NCBI GenBank assembly: GCA_963778545.1 | Contig: CAVZUW010000007.1 | Location: forward strand, 8,942-72,941 | Length of the DNA stretch: 64,000 bases | Source of the DNA: an uncultured Actinomycetes bacterium | GTDB taxonomy: Bacteria > Actinomycetota > UBA4738 > HRBIN12 | Direction: 5' to 3' | In this document: piece by piece, positions 1-64,000 of the stretch | Layout of the letters: every line of letters begins with the position of its first letter | Position numbering within the stretch: the stretch's first letter is position 1 | Made by a program: the position numbers and the translations under genes | The notes under the pieces: generated by a model | Databases searched by the model: none | Told to the model about the DNA's origin: nothing | Seen by the model: the letters and a program-made list of their open reading frames with translations, nothing else

Positions 1-2075
1 GTGTCACGAAGTTGCTCCTTCAGCCGATCGATCTCTTCCTCAAGATCCTTCGCCAAGGCTCCCTCTGTGGCGGGCTTCACCATTAGCGGGTCCGCGGAAT
101 CGGGCTCCCCTTCCTCAAACACGACTAGGAAGAACCCGGGAGCCAGTTCCTGCGCGAGACTTACCTGAAGGCTCACTGAACGCAGTGCACCGTTGATCTC
201 CACCGGCACATTTCGTATTTTAACCAAGCCAGCGGTCTGCCGCGCGCTGTAGAGCGCGGTGCGAAACTCAATTCGCAATATGGGATGCACAACAGCTAGG
301 AGGTTTAGTGTGGACTTTCCACCACTGAACTGCAGATATCTGCCAGCGCGCTCAGAAAGATGGATCACATTGTAATCGCTATCCACCACCAGAGAGGGAG
401 GCGATATGCTCTCGATGAGCTTGAGATGCAGCGCGCCCAGGGAAGTCTCTCGCTCCGCCCACGTTGCATCGGGCGTCTGAAGTGATCGCAGTCCTGCGCT
501 AACGTGTGTTTTGGCTAAGGGGACTGGGTCAATGCTACGAGGGGTTATTCCCAGAGCAAGCGAAGGCGGCTGGGAAGGAACGGAAAGTGCCCCGCTTAAA
601 GCCGTTCGGCGAATGTAGAGACGGTGCTTTTTATCCAGAGGAGCGAAAAGTCTAGTTCCTTCGTCGACTGATTCCGACAAGCCAAGAAACAAAAGCCCTT
701 CCGTGCGGAGTCCGAAATGGAAAATATCCATGGCGCGCTTCTGGGCGTTCTCATTCAAATAAATGAGTAAATTACGGCACGAAATGAGATCGAGCTGCGA
801 GAAAGGAGCGTCTCTTATCAAATCATGAAAGGCAAAGAGAACCATTTCCCGCACCTCGCGCCTCACGCGATAGCCCCCATGATCCTTGATAAAAAACTCC
901 CGTAGCCGTTCTTCGGACACGTCGGCCACTATCGTCTCGGGATAAAGTCCCTGCCGCGCCGCGCGCAGGGAATTCTCATGCAAATCAGTTGCGAATACTT
1001 GGATCGAGGGCGGGTCGCTGAGAAGGACGGCGTGTTCGGAAAGCAAGATTGCCAAGGAATAAGCTTCTTCTCCGGTGGCACAACCTGGGACCCATACTCT
1101 AACTTGTTCAGGAGCCTTCTTGTCTTTGAAGAGCCGAGGAATTTCGGCCGCGAACGCTTCAAAGGCATCATGGTCCCGAAAGAAACTGCTAACGCTCACG
1201 AGAAAGTCCTGAACCAACGCACTCGGCTCACCCGTCTCGTTACGAAGGAAACCCAGATAGTCTCGCAGGCTTTCGATGCCATTAAGCTGCATTCTTCGGC
1301 GAATGCGCCTCAAAATCGTTGCGTGCTTGTACCAAGTAAAATCGCGGCCAGTGCGTCCTCGCAAAAAGGAAATGACCTCCCGCAGCAGCAAGTCGTCCCC
1401 AGCAGGGGTGGGAACCAAGGTTTCCGACTCCTGGTTGGAGGTGGCTTCTTGCGGAAGACGAATCCGGCCTTCATTGTTCAAAAATTCTATCAATCTTTCG
1501 GGCATCTCCCTTACCGGCAATACCCAGTCCACCATGCCCGTTGCAATCGCAGCCCGTGGCATTCCGGTATGCTCAGCTTCCGTAGGCTCTTGCGCAATCG
1601 TAAGCCCTCCATGTTCTTTGATCCGCTTGATGCCAATAGCTCCGTCGGCATCTGCTCCGGAGAGCACGATACCGATAGAGTTCTGTCCCTGAGCCTCGGC
1701 AAGTGTACGCAGGAAGAGGTCCACGGCCACTCGCCTGCCTCGCTCAGGCTCGAGGTCTGAGAGACGCAGCTTTCCCTTTTCGATGGAAAGATGTTTACCC
1801 GGCGGAATCACATATACTCGATTTGCCTCTACCTTCTCCTCCACGTGAACCTCGATTACCGGCATCGAGGAGGACCGTTGAAGGATTTCTGCCATCAGGC
1901 TCTCATGCTCCGGAGAAAGGTGCAGGATTACTACAAAAGCCATTCCGCTATTGGCTGGCATCCTTTCGAAGAAGGTTCGCAAGGCGGCGAGACTGCCCGC
2001 TGATCCTCCGAGACCCACAACCGGAAGCATTTGATCGCCGCGCGCCGGAATCGCATCGTCGATTACTTCCGCCAT
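1..2075 (-). CDS. CheB-type methylesterase / CheR-type methyltransferase fusion signalling protein (N-terminus in window; C-terminus runs off the window start)
   Basis: Absent from the ORF track because it has no stop inside the window. My minus-strand translation from ATG 2075 gives MAEVIDDAIPARGDQMLPVVGLGGSAGSLAAL... (CheB-esterase GxSAGG-type motif). It continues ...DADGAIGIKRIKEHGGLTIAQEP, then ...QVRVWVPGCATGEEAYSLAILL (CheR SAM-binding motif, ~1040-1100). The tail is coiled-coil (AKDLEEEIDRLKEQLRDT at 1-60). The frame stays open upstream of 2075, so the start is approximate. Confidence 0.7.
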   Translation of the reverse strand, partial: MAEVIDDAIPARGDQMLPVVGLGGSAGSLAALRTFFERMPANSGMAFVVILHLSPEHESLMAEILQRSSSMPVIEVHVEEKVEANRVYVIPPGKHLSIEKGKLRLSDLEPERGRRVAVDLFLRTLAEAQGQNSIGIVLSGADADGAIGIKRIKEHGGLTIAQEPTEAEHTGMPRAAIATGMVDWVLPVREMPERLIEFLNNEGRIRLPQEATSNQESETLVPTPAGDDLLLREVISFLRGRTGRDFTWYKHATILRRIRRRMQLNGIESLRDYLGFLRNETGEPSALVQDFLVSVSSFFRDHDAFEAFAAEIPRLFKDKKAPEQVRVWVPGCATGEEAYSLAILLSEHAVLLSDPPSIQVFATDLHENSLRAARQGLYPETIVADVSEERLREFFIKDHGGYRVRREVREMVLFAFHDLIRDAPFSQLDLISCRNLLIYLNENAQKRAMDIFHFGLRTEGLLFLGLSESVDEGTRLFAPLDKKHRLYIRRTALSGALSVPSQPPSLALGITPRSIDPVPLAKTHVSAGLRSLQTPDATWAERETSLGALHLKLIESISPPSLVVDSDYNVIHLSERAGRYLQFSGGKSTLNLLAVVHPILRIEFRTALYSARQTAGLVKIRNVPVEINGALRSVSLQVSLAQELAPGFFLVVFEEGEPDSADPLMVKPATEGALAKDLEEEIDRLKEQLRD

Positions 2076-2146
2076 CCCCGCAGGGTCATCAGGGGTTCCT
2101 GCAACAGGTAAAGGGGCGGCTGTGTGCGCATTACCGGAGGGGTTTA

Positions 2147-3418
2147 TCAAAGGATTGAATATGACTGCATTCCAGGTAGGCCACGAATACTTGCCGTCGA
2201 ACGACATACGCTGCGCTCAGGGGCAGCTCTCAAGCTGTCTTGTGAGTGATTCGAATTCGCTTCATGACGCGCTTTCATGAGGAACTGTAACGCTTCTGCT
2301 TCGACAAGCGCGTTGTTCATGGCCGAGGCGTAATGAACCGCGCCGGGATCGCTACCGCTCGACAAAAGGCAATGGCAAATCGCGATACACGCGTCACGTT
2401 CGGTCGTCGTATCCCTAGTGGCATTGGCGATGATGTCCGCGTTGTCTCTGTCGTGAAGCCGCAAGCTCGGCGCGAGAATCGTACGGGCAGGGACACGCCG
2501 CAACTTCTTTGCCAAGCCGACTTTTGAAAGCGTCCAGATGATCCATTTGGTGGGATCGAACTGCCACGGCTTCACGCCATTCCGGTAGTCGTATGGAAAC
2601 TCATGGTGATAGTTATGGTAGCCTTCGCCGAAGGTTACCAGGGACATCAGCCACGAGTCGCGCGCACTGCACTGCGAGGAATAGGTCTGTTTGCCGATGT
2701 AATGGCAGAGCGAGTTGATGCAGAAGGTGCAGTGTTGGACGGCAACCACACGGGCTACGCCGGCGATGAGGAACGCCCCAAGCGCCGCCGTCCAGCCGCC
2801 CCACGCATAACCAATCGCCGCCGGCAGCACGAACGCGACGGTCGCGCCAATCCAGTGAATGTAATGGTGCTGCCACATCACGAGCCGGTCTTTTTGCAGA
2901 TCGATAACGTTGTCAAAGGGAGGCGGCGGCTTGAGCTTGAAGAGCAGCCAGCCGATGTGCGCCTGGAAAAGCCCCTCCCGAATGTTGTAGGGGTCGTCCT
3001 CATGATCAACGTGCTTGTGATGCGCCCGATGCTCACACGCCCAGAGCAACACCGAGTTTTCAAATGCCGCGGCGCCGAAGATCAGCGTGAAGAGTCTAAC
3101 GCTCCAGTGCGCCTGAAATGTGAGGTGCGAGTAAAGCCGGTGATAGCCGAGCGTGATAGAAAACCCTACGGCGAAAAACATCACCAGAAAGAGAGCGACC
3201 TGGAACCAGTCGAGCCCAAAGCGCCAGATGTAAGCGGGAACCAAGGTTAGCGACAGCAAGAAGGTGCCGATGAGGAAGGAACTCGTTGGCCAGTTGACTT
3301 TATCGAAGGGAATGCGGCGGAACATTCTCGCTGCGATTCCGGCGCGTTGGACGTCAGCGGCTATCGCGGATGGGGCCTTCGGAGTGACTTGAGATGCTTG
3401 CACAGTATATTGCTCCAC
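2147..3418 (-). CDS. membrane acyl-CoA/acyl-lipid delta-9 fatty-acid desaturase
   Basis: 423-aa ORF with the three desaturase histidine boxes: HRLYSH, HRAHHKHVDH and HNYHHEF. It has N-terminal TM helices. About 100 aa extend beyond the usual C-terminus. Confidence 0.9.
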   Translation of the reverse strand: MEQYTVQASQVTPKAPSAIAADVQRAGIAARMFRRIPFDKVNWPTSSFLIGTFLLSLTLVPAYIWRFGLDWFQVALFLVMFFAVGFSITLGYHRLYSHLTFQAHWSVRLFTLIFGAAAFENSVLLWACEHRAHHKHVDHEDDPYNIREGLFQAHIGWLLFKLKPPPPFDNVIDLQKDRLVMWQHHYIHWIGATVAFVLPAAIGYAWGGWTAALGAFLIAGVARVVAVQHCTFCINSLCHYIGKQTYSSQCSARDSWLMSLVTFGEGYHNYHHEFPYDYRNGVKPWQFDPTKWIIWTLSKVGLAKKLRRVPARTILAPSLRLHDRDNADIIANATRDTTTERDACIAICHCLLSSGSDPGAVHYASAMNNALVEAEALQFLMKARHEANSNHSQDSLRAAPERSVCRSTASIRGLPGMQSYSIL

Positions 3419-3502
3419 TTTTTGCTCTCGATTCGAGCTGGCCCTAGGAAAAGCAAGCCGCCGCTCGAGGTCGAATTGTCGGGATGAGCGGAAATTCTAG
3501 GA

Positions 3503-3907
3503 TTATTTCTCGGAGACCGAAGAGATGTCCTCCAGACCATTCTTCTTCATAATGTCGCGAGCAGCATCCCCCTTCTTGCTGTCATCGACATGGACGGCCA
3601 CCAAATATCCGCCTTTCTTGATCCGCTCTTCATAGGCCTTCGCCTCGTATTCAGGAATTCCAAGGCCAACAAGCGCACCTGCGACGCCGCCTGCGGTCGC
3701 TCCTGCTGCTGCGCCACTGAGTGCCGCCATGATGGGACCGGCGGCGATGAATGGCCCCAGGCCGGGAATAGCCAAGGCTCCAATACCAGCTAGCAGCCCC
3801 AGGGTGCCACCGATGGCGCCCCCAGTCACCGCACCAGTCGTTGCTCCTTCAGGAGCCTTAGTTGCTTTGACAGCGCCTAGCTCCGGTGTGCCTCCGGAAT
3901 CCGGCAT
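3503..3907 (-). CDS. glycine-zipper general-stress protein (YflT/GSP17M-like C-terminal domain)
   Basis: This is the C-terminal 134 aa of track ORF 3503..4411, starting at internal ATG 3907. It reads MPDSGGTPELGAV...GGAIGGTLGLLAGIGALAIPGLGPFIAAGPIMAALSGAAAGATAGGVAGALVGLGIPEYEAKAYEERIKKGGYLVAVHVDD. It lies in the lower-G+C segment. Confidence 0.5.
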   Translation of the reverse strand: MPDSGGTPELGAVKATKAPEGATTGAVTGGAIGGTLGLLAGIGALAIPGLGPFIAAGPIMAALSGAAAGATAGGVAGALVGLGIPEYEAKAYEERIKKGGYLVAVHVDDSKKGDAARDIMKKNGLEDISSVSEK

Positions 3908-3934
3908 TAAAACCGAGATGTCGCTGGCGGGAAC

Positions 3935-4411
3935 CATCTGTCCGACGGCGATCGCGATCGCCCCGGCGGCCCCGATGAGGCCGTACGCGCGTGGCCGCCC
4001 TCCTTGCGGGAAGTTCCCCGCGACCAGGGCGACGATCGCGGGCATGATCAACGCCGCCCCGATCCCTTCCAGGAACGACCACCCGAAGATGAGGACGCCG
4101 AGGTTGGGCGGAGAGGCGGTCGTGAGCGAACCGGAGCAGTAGATGACGAGCCCGAGCATGAAGGCCCGCTTCCGGCCGATCATCGAGCCGATCTTCCCGC
4201 CGGTGACCATCAGCATCGCCATCACCAGCGTGTACAGGACGATCGCGGTCTGGATCCCGGTGATCGTGGTGCCGAGATCGTCGGCGACCGTCGCGATCGA
4301 GACGTTCATGACGGAGCTGTCGAGCGCCATCAGGAACTGGCCGGCGCACAGCGCGAGGAGCACGGCACTCGCCCCCGTCGCGACGGGCGCATCCCTGTCC
4401 TCGAGCGTCAC
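3935..4411 (-). pseudogene. 5' fragment (~160 aa) of a DHA2 (EmrB/QacA-type) MFS transporter, cut off at the compositional junction
   Basis: N-terminal part of ORF 3503..4411: ...LLALCAGQFLMALDSSVMNVSIATVADDLGTTITGIQTAIVLYTLVMAMLMVTGGKIGSMIGRKRAF...EGIGAALIMPAIVALVAGNFP. Only about 4 TM helices are present before the sequence switches to the unrelated stress protein. Confidence 0.6.
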
Positions 4412-4457
4412 GCGAAGGACTCTAGAGCGTCGGGGCCCGCATATCCGACGCCTCGTT

Positions 4458-6083
4458 TCAGCCGAAGGCCATGCCCTCGACAGAGCCGGACGGTTCGGGT
4501 TCGGGCAGGCGCATCATCCGGAACCCGTTGAACAGCCCGAGCAGCGCGGCGAGGAGCGGGATGAGCAGGGCGACCTGGAGCGCGAGCGGCCGCGCCTCCG
4601 TGTTGATCCGGATGATCTCGGCCTGGACGTCCTCGGGCTGGCCGACGAGCAGCTCCTCGAGCTGGGTGTTGCTCATCACCTCGGCGTCCTCCTCGAGCGC
4701 CTGCGCGACCTGCTGCTGCTCGGCCGGCGGAGAGCACCGTGCTCGACTCGGCCATGTCGGTGAAGGCGATCGACAGCGTCGCCAGCATGATCGCGCCGGC
4801 GAACGCCAGCCCGAACGACAGCCCGAACGACCCGGCCGCCGAGTTCACGCCCGCGGCCTCGCTCACGCGCTCCTCCGAGATCGGGCGCGAGCGTGTAGTT
4901 GTTGAGCTGGGACACCAGCAGGCCGAGCCCCGATCCCGCGATCAGCAGCGGGATCAGGAGCCACCAGCCGGAGTCCGCCCGCGGCACGATCGGGATCAGG
5001 ACCACGCAGGCCGAGCGACAGCAGGGCGAACCCGAACCGGATGATGCCGCTCGGCCGGCGCCTGCCGGCTCGCTTGCCGGCGAGCAGCGCGACGCCGAAC
5101 ATGCTCAGCGACAGCGGCGCGATCGACAGGCCCGCCAGCATCGCGTTGTACTCGAGCACCATCTGCAGGTAGATCGGCAGCGCGATCATCGTGCCGCCCA
5201 GCGCGATCTGCTGGAGCATCTGGCTCGGTGATGCCCAGCCGGAAGATCTTGGACCCGAACAGGCTCGGGTCGATCAGCGCCGGCTTGCCCTGCCGCTTGC
5301 GCCGCACGAGCCAGCCACGCGAGCAGCGGCCATGCGCGACCGCGCCGAGCACCAGGAGCGCGCGCGACGGCCTCGCCGCCCTCCTGCCACACGAGGATGC
5401 CGAGCACGATGCCGCCCATGCCGACCACCGAGAGCACCGCGCCGACCGGGTCGACGTGCCGGTCGCCCGTGTACGGGCGCGTCGCGCACGAGCTTGATGC
5501 TGAGCAGCACGACGGCGATGATCACGACCTCGAGCAGCGAACGCCACGCGCCACGACAGGTACGTCGTGATGAAGCCGCCGAGCAGCGGCCCGACCGCGG
5601 CGGCGATCGCGGCCGAGGCGCCGACCAGCGCGTAGGCCTTCCGCTGCGCGGCGCCCTCGAAGTTGCCGTGGACGAGCGACTGCATGGCGGGCAGCAGGAG
5701 CGAGGCGCCGAGCCCGCCGATGATCGCCCAGAAGATGATGATCGGCCGTCAGGCCCTGCGCGAGCGTCATCGCCAGCGCCCCGACGGCGTAGCCGAGCAG
5801 CCCGAGGACGTACGCGCGCTTGCGCCCGATCAGGTCGCCGACCTTGCTGCCGATCAGGATGAACGCGGCGGAGACGAGCGCCTCGAGCGCGATCGCCGAC
5901 TGCACGCCGCTGACCGTCGTGTCGAGGTCGCGCGACCACCGCGGAGATCGACACGTTCATCAGCGACGTGTCGACGACGAGCACGAACATCGCCATCGCC
6001 AGCAGGATCATCAGCCGCGTGTCGCCGGACGACTCCTGCGGGGAGGACGGGTCGTCGCCTCTTCCGCCATACGGCGGCATCAT
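4458..6083 (-). pseudogene. DHA2-family MFS transporter interrupted by at least six frame changes
   Basis: MFS-like segments are spread over ORFs in different frames:
- 5274..6302: MILLAMAMFVLVVDTSLMNVSISAV
- 5522..5905: QSAIALEALVSAAFILIGSKVGDLIGRKRAYVLGLLGYAVGALAMTLAQ
- 4996..5685: MQSLVHGNFEGAAQRKAYALVGASAAIAAAVGPLLGGFITTYLSWRVAF
- 4863..5219: MLQQIALGGTMIALPIYLQMVLEYNAMLAGLSIAPLSLSMFGVALLAGK
- 4458..4679: C-terminal tail. Confidence 0.6.
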
Positions 6084-6771
6084 GCGGGGAGGAGGCGCGA
6101 GGTGCAAGGAGGACGAGACCATGGTCACGACGGGGAGCCGCCCGGCCCCGAGCGAGGCCGTTCGCGAGGCCGTCACGATGGCCCTGTACGTGGGCGTCGT
6201 CCTTGCGGCGGAGTTCGTCGCGGTCGAGGAGCACGCGGCGTCGACGAGCCCTCGACGGTGGCCGTGATCTGGGGCATCGGCGTTGGCCTCGCCCTCGCCC
6301 ACGTGTTCGCGTTCAACCTCGCCGCCCGGCTGTTCGCCGGTGGACGCATGACCCCCGGGTACCCGTAGGGCGGTCTGGGCGCAGCTCGCGACCGCCGCGG
6401 CCGTCGCCTTCGTCGTAACCGTCCCGTTCTTCTTCCTGTCGCTCGGCCCCGGCGCTGGACGCGTGTCCGGGTTCCTGCTCGCCGCGCTTGATCGGGGTCA
6501 CCGCGTACGTCGGCCTCCCGGGCCGCGGCGCGGCCGGCTCCGGTCGCTGGTCGACGGCCTGATCGCCCTCGCGGTCGCGATGGCGGTCGTGTCGGTGAAG
6601 GTCGGCCTGCGGCGCATTGACGTTCGTTGCCCCGCGAGCATCGCTCGAAGGGATCGCGCTATGATCCGGCCGAGCGGAGGCGTGGTCGGCACTGGAGCCA
6701 GGGGCCTCATTGAGCGACGCGGCAAGCCACAGAGCTCGCCCGACCCCGGTCCGCGTCCTTCCTGGCACGGC

Positions 6772-9480
<2,709 letters not shown>

Positions 9481-9539
9481 GAGGGCGGCCGCATAGGCGG
9501 CCGGCCGATGAGCGAGGAACGAGAAAGGCAGGTGGATCG

Positions 9540-10472
9540 ATGTCTCGACGAGAACGGATCCTGAAGCGGCTGCTGGTCGAACCCGGGACCCCGGCCGGGC
9601 TCGCCGCACGCGATCCGGCATGGACCGGGGGCAAGGAGTTCGAGCAGCTCTCCGAGACGAAGCTGAAGGGTGTGGCGAAGGACATCCTGAAGCAGGGGGT
9701 GAAGGAGCTCTCCGACGCGCAGGAGCTCCTGTGGGCGAGCGATTCCTACGCGCTCCTGATCGTCTTCCAGGCGTTGGATGCGGCCGGCAAGGACTCGACG
9801 ATCGAGCACGTGATGTCCGGCGTGAACCCGCAGGGCGTCCAGGTCGTCTCCTTCCGGCAGCCGTCGAGCGAGGAGCTCGATCACGACTTCCTCTGGCGCA
9901 TCAGCAGGGCCTTGCCGGAGCGGGGGCGGATCGGGATCTTCAACCGCTCCCACTACGAGGAGGTGGTCGCGCTGCGGGTCCATCCCGAATGGATCGAGGC
10001 GCAGCGCCTGCCGCCCGGGCCGCGCGGCAAGGCCTTCTGGAAGGGGCGCTTCGACGACATCAACGCGTTCGAGCGCCACCTCGATCGCAGCGGGACGAAG
10101 GTCGTGAAGTTCTTCCTCCACGTTTCGAAGGACGAGCAGAAGCGGAGGTTCATGGCTCGTCTGGACACGCCCGGCAAGGAGTGGAAGTTCAAGGCGTCCG
10201 ATGTCGCCGAGCGGTCCCACTGGGACGAGTACATGCAGGCGTTCGAGGACGCGATCACCGCGACCTCGACCGCATGGGCACCCTGGTACGTGATCCCGGC
10301 CGACCACAAGCCGGTCATGCAGGCGATCGTGGCCCGCATCCTCGTCGACACGATCCAGGGGCTCGGACTGTCCTGGCCCGAGGTGTCGGACAAGGACCGA
10401 AAAGCGAACGCCGAGGCGCGCAAGCGGCTCGAGGCCGAGGGCCATGATGCGGGCAAACGCCGCGGATCCTGA
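9540..10472 (+). CDS. polyphosphate kinase 2 (PPK2) family polyphosphate:nucleotide phosphotransferase
   Basis: Starts at internal ATG 9540 of track ORF 9048..10472: MSRRERILKRLLVEPG... The body reads ALLIVFQALDAAGKDSTIEHVMSGVNPQGVQVVSF (Walker-A-like), FLWRISRALPERGRIGIFNRSHYEEV, VKFFLHVSKDEQKRRF, WYVIPADHK. Confidence 0.85.
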   Translation: MSRRERILKRLLVEPGTPAGLAARDPAWTGGKEFEQLSETKLKGVAKDILKQGVKELSDAQELLWASDSYALLIVFQALDAAGKDSTIEHVMSGVNPQGVQVVSFRQPSSEELDHDFLWRISRALPERGRIGIFNRSHYEEVVALRVHPEWIEAQRLPPGPRGKAFWKGRFDDINAFERHLDRSGTKVVKFFLHVSKDEQKRRFMARLDTPGKEWKFKASDVAERSHWDEYMQAFEDAITATSTAWAPWYVIPADHKPVMQAIVARILVDTIQGLGLSWPEVSDKDRKANAEARKRLEAEGHDAGKRRGS

Positions 10473-10496
10473 CGAGGCCCGAGACCTTCGATCGTC

Positions 10497-12226
10497 GTGA
10501 GGGTCGACGCGCGCGTCGCATCTCTCGTTCCGGGCCTGCAGACGCTCCGCGACTACCGTCGTACGTGGCTGCCCAAGGATCTGGTCGCCGGCCTGATCCT
10601 CACGGCGCTCCTCGTGCCGCAGGGCATGGCGTACGCCGAGCTGGCGGGGCTGCCCGCGATCACCGGTCTGTACACGTCCATCTTGTGTCTGCTCGCGTAC
10701 GCGATCTTCGGCCCCTCGAGGATCCTGGTGCTCGGTCCGGATTCGTCGCTGGGTCCCATGATCGCCGCGACGCTCGCCCCGCTCCTGCTGGCCGGCGGGG
10801 ATCCGAACCGGGCGATCGCGCTCGCCTCGGCGCTCGCCCTGATCGTCGGGGCGGTGATGATCCTGGCGGGGGTCTTCCACCTCGGGTTCGTCGCCGACCT
10901 CCTGTCTAAGCCGACGCAGATCGGATACATGAACGGCCTCGCGCTGACGATCCTGGTCGGGCAGTTGCCGAAGCTGTTCGGGTTCTCGGTTGACGCCGAC
11001 GGTCTGATCGACGAGGCGACCGGCTTCGTTCGGGGGGTGAGCAACGGAGAGGTGGTGGGCGTCGCCGCCGCTGATCGGGCTCGCCTCGTTGGGCCTGATC
11101 CTCGTGCTCCAGCGAGCCATGCCGAAGGTTCCGGCCGTGCTGATCGCCGTCGTCCTGGCCATCGCAGCGGTCCAGGTCTTCGACCTGGTCGACGAGGGCG
11201 TGGCGGTGGTCGGCTCGCTGCCCCGAGGGTTCCCGCCGTTCACGATCCCCGACGTGTCGCTGACCGATATCGGTGCAACTCGTCCCGGGTGCGCTCGGGA
11301 TCGCCCTGGTGGCGTTGGTCGACACGATCTCGACCGCCTCGGCCTTCGCCGCCCGCTCCGGAGATCGGATCCGGGCGAACCAGGAGATGGTCGGCATCGG
11401 ATCCGCGAACGTCGCAGCAGGGCTCTTCCAGGGGTTCCCGGTCTCGACCAGCGGCTCGCGGACCGCCGTCGCGGAGCAGGCGGGAGCCAAGACCCAGGTG
11501 GCTGGCCTCGTCGGGGCCATCGCGATCACCTTGATCCTCCTGCTCGCGCCCGGTCTCCTACGGAACCTTCCGCAGCCGACGCTCGCCGCCGTGGTCATCG
11601 CGGCGTCGCTGTCCCTCGCCGACATCCCCGGGGTCGTTCGCCTCTGGAAACAGCGACGGACCGAATGCGCCCTCGCGATCGCGGCGTTCGTGGGCGTCGC
11701 CTTGTTCGGGGTCCTGCTCGGCATCGTCGTCGCGGTCGCCCTGTCGATCTACAACGTGTTCCGCCGGTCGTGGTGGCCCTACCAGGTCACGCTCGGGCGG
11801 GTCGACGGCCTGCCCGGTCTCCACGACACGATCGTTCATCCTGATGCCGCGCTCATGCCGGGTCTCATCGTGTTCCGGTTCGATGCGCCGCTGATCTTCG
11901 CGAACGCGCGGACGTTCCGAGAACGGCTCACCGCCTTCGCCGACGAAACGCCGGACCTACGGTGGATCCTGATCGCGGCGGAACCGATCACCGACGTCGA
12001 CACGACGGCGGCGGACATGTTGGAGGACCTGGACGAGATGTTGAACGCCCGCGGGATCTCGCTGGTCTTCGCGGAGATGAAGGATCCGGTCCGGGAGAAG
12101 ATCGAACGGTACGGACTGACGCGAACGATCGATCCGGGGCATTTCTATGCGACCGTGCGAACCGCGGTCGACGCCTATCAGGCCGAGACCGGAGAGCGAT
12201 GGGGACCGTCACCGGGCGGACGATGA
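10497..12226 (+). CDS. SulP-family anion transporter with C-terminal STAS domain (two frame changes near ~11058 and ~11270)
   Basis: Three consecutive frames (ORFs 10497.., 11089.., 11273..12226) give one continuous SulP sequence. It runs LVAGLILTALLVPQGMAYAELAGLPAITGLYTS...GYMNGLALTILVGQLPKLFG...VGIGSANVAAGLFQGFPVSTSGSRTAV. The STAS tail reads GLIVFRFDAPLIFANARTF...DVDTTAADMLEDLDEML. Confidence 0.8.
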
Positions 12227-12456
12227 TCACCAGCCGCGATGCGTCGGGTGCCCGAGCCGCACGGCGGACCGGCGATCGATCCCCCTCCGACCTGCAGCTC
12301 GCGAGCCGATGCGCGTGCCGGCCAGATGTAGTACGCATAGGTCCTTGACGGGCGGGGGCCCGCGTAGCGGGATCTGGCCCGACCTCCTGACCGGAGGGAC
12401 CCTGGAGAGCGCCCGGACCTGACGACTGGCGGGCGCGGGAGGAGGCGAACGAGACC

Positions 12457-12930
12457 GTGAGCGACCCGATCGGAGGCAACGGAGGCGTCGGGCAGAGCGC
12501 CTCGAACGGAACACCCGGTGCGGTTGCCGTGGGCCCGGCACCGCCGCGGCCGAAGCGGCCGCTGGGCGAGGTGATCACCTCGGCCATCGACGGCACCCGC
12601 ACCCTGGTGAAGAAGCAAGTCGAGCTGGCCAAGATCGAGATGACCGAGGCCGTTTCGGTACGCGCCAAGGGCGCTGGCATGTTGGCGGGGGCCGGCGTAA
12701 TGGCCCTGTACGCGCTCGGCTTCCTGGCGGCCGCGGGATCGGTCGCACTCGCCCTGGTGCTGCCGGCCTGGGCTGCCAACTTGATCGTGGCGGCCTTGTT
12801 CGTCGCGATCGCCGGCGCGCTCTTCCTGATCGGCCGAAAGGCACTCAAGACCGCCCCCAGCACACCGGAGCAGACGCAGGAGACTCTGAAGGAGGACGCC
12901 CGATGGGCCAGGCAGCAGATAGCAAAGTGA
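12457..12930 (+). CDS. actinobacterial Holin-X (holin superfamily III)-like membrane protein
   Basis: 157 aa: LGEVITSAIDGTRTLVKKQVELAKIEMTEAVSVRAKGAGMLAGAGVMALYALGF...LIVAALFVAIAGALFLIGRKALK. A paralogue lies at 61327..61758. Confidence 0.6.
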   Translation: MSDPIGGNGGVGQSASNGTPGAVAVGPAPPRPKRPLGEVITSAIDGTRTLVKKQVELAKIEMTEAVSVRAKGAGMLAGAGVMALYALGFLAAAGSVALALVLPAWAANLIVAALFVAIAGALFLIGRKALKTAPSTPEQTQETLKEDARWARQQIAK

Positions 12931-13145
12931 TCGAGATCGACGAAGCCCGCGCACAGCTGGAGCTCGACCTCCGGGAGCTCGAGGAGCGCCTGCCCGCCCC
13001 GCTCCGCTCGATGAAGAGCGTGGTCGGCATGTTCATCGGGTCGGCGGTCCTGATGTTCCTCGTCCTGCGGCGTTTCCGGTCGAAGAAGTCGGCCAGCGCT
13101 CCCGCGGCCGAGGTCGTCGTCCGGATCGTGCGAGAGGATCGCTGA
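12903..13145 (+). CDS. DUF3618-like small membrane-anchored protein
   Basis: 80 aa. It overlaps the 3' end of the Holin-X-like gene. It has a coiled N-terminus (IEIDEARAQLELDLRELEERL) and one TM helix. The same gene pair recurs at 61.1-61.8 kb. Confidence 0.45.
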   Translation: MGQAADSKVIEIDEARAQLELDLRELEERLPAPLRSMKSVVGMFIGSAVLMFLVLRRFRSKKSASAPAAEVVVRIVREDR

Positions 13146-13228
13146 GCCATCCGGGAGCCGTGACGCGCGATCTGGTTCGCTCGGTCGTCGGCCCGCCGAT
13201 CACGCCCGCCGTTGAGGCGGGCGAACGC

Positions 13229-13684
13229 TCACGAGACGGTGAAGTCCGTCTGTTGCTGGGTGCCGTAGTAGCGCGTGTGAACGTACTCGTGGTCGGCGAG
13301 GACCCGTAGAGCTTTCGCGACATCCTCCTCGTCCGGGATGCGCACCCACATCGCACAGCGATCCTCTCGGGCGTAGCCCAGGTAGAGCTCCCTGCCCTCG
13401 GAGTCGTCCACGACGGAGCCCACCACCTTGTCCGCCGTGCTTCGCCGACCCGCGAACACCTCGTAGTTCTCCAGGATCTGCTTGCCCGTGTAGAGCTTGA
13501 TGTCTCGAGGAGCGAACCCCTGGGTGACGAGATCCGCCTCCGCCCGTTCCGCCTCGTCCGCGTCGGAAAGGATCACGACGAGGTAGCCCTCGGGCTTGAA
13601 CTTCCACGGATGGGGCGAGGCGTCTTTCGCATAGAAGTCCATCGGGAAGCTGTTCTCACCTTCGTCCATAGGAGCCTTTTCCAT
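13229..13684 (-). CDS. hypothetical protein
   Basis: Internal ATG 13684 of ORF 13229..13756 (MEKAPMDEGENSFPMDFYAKD...). A truncated paralogue lies at 60942..61090 (shared ILSD.DEA....L...GFA.RD.KLYTGKQ). Confidence 0.5.
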   Translation of the reverse strand: MEKAPMDEGENSFPMDFYAKDASPHPWKFKPEGYLVVILSDADEAERAEADLVTQGFAPRDIKLYTGKQILENYEVFAGRRSTADKVVGSVVDDSEGRELYLGYAREDRCAMWVRIPDEEDVAKALRVLADHEYVHTRYYGTQQQTDFTVS

Positions 13685-13739
13685 CCGCACAGGCAAGGCC
13701 TGGCGTCGGGGGCGTCCTCGGTGGTCGTTGCCGACCCGA

Positions 13740-14681
13740 TCATGGCGCGCCTCCATGATCTCGGTACCAGCCGACCGTCTCCGCGATCGCGGTGCTCAGT
13801 GGTGTGGTGGCGGTTCCGAACGTGGACCGGTACTTCGTCGTATCCAGGACGAACGGCTCTTCGAACTCGTAGGCCATCTCTGCCAGGCCTCGCATCATGG
13901 GACTGAACAGCCCCATCGCGCGTACGGCCAGCGTGGGCATGACGCGGACGCCCACGGTCCGTCCGATCTCGCCGCCGACGAGCTCGACGACCGCTCGCGT
14001 CGTCACGGTCTCCGGACCGGGCAGGTGCCACACACCGCCGATGGCTCGCTCGTCGCTGCCGAGTGTGGCGAGGCCGTTCGCGACATCGGGAACGTAGCTG
14101 TACGTATGGGGAAGATCGAGCTTGCCGATGAAGTCGGCGCGCTTCCCGGCGAGGGCGTTGGCGAACACCCGACTGCCGAGCGCGGTCTCGGTGGCGCCCG
14201 CCCCGAAGAGATCCGACGCGCGGCCGATGGCGATGCGAACCCTCCCGGCCTCCGCGGCGGCCAGCAGCTCCCGCGTCATCGCAGCCCGGGTCGTCCCCTT
14301 GACGCTGGTGGCGGCGAGCGGATGGTCCTCCGTCATGGGCTTGCCCCCGCTCGAGCCGTAGCTGTAGAGGTTCTCGAGGGTCACGAGCAGCGCCTCCGTG
14401 CGCTCCGCGGCGGCCAACACCCCCCTCTGCAACGGGGGGAACAGCTCAGGCCACTTCGTGTAGGGGGCGTTGAGACATTGGTAGATGACCGATGCACCTT
14501 TCGATGCGTCGGCGGCGGCTTCGGGATCGGTGGCGTCGGCGGCCCGCCAGTCGACCCCTTCAGGCAACGCCTTCGGGTGGTGCAGTGACACGGCCCGTAC
14601 GTCGTTCCCCGATCTGGCCAGCTGCGCGATCAGAGCGTGCCCTACCTGGCCGGTCCCGAACACGACGTGCTTGTCACTCAT
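13740..14681 (-). CDS. NAD(P)-dependent epimerase/dehydratase-family (SDR) protein
   Basis: 313 aa. N-terminal Rossmann motif VVFGTGQVGHALIAQLARSG, followed by an SDR-like fold-length sequence. Confidence 0.75.
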   Translation of the reverse strand: MSDKHVVFGTGQVGHALIAQLARSGNDVRAVSLHHPKALPEGVDWRAADATDPEAAADASKGASVIYQCLNAPYTKWPELFPPLQRGVLAAAERTEALLVTLENLYSYGSSGGKPMTEDHPLAATSVKGTTRAAMTRELLAAAEAGRVRIAIGRASDLFGAGATETALGSRVFANALAGKRADFIGKLDLPHTYSYVPDVANGLATLGSDERAIGGVWHLPGPETVTTRAVVELVGGEIGRTVGVRVMPTLAVRAMGLFSPMMRGLAEMAYEFEEPFVLDTTKYRSTFGTATTPLSTAIAETVGWYRDHGGAP

Positions 14682-15687
14682 CGTCCTCCTGGATCGCGAT
14701 CAGCGCTCGAGGCACCGTGCGATCACGCGGGCGAGCAGCCCACAGGACGGCTCCGAGGAGCAGGGTCACCGTCGCGGCACCGGACAGACCGGGTACCGCC
14801 CAACGGTCATCGGGGTCCACGCCGATCGCCGTCGTCACGGTCCACCCCAGCGCCCAGCGGCCGCGGAGGCCGGGATCCACGCGAGGCTGCCCTCGAGGAC
14901 GATCGCGGAGCAGCCACCACTGCGCGATCCCGATCGAAGAGACCGGTCACCGCGCCGACGATCGGCAGGTCACCGACCGTGCTCGCCGTAGCCGAAGATC
15001 GCGAACGCGAGGCCGAGGCCGACCGCCGAGACCTACTGCGGTCGCCGCGATCCACCGCGCATCGATGCCGATCCGACGGAGGACCAGCCACTGGGCCGCC
15101 CCGATCACCGAGCCGGCGACGGCTCCGGCGAGGACCGCCGTCCACATCGCGTCGACCGGGCCCGCGACGCCCGCCCTGCGAGTCCGGCGAGCGGGAACGC
15201 AAGCAGGGTCAGCGGCCCAGAAGTTCAGCAAGCGAACTTCACCTGGCGGCGATGATCCCTGCTTGCCGTCCTGTCGAGAGCGGCGCGCATCTCGTCGTTT
15301 GCAACTCGAACGGATTCCATGAGGTGTCCCTTCGGTCAGGTTCGCGGTGCCCGGAACGCCGAGGGTCGATCCCCGCGAGATCGAGAGCGGGGCCACTCCG
15401 CAGGTCGGACGACGTGAGGGCCAGGCGAACGTACGACCGGGCGAGTTGGCTGGCCGATCCCCGTGCGTTCTACCTCCCGCCAGGAACGAGGGTCGGAGTT
15501 GTGCCAATGCTATACCCTTGTCAATCCCGCTCTTCGACGCCCGTGCTCCGAACGACAACCCTGCTTCCATCGGAAAGGGCCCATCTGTTGTTCCCTAACG
15601 AAATGTCAGGGTGCCGGCCGCATGGCAGGGGAGCGTGACGCACAGGGCGGGCGGTCCTCGGGCGGTTCGGGGCTCGACGGCCGCAGG

Positions 15688-16549
15688 TCAGATGGGTTCG
15701 GTCAGTGCTCGCGAGCCGCGGGCTGCGGCACGGAACGTGAGCGCGAGCAGCACGTATGCGGCCCCCCCGGTTATCGCGAGGACGGCGCCTATCGCGCTGA
15801 ACCGCGGCTCAGGCCCTTGTCGGGCTCCCAGCAACGCCGGACCGAGCGCCCGCGTCTCGTTCGTGCCTACCAAAGCTTGGACGATCACGAACTCTCCTAG
15901 CGCCCCCGCGAACACCACCGCCGCGGCCGCCCCGATCGCCGGCGCGAGCTGCGGCAGGAGCACACGCCAGACGACGCCGCCGGGCGGAGCGCCTAGGTCC
16001 GCTGCCATCTCATCCTGCTCGCGGTCGAGCAGGAGGAGCCTGGCCCAGACCACCAGCGTCGCGAGCGGCAGCCCCACCGTGACGAGACCGGCGAGCTGGG
16101 CCTTCGTCCCGAACCACCCGAAATCCCCGAACGGGATGCCGCGGAGCGGGAAGGCGAACAGCAGCCACATCGCGGCTCCGAGGGCGACCGGCGGGATCGC
16201 GATCGCCACGAGCATGGTCCACAGGCCCAGCCGCGGTAGCCGCGATCGCCACCCCCGACATCCCATCGCGAACGCCGTACCGATGGGCAGGGCGATCGCG
16301 GTCGTGAGGGTCGCGAGCCAGAGACTGTGCTCGAGCGCGCTCCGCGCCGCCTGGTCGTACAGGATCGATTCCTGCGCGGCCGGATCGCCGACCCACCACC
16401 GGAGGCTGAACCCCTCCCAATGCGTGATCGAACTGCCCGCGTTGAACGAGTAGACGATCGCAAGGATGAGAGGCCCGAGCGACCACACCAGGTATCCGAC
16501 CGTGATCGCGGCGAGCCACGGCGCGCGCGGCCCCTTCCTCGATCGCCGC
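15688..16549 (-). CDS. ABC-transporter permease (PotC/PotB-like), orphan
   Basis: Starts at internal ATG 16549 of ORF 15688..17604: MRRSRKGPRAPWLAAITVGYLVWSLGPLILAIVYSFN... It continues ...LDREQDEMAADLGAPPGGVVWRVLLPQLAPAI (EAA-loop-like). No ATPase or solute-binding gene is nearby. Confidence 0.65.
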
Positions 16550-17604
16550 ATCAGCGCCCCGATCGCGCCCAACCGCGGTCTACGCGTCTGGACGCACGGA
16601 CGGTCAAGGGCACTGCCCATCCGTTCCTGCCACCAGGCGCGACAGGTCGGCAGGGGGTCTCCGGACCGGGCGCTTGCCACCACGGCGCGAACAGCCGCGA
16701 GCAGCACCTTTGGGTCGTCGTTCATGACGAAATGCCCGCCCGCAGCCTGGACCAACACGGCGTTGGACGAGAGGGTCGCCAGGTCGGCCTGCGTTCGATC
16801 CCAGAGCGACACCGTCAGCACGTCCTCATATCGGCCCGCCTTGACGACCGCGAGGGGCATCTCGCCGTAGTCGCGGGCGGTAGCGCGCAGAGCGCGACGC
16901 GTCGCGTCGATATCGATGAGATCGCCACCGTCTACCCAGTCGCCGGCAGGCGCGTTCCCGTAGTAGCGGCGATAGGGGCCGATCTCGTCCTCGTGTGAGG
17001 AGTCGATCAGAACGAGGCCGGCCGTTTCGCCGGGATAGGTGGCCGCGAACAGCCGGCCAACGAACCCGCCGTACGAATGCGCCACGACAACGTAGGGAGG
17101 GGAGATCGCCGCGCCCTCGAGCAGGTCGTGCAGCTCGCGCGCCTGCAGCAGGCTCGTGACGTGCATGCCGTCGGGGCGGTGATCGCTCGTTCCGGTGCCC
17201 GCGCGGTCGTACGTGCAGACTCGGGAGATCTCCGACAAGGACTCCATCACGTCGAAGTAGGTGCTCGTCCCGGCGGAGTCGTACCCGGCCTCGGCGACGA
17301 TCGTCGGAGAACCACTACCTTGACATACCCAATCCAGTTCGTAACCGCCGACATCGACTCGCCCTGCGGAGGTCGGAGCCGATGACGTCGCACTGGTCGG
17401 CTCCTGTCCTTGATGGCCTGACTGGCAGGCGGACAGCACGATCGCCAGCGCGAGACCAACCTCGATGCCGATCCCTCGCCTGCGTCCTACCGATCTGCGT
17501 CCCACCGACACGGCGCGAGTGTAGTGAGCCCCAGGAACGCGGCGCCAGAGCGCACGGTGCCGACCAGACCGCTCCCTATCTCTTCTCGGCTGCGAGTTCG
17601 ACAC
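16550..17604 (-). CDS. alpha/beta-hydrolase lipoprotein (reads without a stop into the permease frame)
   Basis: N-terminal half of ORF 15688..17604. Lipobox LAIVLSAC, then VVVAHSYGGFVGRLFAA (GxSxG-like nucleophile elbow HSYGG). The true start is probably downstream of 17604, because it overlaps the P450 3' end. Confidence 0.6.
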
Positions 17605-18835
17605 GCACCGGCATGTGCTTGATGCCGTTGATGAAGTTCGAGCGGAGGCGCTCGACCGGTCCGGTGATCTCCAGGCTCGACAGGCGCGGGACGAGCTCCT
17701 CGAACATCACCCGGACCTCCAGACGCGCGAGGTGCGCGCCCAGGCACACGTGCGGCCCGCCGCTACCGAACGCCATGTGCGGGTTCGGGTCGCGGCCGAC
17801 GTCGAAGCGGTCGGCGTCGGGGAAGATCTCCTCGTCGAAGTTGCCCGATACGAACCAGACGACGACCTTGTCGCCCTCGCGGATCGTGGTGCCCCGGAAC
17901 TCGAGATCGCGCATCGCCGTTCGACGGAAATGCATCGTCGGCGAGCCGTACCGCAGGATCTCCTCGGTCGCCGAGGGCATGAGCCCGGGGTCCTCCCGGA
18001 GCCGCCGCCACTGATCGGGATGCTCCACCAGGGCTCGTACGCCGTGGGTGATCGAGTGGCGCGTGGTCTCGTTGCCGGCGACGATCAGCAGGCAGAAGAA
18101 GTTGTCGAACTCGCGCGTGGACAGCCGCTCGCCGTCGACCTCCGCCTGGGTGAGCTTGGTGACCAGGTCGTCCCTGGGGTCCGCCCGTCGCTCCTCGGCG
18201 AGCCGGTGGCCGTAGGCCATGAGCTCCACCGCCGCCGGGCTGCGGAAGGGGAGCAGGCGGTACTCGCTGGTGTCCTCCTTGTCGATCACCGCGCGCGAGT
18301 ACTCGGGATCGGCCTGGGCGATCATCGCGTCGCCCAGCTCGACGCAGATCGGGAGATCCTCGTCGGGGACGCCCATGATCCGCGCGAGGACGCGGATCGG
18401 GAGCTCCCGCGAGATCTCCTCGACGAAGTCGAACTCGCCCTTGGGCAGACCTCGGTCGAGCACGAGCCGAGCCTGCTCGCGGACGAACCCCTCGTACTGG
18501 GCGACCGCGCTCCGCGTGAAGAGCTTCGTGACGAGCCGCCGGAGCCGCGAATGGTTCGGCGGATCCATGTCGATCATCGACGCCCGAGCCTCGACCTCCT
18601 CGTCGTCCTGCTCCTCGAGCGTCACCCCGTGGGCCGACGAGAACGTCTTCGTGTCGCGCAGGATCTCTTCGATGTCGCGGAACCGCGTGATCGCCCAGAA
18701 GCCCTTGCTCGGCGTCGGCTCGGGCTGCCAGTGGACCGGGTCGCGCTCGCGGAGCTCGCGGAAGGCCCAGAGCGGGACCTCCTCGACGAAGGCGTCGTGG
18801 CTCGACAGGTCGATCTCGTCCAGCCGAACGCTCAT
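17576..18835 (-). CDS. cytochrome P450
   Basis: ATG 18835 (MSVRLDEIDL...). I-helix LLIVAGNETT, EILR (ExxR) and heme loop FGSGGPHVCLGAHLA. Confidence 0.9.
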   Translation of the reverse strand: MSVRLDEIDLSSHDAFVEEVPLWAFRELRERDPVHWQPEPTPSKGFWAITRFRDIEEILRDTKTFSSAHGVTLEEQDDEEVEARASMIDMDPPNHSRLRRLVTKLFTRSAVAQYEGFVREQARLVLDRGLPKGEFDFVEEISRELPIRVLARIMGVPDEDLPICVELGDAMIAQADPEYSRAVIDKEDTSEYRLLPFRSPAAVELMAYGHRLAEERRADPRDDLVTKLTQAEVDGERLSTREFDNFFCLLIVAGNETTRHSITHGVRALVEHPDQWRRLREDPGLMPSATEEILRYGSPTMHFRRTAMRDLEFRGTTIREGDKVVVWFVSGNFDEEIFPDADRFDVGRDPNPHMAFGSGGPHVCLGAHLARLEVRVMFEELVPRLSSLEITGPVERLRSNFINGIKHMPVRVELAAEKR

Positions 18836-18916
18836 CGAGGCCTCCTCGGGTGCGACGCCCGGATAGTTTGGCACCGAACGACCGAGCGGGACAACGCCGG
18901 CGGCCGGGCACGGCGA

Positions 18917-20226
18917 TCAGAAGAACGGCAGGTAGTAGTCGAGCTCCCACGGGGTGACCTCGGTGGTCGTCGCGTCGCCGACGGTCTTCGCGTAGCGCTC
19001 CCACTCGGCGCGCTTGAGCTTGGTGAACGTCTCGACGAGCCAGGGCCCGAGCGCCGCGCAGAGCTCGTCGTCGGCCTCGAACGCCGCGAGCGCGGCCTCG
19101 AGGGTCGGCGGCACGCGCCGGTCGGTGTTCGGGGGCTCGCCGGGCGTCTGGGGTTCGGGCGGCGACATCTGGTGCTCGACCCCGAACCGCGCCGCGTGCA
19201 GCACCGCGGCGGCGACCAGGTACGGGTTCGCGGCGCCGTCGGACATGCGGTGCTCGATCCGGGTGCCCTCGCCGCGCGCCGGCGGGATGCGGATGCACAC
19301 GGTGCGGTCGTCGAAGCCCCAGTTCGCCCAGTAGCCGTTCAGCATGTCGGGCTGGAGACGCTTGTAGGCGTTCGCGTGCGGGGCCGCGATCGCCGCGACG
19401 CCCTTCGTGGTGGGCGAGCATCCCCGCGACGCACTCCCTGGTCATGGGCGCGAGGCCGTCGGGCGCGTTCGGGTCGTGCAGGGCGTTCGAACCGTCCTCC
19501 CGTCGGAACGAGATGTTCAGATGCAGCCCGCTGCCGCCGCGATCGTTGAACGGCCGGCCCAGGAACGTCGCGCGCTTGCCCTGCTTGGTCGCGATCTCCT
19601 TGACCAACAGACGGAACAGGAAGCACTCGTCGGCGGCCGCGATCACTTCCTTGTAGCGGATGTTGACCTCGTACGCGGCCGTGTCGAACTCGCTCGCCCA
19701 CCCCTCGATCGGGAACCCGGACCGCTGCGCCGCTGCGACCATCGCGTCGATCGTGCCGCTGGGGTCGACCGCCGCGCCCGTGCCGTAGACGCGGTGCGAG
19801 GGCAGGTCGACGGGCTGCCACCCGCCGTCCGCGCCGGGCTCGAGCAGGTAGAACTCGGACTCGAACGCGAACATCGGCTCCAGCCCCATCGCGCGCCACG
19901 GTTCGACGGCCGTGCGGAGCACCTGCCGCGGGTCGACCTCCAGCGGCTCGCCGTGCTGCTGGACGTCGGCGATGCCGACGATCGTGTCCTCCTCCCAGCC
20001 GGGGCGGAGGGTGTCGCGGTCGATGAACGCCTCGACGTCGGGCAGGCCCGACGTCGAACTGCTGGCGCGAGATGTCGAGGATCTCCTTGTCGGTGGTGAG
20101 CGGGAACACGCCGACGCAGAAGGCCGAGTGACCGGCGTCCGCGACATCGCCGAACAGGTACTTCCCGCGTTCGACACCCAGGACGTCGGAGAACAGGAGG
20201 CGGAGCCGCTTGCCCTTGATGTCCAA
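18917..20226 (-). pseudogene. glutamine-synthetase-family (GlnA/gamma-glutamyl-polyamine synthetase-like) gene with at least three frame changes
   Basis: - N-terminus in ORF 19339..20226: MDIKGKRLRLLFSDVLGVERGKY
- Middle inside ORF 17763..20837: MFAFESEFYLLEP...EGWASEFDTAAYEVNIRY...GKRATFLGRPFNDRGGSGLHLNISF
- C-terminus in ORF 18917..19345: NWGFDDRTVCIRIP...RIEHRMSDGAANPYL. Confidence 0.75.
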
Positions 20227-20311
20227 ATCCGACCTCCTCGATCGGTCGCCCGCTCCGGGACTGCCGAGGATAGTCGAGCCGCCCGAGATGCCGCTCCGGT
20301 AGGGTCCGCCG

Positions 20312-20871
20312 ATGGGCGGGCAGATGGACGAGGAGTTCCGGCTCGAGACCGAACGCCTGCGTCTGCGGCCCTACCGGCTGGAGGACCTCGACGACCTGCA
20401 CGCGATGTTCTCCGACCCCGAGCACATGCGGTGGTACCCGGCGCCGTTCGATCGCGAGACCGCGCGGGCGTGGCTCGAACGCCAGATCGAGGGCTACCGC
20501 ACGCGCGGGTTCGCGCTCCTGATCGTCGAGGACCGTGAGACGGGCGCGTTCCTCGGGACCGCCGGCCCGAGCCTCCTGCAGGTCGAGGGGGTCGACGAGG
20601 TCGAGATCGGCTGGCACACCCGACCGGGTCGCAAGGGTGAGGGGATCGCGCCCGAGGCCGGAGCCGCCGCCCGGGACTGGGCGTTCGACCACCTCGAGAC
20701 GTCGACCACCTGATCGCGCTCGTCCGGCCCGAGAACCTCGCGTCCGGCCGGGTCGCGCAGAAGCTCGGCATGGACGTCGACCGCGAGGTCGACCACAAGG
20801 GCCTCCGCCACCGCGTGTACCGGATCGACCGGGTCACCTGGGCTCGGGCAGTCGAGGGAGGAACACGGTGA
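20312..20871 (+). CDS. GNAT-family (RimJ/RimL-like) N-acetyltransferase, one frame change near ~20700
   Basis: ORF 20312..20713 reads ...LETERLRLRPYRLEDLDDLHAMFSDPEHMRWYP...EIGWHTRPGRKGEGIAPEAGAAARDWAF. The next frame continues ...LIALVRPENLASGRVAQKLGM to TGA 20869-20871. Confidence 0.7.
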
Positions 20872-21252
20872 CCGAACCCTCGTCGCCGAGGTTCCTCGAG
20901 TACCCGTAGACCGCCCCGGCCGCTCGGGCGGCGGGTCCGACCTCACGCAGGGCGTCGGTCGAGGGCTCGGTCCCCGGACGCCAGGTGTCGTCGTCCCACG
21001 AACCGCCGCCTCGCACGGTGATCGCGACGAACTCGCCCTCGGGGATCGACCGTCCTCGTCGTCCGGTTCCACCACGACGTTCGCGACGTTCAGCGTCAGG
21101 TCGGCGAGCTCGTTGCCCCGGCCGAGCCCGATCGCGATCAGCTCGCCGAGCAGCGCGAGGAACGGCTCGACCTCGGTGTCGGCCTGCCAGAGCGCGGGCG
21201 GCCGCTCGACCTTCACGGCGGTCTGGGCCCGGAGCGGCCCGTCGAGATCCAT
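20834..21252 (-). CDS. hypothetical protein (one frame change near ~21040)
   Basis: MDLDGPLRAQTAVKVERPPALWQADTEVEPFLALLGELIAIGLGRGNELADLTLNVANVVVEP (inside ORF 20494..22155) continues in ORF 20834..21016 (GGGSWDDDTWRPGTEPS...). It lies directly downstream of the FAH gene. Confidence 0.35.
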
Positions 21253-22103
21253 CAGCCCTTCTTCGGCGGACGGATCCCGCGGAACTCCCAGTCGCCGCCG
21301 AACGCGGTCGAGACGACCTCCTCGGACGCGCTCGGCTGCGCGCCGACGTCCTCGCGGATCGGGACGCCGCCCTCGACGATCCGGTTGCGCAGGGTGCCGA
21401 GCCCCTCGACCTCGACCTCGACGACGTCGCCGGGTTCGACCGGGCGGGAGTTCGCCGGCGTCCCCGACAGGATCACGTCGCCGGGCACGAGCGTGATCGT
21501 TCGCGCGATGTCGGCGACCAGGTAGTGCATGTCCCACATCATCTCGTCGGTCGAGCCGTCCTGACGGACGTCGCCGTTCACGAGCGTCCGGATCCGCTTG
21601 CCGCGGAAGTCCCAGTCGTCCACCAGACCCGGCCCGAGCGGGCAGAGCGTGTCCGAGCCCTTCACCCGCAGCATCGAACCCGCGTCCGTGTCGCGGAAGT
21701 CGTGCAGGCCGTAGTCGTTCGCGACCGTGTAGCCGGCGATGTGGTCGGCGACGTCGTCGGGCCCGATGTGTCGCGTCTCGCGGCCGATCACGATCGCGAT
21801 CTCGCCCTCGTAGTTCAGGTAGCGGCACCTCGGCGGCCGAACGACCTCGCCACCGTGCGCGTTGAGCGCGCTGACGGGCTTGTGGAAGTACGTGGGCGCC
21901 GGCGGCATCTGCGCGAGGAACTCCCTGACCCGGCTCTCGTAGTTCAGGTGCACGCAGACGATCTTGGTCGGCTCGGTGGGAGCGAGGTGCTCGGCGCTCC
22001 CGAGCGGGATCCGGGCGCCGTCGGGGGCGACCAGCTCGTCGCCGTCGCGCTCGACGGTCGTCGGGACGCCGTCGAGCAGGATCCGTCGTGTCTCCACACG
22101 CAC
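21252..22103 (-). CDS. fumarylacetoacetate hydrolase (FAH)-family protein
   Basis: 283 aa: KIVCVHLNYESRV...LNYEGEIAIVIGRE...GYTVANDYGLHDF...LVPGDVILSGTPA. Confidence 0.85.
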   Translation of the reverse strand: MRVETRRILLDGVPTTVERDGDELVAPDGARIPLGSAEHLAPTEPTKIVCVHLNYESRVREFLAQMPPAPTYFHKPVSALNAHGGEVVRPPRCRYLNYEGEIAIVIGRETRHIGPDDVADHIAGYTVANDYGLHDFRDTDAGSMLRVKGSDTLCPLGPGLVDDWDFRGKRIRTLVNGDVRQDGSTDEMMWDMHYLVADIARTITLVPGDVILSGTPANSRPVEPGDVVEVEVEGLGTLRNRIVEGGVPIREDVGAQPSASEEVVSTAFGGDWEFRGIRPPKKG

Positions 22104-22141
22104 CTCCGGGTCGTTCGGGACCGACCGGTAGTATCTCGCCC

Positions 22142-22930
22142 GTGGCCGAGCTCAAGGGGTTCGTTCCGCCGCTCTCGCCCGAAGGCCGGTCCTCCGTGGT
22201 GCCCGGTCCGCCGTGGCACTACTCGGGCGACCTGCTGACGATCGAGTACCGGGCGGCCCCGGGATCGGTCGCGCGCTGGCTGCCGGACCCCGTCGAGCCG
22301 GCCGAGGACGACCCGGACGCCGTCGCCGTGATCTTCGCCGACTGGCAGTCGTGCTCGGATTCGTTCGAGGAGGTCCTGGACCCGGTGCGCTCCCAGTACA
22401 AGGAGGCATTCGTCGTCGTCCGGTGCCGGTACCGGGGCGAGACGTACTCGCGCTGCATCCTGATCTGGGTCGACAAGGACTTCGCGATGGTGCGGGGCTG
22501 GCACCAGGGCTATCCGAAGAAGCTCGGCTCGATCTGGATCACGCGTCCGATCCGTCACGGCAAGGCGGGTCCCCGGCTGGAGCCCGGTGGGCGGTTCGGC
22601 GCGAGCGTGAGCGTGCACGACCGCCGGGTCGTCGACGCCGGCTTCACGATCACCGGACCGGCCGAGACCAACGGGTTCGTGAACGCGCTCCCGATGCTGC
22701 ACTCGCGGTACTTCCCGAGCATCGAGGAGGGGTCGCCGCCCTCGATGGACGAGCTCGTCACGATGAAGAGCTACGACTGGGAGGGCTCGGACGTCTGGAC
22801 CGGGGACGCGACGCTCTCGTTCGGCGCCTCGCCGGTCGAGGAGCTCGAGAGCCTCGCGCCCGTCGAGATGATCGCCGGCTACTGGCGCAGCGTCGGCGTG
22901 ACGTGGGGCATCGGCACGAGGCTCGCCTGA
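22142..22930 (+). CDS. acetoacetate decarboxylase (ADC)-family protein
   Basis: GTG 22142 within ORF 22088..22930: PPWHYSGDLLTIEYRA...EAFVVVRCRYRGE...ILIWVDKDFAMVRGWHQGYPKK... Confidence 0.6.
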   Translation: MAELKGFVPPLSPEGRSSVVPGPPWHYSGDLLTIEYRAAPGSVARWLPDPVEPAEDDPDAVAVIFADWQSCSDSFEEVLDPVRSQYKEAFVVVRCRYRGETYSRCILIWVDKDFAMVRGWHQGYPKKLGSIWITRPIRHGKAGPRLEPGGRFGASVSVHDRRVVDAGFTITGPAETNGFVNALPMLHSRYFPSIEEGSPPSMDELVTMKSYDWEGSDVWTGDATLSFGASPVEELESLAPVEMIAGYWRSVGVTWGIGTRLA

Positions 22931-22934
22931 CCCG

Positions 22935-24185
22935 TTGACGCAGGCGCTCCGAACGATCGACCGGTCGACCGCGCGCCGGCTCGCCGTCGCGGTGCAGCGC
23001 CTCTCGGGCACGCCGCCCCGCTCGAGCCCACGGGCCGTGCTCGGCGTGATCCGCTCGATCCGGTGCGTGCAGCTCGACCCGATCGCGGTCGTGGCGCGGA
23101 GCCCGCACCTGGTGCTCGGGAGCCGGGTCGCGGGGTTCGACCCCAAGCACCTGGACCGCCTGCTGTGGCGCGACCGCTCGGTCTACGAGTACTGGGCGCA
23201 CGCGGCGTCGATCGTCCTCGCCGAGGACCACCCGATCCACGCCTGGTACATGCGGCAGTACCCGCGGGACGACGGGTCGGGGTGGGACCGGCGGCGCCTC
23301 AGTTGGATGGCGGCCAACGCGAAGCTCAAGCGTTCCGTCATGACGCAGATCCGTCGCGAGGGGCCGGTGCTCGCGCGCCGGATCTCCGGTGGCATGACGG
23401 GGGAGTCGTGGCGCTCGAGCGGCTGGACGAACGAGCGCAACGTGGACCGGATGCTCGGGTTCCTGTGGGCGTCGGGCGCGATCATGGTCGCCGGCCGCGA
23501 GGGCATCCAGAAGCTCTGGGACCTGACCGAACGCGTCCTGTCGCCGGACGCGCCCCGCGAACGCCTGTCCGACCTCGAGGTGACGCGGCGCGCGGTGGAT
23601 CGCTCGCTCCACGGCCTGGGGGTGGGGACCGCCAAACAGATCAAGACGCACTTCACCAGGGACCGGTACCCCGAGCTCCAGCGTGTGCTCGCCGAGTTCG
23701 AGCGCGCCGGGAGGATCGAACGCGTGACCGTCGAGCACGACGGCGCGCCGATCCCCGGCACCTGGTTCGTCCACCGGGACGAACTCCCGCTGCTCGAACG
23801 GATCGAGCGAGGGCCGGTGGGAGCCGCGCACCACGATGCTGTCGCCGTTCGACAACCTGATCGCCGATCGCGCCCGCACGGAGCTGCTGTTCGACCTCCC
23901 GTACCGGATGGAGATCTACGTCCCCAAGGACAAGCGGATCTACGGCTACTACGCGATGCCCGTGCTCGACGGGGACCGGTTCGTCGCGCTCGTCGACCCC
24001 GCGATGGACCGCGCGAAGGGCGCCTGCTCGTGCGGGGTGTCCACGCCGCGCCCGGGACCACGCCGACCGCCGAGGTCTGGCGTTCGGTCGCCGGGGCGGT
24101 GGGGGAGCTCGCCGGATGGCTCGGCGCGACCGAGATCGAGCTCGAGGCCCCGGCGCCGGCGGCCTTCCGGACCGCGTTGCGCTGA
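22935..24185 (+). CDS. YcaQ-like winged-helix DNA-glycosylase family protein (two compensating frame changes near ~23825 and ~24020)
   Basis: [24 protein letters not shown]...[11 protein letters not shown]...[27 protein letters not shown]. The middle segment is in ORF 23836..24219 ([58 protein letters not shown]). Confidence 0.65.
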
Positions 24186-24229
24186 GCCGCTCGCCGGGCC
24201 CGAGCGGGGCGTGCGGTAGCCTCGGGCCG

Positions 24230-24997
24230 ATGAGGCTCGTCCGCTTCCGTTTCGGCGACCGGATCGCGACCGGCGCCGCCGATTTCGAGTCGGACACGAT
24301 CCGCGTCCTGAGGGGCACGTTCTTCGAGGATCCCGTGCCGACCGGCGAGGAGGTCCCGTTCGACGACGTGCGGCTGCTCGCGCCGGTCCTGCCGTCCAAG
24401 GTCGTCTGCGTGGGGAAGAACTACGCCGCGCACGCGGCCGAGTTCGGGATGGAGGTGCCCGAGGAGCCGCTCGTGTTCCTCAAGCCCTCGACCGCGGTGA
24501 TCGGTCCGCGGGACCCGATCCGCCTGCTGCCGATGAGCCGCCGGGTCGACTACGAGGGCGAGCTCGCGGTCGTGATCGGCCGGATCGCGCGCAACGTCCG
24601 GACGGAGGAGGCGTTCAAGCACATCCTCGGCTACACGTGCGGGAACGACGTCACGCTCCGGGACCTGCAGAAGACCGACGACCAGTGGGCCCGCGCGAAG
24701 GGGTTCGACGGGTCGTGCCCGCTCGGGCCCTGGATCGAGACCGACCTCGACCCCAACGACGTCCGGGTCGAGACCCGCGTGAACGGCGAGATCCGCCAGG
24801 CGGGGCAGACGCGCGACATGGTCTTCGGGGTCGCGACGCTGATCGAGTACATCACGACGTTCATGACCCTGTTGCCGGGCGACGTGATCCTGACCGGCAC
24901 GCCGGAGGGGGTGGGCCCGCTCTCGCCGGGCGACCTCGTCGAGGTCGAGGTCGACGGCGTCGGCGCCCTCGCCAACCCGGTGGAGGCCGCCTCGTGA
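24230..24997 (+). CDS. FAH-family protein (2-keto-4-pentenoate hydratase/YcgM-like)
   Basis: ATG 24230: [15 protein letters not shown]...[16 protein letters not shown]...[13 protein letters not shown]...[12 protein letters not shown]...[16 protein letters not shown]. Confidence 0.85.
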
Positions 24998-25019
24998 CCC
25001 GCCACTCGGAGGGCTACCC

Positions 25020-26438
25020 GTGACCGAGGGCGTGCGGACGCGGTTCGCGCCGGCGCCCTCGGGGTCGATCCACGTGGGGAACGCCCGGACCGGGCTGTTC
25101 TCGTGGGCGTTCGCGCGGCACCACGGCGGCGTGTTCGTCCTGCGGATCGAGGATACCGACGCCTCCCGTGTGACCGAGGAGGCGTTCCACTCCGTGATGG
25201 ACTCGCTCCGGTGGCTCGGCATCGACTGGGACGAGGGGCCCGACGTCGGCGGGCCGCACGAGCCCTACCGGCAGTCGCAGCGCCTCGGCATCTACCGCGA
25301 GATGACCGAACGCCTCCTGTCCCAGGGCGACGCGTACCCGTGCTACTGCACCGAGGGGGAGCTGGAGGAACGGCGAAAGGCCGCGCTCGCTCGAGGCGAG
25401 GCGCCCGGCTACGACGGGAAGTGCCGCGACCCCGAGGTTCGGCAGGCGTTCGAGGCCGAGGGGCGCACCGCGGCGATCCGCTTCACGATGCCCGAGCGCG
25501 AGCACGTGGTCGACGACCTCGTGAAGGGCGAGGTCCGGTGGCCGCCGGGTCAGCTGCGCGACTTCGTGATCGTGCGTTCGGACGGCTCGCCGGTGTTCCT
25601 GCTCGCGGTCGCGGTCGACGACATGCTGATGGAGATCACGCACGTGATCCGCGGCGACGACCTGCTCGCGAGCGCGCCCCGCAACGCCGCGGTGATCCAG
25701 GCGCTCGGAGGTACGCCCCCGGCCTACGCGCACGTCCCGCAGGTGAACGGCGCGGACGGCAAGCCGCTGTCCAAGCGCCACGGTTCGACGAGCGTCGAGG
25801 CGTTCCGCGAGCAGGGGATCCTGCCCGAGGCGCTCATGAACTACCTCGCGCTGCTCGGCTGGTCCAAGGACGCGGAGACGACGTTCCTGTCGAAGCAGGA
25901 GCTGATCGACGCGTTCGAGCTCGAGCGGGTCTCGAAGAACCCGGCGCGGTTCGACGTCGAGAAGCTCGAGTGGATGAACAACCACTCCATCCAGTCGCTC
26001 GACGACGACGACCTCGCGTCACGGTGCCTGCACTTCCTGTCGGTCGCGGGGCTGTCGCCGGACCTCGGGCTCCTGCGCCGAGCCATGCCGCTCGTGAAGG
26101 AGCGGATGCGCAAGCTCTCGGAGTCGGTGGAGCTCCTCCGGTTCCTGTTCACCGACGACATCACCCCGGACGAGAAGGCCGCCCAGGTGATCGCGAACGC
26201 GCCCGAGGGCTATCTGAAGAGCGTCGCCGACGGTCTGGCGGAGGTGCAGCCGTGGGAGGCCGAGGCGATCAAGGCCAGGCTCGACGAGCTCGGGGCCGAG
26301 GCCGGCCTGAACCGCACGAAGGGGTTCCAGCCGGTCCGAGCGGCAGCGACCGGGTCCACGGTCTCGCCGCCGCTGCCCGAGTCCCTCGAGCTCCTCGGCC
26401 GCGAGCGCACCCTCGAGCGCCTGCGGGCGGTCGCGTGA
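25020..26438 (+). CDS. gltX: glutamate--tRNA ligase
   Basis: 472 aa, GTG start. RFAPAPSGSIHVGNARTGLF (HIGH-type), VLRIEDTD and KPLSKRHGS (KMSKS-type). Confidence 0.95.
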   Translation: MTEGVRTRFAPAPSGSIHVGNARTGLFSWAFARHHGGVFVLRIEDTDASRVTEEAFHSVMDSLRWLGIDWDEGPDVGGPHEPYRQSQRLGIYREMTERLLSQGDAYPCYCTEGELEERRKAALARGEAPGYDGKCRDPEVRQAFEAEGRTAAIRFTMPEREHVVDDLVKGEVRWPPGQLRDFVIVRSDGSPVFLLAVAVDDMLMEITHVIRGDDLLASAPRNAAVIQALGGTPPAYAHVPQVNGADGKPLSKRHGSTSVEAFREQGILPEALMNYLALLGWSKDAETTFLSKQELIDAFELERVSKNPARFDVEKLEWMNNHSIQSLDDDDLASRCLHFLSVAGLSPDLGLLRRAMPLVKERMRKLSESVELLRFLFTDDITPDEKAAQVIANAPEGYLKSVADGLAEVQPWEAEAIKARLDELGAEAGLNRTKGFQPVRAAATGSTVSPPLPESLELLGRERTLERLRAVA

Positions 26439-27145
26439 GGCGCGCGCTCGTCCTGCTGGTTGCGGCGCTGGTGCTGATCGCGCCGGAGTCGGCCGCGATC
26501 GCGATCGGGCCCCCCGATCCCGGCGACGTGAAGCCGCAGATCGTGTGGAAGAAGATCCCGTTCGGCGCGGCGCGCAAGCGGCAGATGGCGCGCTACTCGA
26601 AGCGCCACTACGGCGAGCGCGCGTATCAGCTGACCGATCCCCAGGTCGTGGTCGAGCACTACACGGACGGGACCTCGTTCGACTCCGCCTGGAACCACTT
26701 CGCCGCGAACGGCACCCACCTGGGCGAGAAGCCGGGGGTGTGCGCGCACTTCCTGATCGACACGGACGGGACGATCTATCAGCTCGTGAACCTGCGGATC
26801 CGGTGTCGGCACGCGATCGGGATGAACTGGACGGCGATCGGCATCGAGCACGTCGGGACGAGCGCCCACGCGATCCTGGACGACCACGACATGATGCGAG
26901 CGTCGCTGCGCCTGACGGTATGGCTGATGTCGCGCTACGGGATCTCGTGGGGCAACGTGATCGGCCACGCCGAGACGCTCCAGAGCCCGTTCCACGAGGA
27001 GCTGTACGACGATTGGCGCTGCAGCACCCACGCGGATTTCAACCGCGGCGAGATGCGGATCTTCCGGCGGCGGCTCACGCGCCTCGCCGGGCGGCTCGAC
27101 GTTCCGATCGGCGCCGGCCCGCACTGGGTCGACTCGGGCTGCTAG
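26435..27145 (+). CDS. N-acetylmuramoyl-L-alanine amidase (Amidase_2/PGRP-fold), secreted
   Basis: GTG 26435 overlaps the gltX stop (GTGA). Signal-like VRRALVLLVAALVLIAPESAA, then VVEHYTDG...GVCAHFLIDTDGTIYQLV...AIGIEHVG...NVIGHAE. Confidence 0.7.
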   Translation: MRRALVLLVAALVLIAPESAAIAIGPPDPGDVKPQIVWKKIPFGAARKRQMARYSKRHYGERAYQLTDPQVVVEHYTDGTSFDSAWNHFAANGTHLGEKPGVCAHFLIDTDGTIYQLVNLRIRCRHAIGMNWTAIGIEHVGTSAHAILDDHDMMRASLRLTVWLMSRYGISWGNVIGHAETLQSPFHEELYDDWRCSTHADFNRGEMRIFRRRLTRLAGRLDVPIGAGPHWVDSGC

Positions 27146-28140
27146 GCGTTCGCGAGCGCCCGCCGGAGCGCGTCCGCGGCGTCCTCGGGCGCGACGGTGT
27201 TGATCGCCATCGCCGAACCGATCTCGAACCCCGCCTGCGTCGAGATCCGGGGGATCAGCTTGAGGTGCCAGTGGAAGACCTGCTCGGCGTGCCCGCCATT
27301 CGTCGGCGCCGAGTACATCACGAGGTTGAAGTCGGGATCGCCGCACGCACGGCGCACCGCGGTGAGGGTTCGGATGAGGATGCCCGCGAGGTCCTCGATC
27401 GCGTCGTCGGCCAGGTCGCCGAACGAGCCCTGGTGGAACGCCGGCGCGATCCACGTCTCGAACGGCGTCTGCGCCGCCCACGGCTCGAACGCGACGAATC
27501 CCCCGACCTCGTCGACCATGCGCACGCCGGCCCGCCGTTCGGCCTCGATCAGCTCGTCGTACACACAGATCCCGTGCTCATCGAAGTGCCGCGTCGCCAC
27601 ATCGAGCCTGCGGAGCAACCGGGGGAGGAACACCGGCGTCGCCACGATCTGTGAGTGCGTGTGCGTGAGCGAGGTTCCCGCCAGGGTTCCGAAGTTCTTG
27701 AACACGACCACGGCGCGGACGTCGGGTCTCGCGATCAGCTCGCGGTACCGCCGTCGCCAGACCCGGACGACCCCCGCGACCTCGTCCTGGGACATCTCGT
27801 CCATCCGGCCGTCGTGCCGGGGGGTCTCGATCACGACCTCGTGGCTCCCGATGCCGGGCATCTGGCGGAACATCGGCTCGCCCGAGCGCCCCGCGGAGCC
27901 GTCGCCGGAGAGCGCGGCGTACATGTTCGGGACCACGCGGACCTGCCAGTCCGGTCCCGGCGGGTCGCGGAGGATCTCGGGGGGCGTCTGGTCCTCGTTG
28001 CCCGGGCAGAACGGGCAGGACGGGTCGCGTTCGGGCAGCTCGGGACGGGGAATCACGACGGGTTCGTGCGGCCGCTCCTCGCGACGGGTGGCGAGGATCG
28101 CCCACTGGCGGGTCGTCGGGTCCTGTCTCAGCGTCGACAT
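27142..28140 (-). CDS. galactose-1-phosphate uridylyltransferase-like (GalT/HIT superfamily) nucleotidyltransferase
   Basis: 332 aa: CPFCPGNE (zinc knuckle), SHEVVIETPRH, GTSLTHTHSQIVATP (HxHxQ active site). Confidence 0.8.
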   Translation of the reverse strand: MSTLRQDPTTRQWAILATRREERPHEPVVIPRPELPERDPSCPFCPGNEDQTPPEILRDPPGPDWQVRVVPNMYAALSGDGSAGRSGEPMFRQMPGIGSHEVVIETPRHDGRMDEMSQDEVAGVVRVWRRRYRELIARPDVRAVVVFKNFGTLAGTSLTHTHSQIVATPVFLPRLLRRLDVATRHFDEHGICVYDELIEAERRAGVRMVDEVGGFVAFEPWAAQTPFETWIAPAFHQGSFGDLADDAIEDLAGILIRTLTAVRRACGDPDFNLVMYSAPTNGGHAEQVFHWHLKLIPRISTQAGFEIGSAMAINTVAPEDAADALRRALANA

Positions 28141-28169
28141 GGAGCTTGGGAGGGTAGCGAACGGGCCGT

Positions 28170-28478
28170 TCAGGCGCGACGGCGCTTCGGCGACAGGACG
28201 CGGCCGAGGAAGGCGATCCCGACGGCGAGCCCCACCGGGAACAGCGCCACCGAGAGGACCAGCAGGGTCAGGACCACGCCGGTGTTCGCGGTGTCGGAGG
28301 AGAACGTCGTCCCCTTGGTCGCCGCGTAGACGTTCGCGACGACGTAGAACGTGATCGGGATCAGGAACGGGAGCATCACGAACACCGCGAACGCGGCGAG
28401 GCCGATCCCCACGCCCACGAACCGGGAGCCGAAGGGTCCCGCGGCTCTGCCATCGGTGTCGGGTTCCACGCCGCGCAT
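28170..28478 (-). CDS. small membrane protein
   Basis: 102 aa with three predicted hydrophobic helices. No recognisable family. Confidence 0.4.
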   Translation of the reverse strand: MRGVEPDTDGRAAGPFGSRFVGVGIGLAAFAVFVMLPFLIPITFYVVANVYAATKGTTFSSDTANTGVVLTLLVLSVALFPVGLAVGIAFLGRVLSPKRRRA

Positions 28479-28479
28479 C

Positions 28480-28809
28480 CTAGCGCGGACGGATCTCGAC
28501 GACGCCGTCGGTGACGCGGGTCTCGTACACGGGCACGGGTTCGGTCGCCGGTCCGCGCATCACCTTCCCCTGCGCGAGGTCGAACGTGCTGCCGTGCAGG
28601 GGGCACTGCACGGTCCGGAGCGAGCCCCCGAACCGCACCGGCCCCTTGTGCAGCGGCGCCCCCTGATGCGAGCAGCGGTTGCCGATCGCGAACAGCTCGT
28701 CACCGTCGCGCACCAGGAGCACGTCGGCGCCGTGCGCGTCGACCCGTATCGGCTTCCGCTCGGGGAGGTCCTCCAGGAGCCCGATCGGGATCCAGCCGTC
28801 GTCGCTCAC
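28480..28809 (-). CDS. Rieske [2Fe-2S] domain (separate small ferredoxin from GTG 28809, or the C-terminal domain of the upstream regulator)
   Basis: VSDDGWIPIGLLEDLPERKPIRVDAHGADVLLVRDGDELFAIGNRCSHQGAPL...VQCPLHGSTFDL carries the CxH...CxxH Rieske ligands. It is in the same frame as the TPR region, with no intervening stop. Confidence 0.7.
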   Translation of the reverse strand: MSDDGWIPIGLLEDLPERKPIRVDAHGADVLLVRDGDELFAIGNRCSHQGAPLHKGPVRFGGSLRTVQCPLHGSTFDLAQGKVMRGPATEPVPVYETRVTDGVVEIRPR

Positions 28810-31800
28810 GGGCGGGTCCCCCGGGCGGTCCCGTCGAGCGGGGGAGACGGCCCCGAGCGCGGCGAAGATCTCCTCGGCGCGCCGGTCGTGGTCACGGGGT
28901 TCCGGGGCGCCGAGCCCGGAGCGGCAGCGGCTCGCGCCGAGCAGCGCGATCCCGGTCTCGAGCTGGTGGCCGTACCGGGTCCATCCCTCGACCGCCTGCT
29001 CGTACAGATCGGCCGCGGCCTCGAGGTTCCCGAGCGTCTCCTCGAGCGCGGCTTTGGCCGAGAGCAGCGACAGGTCGTGCCGCTGCGCGGTGACCCTCGC
29101 CCCGTCGATGAGCCGCCGGGCGAGCGGCACGCTCTCGGTCGCTGCGCAGACCCGGACGAGGTCCGCGAGGAAGTTCTCGCGGTACCAAGCCAACGAGACC
29201 TCCGCCTCACGCTCGAGCTCCTCGACGATCCGGATCGCTTCCTGCCCACGACCCTCGCGGACCGCGACGAGCGCGGCGGCCACCTCGGCCGGGACCAGGA
29301 CCTGCGCGTCGCGGATGTGTGCCGACCGAACCATCGATTCCGACGCCGCATCGGCGGCCTCACCGTGCCGGCCGCGCCACAGGAGGACCTGCGCGAGCCA
29401 GGGCTGCGCGAGCCCGGCCGCGTAGTCGCCGCCTGCGTCCCTCGATCGCCGGAGGACGTCGTCCGCGACCTGGAGGAGCTCGTCCCACGCCCCGACGTCG
29501 AAGAGCGGCCCGAGGCTGAGCGCGTCGAACCACAGGCCCATGTCCAGGAGGCCGCGACGCTCGGCGAGATCTCCGCCCTCGCGAACGGTCTCGAGCGCGA
29601 CGACCGGTCCCTCGGTCGCCCATTCCACCTCGGCGCGGACGAGCAGGGCGAGCGCGTGCTCCCGCGAGCTGCCGTGGCTCTCCGCGACGCCGAGCGCCCG
29701 CCGCAGATCGTGGAGGCCGCCGGCGTCCCCCAGGAAGCATCGGGCGATCCCCCGGTAGCTGAGCGCTCGCGACTCGAGCCATCCGACCTCGAGCTTGGTC
29801 GAAAGCTCGAGGGAGCGGTCGCACCATTCGATCGCCTCCGTGAACGACCCGGAGACGATCCGGGCCACCGCCACGAAGGCGAAGCAGGTCGCGAGGTCGA
29901 CGCCGGGGGGTTCGGACTCCAGGATCGATACCGCCTCGGCGAGGCGCTCGCGGCTCTCTGCGAGCGCGCCGCGTTCCCACAGGACGTTCGCGAGCTTGGT
30001 GAGGCCGGCTCCCTCGCCGACGCGGTCGCCGATCGCGCGGAACGCGGAGATCGCCTCGCGATAGGTCCCCTCGGCCTCCTCGTAGCGACCCGCGTCCTTG
30101 ACCGCCTCCGCCTTGAAGTAGAGCGCGCTCGCGCGCTCCGGATGATCCGAGGGCAGGAGGGCCAGGACCTCGTCGAAACACACCGTCGCGCGCGAGATGT
30201 CCAGGGTCATCGCGTTCTCGCCCGCCATCATCAGGGCCCGGCGCGTGGACACCCCGAGCGCGTCGACGGCCTCGCTGCCGGCCGCGCGACTGAGCTCGAG
30301 CGCCTGCCCGTAGTGGTGGGCGAGCAGCTCCGCGCGGTCGGACAAGCGCTCGGCGGCCATGCGCTCGATCCACTGGGCTGTTGCCACGTGCTTGTCCACA
30401 CGGGCGAGCCGGGGGATCTGACCGTAGGCGACGTCGCGGATCAACGCATGCGCGAAGGCGTACTCGGTATCCCCGTGCATCGAAGAGACGCGGACGGGCC
30501 GAACGAGCTCGCGATGGGCAAGCTCGTGGAGCCCGGCGCGGACGGTCTCGAGGTCGGTCGCGCCGACCGCCGCGACCGCCGAGGGCCAGAACACCTTCCC
30601 GATCACCGACGCGTCCTGCACGAGCGACTTCTGCTCGGCGGCCAGCGTGTCGAGCCGCGCCGCGATGATCGCCTGCAGGCTCTCGGGCGCGTTGCTCGAC
30701 AGGGTCGCGGCCTGGCCGAGCGCCGGCGGGGTCCGACCGTTCGTCGAGCATCCGCGCGAACTCCTCCGCGAACAGCGGGTTGCCCCCGGCCCGCTCGGCG
30801 ATCAGCTCGCGGACGTCGGCCCCGGTGCCGGGAGCGAGGACGTTGTCGAGGAGCAGGAGGGTCTCCGCGTCGCTCAGGGGCGTGAGCGAGACCATGACCG
30901 AGTTGCGCATCCCGCCGCCCCACCGCGGATCGCGTTGCAGCATCTCGGGTCTCGCGGTGCACACGATCAGCATGGGGAAGCCCGTCGACCACTCGAGCAC
31001 GTGCTCGACGAACTCGACCATCGCCGGTTGCGCCCAGTGCAGATCCTCGATCGCGATCACGAGGGGGCGGATGGACGCGATCGCCTCGAGGAAGCGGCGC
31101 CAGGCGCTGAACGACTCCGTCTGCTCGACGGCGTCCGACTGCGGGTCGGCCAGGCCGATGAGCGGCGCGAGACGTGCCCGGAGCCACTCCTGCTCGGCGG
31201 CGTCCTCGACGAGGCCCTCGACGGAGGCGGAGAGCTTGGCGTGTGCGGTGGGGGCGTCGTCCGACTCGAGGATGCCCGCCTGCGCCTTCACGATCTGCCC
31301 GAGCGCCCAGTACGTGACGCCCTCGCCGTAGGGGAGGCAGCGCCCCTGCCGCCATGCCGCCACCAGGTCGGGCTGATCGTCGAGGTGCGAGAAGAGCTCG
31401 CCGATCATCCGGCTCTTGCCGACGCCCGGCTCGCCGAGCAGCGTCACGAGCTGGACGGACGGTTCGCGCGCGGCTCGCGCGAACGTGTGCTTCAGGAGCT
31501 CGAGCTCGTCCTGCCGCCCCACGAACGGGGTGGACGGGCGGTGATGGAGCTCGGCGCCGAACCGGCTGTGCGCGGCCTTCGCGACCCAGACGGGGAGCGC
31601 CTCGGCCTTGCCCTTGACCTGCACCGGGTCGAGCGGCTCGTAGTCGAAGAGGTCGCGTGTGAGCCGGTGCGTGCCCTCGCCCACCAGGATCCCGCCGATC
31701 GGGGCCACCCCCTGCAGCCGGGAAGCGGTGTTCACGACGTCCCCGATCGCGATGCCCTGCGCGGATGGCTCCGTGCCGACCGAGACGACGGCGACGCCCG

Positions 31801-32212
31801 TCTCGATCCCGATCCGCACGGCGAGCGGGAGGTCGTGGTTGGTCTCGTTGAGCTCCTCGATCACGGGGGGGATGCGGAGGGCGCTGAAGACCGCTCGCTG
31901 CGCGTCGTCCTCGTGCGCGACCGGGGCGCCGAACACGGCCATCACCGCGTCGCCGATGAACTTCTCGACGGTGCCGCCGAACCGTTCGATCTCGCGCCGG
32001 ACCCGAGCGTGATACGTCGCGAGCGTGTCCTGGACGTCCTCGGGATCGGCGAGATCGAAGCGCGACGTGAACTCGACGAGGTCGCAGAACAGGATCGTGA
32101 CGACCTTGCGTTCCTCGCGCGTGCGGCCGTCGGAGTCCAGCGCGTTGCCGCAGGCCGCACAGTAGTGCGCGGCCTGCGGATTGCGATGACCGCAGGTCCG
32201 ACAGACCGTCAC
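28810..32212 (-). CDS. class III adenylate/guanylate cyclase - AAA/STAND ATPase - TPR multidomain regulator (one frame change near ~30715)
   Basis: - ORF 29360..32212 N-terminus: zinc-ribbon CRTCGHRNPQAAHYCAACG
- Cyclase domain: VTILFCDLVEFTS...FIGDAVMAVFGAP...GDVVNTASRLQ
- P-loop: LLGEPGVGKSR
- The frame then changes into ORF 28480..30621: ...LQAIIAARLDTL / QDASVIGKVFW..., followed by long TPR-like repeats. Confidence 0.8.
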
Positions 32213-32321
32213 GGCCGAAGTGTAGACCGTGCCCCGCTAGGCACCGGGCAGCGTCGCTCGCCGACCTTGACCCGGTTCGCGGTGGGGCGTAGGTTCGTTC
32301 GGCCCGAGAAGGAGGGCTCGC

Positions 32322-32543
32322 ATGGCCAGGATCGCGGATTTCCTCGAGAAGCTGACGTCGGACGAGGACTTCGAGGAGGAGTTCGGCCAGAGTGACGAGA
32401 GTGCCGAGAGGGTCATGAACAGGTTCGGGCTGGACAAAGACCAAAAGGACCTGATCCTGAACGGCACGGCCAAGCAGATCCGGAAGGCGGTCTTCGAGGA
32501 GCTCGGCAAGGACGCCCTCGTCTTCCGGGTCAAGATGCACTAG
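32322..32543 (+). CDS. candidate split-borosin precursor peptide (SonA-like, N-terminal helical recognition domain plus short C-terminal core)
   Basis: 73 aa: MARIADFLEKLTSDEDFEEEFGQSDESAERVMNRFGLDKDQKDLILNGTAKQIRKAVFEELGKDALVFRVKMH. A strong SD (GAAGGAGG, 32308-32316) precedes the ATG. The stop lies 5 nt before the methyltransferase start. As I recall it, the layout resembles the Shewanella SonA precursor (..FF.QL..D..L.E.Y..NPEAVM...GL.). Confidence 0.55.
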   Translation: MARIADFLEKLTSDEDFEEEFGQSDESAERVMNRFGLDKDQKDLILNGTAKQIRKAVFEELGKDALVFRVKMH

Positions 32544-32548
32544 CCCGG

Positions 32549-33358
32549 GTGGTGGCGAAGCCCGATCCGCGGGCAGGCTCGCTAACGATCGTCGGTGCGG
32601 GGATCCGGCCCGGGTTCCACACCACGCGCGAGGCGGTCGCCCGGATCAAGGACGCCGAGAAGGTCCTGTACCTGCTCGCCGAGGTCACGCCGGTCCGATG
32701 GCTCGAGGAGCTCAACCCCTCGGCCGAGTCGCTCGAGCACGCCTATCGCCCCGGTCGGCGATACGCCGAGGTCTACGAGGAGATCGTCGGCACGATCGTC
32801 CGCCATGTCCGCGAAGGCCTCGACGTCTGCGTGGTCTTCTACGGGCATCCCGGTGTGTTCGACCGTACGTCGTACGACGCCTTGGCGCGCGCTCGGGCCG
32901 AGGGGTTCGCGGCGAGGATCCTGCCGGGCATCACGGCGGAGGATTGCCTCTACGTCGACCTCGAGCTCGACCCTGGGAAGACCGGGTGTCAGAGCTACGA
33001 CGCCACGGACTTCCTCGTCCGGCGGAGGCGGCCCGACGTTACGGTCCCGCTGATCCTGTGGCAGGTGGGCATCGTCGGGGGGTCGGAGACGACCGGAGAG
33101 GTCCGGCGGTCCGGCCTGCAGGTGCTCGCCGAACGGCTCGAGGAGCTGTACGGCCCCGAGCACGAGGCGATCGTCTACGAGGCGACCCCGTTTCCCGTCG
33201 GCCGCCCGTTCATCGAACCGTGCGGGGTACGCCACCTCGCCGACTCGGGGATCACGGGCCTCTCGACGTTGTACGTGCCCCCGAAGGGCTCGGCGCCCCG
33301 CGATCGCGACCTCATGGCCCGTCTCGAGATGGTCCCGACGCCCGGGAGCGAGGGCTAG
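32549..33358 (+). CDS. TP_methylase-fold SAM-dependent methyltransferase, SonM/OphMA (borosin alpha-N-methyltransferase)-like
   Basis: 269 aa: GSLTIVGAGIRPG...VLYLLAEVTPVRWLEELNPSAESL...AYRPGRRYAEVYEEIV...VCVVFYGHPGVFDRTSYDALARARAEGF.ARILPGITAEDCLYVDLELDPGKTGCQSYDATDFL...LILWQVGIVG...EAIVYEA...LSTLYVPP. There are no cobalamin, siroheme or diphthamide genes nearby. Confidence 0.7.
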   Translation: MVAKPDPRAGSLTIVGAGIRPGFHTTREAVARIKDAEKVLYLLAEVTPVRWLEELNPSAESLEHAYRPGRRYAEVYEEIVGTIVRHVREGLDVCVVFYGHPGVFDRTSYDALARARAEGFAARILPGITAEDCLYVDLELDPGKTGCQSYDATDFLVRRRRPDVTVPLILWQVGIVGGSETTGEVRRSGLQVLAERLEELYGPEHEAIVYEATPFPVGRPFIEPCGVRHLADSGITGLSTLYVPPKGSAPRDRDLMARLEMVPTPGSEG

Positions 33359-33456
33359 TCCCGACGTCCCGCTCGGCGGAGGCCGAGCACGAGCGCATCG
33401 CGATCCCCCTTCCGCATCGTCTTTCGTGAGGGCACAATCGGGGGCGGGGTGAGGGC

Positions 33457-35553
33457 ATGACGACGTGGACCGCTCGCAGGCTGGCCTGGTCCGTCGGGAT
33501 CGGCTCGATCGCGCTGATGATCGCCGCGCTCGTGCTGATGTTCGTCGATCGCGGGAGCGATCTGCCGGACAACGTCGGCATCTGGAGCGCCGCCGACGTC
33601 GTCGACGTGCTCGTGAACCTCGGCGTGCCGATCCTCGGCATCGTGATCGTGAACAAGCGTCCGCGGAACGCGATCGGCTGGATCTTCATCGTTGCGGGGG
33701 CCGCGCTCGCGCTCGCGGGCTTCGGGCAGGCGTACGCGCTCCACGTCCTCGTCGCCGATCCAGGGACCCTGCCGGCCGGGCGGGCGCTGGCCTGGCTCAG
33801 CAACGTCTTGTGGCCGATCCCGATCGTCGGTCTCACCCTGTTGTTCCTCCTGTTCCCGACCGGACACCTCCCGTCTCCGCGATGGCGTCCCGTCGTCTGG
33901 CTCGTCGGGGTCATCCTCGCCCTGCTCACGATCGCCTCCTTGATCCTCGCGACGGCGGGTTGGTCGGACCCGTTCGAGGGCATCAACGTGGGCGCCGGAT
34001 CCGTCGGCGACGTCGCCCGAGTCGCGATCGTGATCGCCGTGTTCGGGGAGATCGTCGCGTTGGGGTTGGCGGTCGCATCGCTCGTCGTGCGCTACCGGCG
34101 CTCCGTCGGCGTCGAACGGCTCCAGCTGAAGTGGTTCGTCTCGGCCGCCGCCGTCGCCGCCGTGGCGTTCAGCGTCGGCTTCTTCTTCGACTCCGCCGTC
34201 GTCTCGGCGATCGTCTCGGTCTCGCTGCTGTTCCTGTATGTCGCGATCGGGATCGCGATGGTGAAGCACAACCTCTACGACATCGACGTCATCATCAACA
34301 AGACGATCACCTACGGGGCGCTCGCGGCGTTCATCACCGCGATCTACGTGATCGTGGTGGTCGTGATCGGCGCGGTCATCGGGGTCACCGAGGGGGTCTC
34401 GCTGGTCGCGACCGCGGTCGTCGCGGTGGCGTTCCAGCCGATCCGGCGGCGAGCGCAACAGATCGCCAACCGGCTCGTCTACGGGGAGCGCGCGACGCCC
34501 TACGAGGTCCTGTCCCGGTTCTCCGAGCACGTCGGCGAGACCTATTCCGGCGAGGACATCCTCGTCCGGATGGCGCGGCTCCTCGCGGAGGGGACCGGCG
34601 CCACGTCGGCCGTCGTCTGGCTGCGGGTGGGCGACGAGGTCCGCCCGGCCGCGGTGTGGCCGACGAACGGAGGGATGGCCACCGCGATCCCTCTCGCACG
34701 TGGCGAGCCGCCCGAGGTCGAGGGCGTGACCGCGGCGGTGCCCGTCCGCCATCAACGAGAGCTCCTCGGTCTGCTCACCGTCACGAAGCCGCCCAACGAG
34801 CCCCTGTCCTCCGTCGAGGACAAGCTCGTGGCCGACCTGGCCGCGCAGGCGGGGCTCGTGCTCGCGAACTCGAAGCTGATCGAGGATCTCCGCGCCTCAC
34901 GCCAGCGGCTGGTCGCGGCACAGGACGAGGAGCGACGACGCCTCGAGCGGAACCTGCACGACGGGGCGCAGCAGCAGCTCGTCGCCTTGGCCGTTCGGTT
35001 ACGGCTCGCCCGGGCGACCGCGTCGAAGGACGTCGTGGAGGCGGAGCGGATGCTCGAGCAGCTCGAGGGCGATGTGACCGACGCGCTCGAGAACCTCCGC
35101 GAGCTCGCACGTGGCGTCTACCCGCCGCTCCTGGCCGACCAGGGACTGACGGCCGCGATCGACGCGCAGTCGCGACGCTCGCCCATCCCGGTGCGCGTCG
35201 AGGCGGACGGGATCGATCGCTACCCGCAGGAGGTGGAGACGGCCGTCTACTTCTGCACGCTCGAGGCCCTGCAGAACGCCGCGAAGTACGCGGAGGCCGG
35301 CGAGATCACCGTGCGTCTGGTCGAGGACGACGACGAGCTCGTGCTCTCGGTCCGCGACGACGGCCGAGGGTTCGACCCCGCCGCCACCCCGCTCGGCGCC
35401 GGCCTCCAGAACATGGCGGATCGCCTGGCCGCGCTCGGCGGCACGTTGATCGTCCGGTCCCGCGCCGGCGGCGGCACGACGATCGAGGGGCGCATCCCCG
35501 TCAGCCGCCACCTGGTCGCGTCGGAGACTGCAGCCGGCGAGACGCCGGCGTAG
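33457..35553 (+). CDS. multi-TM sensor histidine kinase (GAF-like region, HisKA_3 plus HATPase_c), no cognate response regulator adjacent
   Basis: 698 aa with about 9 hydrophobic helices. HisKA_3 box LVAAQDEERRRLERNLHDGAQQQLVAL, then ATP-binding TLEALQNAAKYA...DDGRGFD...GAGLQNMADRLAALGG. Confidence 0.85.
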   Translation: MTTWTARRLAWSVGIGSIALMIAALVLMFVDRGSDLPDNVGIWSAADVVDVLVNLGVPILGIVIVNKRPRNAIGWIFIVAGAALALAGFGQAYALHVLVADPGTLPAGRALAWLSNVLWPIPIVGLTLLFLLFPTGHLPSPRWRPVVWLVGVILALLTIASLILATAGWSDPFEGINVGAGSVGDVARVAIVIAVFGEIVALGLAVASLVVRYRRSVGVERLQLKWFVSAAAVAAVAFSVGFFFDSAVVSAIVSVSLLFLYVAIGIAMVKHNLYDIDVIINKTITYGALAAFITAIYVIVVVVIGAVIGVTEGVSLVATAVVAVAFQPIRRRAQQIANRLVYGERATPYEVLSRFSEHVGETYSGEDILVRMARLLAEGTGATSAVVWLRVGDEVRPAAVWPTNGGMATAIPLARGEPPEVEGVTAAVPVRHQRELLGLLTVTKPPNEPLSSVEDKLVADLAAQAGLVLANSKLIEDLRASRQRLVAAQDEERRRLERNLHDGAQQQLVALAVRLRLARATASKDVVEAERMLEQLEGDVTDALENLRELARGVYPPLLADQGLTAAIDAQSRRSPIPVRVEADGIDRYPQEVETAVYFCTLEALQNAAKYAEAGEITVRLVEDDDELVLSVRDDGRGFDPAATPLGAGLQNMADRLAALGGTLIVRSRAGGGTTIEGRIPVSRHLVASETAAGETPA

Positions 35554-35632
35554 GTTTCAGAGGGATCATGCGCGCTGTGATGACCACAGACGGCGGCGTA
35601 GAGTCGGGCTCGGCCTGTCACAGGGAAGGAGA

Positions 35633-35914
35633 GTGGTCATGCGCGAGGATCCCAACAACACCGGCTCCCAGGCTCAAGCAGGTGGGCTCGGGGCTGGCGC
35701 CATCGCCTCGCTTACCGGAGTGGGCTTGCTGCTCATCTTCATGCTCCAGAACACCGAGAGCGTCCGGCTCGATTTCCTGTTCTGGGGCTTCACCTGGCCG
35801 CTCTGGTTGCTGACGCTGGCCTCCGCGCTCCTCGGGGCATTGGTCTGGTTCGGGGTGGGTGTCATGCGCCGTCACCGACGCCGCAAGGAGCGCCGCCAAG
35901 ACAGAAGAGGCTGA
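35633..35914 (+). CDS. LapA/DUF1049-like small inner-membrane protein
   Basis: 93 aa with two TM helices: ...LLLIFMLQNTESVRLDFLFWGFTWPLWLLTLASALLGALVWFGVGVMRRHRRRKE. Confidence 0.5.
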   Translation: MVMREDPNNTGSQAQAGGLGAGAIASLTGVGLLLIFMLQNTESVRLDFLFWGFTWPLWLLTLASALLGALVWFGVGVMRRHRRRKERRQDRRG

Positions 35915-36273
35915 GACGGGCAAGCACGCCGCTCTTTTCGGCGGCGGCTGGTCTTCACGCTCAACGGCCGAAGAGCCGCCTCCACAGAGAAGGCCGCTTC
36001 TGGCCCCCGAGGGCTTCGTCTTCCCGGCTTCGTTGTTCAGCGATCCGGTCGAGGTCGTGCTGCGTGTGGTCTTCGGGTGGCGGGCCAGAGGGCCAAAAGA
36101 GCGACATGTGTTGAGGGCGGGGGTACTCGGGGTTCGTGCCGCGATCCGTACTCACGCCCGCCATTATGCGCTGTGCGAGCGGCGCACGGGGAGCCGGCCG
36201 TAGGCCGCACCGTGAGATCCACCTCGACCCGCGTGTGTCATGCTCATGCTGACATCTCCAAGAGGGGACCAGG

Positions 36274-36387
36274 ATGTTCGTGTCGATGCTGGGGTATGTC
36301 GCGGGGACGCTCATCGCGGTCGGCCTCGTCGTCATGGCCGTGGTGCTGCTCGGGTATTTCGTCTACTTCTTCTTCATCAAGAAGTAG
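36274..36387 (+). CDS. 37-aa hydrophobic micro-peptide
   Basis: Not in the track (<60 aa). ATG 36274 follows AGAGGGGA. It reads MFVSMLGYVAGTLIAVGLVVMAVVLLGYFVYFFFIKK, with TAG at 36385-36387. Confidence 0.3.
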   Translation: MFVSMLGYVAGTLIAVGLVVMAVVLLGYFVYFFFIKK

Positions 36388-36427
36388 TTCATGACCCCGC
36401 CTTCCCAGTGTCCGTGCGGGGATAACC

Positions 36428-36718
36428 CTAAGCGGGCGAAACGGTTGTCGCGTTCCGAAGCCTCGACATCCTTGAAAGGGCGTCGGCAACGATCGGACCC
36501 CTCCGCGGAACTCCGTGTGAGCTCGTGATGTCTCGCAGCGGAACCCGGACGAGCACCCCGGAGCGCGTCAGCACCATGTACGTCTGCGCTTCGTCGTCGA
36601 AGTAGGCGAGCCGGCCCACGACGGTCCGAGCGTATCCACCGGGCGACTCGACCTCGAACGAGCGCTCGAGGGATCGTGACTCGGTTGAGGTGCGGGCCGT
36701 ATCCATGAGGGTGGTCAC
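36428..36718 (-). CDS. small hypothetical protein, tandem paralogue 2 (N-terminal VTTLMDTAR)
   Basis: GTG 36718 overlaps the upstream gene's stop (GTGA): VTTLMDTARTSTESRSLERSFEVESPGGYARTVVGRLAYFDDEAQTYMVLTRSGVLVRVPLRDI... Confidence 0.4.
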   Translation of the reverse strand: MTTLMDTARTSTESRSLERSFEVESPGGYARTVVGRLAYFDDEAQTYMVLTRSGVLVRVPLRDITSSHGVPRRGPIVADALSRMSRLRNATTVSPA

Positions 36719-36915
36719 GCTGCTTCGCTCCAGAGGGACTGCCCACGACCCATCGCCAATCGATCCCACTGCGTGCTGCGGGATCGGTCCTGGAGCGAGC
36801 GCTCAGAGGATGGGATCTCGGAACCGTCGTCCCACGAGGGATCCAACGGGGACACCGGCCTGACCGGCGATCTCTCTGGGGCTTGGATGCGGACCGTATC
36901 CGTGAGGGTGGTCAT
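36715..36915 (-). CDS. small hypothetical protein, tandem paralogue 1 (N-terminal MTTLTDTVR)
   Basis: ATG 36915 follows GAGGAGG: MTTLTDTVRIQAPERSPVRPVSPLDPSWDDGSEIPSSERSLQ... About 30 nt around both starts are near-identical (ccgtatccatgagggtggtcac vs ccgtatccgtgagggtggtcat). Confidence 0.4.
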   Translation of the reverse strand: MTTLTDTVRIQAPERSPVRPVSPLDPSWDDGSEIPSSERSLQDRSRSTQWDRLAMGRGQSLWSEAA

Positions 36916-37231
36916 CGTGCCTCCTCGGTTCGAGGGGCTGCCCACGGCCTCTTCGCAAACGGTCCCGATGGATGGGTGCTTCCTAGCCATTCTCTCACTT
37001 CGGGATAGGGACACGACGGCCACTGGGCGCCGCACGGCGCGATGCGGCACGGTTGCGGCATGCGGGGTTCATCCGTGCCGCGAGGGCGTTCGGACTCGTC
37101 TGCGGACGCAGAGATCAGACCAGCTGGTCCGGCTCACTTCCGCGAAGGCGCAAGCTCGACTGATGGGTGACCGAACGTGAGCGTCAGTCGGTCGGTGAGC
37201 CGCACGACACGGCATGAGGCGCTATCGATTC

Positions 37232-37594
37232 TCAGTCGCCTCCTCGTTCTGCCCAAGTTTGGGCGTCAGCGAGCGTCTCGAACATTGGTATCTGGTCCGC
37301 CATGCCGACGACGTCGAATGCCCGCCGGGGCTGGGACCCCGAGGGAACTACGACCCCGAAGATCTGCCCGTGCTCCTTCAGTTGCCGCGCGAGGACGAAG
37401 AGTAGGTTCATTCCTGCGCTATCGGCGTAGGAGACGCTCGTCAAGTCGACGATCAGTGCGCGGTCCTCATTGGTCGCTCCTTGCGCGATCTCGTCCCTGA
37501 GGTCTTCCGCGTTTGACATGTCGATCTCGCCCGATACCTCGGCGAGCACGACCCCATGACTCCGTCCGAGGGAAAGGGATGCGAGTTCCCTCAT
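37232..37594 (-). CDS. STAS-domain anti-sigma-factor antagonist (SpoIIAA/RsbV-like)
   Basis: 120 aa: VVLAEVSGEIDMSNAEDLRDEI...LIVDLTSVSYADSAGMNLL (conserved phospho-serine context DSAG). Its start overlaps the upstream gene's stop (ATGA). Confidence 0.8.
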   Translation of the reverse strand: MRELASLSLGRSHGVVLAEVSGEIDMSNAEDLRDEIAQGATNEDRALIVDLTSVSYADSAGMNLLFVLARQLKEHGQIFGVVVPSGSQPRRAFDVVGMADQIPMFETLADAQTWAERGGD

Positions 37595-39190
37595 CGCGAC
37601 GGCAGCTTCCGGTACATCGTCACCGTCGTACCGCCATCAGATGTCTCGTGTACGACTGAGTCCATCAGAGCGCGACATGAGCCTACTACCCCTTCCGCGA
37701 CCGGAGCTACGTTTCCGCCAATGGCCGCCGTCTCGTACGACGACCTTGAGCGTGTTCCCTTCACGACTGGCGAGTAGATCCATCCAGCCCCCCTGCGGTC
37801 CGTAAGCATGCTCAATCGAGTTCGCAACTGCTTCTCCAGCCGCTGTGACCACGTCGTCACGGAGCCGCCCTCCCACCTCTAGGTCTGAGAGCCATCGTTC
37901 AAGGCTCCTGCGAACGATCACGAGTGCTGCTGTGTCGGCTGCCATCTGAAGATGGACGCTGGTAGACGGTGGTTCCAACTCGACAAGAAGGAGCGCGATG
38001 TCGTCCGTCGCCTCGGAGCCATCGAGAAGGGAACCGATCAGCGAGTCGAGGGCGGCAGCCGGGCTCGGCGCTGCTCCGACAAGGTAAGACTCGCCCCGCA
38101 GACGTGCGAGGCCCGCGGACAGCGATTCGTCGCGGCGCTCGATAAGGCCGTCCGTATACAGGAGGAGAGCCTGGGCACGAGCCAGCGACACCACATGGGT
38201 CCGAAATCTATGGCGTCGACTGGTTCCAAGCGGCGGATCAGCCCTGCCGTCGTCCGCGAAGAACGGGTCTCCGGACTTGAGGACTAGCGGCGGGACATGA
38301 CCGGCGGAAACGAACCGGAACTCGGAAAACTTCGGATCGACGATCCCAAAGAGCAGGGTGACCATGCCGGCGACGTCGAGGGCATCCATCAACCGGTCTA
38401 GGCGAGCCACGACGTCGGCTGGGTCAGCCTCCTCGATCGCACACGCCCGAAGCGCGTTTCTGAGTCGACCCATGGCAGCAGCCGCCTCAACGCCGTGGCC
38501 GGCTACATCGCCCATCGCAAGTGCGACGGCACCCGACCGCAACGCAAGCACGTCGTACCAGTCGCCACCTATGCCCGCGGCGGGCTGGTACTTCGAGGTA
38601 AGGCGCAGACCAGGTACGCGAGGCATGGTCACCGGAAGGAATGTCTGCTGGAGCGCCTCCGTCAATCGCCGCTCGTGCTCGTAGAGCCGCACGCTCAAGC
38701 CAAGAGCGACCCGCTCGGCCACCATCTGCAGAAGCTGCACGTCGGGCTCAGTAAACCTTCGATACGTAAGCGAACCAACATGCAACACTCCGAGTACCTG
38801 GCCGCGAACGAGCAGCGGCACTCCCAGCAACGAGATGATCCCCTTCTCACGAAGGATGGGGTTCATCACGTTTTGGTGGTCGACCCGCTCGATCACCACT
38901 GGTGCGCGCTCAAATGCGATCTTTCCGGCGAACCCCTGTCCTACGGGGATCCTGACTCCCGACTCGACTTCTTCTTCAATCCCCTTGGCAGCAGTAGCGA
39001 CGAGTTCGTTTGTGCGCTCATCCAGCAGGAGTACGGCTGCGGTATCCGCCCCGAGAACTTCACGGACGCGAATCAAGAGCTCATCCAGCAAGTCCTCCGG
39101 TGACAGATGGGCAAGGGCGACGTCGGAGACGTGGAGCAGCCGACGGAGTTGTTCCGCCGAATCCGCGATCCCTAGATTCGTCGACTGCAT
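37591..39190 (-). CDS. GAF - PP2C(SpoIIE) phosphatase - HATPase_c (RsbW-like kinase) fusion, one frame change near ~37690
   Basis: ATG 39190 follows AGGAGG.
- GAF: VLGADTAAVLLLDERTNELV...GFAGKI...ISLLGVPLLVRGQVLGVLHVGS
- PP2C: GGDWYDVL...AMGDVAGHGVEAAAAMG...LLYTDGLIE
- Kinase-like tail: AAGEAVANSIEHAY... completed in ORF 37591..37860. Confidence 0.8.
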
Positions 39191-39357
39191 TCGTCCTCCT
39201 GGCTGACGGCCGGGAGTGACGATCCTGGCTGTCGACCCGGTCCACCCATTTCGTCCCCTCCGGAGAGGCTTCTGACACCTGACAACGGCGGCTCGTGAAG
39301 GCACCCGTTTTCGTTCAGGCTGGGTGACCGGACGTGTGGGTCGAGTGAGGTAGGAGA

Positions 39358-39762
39358 GTGTCGAACGAGGTTCAAGCCGAGACCCCTCGGGTATCACATC
39401 TCTCGTGGAGAAACATGCAACCGAAACGAGCCAGCGTGGGCTTGGAACCTGAGAGCCCTTCCCAGGCCCGGATGCACAAGCGGCTCGGCGCCCGGTTGCC
39501 CCTCGGTGGAGTCCTGGGGGCGATCGCTGGTGCCATGGTCGGAGCCCTGGTCGGACTCCTCTTCTTCGATCGCTCAGCAGCCATCCTGGCGTCGGTCCTC
39601 GCATTGGCGGTCTTTGGTTTGGGCGTAGGCATGCTGATTGCCGGCTACTCGAGCCTTGAATCGCCTGATCCTGGTGCTGAGCCCTCTGACACGGCGAGGC
39701 CCGTCTCAGATCGCCCGGAGGCTGTGAGAGAAGAACACCCTGATCCTCCGGTCGCCAACTAG
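39358..39762 (+). CDS. glycine-zipper membrane protein (start uncertain)
   Basis: GGVLGAIAGAMVGALVGLLFF...ASVLALAVFGLGVGMLIAGY. Internal ATGs (MQPKRAS, MHKRLG) are possible true starts. Confidence 0.45.
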   Translation: MSNEVQAETPRVSHLSWRNMQPKRASVGLEPESPSQARMHKRLGARLPLGGVLGAIAGAMVGALVGLLFFDRSAAILASVLALAVFGLGVGMLIAGYSSLESPDPGAEPSDTARPVSDRPEAVREEHPDPPVAN

Positions 39763-39975
39763 ATGGTCGAGGACGAAACCGTTGGAAGCTGCGGCCGTCA
39801 GTCGAGCTCAGCCTGACGCCGAGGAGCTCGGCGTCGTTGACCACGCGAGGGAGCTTCCGGCGCTTCACTCTGAAGTATCCGGCAGTGGCCCGCGTCGGCA
39901 CGTCATGCGCGGATGGGCGGTCGACCCCTCAGACGAATAGGCCAGTCAGCTTTGGGAAAGAGAGGCAAAGAGCGC

Positions 39976-40001
39976 AGTCGATCCGTGAAGTCGATCCGTG
40001 A
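39976..40001 (+). promoter_or_regulatory. perfect 13-bp tandem duplication (agtcgatccgtga x2) immediately upstream of the SD of the histone-like gene
   Basis: 39976-39988 and 39989-40001 are identical. AGGAGG follows at 40003-40008 and the ATG at 40015. Confidence 0.3.
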
Positions 40002-40014
40002 CAGGAGGACGAAA

Positions 40015-40668
40015 ATGCCGGAACGGAAGAGCGTGACCAACAAGGTGGTTGGGGCGGGAAAGAAAGTGCTTGCGACCGACGCAGCGCAAGGCGTGATCGG
40101 TGCCGTCGCCGACAAGATGGAGGAGATCGCTATCGACAAGGCCGATGATGCTGCCGAAATCGTCAAAGAGAAGGCCGCAAAGGCTGGCGGCCGCAGGCCC
40201 AGCTCGAGGAGGTCAGTCCCTCGGAAGGCCGGTGCCAGGAAGACCGGTGCCCGCAAGACCACCGCTTCGAAGGCCACCACTCGGAAAGCCGGTGCCAGGA
40301 AGACCGGTGCCCGCAAGACCACTGCTCGGAAGTCCACCACGCGGAAGGCCGGTGCTCGAAAGTCCACTACGCGGAAGGCCGGTGCTCGGAAGACCGGTGC
40401 TCGGAAGACCGGTGCTCGGAAGACCGGTGCTCGGAAGACCGGTGCTCGGAAGACCGGTGCTCGGAAGACCGGTGCTCGGAAGAGTGGTGCTCCGAGGACC
40501 GCTGCTCGCAAGGCCGGTGCTCGGAAGTCCACCACTCGGAAGACCGGTGCTCGGAAGTCCACCACTCGGAAGACCGGTGCCAGGAAGGCCGGTGCCAGGA
40601 AGACAAGCGCCAGCAAGACAAGCGCCAGGACGGGTTCCAGGAAGCCAAGGGCCCGGAAGCGTTCGTAG
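40015..40668 (+). CDS. histone-H1-like / basic repeat (TGARK)n protein
   Basis: ATG 40015 of ORF 39913..40668: MPERKSVTNKVVGAGKKVLATDAAQGVIGAVADKMEE... The tail carries more than 20 pentapeptide repeats: KAGARKTGARKTTARKSTTRKAGARK... Confidence 0.65.
   Translation: MPERKSVTNKVVGAGKKVLATDAAQGVIGAVADKMEEIAIDKADDAAEIVKEKAAKAGGRRPSSRRSVPRKAGARKTGARKTTASKATTRKAGARKTGARKTTARKSTTRKAGARKSTTRKAGARKTGARKTGARKTGARKTGARKTGARKTGARKSGAPRTAARKAGARKSTTRKTGARKSTTRKTGARKAGARKTSASKTSARTGSRKPRARKRS
40190..40650 (+). repeat. compound 15-nt-periodic tandem repeat (coding)
   Basis: Six perfect copies of ggtgctcggaagacc run from 40381 to 40470. Degenerate 15-, 30- and 45-nt units flank them (e.g. ggtgccaggaagaccggtgcccgcaagaccac occurs twice). 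Confidence 0.9.
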
Positions 40669-40670
40669 TC

Positions 40671-41264
40671 ATGACCGGGTACGTCAAGTCCCTTTGGGTC
40701 TCCATCCAGGGGGATCCGGTATTTATGCAACGGGTGAACGGGTGGCTCACGATCTTCTGGATCGCGATGATTCCGATCTCGATCGCAACGGGATGGATCA
40801 ACAGCGTCGCGTACGTGGCTTCGCTCTCGCTGTGGGCTCTCGTGTCAGGTCACTGGTCGGCCTGGCAGGCTGCCCGGGTGGAGGTCGCCCAGAAGAAGCA
40901 AGAGGAGCGGAGGGCGGCCGAGGACATGGCTGGCGAGATCGTGGAGCGGGTCGTGGAAGAGACCACCGTGGGTGGAGAAGCAGGGGTAGGCGGGGAGCAT
41001 CACGACTGCCAGCCGCCGAACGTGCAGTTTGCGAAGGACGAACTCCCGAAGCCGTGGAGGTGTCCGGACGGTCTGGGGAGATATCTGAGAGGCCGGAGGG
41101 TGACACCCGAGGGCTGGGCTGAGTGGATTCGGCTTGGCGAGCGAGGTGACGTAGCGAGCGCCGAACGCCCTCGGACCGTCGGCGTCCTCCGACCGGCTGT
41201 GCCTCTACGCGGGCAGGGATGGCGAAGGGATGCTTGTGCCAGGCCCATCCTTGGTTCCGCCTAG
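40671..41264 (+). CDS. membrane protein (3' extent uncertain)
   Basis: Its start overlaps the upstream stop. The N-terminal 70 aa hold two TM helices (WLTIFWIAMIPISIATGWINSVAYVASLSLWALVSGHW). The C-terminal half is low-complexity and runs into repeat R1a. Confidence 0.4.
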   Translation: MTGYVKSLWVSIQGDPVFMQRVNGWLTIFWIAMIPISIATGWINSVAYVASLSLWALVSGHWSAWQAARVEVAQKKQEERRAAEDMAGEIVERVVEETTVGGEAGVGGEHHDCQPPNVQFAKDELPKPWRCPDGLGRYLRGRRVTPEGWAEWIRLGERGDVASAERPRTVGVLRPAVPLRGQGWRRDACARPILGSA

Positions 41265-41364
41265 GACCGGGTACATGAAGTACGGCTGGTCCCGACGTCC
41301 GTCCACTCGGTTGGTCGGACCCAGCTAGGGAGCCCCGTGGCGGCACGCCGTTGCGGGGCTCCCT
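41246..41364 (+). repeat. R1a: ~120-nt structured intergenic repeat ending in a long GC hairpin
   Basis: catccttggttccgcctaggaccgggtacatgaagtacggctggtcccgacgtccgtccactcggttggtcggacccagctagggagccccgtggcggcacgccgttgcggggctccc. Hairpin gggagccccg...cggggctccc. The second copy is at 43430..43548. Confidence 0.85.
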
Positions 41365-41433
41365 CCTGTGCGCCGTCGTGGAACCAACTCGAACGAGCTC
41401 TGCGCGATCCGGTGGATACCCGCGATCAGGCTT

Positions 41434-41583
41434 CTAGGGCTCGTGTGATGCATCGGAGAGACCTTCGTCCGCGTGCGCATCCATCAGATGCTTCGAAAGT
41501 TCCTCCTGCGTTGGGAACACCTGCCCGCAGATGTGGCAGGTACCGGTCTCGCGGTCACCCTGCTGTGTTCCTCTCTCACTCAT
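41434..41583 (-). CDS. 49-aa classical C2H2 zinc-finger micro-protein
   Basis: Not in the track (<60 aa). MSERGTQQGDRETGTCHICGQVFPTQEELSKHLMDAHADEGLSDASHEP has C-x2-C-x12-H-x4-H spacing. Repeat R1a lies on its 3' side. Confidence 0.5.
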   Translation of the reverse strand: MSERGTQQGDRETGTCHICGQVFPTQEELSKHLMDAHADEGLSDASHEP

Positions 41584-41611
41584 CGGGTCCCCTTGCATAG
41601 ATAGACGGGCG

Positions 41612-42070
41612 CTACTTCGTTGCGGCCTGCTGCCTCATCAGAACTTCTTTGCGCGCCTTCATGGACTCGCCTAGCTGGGTGAGTTCGTCCTGGTCGAAGA
41701 CCTGCTTGGCCTGCTTGAACATCTCGCCCTCCTCTTCCTCGATGTGGTGTTCGAGGTTCTCCTTCATGACCGTGAACTTCGCGCCCCACTTCTCGTCGTC
41801 GTACGCGACGCCTTCGATCTCGGCCATGACGGTATCCACGACGTGGTGCTCCTCGTAGCCCTCGAGGGCGATCTCTTTGGTCTTCGGGTGCTCCTTGAGC
41901 GCCGGGTAGAAGATCTCTTCCTCGATCGCCTCATGGATCACCAGTTCCTTCTTGACCCTCGTGAACAGCTCCTCACGGGTCTTGACCCCCCGTTCGGTCG
42001 TCGACTCGAGCTCTGCGAGCATCCTCTTGACCTTCCGGTGGTCTTCCTTGAGCAGACTCATCGCGTCCAT
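41612..42070 (-). CDS. hemerythrin (HHE cation-binding) domain protein
   Basis: ATG 42070: MDAMSLLKEDHRKVKRMLAEL...LVIHEAIEEEIFYPAL...EEHHVVDTVMAEI...LEHHIEEEEGEMF. Confidence 0.8.
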   Translation of the reverse strand: MDAMSLLKEDHRKVKRMLAELESTTERGVKTREELFTRVKKELVIHEAIEEEIFYPALKEHPKTKEIALEGYEEHHVVDTVMAEIEGVAYDDEKWGAKFTVMKENLEHHIEEEEGEMFKQAKQVFDQDELTQLGESMKARKEVLMRQQAATK

Positions 42071-42101
42071 CGTCTTCTCCTCGCTCCAGGGGCGGCCTCG
42101 A

Positions 42102-42878
42102 TCAGGCCTCCCAGCCCGGTGATCTACCTGGTGATTCCTGTTCAACCTCCGGGATCCCTACGACATCGCTGCTGCGTTCGTGAGGGGTTTCCGGGGCTGC
42201 GCTTCGCCTGATCTCCGACGCTTTCGCATCTGCGCGCCGACTGACACGCTCCCAATATCCACGCGCGGTCTGGATACCGCCCCCACCGAAGGCGACGATC
42301 GCTACACCAACGATGATTGCCAGCAGCGCGTAGAAGAGACCGTTGACGATCTCCGGTGCGATCTGCAGCTGATTCAGGGCCGCGAAGACCCCGATGACGA
42401 GTATGGCCATTCCTGCCACACGGGCGATCCACTCTCCTCCTGAGACCTCTCCGAGCGCGGCAGCCAACAGGTCAGTCACGACCCTGGCCAGCGCCGCGAC
42501 GATCACCAGGATGACAACGGCTGCGAAGAGATTGGGCAGGTACGCGATGATGCCCTGGATCAGATCGCTCACTGGGTTGGGACCGAACACACCGAAGGCG
42601 AGCTGCAGCGAGATCAGGAATACTGCCCAGAAGGCAACGACGGACAAGATGTCGGAGGCATCGAACTTGGACCGGTCGAGCGCGGTCTTGAGCGCCCCAC
42701 GCTCCACCCATCGGTCGAAGCCGATCCGCTCGAGGAGCCCATCCACCACCTTCGCAACTAGCTTCGCTACGAAGTAGCCGATGATGAGGATGGCCAGGAA
42801 TCCAAGCAGTTTCGGAATGAATGTCGCGATGCGCTCCCAGGCCTCGGTCAATCCGCTCTCGATGTCGATGGCAAGCAT
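42102..42878 (-). CDS. conserved-TM-helix-repeat (mechanosensitive-channel-like) membrane protein
   Basis: ATG 42878 follows GGAGAGGAG: MLAIDIESGLTEAWERIATFIPKLLGFLAILIIGYFVAKLVAKVV...LIQGIIAYLPNLFAAVVILVIVAALARVV... Confidence 0.55.
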   Translation of the reverse strand: MLAIDIESGLTEAWERIATFIPKLLGFLAILIIGYFVAKLVAKVVDGLLERIGFDRWVERGALKTALDRSKFDASDILSVVAFWAVFLISLQLAFGVFGPNPVSDLIQGIIAYLPNLFAAVVILVIVAALARVVTDLLAAALGEVSGGEWIARVAGMAILVIGVFAALNQLQIAPEIVNGLFYALLAIIVGVAIVAFGGGGIQTARGYWERVSRRADAKASEIRRSAAPETPHERSSDVVGIPEVEQESPGRSPGWEA

Positions 42879-43196
42879 GGGTGAGCTTCTCCTCTCCTCT
42901 TCGCCGGTCGTGAAATGCACAAGCTGACTACCCAACCCGCGGCCGGGCAATCGAGATCGGTCATGCATCGTGGAAAAGATCCACGTTGGATGTCGCATCA
43001 CACACACGATGGGCAACGCCGTTGATCGCTTCGAGCTGAGTCTTCACGGGCTGGTATGCCAGGTCCGCTTGTGTGGACTTGGTTTTTCTGCTGGAGGTAG
43101 AGGGTAGAAACGAGGTCTTGCTACAAGGAGGACGTCCGCCTCGCCCTCGCAGGCGGGCGTCCTCCGCTTTGTCAGCTAGCCGGACAGAAGGAGCCG

Positions 43197-43409
43197 TTGA
43201 TGAGCGTCGAACTGCAACTCACCACGGGCGATGAAGAATGGACGTTCAATCTGGCCGAGCCGGTCGTTCCGAGGCCTGGTGACGCCTTGACTATCGACGA
43301 CCCGAACGGAGACCCGCGTGACTTCCGGGTGGTGAGCAGGAGGATCACCCTCACTGAGGGCGATACGGTGGGGTCAGTACTGGTCGGTATCGACCTGGAG
43401 CCAGCTTAA
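43197..43409 (+). CDS. small hypothetical protein
   Basis: 70 aa, with AAGGAG SD upstream. Repeat R1b follows it. Confidence 0.45.
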   Translation: MMSVELQLTTGDEEWTFNLAEPVVPRPGDALTIDDPNGDPRDFRVVSRRITLTEGDTVGSVLVGIDLEPA

Positions 43410-43429
43410 GGACGAATTCCCGCGCCGCA

Positions 43430-43548
43430 CATCCTTGGTTCCGCCTGGAACGGGTACACAGAAGTACGGCTGGTCCCGATGCCCGTCCACTCGGTTGGTC
43501 GGAGCCAGCCAGGAGCCTCGTGGCGGCACGCCGTGGCGGGGCTCCCCT
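43430..43548 (+). repeat. R1b: second copy of the ~120-nt structured repeat
   Basis: catccttggttccgcctggaacgggtacacagaagtacggctggtcccgatgcccgtccactcggttggtcggagccagccaggagcctcgtggcggcacgccgtggcggggctcccc. It has the same orientation as R1a and differs mostly by point substitutions. Confidence 0.85.
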
Positions 43549-43599
43549 TGGAGACGGGCGGGCGGTTTCGTTATCAGCTGCGCGGGACATAGTCCGGTC

Positions 43600-43929
43600 A
43601 TGACCTCACGCGAAGAACGGATGTCCCGGAACGAGGTCGCGTCCCGGGAGCTTAACGAGGAGATCGAGGAGGCCTACCAAGGTGAGCCACCGGCCAATCG
43701 GCTCGACATCGTCTGTGAGTGCGCTTTGAAGATGTGCGATCGCTCCATCGACATCACGATGGCCGAATACCGGATGGTGCGGAGTGATCTGCGGCAGTTC
43801 GCCATCGTACCGGAGCATCTCGCCGCCGATATCGAGCGGATCGTTGACGAGAACGACCGTTTCGCCGTCGTAGCTAAGCGTGAGGGAACGCCGGCGGACG
43901 TGGCGCGGGACGAGAATCCGCCAGGCTGA
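43600..43929 (+). CDS. hypothetical protein
   Basis: ATG 43600 in ORF 43435..43929: [29 protein letters not shown]...[23 protein letters not shown]... Confidence 0.4.
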
Positions 43930-43993
43930 ATGGCTGGGCCATGCGGAGTCCGCGCCGCACGGCGAGCCGGTGGTGTGAACGTGCGCCGTTGCG

Positions 43994-44066
43994 TAGTCCC
44001 AACGGGGTTCGAACCCGTGTCTCCACCTTGAGAGGGTGGTGTCCTAGGCCACTAGACGATGGGACC
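43994..44066 (-). tRNA. tRNA-Glu (anticodon CUC)
   Basis: Minus strand: GGTCCCA TC GTCT AGTGGCCTA GGAC A CCACC CTCTCAA GGTGG AGAC ACGGG TTCGAAC CCCGT TGGGACT A. The cloverleaf folds by hand. G1 pairs with U72 as a wobble. Confidence 0.8.
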
Positions 44067-44234
44067 GTCGGCCGCCGGCCGGCCGGAAGTGTAGCAACCG
44101 CCCTTGGCCGACCTCGCGATCGCGAGTCCGGGAGCCGCCCGGGACACGGTGCGTGTCCGTGCGCTGGCACGCGCTCCGATCGATCGCCGACGGATTTCCC
44201 ACGCGACACTCGTCGTCTCGGTAGGGTGTGGGCC

Positions 44235-45662
44235 GTGCGCCCCCGCCCGCGACGCCGCTGGTTCCTCGCTCGCCCGGCCATGCTCACGATCGCGATCGCC
44301 GCGGTCGTGGCCGGGATCGGTGTCGCTCCGCCCGAGCGGACCCCATCGCCCGCACCGGCGGCCGCGGCGGCGGCCGGCATCGAGACGATCGATCACATCA
44401 TCATCGTCGTGCAGGAGAACCGCTCGTTCGACCACTACTTCGGGACGTATCCGGGCGCCGACGGCATCCCGAGGACCGACGGCAGGTGGGACGTCTGTCT
44501 CCCGGATCCCGTCCTCGAGCGATGCGCGCGCCCGTATCACTCGACGACGTACTTCGACGCGGGGGGCGCCCACAATCACTCCGCATCGGTGCGCGACGTT
44601 AACAGGGGTGAGATGGACGGCTTCGTCGAGACCGTGCGCCGGAGCGGCAACACGTGCAAGCGTCATCCGAACATCCGCCCGTGTCGAAAGACCAAGCGCG
44701 GTCCGGCGCGCCAACCCGACGTCATGGGGTTCCACACCCGCGCCGAGATCCCGAACTACTGGGCCTATGCGGATCAATTCGTCCTGCAGGACCGGATGTT
44801 CGCGCCGAGCGACTCGTGGACGCTGCCCGCGCACCTGTTCCTGACCTCCGCCTGGTCGGCGGATTGTTCGGATCTCCATGACCCGATGAGCTGTACGTCG
44901 GACCTGAACGACCCCGGCGACGGATGGAGGGCCGACAGCGGCGACCCCGCCCCGTACGCATGGACCGACATCACGTACCTGCTCCACGAGCACGGTGTGT
45001 CCTGGGCCTACTACGTGGGTGAGAAGACCTGCATCCGCCTCCCGTGCCCGACGGGGGAGGGCCGCCACACCACGTCCAATCAGCTCCCGATCGCGGGGTT
45101 CCGCACCGTGGAGCAGAACCATCAGCTCGGCAACATCCGGCCCCACGCCGACTACTTCGAGGCCGCGGCGGCGGGGACGCTCCCGTCGGTGTCCTGGATC
45201 ATGCCGTTCATCGGCGCGAGCGAGCATCCGCCGGGCGACATCCGGCCGGGCCAGGCCTGGGTGACCAAGGTCGTCAACGCCCTGATGCGGAGCCCGGAGT
45301 GGGAGTCGAGCGTGCTCTACCTGACGTGGGACGACTGGGGCGGCTTCTACGACCATGTCCATCCGCCCGGCGTCGACCAGAACGGGTTCGGGATCCGCGT
45401 CCCCGGGATCGCGATCAGCCCGTGGGTCAGCCCCGGGATGATCGATCACCAGACCCTGTCCTTCGACGCCTACCTGCGCTTCATCGAGGATCGTTTCCTG
45501 GGCGGGGAGCGCCTGGACCCGGCGACCCTCAGCCGGCCCGACTCGCGTCCGACCGTTCGAGAGACCGTGCCGATCCTCGGCGATCTGGCGACCGAGTTCG
45601 ACTTCACCCAGACGCCGATCCCGCCGCTGATCCTGGACCCGAAGCGAGCCGAAGCCGCCGGG
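44235..45662 (+). CDS. secreted phosphoesterase-family protein (phospholipase C / AcpA acid-phosphatase family), paralogue 1; 3' end uncertain
   Basis: GTG 44235 ([27 protein letters not shown]). Body: [26 protein letters not shown]...TLPAHLFL...SWIMP...[13 protein letters not shown]...[13 protein letters not shown]...[12 protein letters not shown]. The track ORF continues to 46394 only because there is no in-frame stop. Confidence 0.8.
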
Positions 45663-47150
45663 CTAGTCCTCGCCCTGATCGCGGGTGAACCCCAGCTCGC
45701 CGTCGAACTCCTGGAGCTTCTCGATGTGCATCCACGAGTGCGCGCTCGAGATCCGCACCAGCAGCTCGTGGACGTCCTCGTCCGACAGGTCGCCCGGCTC
45801 CTCCTTGATGATGAACCGGCAGCGGAAGTGGTCGCCGGTCTCGGTCATCGCCCCGGTGGGCGGGAACACCTTCGTCCCGCGGCTCGAGATCATCTTGAGC
45901 GAGAGCTTCGTATCGTGCGTGAGCTCCATCAGCGACGAGCCGAGCTCGGCCGCCGAGAGAGGAGACTCGACGAAGACGTCCAGGCCGACGACGGAACGGC
46001 TGGCCGGCCGCACGTAGTCGGGCCGGGGATCGATCTTCGGCAGCTGGAGCGGCTTGACGTCGCGGATCGTCCAGGTCTCGGTGTGCTTGCCGAGGTTGCC
46101 GATGATCGCGTTCGTGTAGTCGGTGGTCGGCGTCCCGCGGTCGTAGCCGAGCACGTCGCCCGTGAGCACCCCGGACTCGAGCGTGACGAACACCGCGTGC
46201 TCGATCGCCGCAGCCTGCTCGAAGAAGCCGAGGTAGCGCAGCATCAGGACCGACGACAGGATCACCGCGGTCGGGTTGATCACGTTCTTGCCGGCGTACT
46301 TGGGGGCCGAGCCGTGCACCGCCTCGAAGATCGCCACCTCGTTGCCAACGTTCGCCGAGGGCGCGAACCCGAGCCCGCCGATCAGCGCCGATGACAGGTC
46401 GGACAGGATGTCGCCGTTCATGTTGGTCGTGACGATCACGTCGAACTGCTCGGGCCGCTTGACGAGCTGGTGCGCGGCGTTGTCGACGATGACGTGCCAC
46501 GACTCGAGCTCGGGGTAGTCCGGCGCGACGCGTTCGAACACGCGCTTCAGCGTGCCCTCGGAGAGCTTCATGATGTTGGCCTTGGTCGCGCACGCGACCT
46601 TGGTGCGGCCCTCGCTCCGGGCGTACTCGAACGCGAACCGGGCGATCTTCTCCGAGCCCTTCTCGCTGATCAGCTTGAGCGCCTGCGCGACGCCGGGCGT
46701 CTGCATGTATTCGATCCCCGCGTACAGGTCCTCGACGTTCTCCCGGACCATCACGAGGTCGATGCCCCGGCCGCTGTACGGGGTCGTGACCCCGGGCATC
46801 TCGCGCACCGGCCGGACGTTGGCGTAGGTCTCGAACAGCTTGCGGAGCGTGACGTTCGCCGACTTCTCCCCGAAGCCCACGGGTGTCTCGAGCGGTCCCT
46901 TGAGCGCGACGCGCGTCCGCGAGATCGACGCGATCGTCTCGGGCGGCACGCCCGACGGCAGACCCTTCTTGAAGACCTCGGCGCCGGCCTCGCACTCCTC
47001 CCAGGTGATCTGCACGCCGGCGGCCTCGATGATGCGACGCGCGGCATCCACGCATTCGGGCCCGATCCCGTCGCCGGGGATCAGCGTGACGACGGTCGGA
47101 TCGGATGGCGTCGCGGTCACGTGAGCTCCTTGGTCGACGTGGGCGGTCAT
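45663..47150 (-). CDS. icd: isocitrate dehydrogenase (long, ~490-aa type with C-terminal extension)
   Basis: 495 aa: [12 protein letters not shown]...[12 protein letters not shown]...[11 protein letters not shown]...[27 protein letters not shown]...[15 protein letters not shown]. Confidence 0.9.
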
Positions 47151-47239
47151 CCTAGCGACCGGGCCCGCGCCGCGACCTGGAGGAGGACGGGACAGAGGTC
47201 CCTCCCGAACGAGGGACGCTTGGTACCCTCGGGCCGCCC

Positions 47240-48700
47240 ATGCGTCCGAGCCCTCCCCGCCCAGCCCCGATCCTGATCACGTTCGCGCTGGCCGCGATGC
47301 TCGCGGCCGCGTGCACCTCGGCCTCCGGTCAGACCGGCCCGACGCCGAATGACACCGCCGGGCCCTCCGGATCGCCCTCGCCGGGCCCCAACCTGACGAA
47401 GCTCGAGCAGGCCAAGGAACACCTCAAGCACCTCGTGTTCATCGTCCAGGAGAACCGCTCGTTCGATCACTACTTCGGGACGTTCCCCGGCGCCGAAGGT
47501 ATCCCGATGCGCAACGGCAAGCCGACGGTGTGCGTGCCCGACCCGATCGCCGGACGATGCGTCCGGCCGTATCACACCACCGAGCAGCTGCAGGAAGGGG
47601 GTCCGCACGGCCAGCGTCATTCGGAGCTCGACGTCGACGGCGGCAAGATGGACGGGTTCGTCCGGACGGTGATCGACAGCCCCCTGTACTGCGCGGATCA
47701 CCGATCGGATCCGAAGTGCGACGGGTACCTCGGGCCGCAGGGTCAGCCGGACGTCATGAGCTACCACACGGCCAAGGAGATCCCGAACTACTGGCGGTAC
47801 GCCAAGGAGTTCGTCCTGCAGGACCACATGTTCGCGCCCGCCGATTCGTGGACGTTGCCGGCGCACCTGTTCCTGGTGTCGGCGTGGGCAGCCCATTGCG
47901 CGAACCCTCGGGACCCGATGTCCTGCTCGTCGAACCTCTACCTGAACGATGAGTTCCTGACGATGCGCGCGCACGAGGACGTCCCGCTCTGGGCGTGGAC
48001 GGACATCACGTATCTGCTGCACGAGCAGGGCGTCTCGTGGGGGTACTACGTCGGCGACGACACGTGCTTCTTCGACCCGTGCCCCGGTCACGGCCGCGAG
48101 AACACGGTCTCCCAGCAGAATCCGCTCCCGTGGTTCACGACGATCCGCGAGACGGGCCAGATGGACCGGATCCAGACGCACACCCAGTTCTACCGGCAGG
48201 CCGCGAACGGGAACCTGCCGTCGGTCTCGTGGGTCATGCCGTACAACGGGGTGGGGGAGCATCCCGCCTCGGGCGCGCCGATCTGGAAGGGTCAGCGCCA
48301 CGTCACCAACGTCGTGAACGCGCTGATGCAGGGTCCCGACTGGGACCAGACCGCGATCTTCCTGACATGGGACGACTGGGGCGGCTTCTACGATCACGTC
48401 GAGCCCCCGAGGGTCGACCTGAACGGATACGGGATCCGCGTCCCGGGACTGGTGATCAGCCCCTGGGCTCGTGCGGGCCTGATCGACTCGCAGACGCTGT
48501 CGTTCGACGCGTACCTCAAGCTGATCGAGGATCTGTTCCTGCAGAAGGAGCGGCTCAACCCGGCGACGATGAGCCGCCCGGACTCGCGACCCACGGTCCG
48601 CGAGAAGGTCGCGATCCTCGGCAACCTGCTGAAGGACTTCGACTTCACCCAGGATCCGATCCCGCCCCTGATCCTGGATCCGAATCCCAGCGGGACGTGA
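47240..48700 (+). CDS. secreted phosphoesterase-family protein (PLC/AcpA family), paralogue 2
   Basis: 486 aa. Lipoprotein-like signal (LAAMLAAAC). [26 protein letters not shown]... is collinear with paralogue 1 through ...[16 protein letters not shown]. Confidence 0.85.
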
Positions 48701-48765
48701 CGCTCTCACTCGGACGGATCGAACGCCGGCGCTTCTAGCTGTTCCCTGGTAGCGATCCGCGGTAG

Positions 48766-48836
48766 CTGGCCCGCCTGGATTCGAACCAGGACTAACTGAT
48801 CCAGAGTCAGCCGGGCTACCGTTACCCCACGGGCCA
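48766..48836 (-). tRNA. tRNA-Gln (anticodon CUG)
   Basis: Minus strand: TGGCCCG TG GGGT AACGGTA GCCC G GCTGA CTCTGGA TCAGT TAGT CCTGG TTCGAAT CCAGG CGGGCCA G. U1-A72 is typical of bacterial tRNA-Gln. Confidence 0.8.
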
Positions 48837-48847
48837 TGGTGTGACCT

Positions 48848-48867
48848 GCGGATATGTTACTATCCGC
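48848..48867 (+). promoter_or_regulatory. perfect inverted repeat GCGGATA-N6-TATCCGC between tRNA-Gln and the integrase start
   Basis: gcggatatgttactatccgc, flanked by CCATGG on both sides (48834-48839 and 48867-48872). Confidence 0.3.
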
Positions 48868-48909
48868 CATGGCACAGCGCTCGAACTCTCGATAACAGAG
48901 CGGAGCACC

Positions 48910-49839
48910 ATGGGATCGGTCACGGCGGCAAGGGTAGCAGCGCCCGCGATGCTCGACGTCATCCCCTCCTTCGAACGGCACCTCCGTGCCGAGAACAAGA
49001 GCCCGCGCACGATCCAGTCCTACACCGAGGCTGTCCGCAGGCTGCACGACTTCTGTTCGGCGAACGGGATGCCGCTTGAGGTGAAGTCCATCACCTCGGA
49101 GCACATCGAGTCCTTCCTCGCCGACCAGCTGGCACGGCTGCGACCCGCTAGCGCCCGGGCACGATTCGCCTCGTTGCGTCAGTTCTTCGCATGGCTCGCC
49201 AGCCGAGACGAGCGCGAGATCGAGCGCTCACCGATGGAGTCTTTGAAACCACCGAAGGTGCCACCTGTCCCTGTCCCGGTCCTGTCGCTCGAGCACCTGA
49301 AGGCGTTACTCCGGACGGTGGAACGCGAGGGTGGGTTCTACGGCCGTCGTGACGCCGCGATCACCCGAGCCTTCATCGACACCGGCTGCCGGTTGAGCGA
49401 GCTCTCCGGTCTCCGCGTCGGCGACGTCGACCTGGACCTGGGGACCATGACGTTCGTCGGTAAAGGTGGGGGCGAACGGCGGAACCCGATCGGGACCAAG
49501 ACGATCCGCTCGGTCGATAGGTACTTGAGGATCCGCGCGGCCCACCGCGACGCCGACTCCGAAGCCTTGTGGCTCGGGAGGTCGGGGCCGATGACGTCCT
49601 ACGGAATCGCCGAAGCCGTCAAGCGGCGCGGCCGAGAGGCTGGCATCGGGGATATCCACGTCCATCAGCTCCGTCACTCCGCCGCTCACTATCTGCGCCT
49701 GGCCGGCGCCGACGACGACGCCGTGCTCCGGCTGATGGGTTGGAAGGATCGGTCGATGCTGCACCGCTACGGCGCGTCCGCTGCCGACGAACGTGCCCGC
49801 GAGGTTCACAAGCGGCTGAGTCCGGGGGACCGGCTGTGA
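48910..49839 (+). CDS. tyrosine recombinase / phage-type integrase (XerC/XerD-like)
   Basis: ATG 48910. N-terminal SAM-like domain (FERHLRAENKSPRTIQSYTEAVRRL). Catalytic region: TGCRLSELSGLRVGDVDL...HQLRHSAAHYL...LMGWKDRSMLHRY. Confidence 0.9.
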   Translation: MGSVTAARVAAPAMLDVIPSFERHLRAENKSPRTIQSYTEAVRRLHDFCSANGMPLEVKSITSEHIESFLADQLARLRPASARARFASLRQFFAWLASRDEREIERSPMESLKPPKVPPVPVPVLSLEHLKALLRTVEREGGFYGRRDAAITRAFIDTGCRLSELSGLRVGDVDLDLGTMTFVGKGGGERRNPIGTKTIRSVDRYLRIRAAHRDADSEALWLGRSGPMTSYGIAEAVKRRGREAGIGDIHVHQLRHSAAHYLRLAGADDDAVLRLMGWKDRSMLHRYGASAADERAREVHKRLSPGDRL

Positions 49840-50129
49840 GCAACCGGCTCGTGCTCCTTTGCGGGATCTCGAAGGGGAACAGCCGTCCGTGCCGGCGGAA
49901 GCTCACGACTGTCGGCTACAGGGACGGCAGGATCTTCTCGGCCGAGCCTTTCGTCGGTCCGTTGGTAGGACCTGTGGTCGAAGAGAACGGGACTAGCTGG
50001 TGGGGCGGTGTCTGCCAGAAGCATCGGTGCTCGGTCTTCGTGCGCCATGTTGAAGTCGTTGCGGCGTTCGAGGCGGGTCAGATTGGGCTCGAGGCATCGA
50101 AACGCGTGCCGATCTTCCGCAGCGCTTGA
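49836..50129 (+). CDS. hypothetical protein, translationally coupled to the integrase
   Basis: GTG 49836 overlaps the integrase TGA (GTGA). The plus frame shows stronger third-position G/C bias than the competing minus ORF 49806..50162. Confidence 0.3.
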   Translation: MSNRLVLLCGISKGNSRPCRRKLTTVGYRDGRIFSAEPFVGPLVGPVVEENGTSWWGGVCQKHRCSVFVRHVEVVAAFEAGQIGLEASKRVPIFRSA

Positions 50130-50241
50130 CATCGCCGAAGCGCCGCGTAGATAGTGCTGCATCTAACCGCTGACTGACCCACGGGCTTACGTCCGGAACC
50201 GAGCGGCCTCGGGTACCCGCGATTCACCTGGGAGGTGAGTC

Positions 50242-50493
50242 GTGACACCCGAGGAGATGTCCCTCCGAGGCAGGATCGGCGCTCACGCCGTCCACGCGAA
50301 GTACGACGGCCGCGAGATCACCGCGAACGCACGCGCGACCTGGCTCGCCAGCTTCGTCAAGAAGGTCGACCAGAAGACACCCGGGCTCCCTGACCCCGAA
50401 CGGTTGCGTCGCGCCGAGCATCTGCTGAGGGCGCACATGGGCCGGTTGGCCCTGAAGAGCGCGAAGGCTCGCCGGAAGGCGGCGCCGCCATGA
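50242..50493 (+). CDS. hypothetical protein
   Basis: 83 aa. GTG follows GGGAGGTG. Its stop overlaps the next start. Confidence 0.45.
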   Translation: MTPEEMSLRGRIGAHAVHAKYDGREITANARATWLASFVKKVDQKTPGLPDPERLRRAEHLLRAHMGRLALKSAKARRKAAPP

Positions 50494-50963
50494 AACCCTT
50501 CGAAGAAGAAGGGGGGCGTTGGCGAAGCCCGTCCGCCGAGGGTCGCGAATTGAGCGCCGAGCTTTCACCAGAAGCCCCCGCGGCCGTACTCGATCGCGTT
50601 CGCGAGTACCGAAGGGCTGCCCGCAAAATCGTCGGGGCCGACTGGGTCGACGTGGCGCGGCGATGCGCTGGTCTGCTCGAGCTGGCGGACGCGGTGCGGT
50701 CGGAGCCTGATCTCATCGTCCGTCATTGGGCTGAGGGCGCGATCTGGGAGGAGTCGAAGGCCTTTCTCGGGATGGCTGATGAGGAACAGCCGCTCCCGCC
50801 CGAGTCGTACGAACACCGGCAGCGGCGTCTACGGCTGATGGGTGAGGACCGGTGTGGCCGATGCCATTCGGTGATCGCATCGGAAGCCGAGCTCGCGAGG
50901 TGGGCCAGGCTCCGCCGAGACGCAGCCGATCGACGCCGCGTGTGCGAGGAGGCCATCAAGTGA
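50490..50963 (+). CDS. hypothetical protein (CxxC near the C-terminus)
   Basis: 157 aa, overlapping its neighbours on both sides (operon-like). Confidence 0.45.
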   Translation: MKPFEEEGGRWRSPSAEGRELSAELSPEAPAAVLDRVREYRRAARKIVGADWVDVARRCAGLLELADAVRSEPDLIVRHWAEGAIWEESKAFLGMADEEQPLPPESYEHRQRRLRLMGEDRCGRCHSVIASEAELARWARLRRDAADRRRVCEEAIK

Positions 50964-52291
50964 GCGCCGAGCCGATGGCCGTCGCTGAACGGTTCGCCGG
51001 CCTGGGGCGCGTGCTCGACGACGTCTGCAGATTCGTGCGTCGGTACGTGATCCTGAGCGACGACGCAGCCACGATCGTGACGGTCTGGGTGGCGCATGTG
51101 TTTGCATTCAGAGCGTTCGAGTTCACGCCGTACCTCGTGGTCACTTCTGCCACGAAGCGATCGGGGAAGAGTCGCCTCCTCGAAGTGCTCGAGGTCGTCC
51201 TCGAGCCGAAGCGCTCCGTATCGACGGCAAACATCTCCGCCGCGAGCCTGTTCCGGCTGATTGATGCGAACCCTGGGGTTGCCGTGCTCTTCGACGAGAT
51301 CGACCGGATCCCGAAGGACAAGGCCGAGGATCTCTGGGGCCTGATCAACTCAGGCTGGCGCCTCGGCGGGAAAGCTCACCGGCAGTCCGGCGTGAAGATG
51401 GAGACGCTCACAGCGTTCTCCACGTTCTCGCCGAAGCTTCTGTGCGGCATCGGACGACCCGTGCCAGATACCGTGGACGATCGCGGACTCAAGATCCGGA
51501 TGGAGCGACGGCTTCCCTCCGAAAGCGTCGAACGCCTCCGCCTGCGGAGGGCTGCTGAGGAGGTAGCTCCGATCCGCGAGGCGCTGGCCACGTGGGCTGG
51601 CGATGGAACGATTGAACGGCTCTCCCACGCAGAGCCAACCTTCCCCGCCTCGATGACCAACGACCGGCTTATGGACGTGGCCGAGCCGCTGTTCGCGATC
51701 GCCGACGAAGCTGGCGGGGAGTGGCCCAGCCGCGTTCGGCGTGCCGTGTTCGACCTCGAGGAGGCGGCCGGGCACGTGGCTGAGGAGGAGCTCGGCGTTC
51801 TCGCCCTGCGACACGTCCTCGATGCATTCAGGACCAAGCGGGTCACCAAGCTGTTCACCGATGACCTACTCGCTTACATGGTGACATTGGACGACGGACC
51901 ATGGGCCGAGTGGTGGGGAGACAGGGTCGCCTCCGGTCAGACAGTTGGGCCGGCCCGACGGCTCCGCAAGCTGCTCGATCGGTTCGAAAAGGTCGAGCCG
52001 ACCCAGGTGCGCCTCGGCGAGGTGACGAGGAAGGGCTACCACCTCGAGCCGGTCCAGGCTGCGGGCTCGCGGTACCTATCCGAAACGTCCGAAACTAGCG
52101 AAACGCCCCTGGCCAGGCCTGTTTCGGATGTTTCCCCTGTTTCGGATACCCAAGGTGAGCGAGCACGAGAGCCAGGCTGGGTTCGCTTGCAGCGCGAGGC
52201 CGGCGAGGACCCCGAGCAGGACGAGGCAGCAGCCCTCGCTCGCCTGAAGACCGAGCTCGGCGCGACGGAGATCTCGAGGTCCCCGGCATGA
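50960..52291 (+). CDS. DUF3631-family protein (mobile-element replication/partition-associated)
   Basis: GTG 50960 overlaps the upstream stop (GTGA): ...LDDVCRFVRRYVILSDDAATIVTVWVAHVFAFRAFEFTPYLVVTSATKRSGKSRLLEVLE...VLFDEIDRI... is as I recall for DUF3631. Confidence 0.6.
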   Translation: MSAEPMAVAERFAGLGRVLDDVCRFVRRYVILSDDAATIVTVWVAHVFAFRAFEFTPYLVVTSATKRSGKSRLLEVLEVVLEPKRSVSTANISAASLFRLIDANPGVAVLFDEIDRIPKDKAEDLWGLINSGWRLGGKAHRQSGVKMETLTAFSTFSPKLLCGIGRPVPDTVDDRGLKIRMERRLPSESVERLRLRRAAEEVAPIREALATWAGDGTIERLSHAEPTFPASMTNDRLMDVAEPLFAIADEAGGEWPSRVRRAVFDLEEAAGHVAEEELGVLALRHVLDAFRTKRVTKLFTDDLLAYMVTLDDGPWAEWWGDRVASGQTVGPARRLRKLLDRFEKVEPTQVRLGEVTRKGYHLEPVQAAGSRYLSETSETSETPLARPVSDVSPVSDTQGERAREPGWVRLQREAGEDPEQDEAAALARLKTELGATEISRSPA

Positions 52292-52464
52292 CCCCTTCCG
52301 TCGCGTTCAACGCTTCGGTCGCGCCCGTCGAGAGGAGTGCGGCGGGGGTACCGGCGACCCGAGGGGGAGTAGGGGCTTCCCCCTCGACCGCGCGCGCCCG
52401 GAGACCCTCTGGGAAGTCCATCGGACTGTGTACGGGTCTGGATTCCTACGCTTGGGAGGTGGAT

Positions 52465-52938
52465 ATGGCAGGTAAGGGGCCGGCGCCGAAGCTGCCCGAT
52501 CAGCGACGTCGCCGCAACGCAACCCCCGGGTTCAAACGCTTGTCCCACGAAGGGCGCTTCGGGGATCCGCCTGCATCGCCGCTGACTACGCCCAGCGCCG
52601 CCGAACTCAACCAGTGGCGCGAGTTGTGGTCACTTCCCCAAGCGGTCGAGTGGGAGCGGATACGTTGCGAGCCCATGGTGGCCCTGTACGTCCGGGTCTT
52701 CGTGTCCGTTACCACCGAACTCGACCCGAAGATGTTGAACGAACTCCGCCAGCTGGACGCGAAGATCGGCCTGTCCCCGCGTTCCATGCTCGACCTCAGG
52801 TGGGAGATCGACGAAGCCATCGTCGAGACCGAGCCCGGAACGGAGTCGAACGGGCATCGCGTCTTCGTGCCGGACGGCCTGCATCACCCATCGGCGCCGA
52901 ATGGCGTACCGACGCCGCCTTACGTGCGTCCAAAATAG
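52465..52938 (+). CDS. P27-family phage terminase small-subunit-like protein
   Basis: ATG 52465 follows GGGAGGTGG: MAGKGPAPKLPDQRRRRN...AAELNQWRELWSLPQAVEWERIRCEPMVALYVR...LRQLDAKIGLSPRSMLDLRWEI. The layout matches P27 TerS as I remember it. Confidence 0.45.
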   Translation: MAGKGPAPKLPDQRRRRNATPGFKRLSHEGRFGDPPASPLTTPSAAELNQWRELWSLPQAVEWERIRCEPMVALYVRVFVSVTTELDPKMLNELRQLDAKIGLSPRSMLDLRWEIDEAIVETEPGTESNGHRVFVPDGLHHPSAPNGVPTPPYVRPK

Positions 52939-53012
52939 TTCCCTAGCGCGGCCGAACGCCGAGGACGAGATCTGTACGGCCAGCGGCTCCGTCTGGGCGG
53001 GATTCCGGTCGG

Positions 53013-53047
53013 CTAGACCGCCGGGCTCGCCGTGGCGCGCGGACTAG
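53013..53047 (+). repeat. R2 copy 1 (CTAG-associated ~38-nt intergenic repeat)
   Basis: ctagaccgccgggctcgccgtggcgcgcggactag. Confidence 0.6.
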
Positions 53048-53127
53048 CTGCAGGCAGCAGGCGCTAGCCGAGGACCGGAGTCGCTCCCGGCCTAGGCCGT
53101 GAAGGATGGACACCGAGCTTCAGCGGA

Positions 53128-53382
53128 TCAGCGTCCGCGCTCTTGCTCCTCCACCTTGCGGCGCTCTCGGGCCTCGCGTTGCATCTCCTCGACAATCTGG
53201 TCACCGGCGGCGAGCGTCGCCTCCGCTTCCAGGATCTGGGAGATGTACAACCGGATGCCCCGTCGGGCGACCCATGCCAGGGGGCGCTCCATGTCGTCTG
53301 CGATCGCCTGAAGTGCGCGTAGATCCCGAGGGCTGAGCTGGACCATCAGCCGCTCCGTAAGCCTTTCCTCCTGGTCTGACAT
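53128..53382 (-). CDS. ribbon-helix-helix (CopG/Arc-like) DNA-binding protein
   Basis: 84 aa: ERLMVQLSPRDLRALQAIADDMERPLAWVARRGIRLYI (beta-strand, helix, helix pattern), then a charged tail. Confidence 0.55.
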   Translation of the reverse strand: MSDQEERLTERLMVQLSPRDLRALQAIADDMERPLAWVARRGIRLYISQILEAEATLAAGDQIVEEMQREARERRKVEEQERGR

Positions 53383-53436
53383 GAGGTGAGCCTACCGCCT
53401 TTGTACTGCTTCCACAACCCTGGTAGTCTCTCTGTT

Positions 53437-53880
53437 GTGCAACGCTACAGAGCGCAGCGAGTAGAGGGAGAGAGAACAAAGCGCGTGATCTGGGTGGCCC
53501 TGGTGGCCGCCATCGCCGCGGTCGCGACTGCCGCACCGGCCCTGGCGGTGACGCCGCAGGACTGGACGACCAGGTACGAGAACAACAAGATCAGATGGTC
53601 CGACCGCACTACCTGCACGCTGATCGATGCCTCGGGTGCGTGCGCGTTGGATTCGACGATCTCCGTCGAATGGAAGATCAAGAACAGAACCCAATACCGC
53701 CTCGAAGCCGCCTGTGCCGCCGGTGTGACGGCTGGCGACAGGATATGGCAGGCCGAGTGGGTGCTCCGACTGAAACCGAAGACAACCAAGACGCGGGTCG
53801 TGCAGACGGGCTTTCGGTGGGCACCGGAGATCGACTGGGTGTGGGGAGACTTCCGCTGCGTCTTCGAGCGCTTGTCGTGA
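53437..53880 (+). CDS. secreted hypothetical protein
   Basis: Signal peptide VIWVALVAAIAAVATAAPALAVTP. The mature part is Cys- and Trp-rich. Confidence 0.5.
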   Translation: MQRYRAQRVEGERTKRVIWVALVAAIAAVATAAPALAVTPQDWTTRYENNKIRWSDRTTCTLIDASGACALDSTISVEWKIKNRTQYRLEAACAAGVTAGDRIWQAEWVLRLKPKTTKTRVVQTGFRWAPEIDWVWGDFRCVFERLS

Positions 53881-53893
53881 GGCGAGGAGCGGC

Positions 53894-54067
53894 ATGAGGA
53901 TCGAGCACGGACAGAAGGTGCGTCAGTACGACGTCGATCGTGTTTGCCGTGTACTCGGTTGTGCCGTTCAACTCTCCCGATACAACCCGGAGGAGTACTG
54001 CGGGGTCCACGCGCAGCAGAGATTCGAGACGCTGCCGCGCAGGCGGGGCGCTCGCGGTAGGAACTAG
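53894..54067 (+). CDS. 57-aa Cys-rich small ORF
   Basis: Not in the track. ATG 53894 follows GAGGAG: MRIEHGQKVRQYDVDRVCRVLGCAVQLSRYNPEEYCGVHAQQRFETLPRRRGARGRN. It shares a CTAG stop with the convergent gene. Confidence 0.3.
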   Translation: MRIEHGQKVRQYDVDRVCRVLGCAVQLSRYNPEEYCGVHAQQRFETLPRRRGARGRN

Positions 54068-54304
54068 CGTTCGCGGTCGGCTTCCGCGCAACATCCCGAC
54101 GAGCACCGCTCGCAACACACGGTCCTCCTCGCAGTCGATCAGCAACTCGGCGAAGGTGCGGCTCTGCGGGTAGCTCCAGAACTCCTTGATTCGCTCGGCA
54201 CGCTCGAAATCGGGAAGCATCAGGACGTGGAGAAGCTCCGCGCCGGGAGCCAAGGACCGAACAGACGATTCGAGAGGCTTAGAGTTAAGGTCCTGCCGGG
54301 CCAT
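54064..54304 (-). CDS. ELLIDCEEDR-module protein, copy A (longest copy; 1-nt frame problem in the last ~8 codons)
   Basis: ATG 54304: MARQDLNSKPLESSVRSLAPGAELLHVLMLPDFERAERIKEFWSYPQSRTFAELLIDCEEDRVLRAVLVGMLR. A 1-nt shift then gives EADRER-stop, matching the tails of the other copies. Confidence 0.4.
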
Positions 54305-54374
54305 GTCACCGGTATGGAGCAAACTTGCGTACCACCTCGGACGACGTCCTGCTCGCCAAGTGTCCGGCCTCTTC

Positions 54375-54989
54375 ATGGATGCTGGACTGCGCCCCTATCG
54401 GCCGCTTCACGTGGAGTCAACTGAGAGCTGGTCGTCGGCCTACGGAGGAGGTGGGCGCGACTATTCCGGACCTGCTGAAGCTGCTCGGTACGGCATCCTC
54501 GCCGCCTACCTGAGGCTCGTTGAGGAGTCCCCCTCGATCCTCGATTTCGGTTGCGGAACAGGGCTCGTGTTGGAGCGCATCCAGGGGATTCCGTTTCGCG
54601 ACTACGTGGGGATCGACTCCTCACCCGTCGCGATCGAGCTGGCCCGGGAAAGGGTGCCCGGGGTGGGTACGTTCGTTGTGGGTGAGGACGTGCCGCCAAC
54701 CGCCGGTCCGTTCGATGTAATCATCTGCAACGAGGTCTTGTACTACCTGTCCGACCCTGGTGCCGTGTTGGACCGGTTCAGAACGGTCCTCCGCCCCGGT
54801 GGGAGCCTCCTGACGTCGATCTTGCGCCATCCCGGAGACCTGAGCCTCCATCGGATGATTGATGCTCGCTTCCAACGCGTGTACGGGGTCGAGGTCCGGA
54901 ATCTCATCAGGAGGGGTACGGGACGTTGGCCTCACACACGGTACCGGCGTCGCGTGGCTTGGCACCGGTTGCCAAGGAACTCTTCATAG
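54375..54989 (+). CDS. class I SAM-dependent methyltransferase
   Basis: ATG 54375: ...SILDFGCGTGLVLERI (motif I)...YVGIDSSPVAIELA...FDVIICNEVLYYL...LRPGGSLL. Confidence 0.7.
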   Translation: MDAGLRPYRPLHVESTESWSSAYGGGGRDYSGPAEAARYGILAAYLRLVEESPSILDFGCGTGLVLERIQGIPFRDYVGIDSSPVAIELARERVPGVGTFVVGEDVPPTAGPFDVIICNEVLYYLSDPGAVLDRFRTVLRPGGSLLTSILRHPGDLSLHRMIDARFQRVYGVEVRNLIRRGTGRWPHTRYRRRVAWHRLPRNSS

Positions 54990-55051
54990 CTCCGCTAGGC
55001 AGCACATCCCGCCTCGGATTGGTCTGCCCATCTCTCTGCACCGGTAGGTCG

Positions 55052-55156
55052 CTAGGAAGGACCCGAGCGGTCGCCCTCTCGCAGCATTCCGACCAGCACC
55101 GCCCTCAGCGTCCGGTCCTCCTCGCAGTCGATCAGCAGCTCGAAGGTCCGACGCAA
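55052..55156 (-). CDS. ELLIDCEEDR module, copy B (short ORF from TTG, or a read-through extension of the zinc-finger ORF)
   Basis: (L)RRTFELLIDCEEDRTLRAVLVGMLREGDRSGPS-stop. It is in the same frame as the upstream zinc-finger ORF, separated by a single TGA (55160-55162). Confidence 0.35.
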   Translation of the reverse strand: MRRTFELLIDCEEDRTLRAVLVGMLREGDRSGPS

Positions 55157-55159
55157 TGG

Positions 55160-55304
55160 TCACCCGGAGGATGAGGCAGGCTCCTCCTCAACCCCGTGAG
55201 CTTCATTGAGGTGCTTCACGAGGTCTTCTTGCAGGGCGAAGGACTGGTCACAGAAGTGGCACTTGCGGACCGGGTTCGCCCATCTCCATCTCGTGTTCGC
55301 TCAT
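55160..55304 (-). pseudogene. second C2H2 zinc-finger micro-protein (ATG and finger are in different frames)
   Basis: ATG 55304 gives MSEHEMEMGEPGPQ.. and then a stop. The adjacent frame reads ..VRKCHFCDQSFALQEDLVKHLNEAHGVEEEPASSSG-stop, with the same C-x2-C-x12-H-x4-H spacing as 41434..41583. Confidence 0.4.
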
Positions 55305-55463
55305 CCTCGGTCTCCTCCGTGTTCGCTCTTTCGCCGGAGTGCTGCCACGCAACGCCGCCCTCCCAACTCGTCTCCCTTGTTGGGTAGGCCTTACCCAGGC
55401 TCCAGAGAGGCACACCACCAGTGAGGTCGGCGGTCCCGTGCGGCGCTCGCTCGCGGATGAGTC

Positions 55464-55546
55464 CTAGGAAGGACCCGAGCGGTCGATCTCCCGCAGCATC
55501 CCGACGAGCACCGCTCTCAGCGTCCGATCCTCCTCGCAGTCAGGCG
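55464..55546 (-). pseudogene. ELLIDCEEDR module, copy C (5'-truncated, abutting R2 copy 2)
   Basis: ..DCEEDRTLRAVLVGMLREIDRSGPS-stop. There is no start codon. Upstream it runs straight into the R2 repeat. Confidence 0.45.
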
Positions 55547-55585
55547 CTAGACCGCCGGGTCGGCGTGCTGCGCGGGCTCCGGGTG
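55547..55585 (+). repeat. R2 copy 2
   Basis: ctagaccgccgggtcggcgtgctgcgcgggctccgggtg. Confidence 0.6.
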
Positions 55586-55632
55586 CGCTCGCGTTGCACC
55601 AGGAACGTCTGGACGATTCGGCCTATCAGCCG

Positions 55633-56001
55633 CTACTCGACGATTGTCGCCTCGCCCGTCATCTGCGGATGGATGGTGCACACGAATTCGTACGTACCCG
55701 GCTCCACCGCACCAGAGATCGGCTCGGGACCGTTGAAGATCTCACCGGGGGCGATGGGGATGTTGATCTGGGTGCCGACCATCGTGAACGTGTGGCCGAC
55801 ATCGTCCTCATTCACGACCGAGATGCCTTGGGAAGCGGTCGCCTTGAAGCAAGCCGGGTAGAAGGCGAGTCTCGCGATTGTGATCGTGAAGCCTGGCTCC
55901 TCGCTGGTCAGATTGGCGCAATCCTCCGATGATCCGCCGTCATCCCCGCACGCGGGAAGCAGAGCCGCAACCGCCATGAGCACCACCAGAGCCTTCCGCA
56001 T
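55633..56001 (-). CDS. cupredoxin (type-1 blue-copper, plastocyanin/amicyanin-like) lipoprotein
   Basis: 122 aa. Lipobox ALLPAC. Copper ligands H (VGHTF) and C-x2-H-x2-M (FVCTIHPQM). Confidence 0.75.
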   Translation of the reverse strand: MRKALVVLMAVAALLPACGDDGGSSEDCANLTSEEPGFTITIARLAFYPACFKATASQGISVVNEDDVGHTFTMVGTQINIPIAPGEIFNGPEPISGAVEPGTYEFVCTIHPQMTGEATIVE

Positions 56002-56020
56002 ATCAACTCCAAGCCCTCGC

Positions 56021-56152
56021 CTAGGACGAACGTTCCGACTCCCGCAGCATGCCTACGAGCACCGCCCGCAGCGTCCGGTCCTGCTCGCAGTCGATCAGGA
56101 GTTCGGCGAAGGTGCGGCTCGCGGTCAGGTCGCGGAGGCGTGCCGTGAGCAA
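56021..56152 (-). CDS. ELLIDCEEDR module, copy D (43-aa ORF from TTG)
   Basis: (L)LTARLRDLTASRTFAELLIDCEQDRTLRAVLVGMLRESERSS-stop. An in-frame TGA lies 7 codons upstream of the TTG. Confidence 0.35.
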   Translation of the reverse strand: MLTARLRDLTASRTFAELLIDCEQDRTLRAVLVGMLRESERSS

Positions 56153-56221
56153 CTCCAGCCCAGCTCCTTGTCAGGGTTTCGCACGGGCTAGTCGGGGGCT
56201 TATGGTGGCGAGGGTGGTCGG

Positions 56222-56320
56222 ATGATCGCTGCCATCAGCATCGGGATCATCATCATCGTCGCCGTAATAGTCGCTGCGCTCGCGATCACGTACTTCATCC
56301 TGAAAGGATCGCCTCGGTAG
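56222..56320 (+). CDS. 32-aa hydrophobic micro-peptide
   Basis: MIAAISIGIIIIVAVIVAALAITYFILKGSPR. It has the same style as the peptide at 36274..36387. Confidence 0.3.
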   Translation: MIAAISIGIIIIVAVIVAALAITYFILKGSPR

Positions 56321-56678
56321 CCGCAAGCACTAGGGCCTCGCGTCGCTCCACGCGGATGCCTAGGGGTTGGCGGTGGTCGTGCCAGCGTCGCCAGGCGACT
56401 AGCTCATTCGCACCCTGAGGACACCGGCTCGAGTCAGTCCTTCGGCTAGCGCCAGGACTTCTCTGAGCGCCAGACCTTCGCCCACGCCGCGACCTCGCGC
56501 CGATCCCATAACCGACCCTGTCCCTCGCGTCCGACGAAGGGGGAAGCCAGACTCGTCGCTAGGAGTTCAGCACCACCGCCCGACCGCCGATCGAACGCCG
56601 GGGACGAAGCAAGCGCGAAGGGGTTGACTGTCCTCGGCGAAGCGGAGCACGGTGTGGCGGATCGGGTTCGAGACTGTT

Positions 56679-56706
56679 GGCTCGCCGTGCGGCGCGGGCT
56701 CCGGTG
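56679..56706 (+). repeat. R2 copy 3 (left end diverged)
   Basis: ggctcgccgtgcggcgcgggctccggtg. Confidence 0.6.
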
Positions 56707-56729
56707 AGACCAACGTCCAGCTAGTCGCC

Positions 56730-56882
56730 TCAGAGGATCCTTCCGACAGCCCCAAGCAGCCCGGCCATCATCGACCACCCGACGTAGGCGAGCAGGCATA
56801 TCCACACGAACGCCAGGATGAAGGCGGCCGGAGCGAGGAGGACCATTCCGGCCTCACCCAGGTTGTACGCAAGCTTGCTCAT
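56730..56882 (-). CDS. 50-aa two-helix membrane micro-protein
   Basis: MSKLAYNLGEAGMVLLAPAAFILAFVWICLLAYVGWSMMAGLLGAVGRIL. Confidence 0.35.
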   Translation of the reverse strand: MSKLAYNLGEAGMVLLAPAAFILAFVWICLLAYVGWSMMAGLLGAVGRIL

Positions 56883-56953
56883 CAGAAGAGACATACCCGC
56901 CGATCTTCGGCGGAAACGCGCTAGCCAAGCGTAACGACTGCAGTGGCAGTTGC

Positions 56954-57160
56954 TCAGCGCGAGAGCGCAAACAGCAGCACCAGGAATCCTGCACAGACCG
57001 CCAGTGCTCCGATCAGCGTGGCTGTTCGCTCTCGTTTGCGACTGACCTCGTTCTGCGGGCCTCGGAGGAACCCCAACGCCCCGGCAGCGATGAACCCTGC
57101 GCCTACCGCGCCGAAGGCTGCGCCGATCTGCGTGAGCTGCGTGGAAGTCGCGGCCAGCAC
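56954..57160 (-). CDS. 68-aa two-helix membrane protein
   Basis: Track ORF: ...IGAAFGAVGAGFIAAGALGFL...TATLIGALAVCAGFLVLLFAL. Confidence 0.4.
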   Translation of the reverse strand: MLAATSTQLTQIGAAFGAVGAGFIAAGALGFLRGPQNEVSRKRERTATLIGALAVCAGFLVLLFALSR

Positions 57161-57258
57161 GAATCGATCACCCCTAGGTCCACCACACTAGTGACGCGAC
57201 ATGACGGTTGGGAACCCAATTCCAGGCTCACCGTTGCGGCGCGAGATATAGGGGCCGA

Positions 57259-57426
57259 CTAGCTGAGGCCGATGGGCGAGACTTCAGGCACGTCCACGTC
57301 CCCGGTGAAAGCCGGTGAGGGTTCGGGGACGGGATGCTTCGGTGCTGGGTCGGTCATCGTCAGGAACCCCACCAGGAACGCTGCGACGATGATGACCGCG
57401 TAGACGATGCGTCTGCGCGGCGTCAT
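57259..57426 (-). CDS. 55-aa membrane-anchored micro-protein
   Basis: MTPRRRIVYAVIIVAAFLVGFLTMTDPAPKHPVPEPSPAFTGDVDVPEVSPIGLS. Confidence 0.35.
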   Translation of the reverse strand: MTPRRRIVYAVIIVAAFLVGFLTMTDPAPKHPVPEPSPAFTGDVDVPEVSPIGLS

Positions 57427-57487
57427 CGACGTGCAGGGGCATGGTCCACCCCGACATGGTCAAGCCTCAAGCCCGCCGTTACAAGTG

Positions 57488-57526
57488 CTAGACGCCGGCT
57501 CGCCGTGCGGCGCGGGGCTCCCGGTG
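57488..57526 (+). repeat. R2 copy 4
   Basis: ctagacgccggctcgccgtgcggcgcggggctcccggtg. Confidence 0.7.
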
Positions 57527-57557
57527 GCTCGTTGGACGGCCGTGATGATAGGACCTA

Positions 57558-58493
57558 GTGTTCGGGCATCCGATGTTGGGCCTGTCTCGGGCACTCATGG
57601 CGCTATCACTTGCTCTGATACTCCCCGCCACACACGCGCAGGCCACACCCACGTCGTGCCTCGGAAGGCCGGCGACAATCGTCGGCACGCCAGGAGATGA
57701 CGACCTGAGGGGGACCCTCGGACTCGACATCATCGTAGGACTCGGGGGCAACGACAGGATCCACGGGTCAGGAGGCCATGATTGGATCTGCGGGGGTAAG
57801 GGCACCGACCGGCTTAGTGGGGGCGGCGCGTGGGATCTCATCAGTGGGGGTGCTCTCGCCGATTACATCGCCGAGGAGGCAGGCTCCGACCAACTCTCCG
57901 GAGATTCGGGGGACGATGTCATTCATGGTGGTGCCGGTGGCGATTCGATTTTCGGCGGCAAAGGTGATGACGAGGTGATAGGGGGCCGCGGGTACGACTT
58001 CGTGAGTGGGGACGACGGGAATGACCGGCTAAGCGGCGGCGCCCGCGACGACGAGTTGGCGGGGGGCGCGGGAGACGATGCGGTCGATGGTGGTGATGGG
58101 AAGGGAGACACCCTCTCGTTCTACGATGACCCAGATCCCGTGGTCGTCGACCTCATCGCAGGGACGGCGACGGGCGAAGGCACAGACAGTCTGACGGCAA
58201 TCGAGGACGTGTTCGGTTCGAACGCTGATGACGTGATTTCCGGAGACAGCAGCGACAACTCCCTCAGCGGCGGCTTCTCCGGGAACGACAGGTTGGACGG
58301 GCGCGAGGGCGATGACGGGCTCAGCGGTCAGGCAGGTGATGACGATCTGGTCGGCGGTGAAGGAGACGACAATCTGTCCGGGTCGGAAGGGAACGACTCT
58401 CTTGATGGTGGAAACGGAGCAGACTTCCTGAACGGAGGCCCCGGCACGGACACGTGCGCGAACGGCGAGAACAACTCCGAATGTGAAGGCTGA
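57558..58493 (+). CDS. secreted calcium-binding RTX (hemolysin-type GGxGxD nonapeptide repeat) protein
   Basis: Signal LGLSRALMALSLALILPATHAQA. Many repeats follow: GGNDRIHGSGGHDWICGGKGTDRLSGGG..., GGAGGDSIFGGKGDDEVIGGRGYD..., GGEGDDNLSGSEGNDSLDGGNGADFLNGGPGTD. Confidence 0.8.
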   Translation: MFGHPMLGLSRALMALSLALILPATHAQATPTSCLGRPATIVGTPGDDDLRGTLGLDIIVGLGGNDRIHGSGGHDWICGGKGTDRLSGGGAWDLISGGALADYIAEEAGSDQLSGDSGDDVIHGGAGGDSIFGGKGDDEVIGGRGYDFVSGDDGNDRLSGGARDDELAGGAGDDAVDGGDGKGDTLSFYDDPDPVVVDLIAGTATGEGTDSLTAIEDVFGSNADDVISGDSSDNSLSGGFSGNDRLDGREGDDGLSGQAGDDDLVGGEGDDNLSGSEGNDSLDGGNGADFLNGGPGTDTCANGENNSECEG

Positions 58494-58502
58494 TCGAGCG
58501 TT

Positions 58503-58539
58503 CTACCGCCGGCTCGCCGTGCGGCGCGGGCTCCCGGTG
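58503..58539 (+). repeat. R2 copy 5
   Basis: ctaccgccggctcgccgtgcggcgcgggctcccggtg, followed by cacctag. Confidence 0.7.
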
Positions 58540-58631
58540 CACCTAGCGAAGCCTCGTCAGTGGCGAGCTGCACCTCGGGTGGCTGGCAGACGTGATGTCC
58601 AACCTTACCCCTGCTTCTCCACGTTGGTTCC

Positions 58632-59297
58632 CTAGAACAGATCCCGGACCAACCGGACGAGCAATGCCCCGATCGTCAGGATTAGTGCGACGCCGCCTGC
58701 ACCGATCACGATACCGATGGCAAGGACCACGACGTCGCCGAGGATGATCCCGAGGGCAACGACAACAGCACCCAACGCCGGGAACGTGTCAAGGCCCGAG
58801 AAGGGGGGTGCGAACGCTGCAGCGGCCGCCAGGATGATGACGATGAGTCCGAGCAGCCGTAGGAACCACCGTCGCTCGAACAGTTGAGCCCAGCGGGGTC
58901 GCGAGAATCGCTCGAACCATCGGATACGCCGCACCATGAATGGGATGGCCTTGCCGGTCGTGCTGTCACCGAGCTCGCGGTTCCGCCACTTCGCGGGGAG
59001 CCAGATCGTCCTTGCGCCGAGCACCATCTCCGCACCTAGCAGCGCGGTGATGGCCTCGAACACGTGGGTAATCCCGCCGGTGGGTAGGGGCAACGCAGGC
59101 AGGAACATCAAGAGCAGGATCGTGACGGCGAAGCTCCTTTCCCCGAACAGATCGCCCAAGCGGCCGAGGGTCTTGGGCGTGTCGGACCTGAGCCAGTGCT
59201 CAAGCTCGGCGCTGAAGGGCTGTTCGGCCATGACGAGATCGGGGTCTGCTGCGGCAGGGTGCACAGCGAGCAGGTGCCCAGACATCGGCATTGGCAA
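58632..59297 (-). CDS. ExoD-family (exopolysaccharide synthesis) membrane protein
   Basis: 221 aa: LGRLGDLFGERSFAVTILLLMFLPALPLPTGGITHVFEAITALLGAEMVLG...WLP.KW is as I recall for ExoD. Confidence 0.6.
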   Translation of the reverse strand: MPMPMSGHLLAVHPAAADPDLVMAEQPFSAELEHWLRSDTPKTLGRLGDLFGERSFAVTILLLMFLPALPLPTGGITHVFEAITALLGAEMVLGARTIWLPAKWRNRELGDSTTGKAIPFMVRRIRWFERFSRPRWAQLFERRWFLRLLGLIVIILAAAAAFAPPFSGLDTFPALGAVVVALGIILGDVVVLAIGIVIGAGGVALILTIGALLVRLVRDLF

Positions 59298-59364
59298 ACA
59301 CGAGGTCGACGGTCCAGCGTCAGCCCAGCTCAGACGACACTCGCCTCAGCGCTTGTCCTCGCCT

Positions 59365-59420
59365 CACGTCAGCATCCCGACCGGCACAGCAGGAGCGTCC
59401 GGTCATCCCCGCAGCCGATC
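59365..59420 (-). pseudogene. ELLIDCEEDR module, copy E (degenerate remnant)
   Basis: The minus strand atcggctgcggggatgaccggacgctcctgctgtgccggtcgggatgctgacgtg aligns with atcgactgcgaggaggaccggacgctgagggcggtgctggtcggaatgctgcgagag of copy B. Confidence 0.35.
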
Positions 59421-59646
59421 GCCGGCTCCCGTTCCCGACCGGCTCCCGGCTGCGCGTTGTCAAGACGACGAGGCCGCCATGCAGGACGGGGGTCGAATCG
59501 CCGGGCCTCAGCCCGTCCACGGCTCCCTTGCCGCTCTCGACGCCGTGGGTGGATATTGGGTGGGGCAGATCTTCAGGTTGAGCTCCGGCGAGGAACGAGG
59601 ACGCGATTTCCCCAGGGCTCAGCCTCTTGGAGGCAACCGCTCCTGC

Positions 59647-59665
59647 AACCGCCGGCTCGCGGTGG
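59647..59665 (+). repeat. R2 copy 6 (partial)
   Basis: aaccgccggctcgcggtgg. Confidence 0.35.
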
Positions 59666-59704
59666 AAAGCTCAACCGAAAGATTCGCGAAGGAGCCGAGG
59701 AAGG

Positions 59705-60898
59705 ATGACGTCCAAGGGCAGACCGTCGACCGGCCGTCGGCTGCGCAGGTCGCTCGTCCCGGTCGTGGCGTCCGTCGTCCTGATCGTGGTCGTTGTCTTT
59801 GGGTGGGCATGGCTGTCGACCGATCGGTCCTCGATCGCACGGGCGATGATATGGATGGAGGCGGACGTCGGCGACCAGTACCGATTCCCATCCCGCCCGA
59901 TCCCCGCGCGCGAGGAGCCGAGTCTGCTGCCCACCGACATGGCGATCGATCTCCCCGCTCCGGCAGGGGCACGCGGCGGTCTCGACGGATTCCTTCGCCG
60001 CACCGACACCACTGCATTCCTGGTCGTTCACGACGACCGTCTGGTCTATGAGCGCTACTACGGCGGTGCGGAACGGTCGACGCTGCAGACGTCGTTCTCG
60101 GTCGCGAAGTCGTTCTTGTCGACGCTCGTAGGGATCGCGATCGACGAAGGCTTGATCGGGAGCATCGACGACCCGGTGACCGACTACGTCCCCGAGGTCG
60201 CCGAACGGGACCCGCGGTTCCGACGCATCACGCTCCGCCACCTGCTCTCGATGTCCTCGGGACTCCGGTACGAGGAACAGGCGATCCCGATCCTGCCCTG
60301 GGGTGACGACGTCGACACGTACTACGGGACCGACCTCCGCGACCTCGCTTTGAGCGCGACCGAGGTCGAGGGACCTCCCGGGACTGAGTGGGTCTACAAC
60401 AACTACAACCCGCTCCTGCTCGGGCTTGTCCTCGAGCGCGCGAGCGGGATGACGGTCTCCGACTTCATGGCCACCAGGCTGTGGCAGCCGCTCGGTGCCG
60501 AGTTCGACGCTACGTGGAGCCTCGACTCAGAGGCATCCGGGTTCGAGAAGCTAGAGAGCGGCCTCAACATCGCGCCGGTTGACTACGCGCGTTTCGGCCA
60601 GCTGTTCCTGCACGGGGGTGCGTGGAACGGTGAACGCATCCTGTCCGAGGACTGGGTCCGCTCAGCGACCGACGCCGAGGCCACGACCGACCCGGCGGGC
60701 TTCTATCAGCACTTCTGGTGGATCGACACCGAGCGCCCTGAACGCTTCTTCGCGCTAGGGAACTTCGGCCAGTACGTCTATGTAGCGCCCGACGCGGAGA
60801 CCGTCATCGTCCGCAACGGCAGCGACTGGGGGATCGTCAACGACGAGTGGGTGGCGAGGTTCCGGAAGATAGCCGACGGGTTGGCGGGGACATCGTGA
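59705..60898 (+). CDS. serine hydrolase (beta-lactamase/PBP4-like family), membrane-anchored
   Basis: ATG 59705. TM anchor VASVVLIVVVVFGWAWL. S-x-x-K motif FSVAKSF. Also ITLRHLLSMSSGL and YNNYNPLLLG. Confidence 0.75.
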   Translation: MTSKGRPSTGRRLRRSLVPVVASVVLIVVVVFGWAWLSTDRSSIARAMIWMEADVGDQYRFPSRPIPAREEPSLLPTDMAIDLPAPAGARGGLDGFLRRTDTTAFLVVHDDRLVYERYYGGAERSTLQTSFSVAKSFLSTLVGIAIDEGLIGSIDDPVTDYVPEVAERDPRFRRITLRHLLSMSSGLRYEEQAIPILPWGDDVDTYYGTDLRDLALSATEVEGPPGTEWVYNNYNPLLLGLVLERASGMTVSDFMATRLWQPLGAEFDATWSLDSEASGFEKLESGLNIAPVDYARFGQLFLHGGAWNGERILSEDWVRSATDAEATTDPAGFYQHFWWIDTERPERFFALGNFGQYVYVAPDAETVIVRNGSDWGIVNDEWVARFRKIADGLAGTS

Positions 60899-60941
60899 TG
60901 GTCCCCGTTTCGAGAACGATGGGTCCGATCCGCACGGGCCG

Positions 60942-61090
60942 TCACTGCGAAGAGTCCCGGTTTCGCCGCGTAGGAGAGGTTGGGAACTGCTTGCCGGTGT
61001 AGAGCTTGAGATCTCGCGAGGCGAACCCCCGGCTGACGAGAGACGACTCCGCGGGTTGCGCCTCGTCGACGTCGGAGAGGATTACGGCTG
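60942..61090 (-). pseudogene. truncated paralogue of the 13229..13684 gene
   Basis: ..AVILSDVDEAQPAESSLVSRGFASRDLKLYTGKQFPTSPT.. compares with ..LVVILSDADEAERAEADLVTQGFAPRDIKLYTGKQILENYE.. Confidence 0.5.
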
Positions 61091-61369
61091 ACCGGCATCC
61101 CGAGGAAAGGGCGACTCGTTCGATGCCGGGATCGGAGCAGGATGCTGATCCGGCGCCTCGTCTTCGCGACCCGACGTGACGCGGTCGAAGATGTGCTCGG
61201 TGAAGATCAGGGCAGCGTTGCCCACCGAATCTCCCAAGCGGGCCGGGAGGTCGGCCTTGAATCGCAACGCTTCCAGCGTCTCGGCCATCCGCGTCCGCGC
61301 CGACGCGATGTCGGCGCGGATCTCGGCTACTCGGTCGATCGGAGGCGTTCGGCTTCGCGATGAATCCAT
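61082..61369 (-). CDS. DUF3618-like protein, paralogue of 12903..13145
   Basis: ATG 61369: MDSSRSRTPPIDRVAEIRADIASARTRMAETLEALRFKADLPARL... Confidence 0.45.
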   Translation of the reverse strand: MDSSRSRTPPIDRVAEIRADIASARTRMAETLEALRFKADLPARLGDSVGNAALIFTEHIFDRVTSGREDEAPDQHPAPIPASNESPFPRDAGQP

Positions 61370-61758
61370 GCCATGTCCTCTCGTGCGGTCTCGATCGTGG
61401 CTGTGGGCGCCAACGACCCCACCGCCCGCATCCTGGCTCGTCCAATGAGCACCATGACAACGGCGACCAGGACGAGCACCGTGCCGACGATGAGGGTGGC
61501 CGCCCACGGCGGGAGTACGATCGCGAGCCCCAACACCGCAGCCGCGACCAGCGTGCCCAAAGCGAGCAAGGCGACCACCGCCGCGCCGGCGAGGATCCCT
61601 CCGGCGAGCCCGAGGCGCGACCCTTTGTCCTTCACCTCCAGCTTCGCGAGCTCGGCCTCCCGCCTCAGCATCAGCCGGAGGTCGGCCAGCAGGGAGCGCA
61701 GGAGCTCGCTCGGTGATGCCTCGCGTAGATGCTCTCGATCGGTTGGGACGGATGCCAT
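61327..61758 (-). CDS. actinobacterial Holin-X-like membrane protein, paralogue of 12457..12930
   Basis: 143 aa: ELLRSLLADLRLMLRREAELAKLEVKDKGSRLGLAGGILAGAAVVALLALGTL...TLIVGTVLVLVAVVMVLIGRARM. Confidence 0.6.
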   Translation of the reverse strand: MASVPTDREHLREASPSELLRSLLADLRLMLRREAELAKLEVKDKGSRLGLAGGILAGAAVVALLALGTLVAAAVLGLAIVLPPWAATLIVGTVLVLVAVVMVLIGRARMRAVGSLAPTATIETAREDMAWIHREAERLRSTE

Positions 61759-61884
61759 CGTCGTCTCCTGCCCTCGGTCGTGGCTTGCGTCTTTCCCGAG
61801 TCGGTCGTTCTTACACCAACACGTTTGGGCTCCCGACCTTCGGGAAGAAACCCGAGCCAGGCAACGGGAGCAACGGAGGCGACA

Positions 61885-62433
61885 GTGGCGGGCATCGAAC
61901 GAACAGCATCACCTTCATCGGCACAACAGCTTCAGGACGCCGGCAAGGCGGTCGTCGGCGCCGCCGGGACGGTTGCCGTCGACCGTGTCCGAGCCGAGGT
62001 CGACCTGCGGTCAAGCCGTGTGGCGGTCGAGCTGAAGACCTTCGCCAACGCCTTCCGGGCGTCCGCTTCGAGCCTCCGTGAGCAGGGTCACGGCAGCGAG
62101 GCCGAGATGGTGGATCAGTTCGCCGGGCGGGCCGATCGACTGGCGGCACACCTCGCCACGGCGAGCACCGACGAGCTCCTGGAGAACGCGAAGCAGCTCT
62201 CCGGGGAGGCGGTGGCCTTCGCCCGTCGAGAACCTGCCCTCGTGGTGGCCGGCGCCTTCACGATCGGCCTGCTGATCCCGAAGGTCCTCGACGTGATCGC
62301 GACGAGACGGGACTCCGATCGGTCGCGACGCCAGTCAAGCACGGACGTCGCAGTGGTGACCGCTGGTCCGACCGATGCGAGAGAGATTGAAGCGACCGTG
62401 ATCGTGACACCCGAGACGGAGGAGGACGCATGA
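61885..62433 (+). CDS. hypothetical membrane-anchored protein
   Basis: GTG 61885 follows GGAGG. A helical N-terminal region is followed by one TM helix (PALVVAGAFTIGLLIPKVL). Confidence 0.4.
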   Translation: MAGIERTASPSSAQQLQDAGKAVVGAAGTVAVDRVRAEVDLRSSRVAVELKTFANAFRASASSLREQGHGSEAEMVDQFAGRADRLAAHLATASTDELLENAKQLSGEAVAFARREPALVVAGAFTIGLLIPKVLDVIATRRDSDRSRRQSSTDVAVVTAGPTDAREIEATVIVTPETEEDA

Positions 62434-62930
62434 CGCCCGCAAAGGCAACGAATCGAACGAAGGGGACGGCACAGAATGGCCATGGCCCCATCTCGAGCGT
62501 GATGGGTAAGGCCGGTGACGCTGCATCGGTGGTGGGGTCCGGTGCCAAGAAGACGGGATCCGGGGCAAGGAAGGTCGTCGGCGCCGTCGCCAAGAACCCC
62601 TTGCTGGCCGCCACCGGCGCGGCAGTGCTGGGCGCGGCGATCGGCGGGACCGCTCTCGCTCGCGAACGCAGGCAGAAGAACAAGAAGTCGTCGAGCAAGA
62701 GGGCTCCGGCGAAGAAGTCGTCGAGCAAGAAGACCTCGGCCCGAAAGAGCGGCGCGAGGAAGTCGCCCGCACGTTCGTCGGCCAAGAAGCCATCAACCAG
62801 GAAGACGTCAACGAAAACGAGCGCGAAGAAATCCCCGGCCCGCAAGCGGACTTCGTCGTCAAAGCGCAGCGGCACCAAGCGATCAACAGCGACGCGCAAA
62901 CGGACCGGCTCTCGCTCGAGCAGCTCTTAA
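62430..62930 (+). CDS. basic-tail (K/S/R-rich, histone-like) membrane-associated protein
   Basis: 166 aa. Its start overlaps the upstream stop. ...LLAATGAAVLGAAIGGTAL is followed by KKSSSKRAPAKKSSSKKTSARKSGARKSPARSSAKKPSTRKTSTKTSAKK... Confidence 0.55.
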   Translation: MTPAKATNRTKGTAQNGHGPISSVMGKAGDAASVVGSGAKKTGSGARKVVGAVAKNPLLAATGAAVLGAAIGGTALARERRQKNKKSSSKRAPAKKSSSKKTSARKSGARKSPARSSAKKPSTRKTSTKTSAKKSPARKRTSSSKRSGTKRSTATRKRTGSRSSSS

Positions 62931-63107
62931 GGCGCGGTTCTTGGGCATCTCAGTTCGGGCCGGCGTCAGCAGTCGCTCAGGAATTCGACCTGAGCGACCA
63001 CCCGGGCCTCTTGGGCGAGGATAAGAGCATCGGAGACGGGAGGCAGCTTCGTCGCACCCATCTACCCGTCCAGAGTGACGGAGCGTCTAAGACTCAGGCT
63101 CGCCACG

Positions 63108-64000
63108 ATGCCGGATAGGACTACTCGTTTGAGGCGCGTTCGTTTCAGGCCAATCGTCACGATGCTGTTCGTCCTGTCGGCGAGCTCGCTCGTCGTCTGT
63201 ACGGACGAGGCAATCGACGAACCGCCACTCTCTGGACGGTCTCCAACGCCCGAAGCAACGGGGCTGACTCCGTCCGGCGAACCGTCTTGTCCGCGGGTCG
63301 TCGAGAGCACCGTGACGGGGACGGTCGCAGATCCCGCACTCGATGAGATCTCCGGCATGGTCGTGGGCCACCGGCTGGGCGGCGTCCTTTGGGTACAGGA
63401 GGACTCGGGCAACGAGACCGCGGTGTACGCGCTCAAGCCGACAGGCGAGGTCGTGGCGGAGGTTGCGGTGGATGGTGCGACGAACGTGGACTGGGAGGAC
63501 CTCGCATGGGCGAAAGGACACCTTTGGATCGGCGACATCGGCGATAACAACCGGAAGCGTTCGAAGCTCCGCGTGTACTCGTTCCGCGAACCCGGCGATC
63601 GCGGTGTGACGAGTGTCGACGCGGCGATGGTGCGGCTTCGATATGAGGACGGTCCGCACGACGCCGAGGCGATGTTCGTCGATCCCCGCGACGAACGCCT
63701 GTACCTCATCGTGAAGGAACTCACCAGGGCAATGAGCGCCGTGTACAGCGTCTCGCTGCCCGAGGTGAGTCCGGGCGAGGTCGGCGTGCTCCGCGTGGTC
63801 GCCCATATCCCGCTATCAACCGTCACCTCGGCCAACCTCGGCCCCGCAGGGATCGCGGTCAGGAACTATGAGACCGCCCTCGTATTCCCTTGGTTGGACG
63901 ACCAGACCGTCGTCTCGACGCTGGAAGGGATGCCGTGTCCAGCCTCGCTCGGGTCGAGCGAGGCCATCGCGCAGACGCCCGATGGCACAGCCCTGTACTC
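63108..64000 (+). CDS. secreted/lipoprotein hypothetical protein (3' end runs off the window)
   Basis: Absent from the track (no stop). My translation from ATG 63108 reads MPDRTTRLRRVRFRPIVTMLFVLSASSLVVCTDEAID...ISGMVVGHRLGGVLWVQEDSGNETAVYALKP...DWEDLAWAKGHLWIGDIGDNNRKRSKLRVYSF...AEAMFVDPRDERLYLIVKE. It competes with two minus-strand track ORFs that look like antisense artefacts. Confidence 0.55.
   Translation, partial: MPDRTTRLRRVRFRPIVTMLFVLSASSLVVCTDEAIDEPPLSGRSPTPEATGLTPSGEPSCPRVVESTVTGTVADPALDEISGMVVGHRLGGVLWVQEDSGNETAVYALKPTGEVVAEVAVDGATNVDWEDLAWAKGHLWIGDIGDNNRKRSKLRVYSFREPGDRGVTSVDAAMVRLRYEDGPHDAEAMFVDPRDERLYLIVKELTRAMSAVYSVSLPEVSPGEVGVLRVVAHIPLSTVTSANLGPAGIAVRNYETALVFPWLDDQTVVSTLEGMPCPASLGSSEAIAQTPDGTALY

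Follow-up and report, generated by a model that had tools for sequence, protein, structure and literature searches.

Results

A small gene lies directly upstream of a methyltransferase gene

We analyzed a 64,000-nucleotide stretch of DNA (the window; 67% G+C) from an uncultured actinobacterium, in which a short open reading frame (ORF) is followed on the same strand by a gene for a protein with a TP_methylase fold and is flanked on its other side by a long divergent gene (Table 1). A preliminary description of the locus, made from the sequence alone, had reported the quoted 73-residue ORF preceded by a Shine-Dalgarno site and ending 5 nt before a 269-residue enzyme of this fold; both statements were confirmed, and every motif quoted for the enzyme was found. 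The codon positions of the two ORFs follow the pattern of real genes, with a GC3 of 0.93 and a GC2 of 0.27 for the small ORF and a GC3 of 0.91 for the enzyme ORF. With its GTG start codon so close to the preceding stop, the enzyme gene is probably translationally coupled to the precursor gene.

An antisense ORF of 98 aa at 32237..32533 was classed as a shadow ORF. Neither a second precursor nor a second enzyme copy was found within the window. A scan of 32100..33600 revealed no promoters or terminators; for this organism, the sigma-70 consensus has little value. Rfam and tRNA scans returned two tRNAs only, both unrelated to the pair.

Table 1. Positions of the genes and features discussed in the text, numbered from the first nucleotide of the window.
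Feature	Position	Strand	Details and basis
Shine-Dalgarno site GAAGGAGGG	32308..32316	+	sequence reading; 5 nt before precursor ATG
Precursor ORF	32322..32543	+	ATG at 32322, stop TAG 32541..32543, 73 aa
Precursor residues 1-64, leader (BBD-like five-helix bundle)	32322..32513	+	SonA profile match, AlphaFold2, Foldseek
Precursor residues 65-73 (ALVFRVKMH) and stop, putative core/substrate tail	32514..32543	+	pLDDT drop, clade conservation
Borosin-type alpha-N-methyltransferase, 269 aa, single TP_methylase-fold domain	32549..33358	+	PDB search, Pfam, AlphaFold2/Foldseek
Zn-ribbon, class III nucleotide cyclase, AAA_16 (STAND-type ATPase), TPR protein gene, divergent	28813..32212	-	Pfam, tblastn, synteny

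The enzyme belongs to the borosin methyltransferases

A profile search of the enzyme against Pfam matched PF00590 at 3e-18, a family that covers TP_methylase-fold proteins generically. In a PDB sequence search, the enzyme matched OphMA (1.4e-52), dbOphMA (2.9e-51), SonM (1.8e-47), and MroMA (1e-42), while the best tetrapyrrole methylase scored only 1.3e-3. A profile built from the enzymes of its clade separated the two groups in the same way, with SonM at 7e-67 versus CbiF at 6e-4. An AlphaFold2 model (pLDDT 81.7) retrieved borosin methyltransferases only among the top 50 Foldseek matches, at about 1e-28. The enzyme also carries both signature regions of the BorosinMT rule, YGHP and DCLFAD, as FYGHPGVF at residues 97-104 and EDCLYVDL at 131-138; these were compared by eye with the published motif names, and both are conserved in the clade. 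Together, these data place the enzyme in the borosin alpha-N-methyltransferase subfamily, as distinct from the tetrapyrrole and YabN methylases.

We also weighed an alternative in which the small ORF is an unrelated or spurious neighbor of an ordinary methylase, either of the tetrapyrrole (CobA/CysG/CbiF) type or of the YabN type. The generic Pfam assignment leaves room for this, the best NCBIfam match is YabN (3e-14), and homologues are labeled 'YabN' or 'tetrapyrrole methylase' in several database sources. However, full-length alignments to borosin methyltransferases score 166-183 bits, whereas the YabN match stays at 53 bits, below its cut-off of 525. CobA-type proteins align with the N-terminal half alone, at about 22 bits, and the NCBIfam Cob and Cys models give 12-24 bits against cut-offs of 163-603. 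In addition, the small ORF is SonA-homologous and always adjacent to the enzyme, and there are no cob, hem, or cys genes within about 7 kb, which bears out the earlier remark that the enzyme lacks a cobalamin, siroheme, or diphthamide neighborhood. With neither the family cut-offs reached nor the pathway context present, this reading is effectively refuted and retains next to no probability.

The precursor leader resembles the borosin binding domain of SonA

SonA accounted for all of the best seven PDB sequence matches of the 73-residue product. A profile of the 12-sequence precursor family also matched SonA chains (6e-10), aligning its positions 1-51 with SonA residues 1-51. The Pfam family LigA was matched by 8 of the 12 family members; LigA is the database annotation of SonA as well. 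An AlphaFold2 model of the precursor, built from a four-sequence alignment, had a pLDDT of about 90 over helices at residues 4-13, 15-22, 25-35, 39-47, and 50-64. When this model was used as a Foldseek query, the top 26 matches were all SonA, with an rmsd of about 1.6 A over about 52 residues and target-normalized TM scores of 0.61-0.81. The profile, the model, and the Foldseek matches agree that the leader has the form of the borosin binding domain (BBD), a five-helix bundle. The preliminary description had given the SonA binding domain as a three-helix structure, which is incorrect; it is a five-helix bundle (PMC8429565), as is the model presented here. Its broader proposal of a SonA-like precursor upstream of a SonM/OphMA-like methyltransferase is supported by homology, folds, and adjacency.

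The pair is conserved in an uncharacterized actinobacterial clade

All 13 clade loci examined, defined by an enzyme at least 59% identical to that of the window and including two with assembly-frameshift interruptions, have a homologue of the small ORF just before the enzyme gene. Taken together with four more distant loci in which a similar small ORF also precedes the enzyme, the precursor homologues are 70 to 88 aa long and end 3 to 13 nt before the enzyme gene. At one distant locus (L003), the small BBD-type ORF is fused to the enzyme. Clustering at 90% identity gives more than 120 enzyme clusters that are at least 55% identical to the window enzyme, and the clade consists of uncultured, environmentally abundant, uncharacterized soil Actinomycetota. 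No protease, transporter, or further tailoring gene is conserved beside the pair among the loci examined. No exporter is conserved nearby either, so any released natural product is hypothetical.

The gene pair resembles known type IV split borosins

The locus has a discrete precursor gene in the range of about 50-100 aa and a single-domain methyltransferase in the range of about 250-270 aa that lacks a fused BBD. The type IV ("split") borosin architecture, as published, fits the pair, which is therefore of an already-known kind. Among borosins, type IV is the most common (bioRxiv 2021.12.24.474128), and such systems have been heavily mined, by the thousand, in a set that includes Actinomycetota MAGs (bioRxiv 2021.12.24.474128; 2024.01.09.574750).

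Among the closest known systems is SonA/SonM of Shewanella oneidensis MR-1, a type IV pair that yields shewanellamide A. SonM is likewise a stand-alone methyltransferase of about 260 aa, with 36% identity in the structural alignment, and the SonA precursor, of about 70 aa, is likewise a protein of its own that has a five-helix BBD and hydrophobic tail residues equally far from it. The Shewanella cluster also lacks a protease and has a gene for a nucleotide-second-messenger synthase next door, as here (PMC8429565; PMC10549244). The two systems differ in several respects. Here, the precursor gene is upstream of the enzyme gene and the host is an uncultured actinobacterium rather than Shewanella; the neighbor is a class III cyclase-AAA-TPR protein instead of a GGDEF protein and a cation efflux pump; Tyr72 stands where SonM has R67, and arginines occupy positions 70 and 71; and in place of the SonA tail DSSYQSYLVISHGNGD, the precursor has ALVFRVKMH, a basic and hydrophobic tail that ends nine residues past the BBD.

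Another type IV pair of actinobacterial origin is SspA/SspM from Streptomyces sp. NRRL S-118, with a 263-aa methyltransferase and a precursor of about 75 aa (PMC8429565). Unlike the window enzyme, SspM has the canonical arginine (..GKPRSASY.., from the supplement construct DNA, PMC8429565), and the SspA tail is different from and longer than that of the window precursor. Backbone N-methylation was shown by LC-MS/MS for both SonA/SonM and SspA/SspM (PMC8429565). The best catalytic-domain matches, at about 40% identity, are the fungal OphMA, dbOphMA, and MroMA (types I-III), which share the fold and the same tyrosines; however, their binding domain and core are fused C-terminally and are modified autocatalytically in a homodimer, whereas here the substrate is encoded by a gene of its own. 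Type X borosins, which are TPR-TM-GGDEF-methyltransferase fusions, share the association with a TPR-containing nucleotidyl cyclase (bioRxiv 2021.12.24.474128), but the partner in the window is a separate, cytoplasmic Zn-ribbon class III cyclase/STAND ATPase/TPR protein and not a diguanylate cyclase.

The active site keeps its tyrosines and lacks the canonical arginine

The preliminary description had named a catalytic Tyr/Arg/Tyr set to be sought by alignment with OphMA and SonM. The tyrosines are in place: Y66, Y76, and Y98 of the enzyme align with SonM Y58, Y71, and Y93 (OphMA Y66, Y76, and Y98) and are kept in 120, 121, and 120 of the 121 clade sequences, respectively. F104 and W171, which correspond to the SonM bottom-lock residues F99 and W166, are also conserved in the clade. 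The arginine is not where it was expected, since the canonical column (SonM R67, OphMA R72), which lies four residues ahead of the second Tyr, holds Y72. Across the clade, this column contains F (51), Y (37), or H (23) in 111/121 enzymes, and R (8), N (1), or Q (1) in the others, while about 90% of the wider-family representatives at 50% identity retain the canonical Arg. The window enzyme has arginines at positions 70 and 71, and 118/121 clade enzymes have Arg in column 70. In the AlphaFold2 model, R70 is located in the loop just before helix 72-88. Given this position and its near-invariance, R70 could supply the guanidinium group.

Published mutants indicate how much weight the column carries. 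OphMA R72A and R72K are inactive (PMC6108569), SonM R67A is inactive and R67K is about 100-fold less efficient (PMC8429565), and SkoAM R214A is impaired and poorly active (bioRxiv 2024.01.09.574750).

The precursor ends in a conserved hydrophobic and basic tail

In the precursor model, confidence drops from residue 65 on, with block pLDDT means of 60 and 45 and values under 50 for residues 69-73. The tail is conserved: a hydrophobic run followed by V/I-K-M/R-x-stop recurs throughout the clade. The putative core had previously been described as more polar and basic than the hydrophobic cores of characterized borosins. Basic residues are present, but the tail is not simply polar, as they interrupt a conserved hydrophobic run; published borosin cores span from hydrophobic to acidic. 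In a phmmer alignment that is of low confidence at the tail, L66, V67, and F68 of the precursor lie opposite L63, V64, and I65 of SonA, in which the methylated residues are L63 and I65 (PMC10549244). We infer that the C-terminal tail is backbone alpha-N-methylated by the adjacent enzyme, and by alignment with SonA the likeliest sites may be around L66 to F68.

The altered arginine column and the conserved tail raise the alternative that the pair descends from borosins and no longer performs canonical backbone N-methylation. The enzyme could be much slower, could be a non-catalytic binding partner, or could methylate another atom or acceptor, and the pair would then form a protein-protein module that might, for instance, regulate the neighboring cyclase. 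The F/Y/H substitutions in most clade enzymes and the inactivity of the arginine mutants are in keeping with such a loss, as are a tail conservation unusual for a RiPP core and the lack of conserved maturation or export genes near the pair. However, the three tyrosines, the YGHP loop, F104, and W171 are almost invariant, which argues that SAM-dependent chemistry is retained, and R70 offers another source of the guanidinium group. Moreover, eight peripheral clade members combine the canonical Arg with the same tail type, which suggests functional continuity. We consider the loss of canonical methylation unlikely. A role for tail Lys or Arg residues in standing in for the lost enzyme Arg, by substrate-assisted catalysis, was considered and rejected as unsupported: one member (L018/P0124) has the canonical Arg together with the same kind of tail.

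A divergent cyclase gene accompanies the pair

The divergent gene gave Pfam matches to Guanylate_cyc (7e-23), AAA_16 (2.8e-21), and TPR_12 (1e-17). In the window, it is frameshifted near 30719..30729, as a tblastn search with an intact 1133-aa orthologue (L010) aligned in two frames; the frameshift is either an assembly error or a mark of a pseudogene. A cyclase-AAA-TPR gene stands divergently beside the pair in 12 of the 13 clade loci, while the remaining flanks are unrelated. At two of the 13 loci examined (L012 and L015), a gene for a cNMP-binding protein of 129-143 aa, without an effector domain, lies directly downstream. The best NCBIfam match of the cyclase is TIGR03903 (TOMM system kinase/cyclase fusion protein), at 233 bits against a cut-off of 705.75; this match spans model positions 271-903 only, comprising the cyclase and ATPase part, and the kinase domain is absent from the cyclase.

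The conserved synteny suggests a functional link between the cyclase and the borosin pair, which is most likely, in our analysis, to be regulatory or signaling in nature. The association has a parallel in the GGDEF genes that accompany about 56% of split borosin clusters (bioRxiv 2021.12.24.474128). Among the papers searched, none was found to treat borosins together with an adenylate cyclase, or NHLP/TOMM systems together with a cyclase, and Haft et al. (2010) do not discuss the cyclase. The clade leader and tail motifs and Guanylate_cyc had no match in the published RODEO/SSN supplements, a weak negative result that covers part of the main dataset.

The presence of a cyclase also brought up cyclic-nucleotide anti-phage defense of a Pycsar-like kind, in which the cyclase would be the sensor and the pair an accessory. 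PADLOC PycC models match the cyclase domain (best 5.6e-16), the cNMP-binding protein of L015 matches the cNMP-binding part of PycTIR effector models (1.6e-13), and the cyclase protein has a STAND-type AAA_16-TPR architecture. However, the PADLOC matches are confined to generic cyclase and cNMP-binding domains, the methyltransferase and the small ORF match no PADLOC model, and the locus lacks a TIR, transmembrane, or other effector domain. Among the 13 loci examined, the cNMP-binding gene was seen only at the two noted above, and the locus is syntenic and chromosomal, with housekeeping neighbors such as GluRS and GalT. A Pycsar-type system combines a pyrimidine cyclase with an effector in which a cNMP-binding domain is joined to a TIR or transmembrane killing domain; this combination was not found here, and we regard a defense role as very improbable.

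Discussion

We consider it likely that the two genes form a type IV ("split") borosin-type RiPP system of an uncultured, high-G+C actinobacterium. In such a system, the 73-aa product would be the precursor, with residues 1 to about 64 folding into a five-helix BBD that docks on the 269-aa SAM-dependent alpha-N-methyltransferase. The flexible tail ALVFRVKMH would thread into the active site of the enzyme, where one or a few of its backbone amide nitrogens would be methylated. No conserved protease lies beside the pair; if a short peptide is released, the protease would have to come from elsewhere in the genome, as in Shewanella. Together with the divergent cyclase-AAA-TPR gene, the pair makes up a conserved module of three genes. 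In it, the TPR module could sense the methylated tail, or control of the system could lie with the cyclase.

Beyond the preliminary description, the analysis adds the altered active-site arginine, the conserved tail, and the cyclase neighbor at nearly all clade loci. Neither the arginine variant nor the cyclase linkage alters the classification, and such pairs are the intended targets of current borosin mining tools. Ribosomal peptides gain protease resistance and membrane permeability from backbone N-methylation, which is therefore of biotechnological interest; split systems, in which enzyme and substrate are separate, are the most engineerable form. A natural variant without the arginine found essential in OphMA and SonM can show an alternative construction of the "top lock." The strict cyclase-STAND-TPR pairing adds weight to a pattern in which bacterial borosins occur together with nucleotide-second-messenger enzymes.

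A more tentative proposal, and in our estimate a rather doubtful one, is that in this widespread clade the pair does not make up a natural-product cluster by itself but belongs to a fixed signaling module of three genes, in which the N-methylated tail, or a peptide cleaved from it, would be the ligand of the TPR sensor of the STAND-type cyclase and Arg70 would replace the canonical arginine in a rewired active site. Peptide methylation would then be coupled to cAMP/cGMP output and, where a genome has a cNMP-binding protein gene next to the module, to that protein as well. If true, this would provide a physiological role for split borosins, which recurrently occur with GGDEF and TPR proteins.

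Gene layout and identity of the enzyme

The preliminary description proposed a split-borosin pair, and its account of both ORFs, the upstream GAAGGAGGG and the 5-nt gap matches the sequence exactly. In a window of 67% G+C, both ORFs show the G+C bias across codon positions that is typical of real genes (small ORF, GC3 0.93 and GC2 0.27; enzyme ORF, GC3 0.91). An antisense 98-aa ORF fully overlapping the precursor gene (32237..32533, minus strand, GC3 0.85) was rejected as a typical high-G+C shadow ORF.

Features of the pair, its surroundings and the rest of the window (window positions unless a locus is named)
Feature	Position	Strand	Remark
Shine-Dalgarno GAAGGAGGG	32308..32316	+	before small-ORF ATG
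Small ORF, 73 aa (MARIADFLEKL...ALVFRVKMH)	32322..32543	+	direct reading; ATG at 32322, stop 32541..32543
Enzyme ORF, 269 aa	32549..33358	+	GTG at 32549, 5 nt past small-ORF stop
Zn-ribbon, Guanylate_cyc, AAA_16, TPR gene	32212 down to about 28813	-	divergent, upstream of pair
Rieske ferredoxin gene, then 101-aa ORF, GalT, GluRS			beyond cyclase gene
GAF-HisKA_3 histidine kinase	33457..35553		downstream of pair
LapA-domain protein			downstream of pair, with histidine kinase
cNMP-binding gene	L012 8716..9105; L015 8828..9259	-
GAF-SpoIIE-HATPase_c_2 phosphatase	37637..39901		in low-G+C stretch 36000..44000
Hemerythrin	41612..42145		in low-G+C stretch 36000..44000
Protein with mechanosensitive-channel TM-helix domain	42102..43016		in low-G+C stretch 36000..44000
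Fatty-acid desaturase	2147..3418	-
MFS transporter fragment	3503..4411	-

Pfam assigned the enzyme generically to TP_methylase (PF00590, 3e-18). Against sequences of solved structures, it matched OphMA (fungal fused enzyme, 1.4e-52), dbOphMA (2.9e-51), SonM (Shewanella split enzyme, 1.8e-47) and MroMA (1e-42) over the whole length, whereas the best tetrapyrrole methylases reached 1e-3 over the N-terminal half only. A profile of 48 members of the enzyme's clade gave 7e-67 for SonM, about 2e-61 for OphMA and 6e-4 for CbiF, and the model for YabN, the closest outgroup used in the literature, scored 53 bits (cut-off 525). The 50 best PDB matches of an AlphaFold2 model (pLDDT 81.7) were borosin methyltransferases only (E about 1e-28). 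Because sequence, profile and structure matches all favour borosin methyltransferases, by a wide margin, the enzyme is SonM/OphMA-like, as proposed, rather than of the CobA, CysG or Dph5 kind.

The small protein resembles SonA

Searched alone, the small protein had SonA chains as its best seven PDB sequence matches, all weak (E 0.27-0.67). A profile of 12 homologues gathered beside enzyme homologues (A1) matched SonA at 6.4e-10 over positions 1-51, followed by gallate dioxygenase (0.012, about 40 residues). Its AlphaFold2 model (pLDDT 84) folds into helices at residues 4-13, 15-22, 25-35, 39-47 and 50-64, five in total, with confidence dropping past residue 64 and below 50 at residues 69-73. 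Every one of its 26 best PDB matches was a SonA chain (probability 0.90-1.00; about 52 residues superposed at an rmsd of about 1.6 A; target-normalised TM 0.61-0.81). Profile and structure thus bear out a SonA-like precursor, although the binding domain described as three-helix is, in published borosin binding domains (BBDs), a five-helix bundle (PMC8429565).

Eight of the 12 A1 members matched Pfam LigA, the family under which SonA itself is annotated in the database; several touched NHLP-clan RiPP leader models (TIGR04509, 5/12; NF038399; TIGR03793), and six matched the IniB N-terminal domain (best 1.6e-6). These matches suggest a distant relationship of the BBD to LigA and NHLP leader folds.

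Conservation of the pair and its C-terminal tail

A genome scan with contig look-ups yielded 13 clade loci (the window, L001, L002, L008 and L010-L018), with enzymes 59-100% identical to the window's. In all 13 the small ORF is kept as a BBD-type ORF, 70-88 aa long, whose end lies 3-13 nt upstream of the enzyme start, the L008 and L013 pairs being interrupted by assembly frameshifts; a small BBD-like ORF also preceded the enzyme at the more distant loci L004-L007 (43-47% enzyme identity). The L008 MAG assembly has two tandem precursor copies before the methyltransferase (about 5451..5990; tails ..KKIVVFRVKMR and ..GKDVPVFRVKMG), and both copies and the enzyme are frameshifted. At L003, from a Methylocystis MAG, one 387-aa ORF (5623..6786) joins a BBD-like N-terminus (MKLRDFFYALATS...) to the methyltransferase domain, an apparent fusion resembling published type 0 (N-terminally fused) borosins (bioRxiv 2024.01.09.574750).

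Clade tails include ..GKDALVFRVKMH, ..GKDVMVIMVKMR, ..GKDVLVFRVKRG, ..KKIVVFRVKMR, ..TQVYLIKMRP, ..VVIFMIKMK, ..TVYVIRVKRG, ..TVYVIKIKMK and ..ATVLFVLRIKK. Judging from what these share, the conserved tail is a short run of hydrophobic residues leading into V/I-K-M/R-x at the very C-terminus, so that the putative core, described earlier as more polar and basic than characterised ones, is more than a polar or basic peptide. A phmmer alignment places L66, V67 and F68 opposite SonA L63, V64 and I65; L63 and I65 are methylated (PMC10549244), which gives only a positional hint at putative methylation around L66-F68.

The canonical active-site arginine is missing

We took SonM and OphMA sequences from HMMER alignments and mapped their mutagenised residues, SonM Y58, R67, Y71 and Y93 (OphMA Y66, R72, Y76 and Y98; PMC8429565, PMC6108569), onto the window enzyme. 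Of the expected Tyr/Arg/Tyr set, Y66, Y76 and Y98 are present, but the arginine column holds Tyr72, with arginines at 70 and 71 instead (YRPGRRYAEVY). Among 121 clade sequences, Tyr occupies columns 66 (120), 76 (121) and 98 (120) and Arg column 70 (118), while column 72 varies (F 51, Y 37, H 23, R 8, N 1, Q 1). The bottom-lock residues are kept (SonM F99 and W166, window F104 and W171).

Across 150 wider-family representatives (50% identity clusters), Y-[KR]-x-R-Y-Y is dominant and the arginine is absent from only about one-tenth of full-length catalytic domains; SspM, a characterised actinobacterial enzyme, has the canonical ..GKPRSASY... The loss matters because OphMA R72A and R72K (PMC6108569) and SonM R67A are inactive and SonM R67K is about 100-fold less efficient (PMC8429565). 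Since helix 72-88 of the model starts at Y72 and the loop leading into it carries R70 and R71, a relocated arginine is plausible.

The top-scoring representatives, P0125-P0135, are 450-920 aa long and each contain two stretches resembling a methyltransferase; in at least eight, the second copy (the first in P0134) lacks the active-site Arg and most Tyr. These proteins resemble duplicated enzymes of a type IX-like kind, with one copy degenerate.

A cyclase gene accompanies the pair

In 12 of the 13 clade loci, a cyclase-AAA-TPR gene (1105-1137 aa) lies divergently beside the pair; the outer flanks of these loci are unrelated in other respects. The exception, L013, carries a hydrolase-cyclase gene on the downstream side. 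The distant loci lack the cyclase-AAA-TPR gene, and the histidine kinase and housekeeping flank are common only to the closest relatives, L002 and L010. At L012 and L015, a small convergent gene for a cNMP-binding protein (129-143 aa) directly follows the methyltransferase; taken with the cyclase, it hints at a cyclic-nucleotide circuit surrounding the pair.

The best NCBIfam match of the cyclase was "TOMM system kinase/cyclase fusion protein" (5e-69; 233 bits, cut-off 705), of which the kinase domain is absent. PADLOC returned generic PycC and cNMP-domain matches only. Compared with the intact 1133-aa L010 orthologue, the window gene is in two frames near 30719..30729, probably through an assembly indel; otherwise it would be a pseudogene. 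At 28480..28815 (minus strand), its C-terminal TPR part continues in frame, stop-free, into the ORF of the Rieske ferredoxin, whose GTG at 28809 lies within a GTGA overlap. In L010 these are separate genes with an ATGA overlap, and the window read-through probably stems from a second indel, in a G-run a little upstream.

Elsewhere in the window, 36000..44000 has 62-63% G+C against about 70% upstream, ends at tRNA-Glu (43993..44066) and may be an acquired island; positions 1..4000 have only 54-58%.

Relation to known borosins

Type IV split borosins pair a free-standing methyltransferase (about 260 aa) with a precursor (about 50-100 aa) that carries the BBD; the type was established with SonM/SonA and SspM/SspA, for which methylation was shown by LC-MS/MS and crystal structures (PMC8429565). 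It accounts for about 79% of mined borosin methyltransferases, which number more than 1,600 and later 2,699 (bioRxiv 2021.12.24.474128; 2024.01.09.574750). Entries listed in the RODEO dataset include Actinomycetota-MAG precursors, and the window clade's motifs were not found among those listed entries.

Like the window pair, the son cluster has no protease, and a GGDEF gene is among its members (PMC10549244). Of split borosin clusters, 56% contain GGDEF domains, and the type X enzymes have the fused architecture TPR-TM-GGDEF-methyltransferase (bioRxiv 2021.12.24.474128). The cyclase-STAND-TPR neighbour represents an actinobacterial counterpart to this GGDEF/TPR association; the literature searched yielded no mention of borosins together with adenylate cyclase.

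The split-borosin interpretation is correct in substance and the finding real. We consider it likely that the two genes encode a functional borosin-type methyltransferase and precursor, the main uncertainty arising from the missing canonical arginine. The pair is an uncharacterised new member of a well-known, heavily mined kind, and its features of note are those of its clade: a displaced active-site arginine, a conserved C-terminal tail and a fixed cyclase-STAND-TPR partner.

Follow-up and report, generated by a model that had tools for sequence, protein, structure and literature searches.

R2, a repeat of about 40 nt that recurs in multiple co-oriented copies between the unrelated single-gene modules of a genomic island, is the orphaned end of a small conserved gene, consisting of its last 13–16 codons (…GHWAHREPAPHGEPAV) and TAG stop, rather than an intergenic element in its own right. 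Interleaved with R2, and oriented like it, are fragments of a second small gene, R3; the island that contains this array is hypervariable and inserted beside tRNA-Gln. The DNA analysed (the window) is a stretch of 64,000 nt from an uncultured Actinomycetes bacterium. The first-pass annotation of this DNA had described R2, but overlooked its origin as a gene 3′ end as well as the longer second repeat, R3, in the same array.

Copies of R2

The R2 copies listed by the first-pass annotation were found to be real, to lie where it had placed them and to be far above chance: the 24-nt core GGCTCGCCGTGCGGCGCGGGCTCC occurred five times in the window at ≤3 mismatches, against none in 100 shuffles. It had placed all copies in 53013–59665 on the plus strand and between ORFs, and both statements held; the 1-nt indels it saw among them were genuine on alignment. 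Its 39-nt consensus matched one copy only without gaps.

A profile search of the window returned plus-strand R2 at 55546–55589, 56669–56712, 57489–57526 and 58500–58546. The best family match, at 58500..58546 (+; core and profile searches), reads HREPAPHGEPAV* on the minus strand and lies 7 nt past the RTX stop, with the ExoD stop 86 nt away. The copy at 57488..57526 (+; core and profile searches, alignment) has one extra G, which breaks the frame, and lies between two divergent gene starts, upstream of both neighbours. At 56669..56712 (+; same three methods) one C is missing and the 5′ part has diverged; a 54-aa membrane ORF has its stop 18 nt from this copy. Two further copies are diverged: 55546..55589 (+; repeat families and profile search), 4 nt from an R3 3′ fragment, and 53013..53047 (+; repeat family, alignment), 3′ of a terminase-small-subunit-like gene, with about 86% identity over 22 nt and one indel. 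A partial copy of 17 nt was aligned at 59647..59664 (+). Outside the range first annotated, a good minus-strand copy was detected by the core and profile searches at 43938..43980, 13 nt 3′ of tRNA-Glu(ctc) and 9 nt past the stop of ORF 43435–43929. A minus-strand remnant at 37019..37040 has a 15-nt internal deletion, its ortholog being an intact R2 in relative L136, and a degenerate R2-like copy at 36170..36203 (−) is tentative.

Copies in the array are 0.8–2.5 kb apart with genes between them. Conservation forms a plateau of about 45 nt and drops to background level on either side. Within R2 there is a direct repeat of two 11-nt half-repeats, GGCTCGCCGTG and GGCTCCCGGTG, 18 nt apart.

R2 as the 3′ end of a gene

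The minus-strand frame of R2, …REPAPHGEPAV*, was seen again in about 30 copies. The R2 gene family (57–100 aa) has no Pfam match; in the database it comprises 88 protein clusters of 49–79 aa, and longer forms exist as well. Full-length genes show protein-like divergence, a conserved CxxC…HW…GHW motif and synonymous changes in the tail, and the tail is 79% conserved versus 70% for the body. The peptide encoded by R2 is predicted to be disordered, yet it is the best conserved part of the gene. R2 belongs to a small, unnamed gene that is common in uncultured soil Actinomycetota. The tetranucleotide CTAG occurs in R2 because the TAG stop of this gene is read there on the minus strand. The excess of CTAG noted earlier was confirmed, with 27 occurrences in 52.9–59.7 kb (3.97/kb) versus 0.25/kb in the core region at 4–35.5 kb.

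The window holds no intact R2 gene, only co-oriented orphan 3′ fragments. The earlier view that R2 is unlikely to be coding is correct for the window copies and incorrect for their origin, which is the end of a coding gene. Truncation points are crowded into the last ~50 nt, 18 of 30 falling at model positions 121–140 of 174. Full-length genes, pseudogenes and fragments of many lengths are all found; the pseudogenes include one with an in-frame stop (L070) and one with a frameshift (L115).

R3, a second gene end in the array

The R3 protein is a five-helix protein of about 78 aa with 3,694 clusters at 90% identity; no structural match was found for its five-helix bundle. The full conserved region of R3 (…AELLHVLMLPDFERAERIKEFWSYPQSRTFAELLIDCEEDRVLRAVLVGMLR…), its usual stop lost, lies at 54069..54254 (−). 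Orphan 3′ fragments follow at 55065..55163 (−; model positions 88–189), 55477..55542 (−; positions 124–189, abutting R2) and 56028..56122 (−; positions 95–189), with a decayed 3′ fragment at 59364..59421 (−). R3 fragments always extend to the R3 stop. At loci not picked for R3, 22 3′ fragments were counted versus eight 5′ fragments, and the breakpoints clustered within TTCGCCGAGCTGCTGATCGACTGCGAG.

All pieces of the array (6/6 for R2 and 5/5 for R3) have one orientation, and of about 20 loci only one has R2 and R3 in differing orientations. The R2|R3 junction (TAG + NGCCGAGCT…) is common to the window, L095 and L070; that of the 55546..55589 copy is also present in L032. The intact R3 copy of the window is located downstream of its fragments, not upstream, and this polarity varies by locus.

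Structure and distribution of R2

The first-pass annotation had seen in R2 at best a weak hairpin. When both strands were folded as RNA (12 folds), no palindrome or shared structure appeared, and z ranged from −1.6 to +1.5. As single-stranded DNA, none of R2, R3 and R2+R3 folded better than shuffled sequence; for R2+R3 composites and R3 fragments z was −0.8 to +1.8, with no attC-type fold. No copy folds better than shuffled sequence, so R2 is neither a REP/BIME element nor a terminator nor an attC hairpin. Seven terminator-like sites were found in 52.5–60.5 kb, none of which overlaps R2, and R2 has no Rfam family match.

In 701 kb of unselected related DNA there were eight copies of R2, compared with 5–6 in 6.7 kb here, a density about 70-fold lower, and all eight were in island zones next to tRNA-Glu or tRNA-Gln. 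The 31.5 kb of core DNA in the window has no copy. These counts, from the window and related loci, do not support a dispersed, genome-wide REP, and the REP/BIME-like, terminator-associated element considered in the first-pass annotation is unsupported on palindrome, terminator overlap and density alike. The superfamily it had drawn from R1 and R2 is likewise unsupported, R1 being a true hairpin with a 10-bp stem and a conserved flank of its own. Two other classes were rejected. A MITE does not fit, because the ends of R2 are not complementary and the flanks contain no constant duplication. CRISPR arrays have repeats of 28–37 nt and spacers of about 30–40 nt, versus the gene-containing intervals of 0.8–2.5 kb seen here.

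The island, its recombinase and its cargo

The island begins a few nt past the 5′ end of tRNA-Gln(ctg) (48765..48836, −), and a Xer-like tyrosine recombinase (48841..49839, +) occupies its left end. A DUF3631 protein (50852–52291, +) and the terminase-small-subunit-like protein (52288–52938, +) form the backbone of an integrated element. They are followed, within 53128..54067, by three small ORFs that match no family (84 aa, −; 164 aa, +; 57 aa, +). The cargo comprises a SAM-dependent methyltransferase (54186..54989, +); a cupredoxin-like lipoprotein (55633..56001, −) and an ExoD-family membrane protein (58632..59297, −), each having an R3 fragment on one side and an R2 copy on the other; and three membrane micro-protein ORFs of 54, 68 and 55 aa (56730..57426, −) and an RTX calcium-binding repeat protein (57558..58493, +), each flanked by two R2 copies. 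An RTX homologue in L109 that is 44% identical likewise adjoins R2. Modules measure 0.4–2.5 kb and hold one to three genes; five of seven are oriented as R2/R3, the RTX and methyltransferase modules being opposite. No promoter-like site, such as the Pc from which integron cassettes are expressed, was found.

The first-pass description of R2 as delimiting small-gene modules in a region headed by a tyrosine recombinase gene is supported. Its naming of the flanking genes stood for cupredoxin, RTX and ExoD, a methyltransferase being a further flanking gene; RHH was unconfirmed by Pfam. Its comparison to a cassette array downstream of this recombinase, read as integron-like, was not supported: besides the lack of an attC fold, the best matches of the recombinase are XerC/XerD/XerA models, the integron-integrase models scoring far below their cut-offs (TIGR02249, 50.7 bits versus 265; NF011946, 26 versus 435), and it is a short GTGGGG-type core next to tRNA-Gln, and not R2, that forms its own insertion site and is used at the junctions of the island.

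Relatives and other loci

Presence or absence among relatives had been proposed earlier as a check, and module content indeed differs. The site is empty in L136, L137, L138 and L197 (93% identical), carries a 2.4-kb insert in L139 and L147, and holds an R2/R3 array with different cargo in L145 (an 89% relative). Four different truncation points of the integrase gene (48972, 49024, 49172 and 49298) were found among relatives, and therefore illegitimate recombination is frequent here. Arrays are still present where the integrase is truncated (L145, L141, L175 and L192). The orthologous R2 copies in L141 and L175 are conserved no better than their flanks.

Many actinobacterial MAGs contain both R2 and R3, for the most part no more than a few kb from a tRNA gene and a tyrosine integrase. 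The tRNA genes and integrases of L110, L069 and L089 lie within 1–4 kb of R2/R3, and in L033 R2/R3 are part of an element of 2.3 kb with perfect 58-nt tRNA-Arg repeats on either side. In L070 an R3 gene is split by an 880-nt insert that ends in an R2 gene, with a 5-nt duplication. The integrases at other R2 loci are unrelated, and across loci no recombinase was found consistently linked to R2/R3.

Soil metagenomes

In soil metagenome contigs, depth was 5,000–9,600 for the R3 core, about 260 for R2 and 0–30 for cargo genes, so that R2/R3 exceed the intervening genes in depth by factors of tens to hundreds. Dozens of contigs break from the window exactly at 58505 and 58540, inside the R2 copy at 58500..58546. 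In contigs with an ExoD homologue, homology ends at 58631, not at R2. No excision or circular junction was seen, and these contig-level read data showed no informative junction.

Discussion

The arrangement of R2 is suggestive of a mode of gene-module stacking not described before. Our preferred explanation, held at about even confidence, is that recombination anchored in conserved gene ends leads to the accretion of small integrase-less modules, with R2 and R3 as its joints or scars. The fragments would be the points where single-gene modules were added, swapped or lost. Incoming DNA with an R2 or R3 gene end would recombine with a resident copy, either site-specifically through a trans-acting enzyme or by short homology, and each event would add a further orphan gene end, oriented like the others. 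The modules so accreted would be comparable to elements whose attR sites contain a target gene's end. In its favour are the gene-end identity and discreteness of the R2 block, the common orientation and recurrent junctions of the pieces, the excess of 3′ ends, the variable occupancy of the site, the mobile context and the depth in metagenomes. Counting against it, the breakpoints of R2 and R3 are clustered but lack nucleotide-exact fixation; no intact R2 gene heads the window array, and the intact R3 copy is downstream of its fragments. Also against it are the separate site of the adjacent integrase beside tRNA-Gln, the four truncation points of that gene in relatives, the ExoD contigs, the unexceptional conservation of R2 in L141 and L175, and the lack of a consistently linked recombinase and of excision or circular junctions. 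A more elaborate form is doubtful: uncultured soil Actinomycetota could have a so far undescribed system for capturing gene modules, integron-like in function but with double-stranded sites derived from gene ends, of which R2 and R3 would be the two attachment sites. Small circles of R3 end, cargo and R2 end would be inserted into, and cut out of, resident R2/R3 gene ends through a recombinase acting in trans. ‘R3–cargo–R2’ would then be the occupied, ‘R2|R3’ the inter-cassette and ‘R3–R2’ the empty form.

The main rival, which we consider possible though somewhat unlikely, is that R2 and R3 are multi-copy small genes of junk-rich islands and that the orphans are passive debris: pieces of pseudogenes produced by random deletion and illegitimate joining, which played no part in how the array formed. 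The coexistence of full-length genes, pseudogenes (L070, L115) and fragments of many lengths is what debris would give, as are the four cut points in the integrase gene, some module borders that miss R2 (the ExoD contigs losing homology at 58631), the unexceptional conservation of the L141 and L175 orphans and the modest advantage of the tail over the body in full-length genes. It fits poorly with eleven pieces in one orientation in the window and similarly at nearly all loci, with an excess of 3′ over 5′ fragments of about 3:1 for R3 and more for R2, with truncation points strongly skewed to a short zone, and with the same composite junctions in different genomes. An integron-like platform, with the recombinase at 48841–49839 inserting and excising cassettes at attC-like R2 sites, has in its favour a gene of the Xer/integron-integrase branch heading the array and modules of suitable size and gene number; we judge it quite improbable, given the folds, model scores and junction core described above, the persistence of arrays beside truncated integrases, the unrelated integrases elsewhere and the mixed orientation of the cargo. 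That orphans are kept as a protein-binding or regulatory site, for instance an operator for the R2 or R3 protein, would suit the internal half-sites and the conservation of a peptide predicted to be disordered. Yet indels between copies alter the half-site spacing, positions relative to promoters are inconsistent, and DNA binding by either protein is unsupported, R3 being a five-helix bundle without a structural match; this is very unlikely. That R2 is a structured extragenic repeat serving to end or stabilise transcripts is scarcely credible: most copies do lie a few to ~90 nt past a stop codon, often between convergent genes, but R2 has neither fold, terminator overlap nor Rfam match, is sparse and confined to island zones in related DNA, and at 57488 lies upstream of both neighbours.

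Two very abundant unnamed small-gene families (3,694 and 88 clusters) punctuate hypervariable gene arrays in uncultured soil Actinomycetota. To our knowledge, Actinomycetota largely lack integrons. If the gene ends are recombination anchors, R2/R3 would mark the route by which these bacteria accumulate and swap individual accessory genes in the absence of integrons, and would provide a simple sequence tag for flexible regions in metagenomes. Even if they are only debris, annotation is corrected, the ‘intergenic repeats’ being gene ends, and this explains why assemblies of these genomes break there.

Comparison with known systems

Unlike R2, the REP/BIME elements of enterobacteria form palindromes, occur throughout the genome and are associated with RAYT transposases; R2 resembles them in being short, GC-rich, extragenic and often placed after stop codons. 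The pdif modules of Acinetobacter plasmids resemble the present ones in being small, of one or two genes, between short sites, there used by Xer-type recombinases. However, pdif are 28-bp XerC/XerD sites in alternating orientation, whereas R2 lacks a dyad of this kind and its copies are always direct. With integron arrays (IntI, attI, attC) the island shares a recombinase gene at one end, short modules with a recurring site and very diverse cargo, but R2 lacks both the imperfect palindrome of attC (inverted repeats R''-L''/L'-R') and its single-strand fold, the recombinase is no IntI, the sites come from coding sequence and cargo orientation is mixed.

The REP13E12 repeats of Mycobacterium tuberculosis are about 1.4 kb long and few in number, the integrase is a known serine recombinase, and we know of no arrays of orphan ends formed by them, unlike R2/R3. 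They hold attB of prophage phiRv1 (PMC9317374). In both cases an actinobacterial repeated, gene-containing element serves, or in ours may serve, as the target of integration.

In the ICESt1/ICESt3 family, integrated elements and CIMEs (cis-mobilizable elements) accrete in tandem at att sites that include the target-gene end (review PMC5704250). The R2/R3 arrays differ in that two gene ends alternate in one array, the modules are tiny and in many cases hold just one gene, the target genes themselves exist in multiple copies that move along with the arrays, a cognate recombinase was not identified and no intact target gene heads the array of the window. Like CIME accretion, they have co-oriented repeats formed by a gene 3′ end including the stop (for R2, the last 13–16 codons and TAG), all copies direct and flanking each module, modules without an integrase, a location next to tRNA genes and integrases, and module occupancy that varies between relatives at the same site.

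Copies of R2 in the window and their surroundings

The existence of R2, a repeat of about 40 nt lying between small-gene modules, was confirmed: at ≤3 mismatches, the window contains five matches to its 24-nt core GGCTCGCCGTGCGGCGCGGGCTCC, against none in 100 shuffles. When a profile built from clean copies was used to search the window, plus-strand matches were obtained at 55546–55589, 56669–56712, 57489–57526 and 58500–58546. A diverged copy (repeat family D9) lies at 53013 and a partial copy of 17 nt at 59647. Three occurrences had been overlooked in the first-pass annotation, namely a good minus-strand copy at 43938–43980, 13 nt past tRNA-Glu, an internally deleted remnant at 37019–37040, and a tentative remnant at 36170–36203. 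The sequences flanking the copies do not align with one another at all.

As originally described, the copies differ by 1-nt indels, all lie between ORFs, and have cupredoxin, RTX and ExoD genes as neighbours, together with a methyltransferase gene. Database look-ups with the exact ExoD and cupredoxin proteins returned no identical record. The abundance of CTAG was also borne out, at 3.97/kb in the array, 16 times the density of the window's 31.5-kb core. Within this core (4001–35500) CTAG is strongly avoided, with 8 occurrences observed and 25.6 expected from trinucleotides; the islands show no such avoidance.

Over 6.9 kb, from 37040 to 43938, G+C is lower (63% vs 70%); this segment encodes a SpoIIE-type phosphatase and STAS, hemerythrin and MscS-like proteins. 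Minus-strand pieces of R2 are found at its borders, and its end is 13 nt from tRNA-Glu; homology with relatives stops exactly at the 3′ end of that tRNA gene. Just past the best R2 copy, 58554–58622 matches 40972–41041 in inverted orientation (70 nt, 79% identity). G+C falls to 54–58% in the leftmost part of the window (1–4000). Two tandem 30-nt units (86% identity) are present at 62682–62740, within a probable ORF.

R2 is not a structural repeat

R2 had been considered a possible hairpin of the REP/BIME type. On folding six copies on both strands, z ranged from −1.6 to +1.5 with no common structure. A terminator function did not hold up either, the scan placing no terminator-like site on any R2 copy. 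At gathering thresholds, Rfam recognized only the two tRNAs in the window and nothing for R2; MITE and CRISPR readings of R2 were ruled out from the sequence. The proposed superfamily with repeat R1 was abandoned: R1 (41325–41363 and 43508–43546) is a genuine GC hairpin with a 10-bp stem, GGGAGCCCCG…CGGGGCTCCC, preceded by its own conserved 5′ flank GTCCACTCGGTTGGTCGGA, and is unrelated to R2. Nor did R2 look like a generic genome-wide repeat in the DNA surveyed: in 701 kb of unselected related DNA there were 8 copies, all in two island zones, compared with 5–6 copies in the 6.7 kb of the window array.

R2 is the 3′ end of a small gene

The 19-nt core of R2 was scanned in one genome per species, giving many chance matches. 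Full R2 flanks accompanied about 25 of them, all in MAGs of uncultured actinobacteria, where R2 sometimes occurs two or three times per 8 kb in a single orientation. The bins carrying R2 include CAWGKU01 and CAVQKV01 from Microflora Danica. In several MAG loci the similarity extends at least 100 nt beyond R2, and the opposite strand of this extended R2 is an ORF ending …CxKCGLDVHW..GLGV.PGHWAHREPAPHGEPAV and a stop; the TAG stop sits within the CTAG noticed at first. A protein search gave 88 clusters with protein-like divergence and conserved Cys and His residues, the longer forms carrying an N-terminal helix. Full-length R2 genes in the fetched loci showed synonymous changes in the tail, and their stop was TGA or TAG. 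The ORF, the 88 protein clusters and the synonymous changes thus establish that R2 is the last 13–16 codons plus stop of a real gene, that is, an orphan gene end. The window contains orphan 3′ fragments of this gene only, some of them frame-broken. R2 also occurs in a second, non-coding context, in which a hairpin-forming extension, with indels whose lengths are not divisible by three, follows it. The structure model of the R2 protein was of low confidence.

Identical R2 proteins in 24 contigs were considered as a sign of mobility; these contigs represent one syntenic locus and are therefore uninformative on this point. Matches to the 19-mer in Streptomyces have other conserved flanks and are unrelated to R2. 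Besides L003, L004, L018 and L021, about 40 further Streptomyces loci carry the 19-mer within GGTACSSGSAGT-19mer-…CGTNCGGGCCG, once per genome and with no Rfam match.

R3 is derived from a second small gene

The R2 region also contains five pieces of a second repeat, R3, of 60–190 nt, all on the minus strand (54069–54254, 55065–55163, 55477–55542, 56028–56122 and 59364–59421). R3 corresponds to the 3′ portion of a different small gene, whose protein of ~78 aa ends …AELLHVLMLPDFERADRIGEFWSYPQSRTFAELLIDCEEDRTLRAVLVGMLRE and a stop. The family comprises 3,694 clusters, every one labelled 'hypothetical', and the protein is confidently predicted to fold as a five-helix bundle (pLDDT 90.5). No match was found for this structure in PDB and BFVD or for the sequence in PDB, and neither the R2 nor the R3 protein matched a family in Pfam, PHROGs or NCBIfam. 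Searches of phage and plasmid collections with the R3 protein, and of IMG/VR with the R2 and R3 DNA cores, gave no true match.

Most R2 loci also contain R3, and with a single exception its orientation is that of the R2 reading frame. Two junctions recur: an R3 stop followed within 1–30 nt by an R2 orphan (L112, L089, L062, L095, L033, L120), and the R2 TAG followed directly by NGCCGAGCT…, the 3′ part of R3 (window 55546/55542, L095, L070). In several metagenome contigs, one and the same foreign sequence, GGGCTAGGCCGAAGGACCAATTCAAT…, adjoins the zone where R3 breaks (L192 2340–2419; runs X3 and X4, with loose ends at window 55541 and 54140), perhaps as the terminus of an insertion element that has R3 as its target.

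The island and its relatives

Immediately beside tRNA-Gln, genes for a Xer-like tyrosine recombinase, a DUF3631 protein and a terminase-small-subunit-like protein precede the array, and the island extends past the window end. For comparison, 80 related metagenome loci were fetched via the neighbouring phosphoesterase gene. In 93%-identical relatives the core genes directly follow tRNA-Gln, constituting an empty site; in 88% relatives a 2.4-kb insert is present, with a short repeat of the GTGGGG type at its borders; and in an 89% relative an R3 piece cuts the integrase at 49024, after which comes an R2/R3 array whose cargo is entirely different. The modules are therefore not syntenic in relatives. 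In other relatives the integrase is cut at 48972, 49172 and 49298.

The island itself is not integrated at R2. Its insertion point (window 48836–48851; L138 7512–7524; L139 7719–7731 and 10150–10162) is a few nt past the 5′ end of tRNA-Gln rather than within the 3′ end, and empty and occupied sites have only the GTGGGG-type core in common. No tRNA-derived att repeats were found for the window island. A second phosphoesterase-family copy at 44376–45645 shares ~70% DNA identity with the first (47240–48700); 93%-identical relatives lack ~44146–45647 and with it this second copy, their aligned blocks jumping from ~44145 to 45648.

Elsewhere, a tRNA gene and an integrase lie 1–4 kb from R2 in three loci (L110, L069, L089). 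In L033, R2, R3 and a cupredoxin gene are inside an integrase-less element of 2.3 kb, flanked by direct repeats in which 58 nt of the 3′ end of tRNA-Arg recur perfectly (2950–3007, 5282–5339). In L070, an 880-nt insert ending in an R2 gene splits an R3 gene, with a 5-nt duplication. The contig depth in soil and rhizosphere metagenomes was 5,000–9,600 for the R3 core, about 260 for R2 and 0–30 for cargo genes, and many metagenome contigs diverge at exactly the R2 borders. R2–R2 'joints' in Logan contigs rest on 21–43 nt inside the repeats and so provide no evidence of excision.

Possible recombination joints, or debris

All 11 R2/R3 pieces in the window have a uniform orientation, as do those of nearly all loci. 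3′ fragments exceed 5′ fragments for R3 (22 vs 8, in loci not selected for R3) and for R2 (about 30 vs 2). Truncations of R2 fall at positions 121–140 of the 174-nt model in 18 of 30 cases, where a uniform spread would place ~14%, and R3 breaks are confined to a 30-nt stretch. Uniform orientation, 3′ excess and breakpoint clustering argue for a directional process over random decay. The best explanation, we infer, is that R2 acts as a recombination joint, to which we assign an even chance. The pattern is the one left when DNA carrying a surrogate gene end integrates at a gene's 3′ terminus and accretion follows; recombination at R2/R3 could be either site-specific or only tethered by short stretches of homology.

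There is also evidence against the joint: there is no intact R2 gene at the array head, polarity is inconsistent from locus to locus, breakpoints are not exact to the nucleotide, truncations of the nearby integrase are common and differ in position between relatives, the border of one module (ExoD, 58631) lies away from R2, and no recombinase was found to be consistently linked to R2/R3. Because of these, a serious rival remains, namely that the R2/R3 pieces are passive debris of multi-copy genes.

With respect to known systems, a literature search on integron-like cassettes in Actinobacteria returned nothing relevant. The cassette-like reading put forward initially stands in part: the array has a cassette-like flavour, but an attC-like nature of R2 is not supported, R2+R3 composites as single-stranded DNA folding no better than shuffles. 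The arrangement is a variant on accretion or cassette arrays, one in which two undescribed small genes supply the ends that make up the array.

Follow-up and report, generated by a model that had tools for sequence, protein, structure and literature searches.

Truncated copies of an 82-amino-acid protein gene as probable joints between accessory cassettes in an uncultured actinomycete

Orphan toxin-immunity modules downstream of cdiA/rhs and silent pilS cassettes are arrays of 5'-truncated copies of one gene, whose homology permits recombination with a full-length copy. Integrative elements accrete in tandem behind tRNA or tmRNA genes, at the 3' end, in the tycheposons of Prochlorococcus, and the Dehalococcoides ssrA islands are a further example. 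Clusters of attC sites without an integrase are termed CALINs (Cury et al. 2016, PMC4889954); no complete integrons were found by a survey in the phylum of the present host.

In a hypervariable chromosomal region of an uncultured actinomycete, remnants of a protein gene form co-oriented direct repeats at the boundaries of unrelated small accessory genes. These copies are broken pieces of an 82-aa gene and probably act as joints for the reshuffling of independently assorting accessory cassettes. The stretch of DNA analysed (64 kb, hereafter the window) was searched throughout with a profile built from full-length relatives, which returned exactly five copies of the module, all on the minus strand, as the initial annotation had reported; the sixth-ranked match (E = 0.008) was noise. 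The copies are:

54064..54260, minus strand: copy A, pseudogene of the 82-aa family, nearly complete (match 54084-54260 to profile nt 49-223, E 1.4e-42)
55052..55169, minus strand: copy B, 3' fragment with tail GDRSGPS* (profile nt 128-231, match 55069-55169, E 1.2e-18)
55464..55541, minus strand: copy C, 3' fragment with tail IDRSGPS* (profile nt 171-231, match 55481-55541, E 2.4e-11)
56021..56123, minus strand: copy D, 3' fragment with tail SERSS* (profile nt 140-230, match 56033-56123, E 1.7e-21)
59368..59420, minus strand: copy E, decayed 3' fragment (profile nt 167-220, E 0.005)

Every one of these copies is truncated, frameshifted or decayed, and all five are remnants of one gene family. 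Copy A, previously described as the one copy with a long N-terminal region, proved to be otherwise: its homology begins at about codon 17, leaving some 16 N-terminal codons missing, and a 1-nt insertion after ...MLR (a +1 frameshift) places the family tail EADRER* out of frame, so that the 232-aa ORF at this position is spurious. The position-conserved stops were found as in-frame TAG codons in B (55052), C (55464) and D (56021), but in A the conserved TAG at 54064 is present out of frame. The descriptions of the remaining copies were correct, save that B has lost 3 nt in frame (F-ELL). Copies B (34 aa, 55052-55156) and D (43 aa) are ORFs with TTG starts; C is 5'-truncated and directly abuts an R2 repeat, a TAG lying immediately upstream; and E is a remnant in which one nucleotide is deleted and several changes are non-synonymous. 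BLASTN aligned E at 80-85% identity to copies in about 25 further loci. Neither C nor E has a start codon. Pairwise comparison of A to D over the 18-codon core DCEEDRTLRAVLVGMLRE gives 4-7 synonymous against 0-3 non-synonymous codon differences, mainly synonymous as had been noted, and all five differences between B and C are at third positions.

The parent gene encodes an acidic protein of about 82 aa and is multi-copy and very abundant in uncultured soil Actinomycetota. At least 6,979 database proteins match the family, typically at 80-90% identity to its consensus; all are unnamed or "hypothetical", none carries a Pfam domain. An exhaustive search gave 3,017 clusters at 50% identity. The motif had been said to resemble no named domain, and indeed the family matched none in Pfam (E <= 1), NCBIfam or PHROGs, had no significant sequence relative in the PDB (best E = 0.77) and no significant fold relative by Foldseek (best E 3.4 in the PDB and 1.7 in BFVD). 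It does, though, belong to a larger protein, being the C-terminal half of this unnamed family, an outcome which the initial annotation had itself named as counting against its reading. The protein is predicted to be a five-helix bundle (AlphaFold2, five helices, pLDDT 89, pTM 0.76). Rfam at the gathering threshold matched only two tRNAs in the window and nothing at the module.

DNA conservation is confined to the ORF: it runs from start codon to stop codon and does not extend into the flanks, which are unrelated. On these grounds a MITE or IS-derived repeat was rejected. Mismatches to the consensus in the related loci fell at rates of 0.12, 0.08 and 0.23-0.34 at codon positions 1, 2 and 3, and dN/dS for the family was 0.15-0.27 (0.23 for full-length copies, with dS 0.69), well below the value near 1 that would speak against selection. 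Judged by these substitutions the family is under purifying selection, with dN/dS of about 0.2; the earlier suggestion of selection on the peptide is thus upheld by codon-position bias, by conservation from start to stop codon and by the confidently predicted fold.

The features surrounding the copies in the window are:

48765..48836, minus strand: tRNA-Gln, conserved left border of the locus
48841..49839, plus strand: Xer-like tyrosine recombinase, below the XerC, XerD and IntI cut-offs
54186..54989, plus strand: SAM-dependent methyltransferase, cassette gene between B and A, opposite strand to the module
55160..55304, minus strand: C2H2-like zinc-finger small ORF, cassette gene between C and B, interrupted by a frameshift
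55552..55580, minus strand: R2 repeat core, fused to copy C
55633..56001, minus strand: cupredoxin-like lipoprotein, cassette gene between D and C
56126..56369, minus strand: TM32 element, insert of about 240 bp interrupting the family gene at profile nt ~140
56222-56320, plus strand: TM32 mini-ORF, 32-aa transmembrane, opposite strand to the element
56674..56702, minus strand: R2 repeat core
56730..57426, minus strand: three small predicted membrane ORFs (54, 68 and 55 aa), between R2 copies
57492..57520, minus strand: R2 repeat core
57558..58493, plus strand: RTX calcium-binding repeat protein, cassette gene, opposite strand
58506..58534, minus strand: R2 repeat core
58632..59297, minus strand: ExoD-family membrane protein, cassette gene downstream of E

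The R2 copies form another family of dispersed repeats, in the same orientation as the module. The TM32 insertion has divided a family gene, whose right (3') half is copy D, and the insert was found with both junctions in loci L072-L080. The stop codon of the Xer-like recombinase is followed after 3 nt by the start of the hypervariable region in four related genomes. A PICI-like set consisting of recombinase, primase-associated protein and small terminase is present in the window.

Across 71 related loci, many of them long-read MAGs in which frameshifts may be sequencing errors, 56 full-length copies, 90 3' fragments and 26 5' fragments were identified, the detection favouring well-preserved fragments so that only these are found. 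Within arrays the copies are almost always co-oriented, mostly as a full-length gene or 5' part followed by repeated units of spacer and 3' fragment, [F or N]-(X-C)n. The commonest order is an intact gene first with 3' fragments downstream; that of the window, four fragments and then the near-complete copy, is the reverse. Spacers measure 258-2,340 bp (median 739 bp), and their high-GC3 ORFs lie on the same strand in 59 cases and on the opposite strand in 69 (90 spacers), giving no orientation bias. The starts of 3' fragments are spread over profile nt 94-195 but are rare before nt 128, and the ends of 5' fragments over nt 88-160 but are rare after nt 132, while almost every fragment detected retains a minimal 3' core starting at about nt 178. 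Of 54 3' fragments, 44 reach an in-frame stop no more than 8 codons from MLRE, compared with 6/38 and 15/39 in the other two frames; this enrichment indicates that their 3' ends are those of the gene itself. No Pfam domain was found in the extensions of longer database ORFs carrying the module, and an in-frame stop separates the upstream gene from each of copies B, C and D, so a C-terminal module swapped between genes, one of the options first considered, is not supported. A polymorphic-toxin orphan array was likewise rejected, based on the position of the stops and the lack of Pfam domains in extended ORFs.

The copies show no local duplication, mean identity over the 51-nt core being 0.78 whether those compared come from one locus, one genome or different genomes; copies of one array have diverged as far as copies of separate genomes. 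Evidence of reassortment comes from the flanks. Among 141 copies, eight pairs share the abutting upstream flank and 13 the downstream flank, and none shares both. Upstream-sharing pairs have the same 5' breakpoint (151/152, 166/161 and 146-150, profile nt), whereas in downstream-sharing pairs it differs (full-length versus 135, 166 and 170). Crossover points are poorly resolved in the six informative upstream-sharing pairs: in five, which amount to only about three independent cassettes, identity falls after profile nt ~205, and in the sixth before nt 182. The block at 56124-55478 (D, cupredoxin, R2 and C) corresponds at 90% identity to positions 10098-10760 of L040, where it comes after an uninterrupted family gene, and a 280-bp cassette was found in four contexts. 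The gene intact in L069 is split in L032 by 6.1 kb, with target nucleotides lost at the insertion. Loci L010, L053 and L068 have both flanks in common and entirely different content between them; the window shares with these the flank on the tRNA-Gln/recombinase side.

Based on these patterns the repeated gene sequence probably serves as a joint for cassette exchange, recombination between two copies, full-length or fragment, setting a cassette beside a new neighbour. Every joint would therefore be a chimera, in which the 5' breakpoint comes from the cassette upstream, and the final ~30 nt, the tail and the DNA that follows come from the cassette downstream. New joints would arise by insertion of DNA into an intact copy, as at copy D with TM32. 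Each fragment would derive from a different paralogue that was under purifying selection while intact, which would account for the synonymous differences; the short ORFs B and D need not be translated. The mobile mini-cassette of the initial annotation was the closest of its options in that the copies mark the joints of independently assorting cassettes. The exchange could proceed by general homologous recombination or through a site-specific recombinase. The copies are about 80% identical over 55-100 nt, on which homologous recombination would be inefficient, leaving room for a dedicated recombinase; none for module exchange was found.

An integron-like system is possible but doubtful, with the 3' half of the module corresponding to attC, the full-length gene to attI, and a tyrosine recombinase (e.g. 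that at 48841-49839) moving units of spacer and 3' fragment by crossover near the module 3' end. The F-(X-C)n order mirrors attI-(ORF-attC)n, the joints are chimeric with a cassette-specific 5' extent, and 55 nt at 80% identity is a poor RecA substrate; the retained minimal 3' core, the fall in identity after nt ~205 and the start of the variable region just beyond the conserved recombinase point the same way. Against this stand the crossover before nt 182 and the lack of orientation bias among spacer genes. An attC hairpin was rejected, since 28 distinct 3' halves gave RNAalifold energies of -1.2 and 0.0 kcal/mol and single-sequence z of -0.3 and +0.4 on the two strands, so that neither a hairpin nor a dyad is conserved; the window copies have not retained the small palindrome CCGGACGCTCCGG, and no GTTRRRY core occurs at the module boundary. 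The recombinase, the only one in the region, was rejected as IntI (50.7 bits against a TIGR02249 cut-off of 265). It adjoins the array at the window locus and its orthologues, but no recombinase lies within 10 kb of the arrays in L069 (by rpoD/dnaG) and L001, and most loci with homologues of the window recombinase lack the module (a copy in 3/68).

That the short ORFs (B, D and similar ones) are translated as two-helix peptides, directly selected and perhaps modulating or mimicking the full-length protein, seems improbable. B and D are open from TTG to the position-conserved stop, the D-type ORF of 41-44 aa is called in many metagenomes, and the fragments equal full-length copies in coding signature, with a non-synonymous load no higher. 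Since it equals that of the full-length genes, this signature can be inherited rather than maintained, and the low load fits young scars, yet is compatible with some fragments being translated. No start codon or ribosome-binding site is conserved at the scattered 5' ends of fragments, C and E have no start at all, and fragments cover only helices 4-5 of the modelled bundle. One ancestral TM32 insertion, since spread, explains the recurrence of the D-type ORF, whose extra N-terminal codons (LLTARLRDLT) show four changes relative to the same element in L034, all non-synonymous. With all copies broken as well, the diversifying micro-protein family proposed earlier is not supported.

Passive debris, in which fragments of an abundant flexible-genome family are pseudogene remnants of random indels with no role in moving their neighbours, is equally improbable: the scattered breakpoints, the 5' fragments, the nucleotides lost in L032 and the fact that no enzyme was found would suit it, but not the 90 to 26 excess of 3' fragments, the co-orientation of copies within arrays, the rarity of starts before nt 128 and of 5'-fragment ends after nt 132, or the eight upstream-sharing pairs, whose same breakpoint with different downstream DNA requires exchange within the module.

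Compared with known systems, the proposed joints share with orphan cdiA/rhs modules and pilS cassettes the 5'-truncated copies of one gene and the retained homology. Here, in contrast, the retained part stops within 8 codons and is followed by unrelated genes, with no in-frame variable domain, and the peptide is conserved rather than diversified.

Islands formed by tandem accretion at a tRNA/tmRNA 3' end, such as the Prochlorococcus tycheposons (bioRxiv 10.1101/2020.12.28.424599), resemble the arrays in their co-oriented 3' fragments with unrelated cargo between; a full-length target precedes the fragments in the commonest order of the other loci, though not in the window. Such islands lie beside a tRNA and a tyrosine recombinase, as does the array at the window locus and its orthologues but not other arrays, and the window holds the PICI-like genes. 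The arrays differ in that what is repeated is a protein gene present in many copies, scattered over dozens of loci in each genome, with units of 0.3-2 kb that carry no integrase, and no partial tRNA-Gln copies occur elsewhere in the window. The boundary of the repeat is also unfixed, with fragment ends at nt 94-195 and 88-160 and identity switching at varying places.

In relation to integron arrays and CALINs (PMC4889954), the repeat here is the 3' half of a protein gene under purifying selection and not a folded attC hairpin, its 5' extent is irregular, and cassette genes lie on either strand. The likenesses are co-oriented repeats bounding small genes, mostly of unknown function, at a spacing of 0.3-1.5 kb, the chimeric make-up of each repeat from its two neighbours, often no recombinase near the array, and a distinct "first" site at the head of many arrays. 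In both, the repeats delimit cassettes that assort independently.

Exactly five matches to a nucleotide profile made from full-length relatives of the module, an unnamed gene for a protein of about 82 aa, were identified in the 64-kb window (positions along the profile are given as profile nt):

54084-54260, minus strand: copy A, profile nt 49-223, E 1.4e-42
55069-55169, minus strand: copy B, profile nt 128-231, E 1.2e-18
55481-55541, minus strand: copy C, profile nt 171-231, E 2.4e-11
56033-56123, minus strand: copy D, profile nt 140-230, E 1.7e-21
59368-59420, minus strand: copy E, profile nt 167-220, E 0.005

Four clear copies and a degenerate one, all on the minus strand, had been placed here by the initial annotation, with which a minus-strand reading of 53.5-60 kb and a repeat search agreed. 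Also borne out were the short TTG-started ORFs of B (34 aa) and D (43 aa) and the fusion of C to R2, a second dispersed repeat which C directly follows. Copy A had been regarded as the only one with a long N-terminal region; its homology to the family begins at about codon 17. A 1-nt insertion after ...MLR shifts the frame in this copy, so that neither the family tail (EADRER and stop) nor the conserved TAG at 54064 is read in phase; copy E carries a 1-nt deletion. None of the five copies is intact, and all are pseudogene pieces.

The motif first noticed is the C-terminal third of the family protein, the full-length form of which (about 82 aa) has the consensus MRPDELERRLRERLDALGPAPRAELLHVLMLPDFERADRIGEFWSYPQSRTFAELLIDCEEDRTLRAVLVGMLREAERSGPS. 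A profile of four peptides matched at least 6,979 proteins among 5.8 billion, mostly of 40-90 aa, with 'hypothetical protein' as their sole name and no Pfam domain. When 1.84 billion cluster representatives were searched exhaustively with a profile, 3,017 clusters were retrieved, a count inflated by ORFs running out of the module into unrelated flanks; the matches were small proteins only, with no multidomain or distant relatives among them. No match was found in Pfam, NCBIfam or PHROGs, no relative by sequence search of the PDB, and no paper in a literature search for the motif strings. A phage or plasmid gene was rejected, since no family relative was present in IMG/VR viral contigs or PLSDB plasmids. 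A confident five-helix bundle was predicted by AlphaFold2 from a 48-sequence alignment (pLDDT 89, pTM 0.76), with no significant structural neighbour in the PDB or BFVD; the protein is acidic (calculated pI ~5). Scanning one genome per GTDB species gave 66 loci, nearly all from MAGs of uncultured soil Actinomycetota, many of which belong to one and the same genome and many of which lie at contig ends. Module copies number dozens per genome (at least 34 within the fetched loci of one MAG) and contigs frequently break at them. No conserved neighbour gene of the intact family gene was found in the loci compared. Both the family and the behaviour of its arrays are widespread and seem not to have been described before. 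The family is very large, yet annotation misses it, its thousands of sequences all being 'hypothetical'.

When 20 full-length copies were aligned with 150-nt flanks, conservation spanned the gene from start codon to stop codon and the flanks were unrelated. Mismatch to the consensus at codon positions 1/2/3 was 0.12/0.08/0.23-0.34 for full-length copies and 0.09/0.05/0.19 for 3' fragments. Nei-Gojobori dN/dS was 0.23 (dS 0.69) and 0.20, respectively, rather than near 1, in line with the selection on a peptide that had been proposed. Pairs among copies A-D showed 4-7 synonymous and 0-3 non-synonymous codon differences over their common 18-codon core. Antisense coding was excluded because the variable sites are the wobble positions of the sense strand. 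Judged by the position of the stop, the 3' fragments terminate at the true gene end: no more than 8 codons past MLRE, the reading frame is closed by a stop in 44 of 54 fragments and in 29 of 35 full-length copies, compared with 6/38 and 15/39 for the other two frames. Their 5' ends are spread over profile nt 94-195, mainly 128-178, where no conserved start codon was found and the in-frame sequence upstream is arbitrary. The analysis shows the fragments to be parts of a gene under selection; their synonymous differences would have been inherited from functional paralogues that had diverged.

Other roles for the copies were considered. A C-terminal domain fused to other proteins was rejected because an in-frame stop precedes each of B, C and D and because no Pfam domain was found in the extended ORFs carrying the module. 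Secondary structure was not conserved in the module 3' half on either strand, the only conserved fold in R2 was a 4-bp mini-hairpin, and an Rfam search returned tRNAs only; an attC-like or other nucleic-acid structure was rejected on these grounds. A promoter or terminator role was likewise rejected, no such sites being located at the copies.

Based on the window and 71 related loci, 56 full-length copies (F), 90 3' fragments (C) and 26 5' fragments (N) were counted, nearly always co-oriented inside one locus. Most often the arrays are built as [F or N]-(spacer-C)n, as in F-870-C-607-C-797-C, and the median spacer is 739 bp; the window order is C-492-C-312-C-809-F, copy E lying 3.2 kb further upstream. 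The spacer (cassette) genes are small and varied and in the window comprise an ExoD-like gene, RTX, three small membrane ORFs, a cupredoxin, a zinc-finger mini-gene and a methyltransferase; an exact look-up of the cupredoxin protein gave no record. The small C2H2-like zinc-finger gene (55160-55304, minus strand) contains VRKCHFCDQSFALQEDLVKHLNEAHG; a frameshift after MSEHEMEMGEPG interrupts it, owing either to decay into a pseudogene or to an error in the assembly. Spacer ORFs lie on the same strand as the module in 59 cases and on the opposite one in 69; a leader peptide or promoter of the downstream gene was rejected, the spacer genes being equally on both strands. Whether two copies come from one locus, from one genome or from different genomes, their mean identity across the 51-nt core is 0.78. 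Local tandem duplication or concerted evolution was rejected, since copies of one array are no closer than copies from different genomes.

The R2 repeat, of about 60 nt, has the core GGAGCCCGCGCCGCACGGCGAGCCGGCGG with either TCTAG or TCTGA after it and was located at:

43945-43973, plus strand: R2, beside tRNA-Glu (43993-44066)
55552-55580, minus strand: R2
56674-56702, minus strand: R2
57492-57520, minus strand: R2
58506-58534, minus strand: R2

Its 73 matches in related loci are mostly co-oriented with the module, and the two are joined in both orders (R2, TAG and 3' fragment; module stop and R2 3' half). Copy D represents the right half of one family gene, which was split at profile nt ~140 by TM32, an insert of about 240 bp (56126-56369) named for a 32-aa hydrophobic membrane mini-ORF (56222-56320, plus strand). 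The left TM32 junction was found in related locus L034 and both junctions in L072-L080; across at least four genomic contexts TM32 occupies an identical position within the module gene (89-91% identity), and neither terminal inverted repeats nor a target duplication were seen. The start of the copy D ORF, LLTARLRDLT, is the end of this insert and shows four differences from L034, all non-synonymous. Upstream of copy E, a segment of about 135 nt (59525-59660) matches locus L040 at 11998-12136 and 4333-4432 (76-78%) and may be a third repeat family of such arrays. Elsewhere, an ORF at 40120-40660 contains a long run of 15-nt tandem repeats encoding a Lys/Arg/Ala/Gly/Thr-rich pentapeptide repeat, with weaker copies at 62739-62806. 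A segment of about 120 nt is duplicated at 41243-41362 and 43427-43546 (84% identity), within a block of lower GC (0.62-0.635 at 36-44 kb against ~0.70 at 4-36 kb of the window); at its end is a perfect hairpin rich in GC, GGGAGCCCCG...CGGGGCTCC, and the left arm of this hairpin is similar to the R2 core.

The 150 nt adjoining each side of 141 non-redundant F or C copies were compared. Eight pairs share the upstream flank, 13 the downstream flank and none both; upstream-sharing pairs have the same 5' breakpoint (151/152, 166/161, 146-150) and downstream-sharing copies differ in 5' extent (full-length, 135, 166, 170). The analysis shows that copies lie at cassette boundaries, that flanks assort independently and that the 5' breakpoint of a copy is coupled to its upstream flank. 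Window 56124-55478 (D, cupredoxin, R2 and C) is 90% identical to a segment of L040, where it is preceded by an uninterrupted gene and followed by different DNA, and one 280-bp cassette occurs in four contexts behind module copies of unlike 5' extent. The gene is intact in L069; the corresponding gene of L032 is interrupted by 6.1 kb of other cassettes and lacks profile nt ~110-150, which shows that insertions split intact copies. In five of six informative upstream-sharing pairs, the five representing about three independent cassettes, identity remains as high as in the flank through profile nt 204 and is lower over nt 205-232. In one pair, L040 versus window copy C, identity falls before nt 182, and in one downstream-sharing pair the entire module is unlike and the flank 95% identical. 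A preferred exchange zone near the module 3' end is suggested, its position only roughly resolved. TAG is about 3-fold enriched immediately upstream of fragments (24% vs 7.6%); CTAG/TAG as a crossover motif was rejected, the enrichment coming mostly from R2 junctions and not being universal.

The block is located in a hypervariable region. To the left of the block were identified:

48765-48836: tRNA-Gln
48841-49839: Xer-like tyrosine recombinase
50852-52291: DUF3631 protein gene
52288-52938: small-terminase-like protein gene (Pfam Terminase_7 slightly under cut-off, PHROG 226)
53128-53382, minus strand: ribbon-helix-helix gene

The last four form a satellite/PICI-like set (48841-53382) adjoining tRNA-Gln, and the ribbon-helix-helix gene recurs beside an L040 array at 85% nucleotide identity. 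The tRNA-Gln, the recombinase and the phosphoesterase genes left of them are syntenic with loci L010, L053 and L006/L068 (85-93% identity). Homology ends 3 nt past the recombinase stop codon; the far flank is common to L010, L053 and L068, and the intervening 6-8 kb, with module arrays, is wholly unlike. An island bounded by partial tRNA-Gln repeats was rejected, none being found. Two paralogous phosphoesterase-type genes (44389-45539 and 47424-48580, ~74% identical) each adjoin a tRNA gene, tRNA-Glu and tRNA-Gln.

We infer that the cassettes were moved by recombination between module copies. In the simplest route, the DNA between two direct copies would be cut out as a circle and would re-enter at any other copy, by which orientation would be preserved and F-X-C produced. 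A dedicated site-specific, integron-like system would fit the architecture, the 3' bias of identity switches and the poor quality of the module as a RecA substrate, but is rather unlikely given that no hairpin, no association with a recombinase and no orientation bias was observed. Exchange is not assigned to the Xer-like recombinase because it scored under all curated cut-offs (IntI 50.7 bits vs 265), a module copy was present at 3 of 68 metagenomic loci with its homologues, and no recombinase was found within 10 kb of arrays elsewhere; on the 3/68 count a general link of the module to this recombinase family was rejected. The translated micro-proteins of the initial annotation are a highly improbable reading of the fragments despite their low dN/dS, the motif matching the C-terminal part of the ~82-aa family; the 35-45-codon ORFs, and chimeric ORFs called across fragments, are probably not genes, a caution for annotators. 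Set beside the shared flanks, passive debris seems equally improbable.

Recombination between module copies could also take a more specialized form, which we consider doubtful: soil Actinomycetota may own a non-integron cassette platform with a protein gene as recombination site, in which the intact 82-aa gene would head the array, units would end in its 3' piece, exchange would occur mostly in the last ~30 nt, and the catalyst would be a putative recombinase, or the 82-aa protein would help. If exchange does take place at the joints, these would account for the shuffling of small accessory genes in a major uncultured group of soil bacteria without known integrons, supply a simple sequence tag to find the flexible genome in soil metagenomes, and bear on how cassette-type arrays arise without an integron.

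Orphan-toxin array, MITE and known RNA were rejected as identities of the module arrays. Complete integrons were not found in Actinomycetota in a 2016 survey (Cury et al. 2016, PMC4889954). Compared with integron/CALIN arrays (PMC4889954) the module arrays are without IntI, attC fold and co-oriented ORFs, and compared with tandem att-site accretion at tRNA genes (bioRxiv 10.1101/2020.12.28.424599) they are without a fixed repeat boundary; nevertheless they behave like both, and are filed here as repeat-delimited cassette arrays in which the 3' half of a multi-copy protein gene serves as the repeat.
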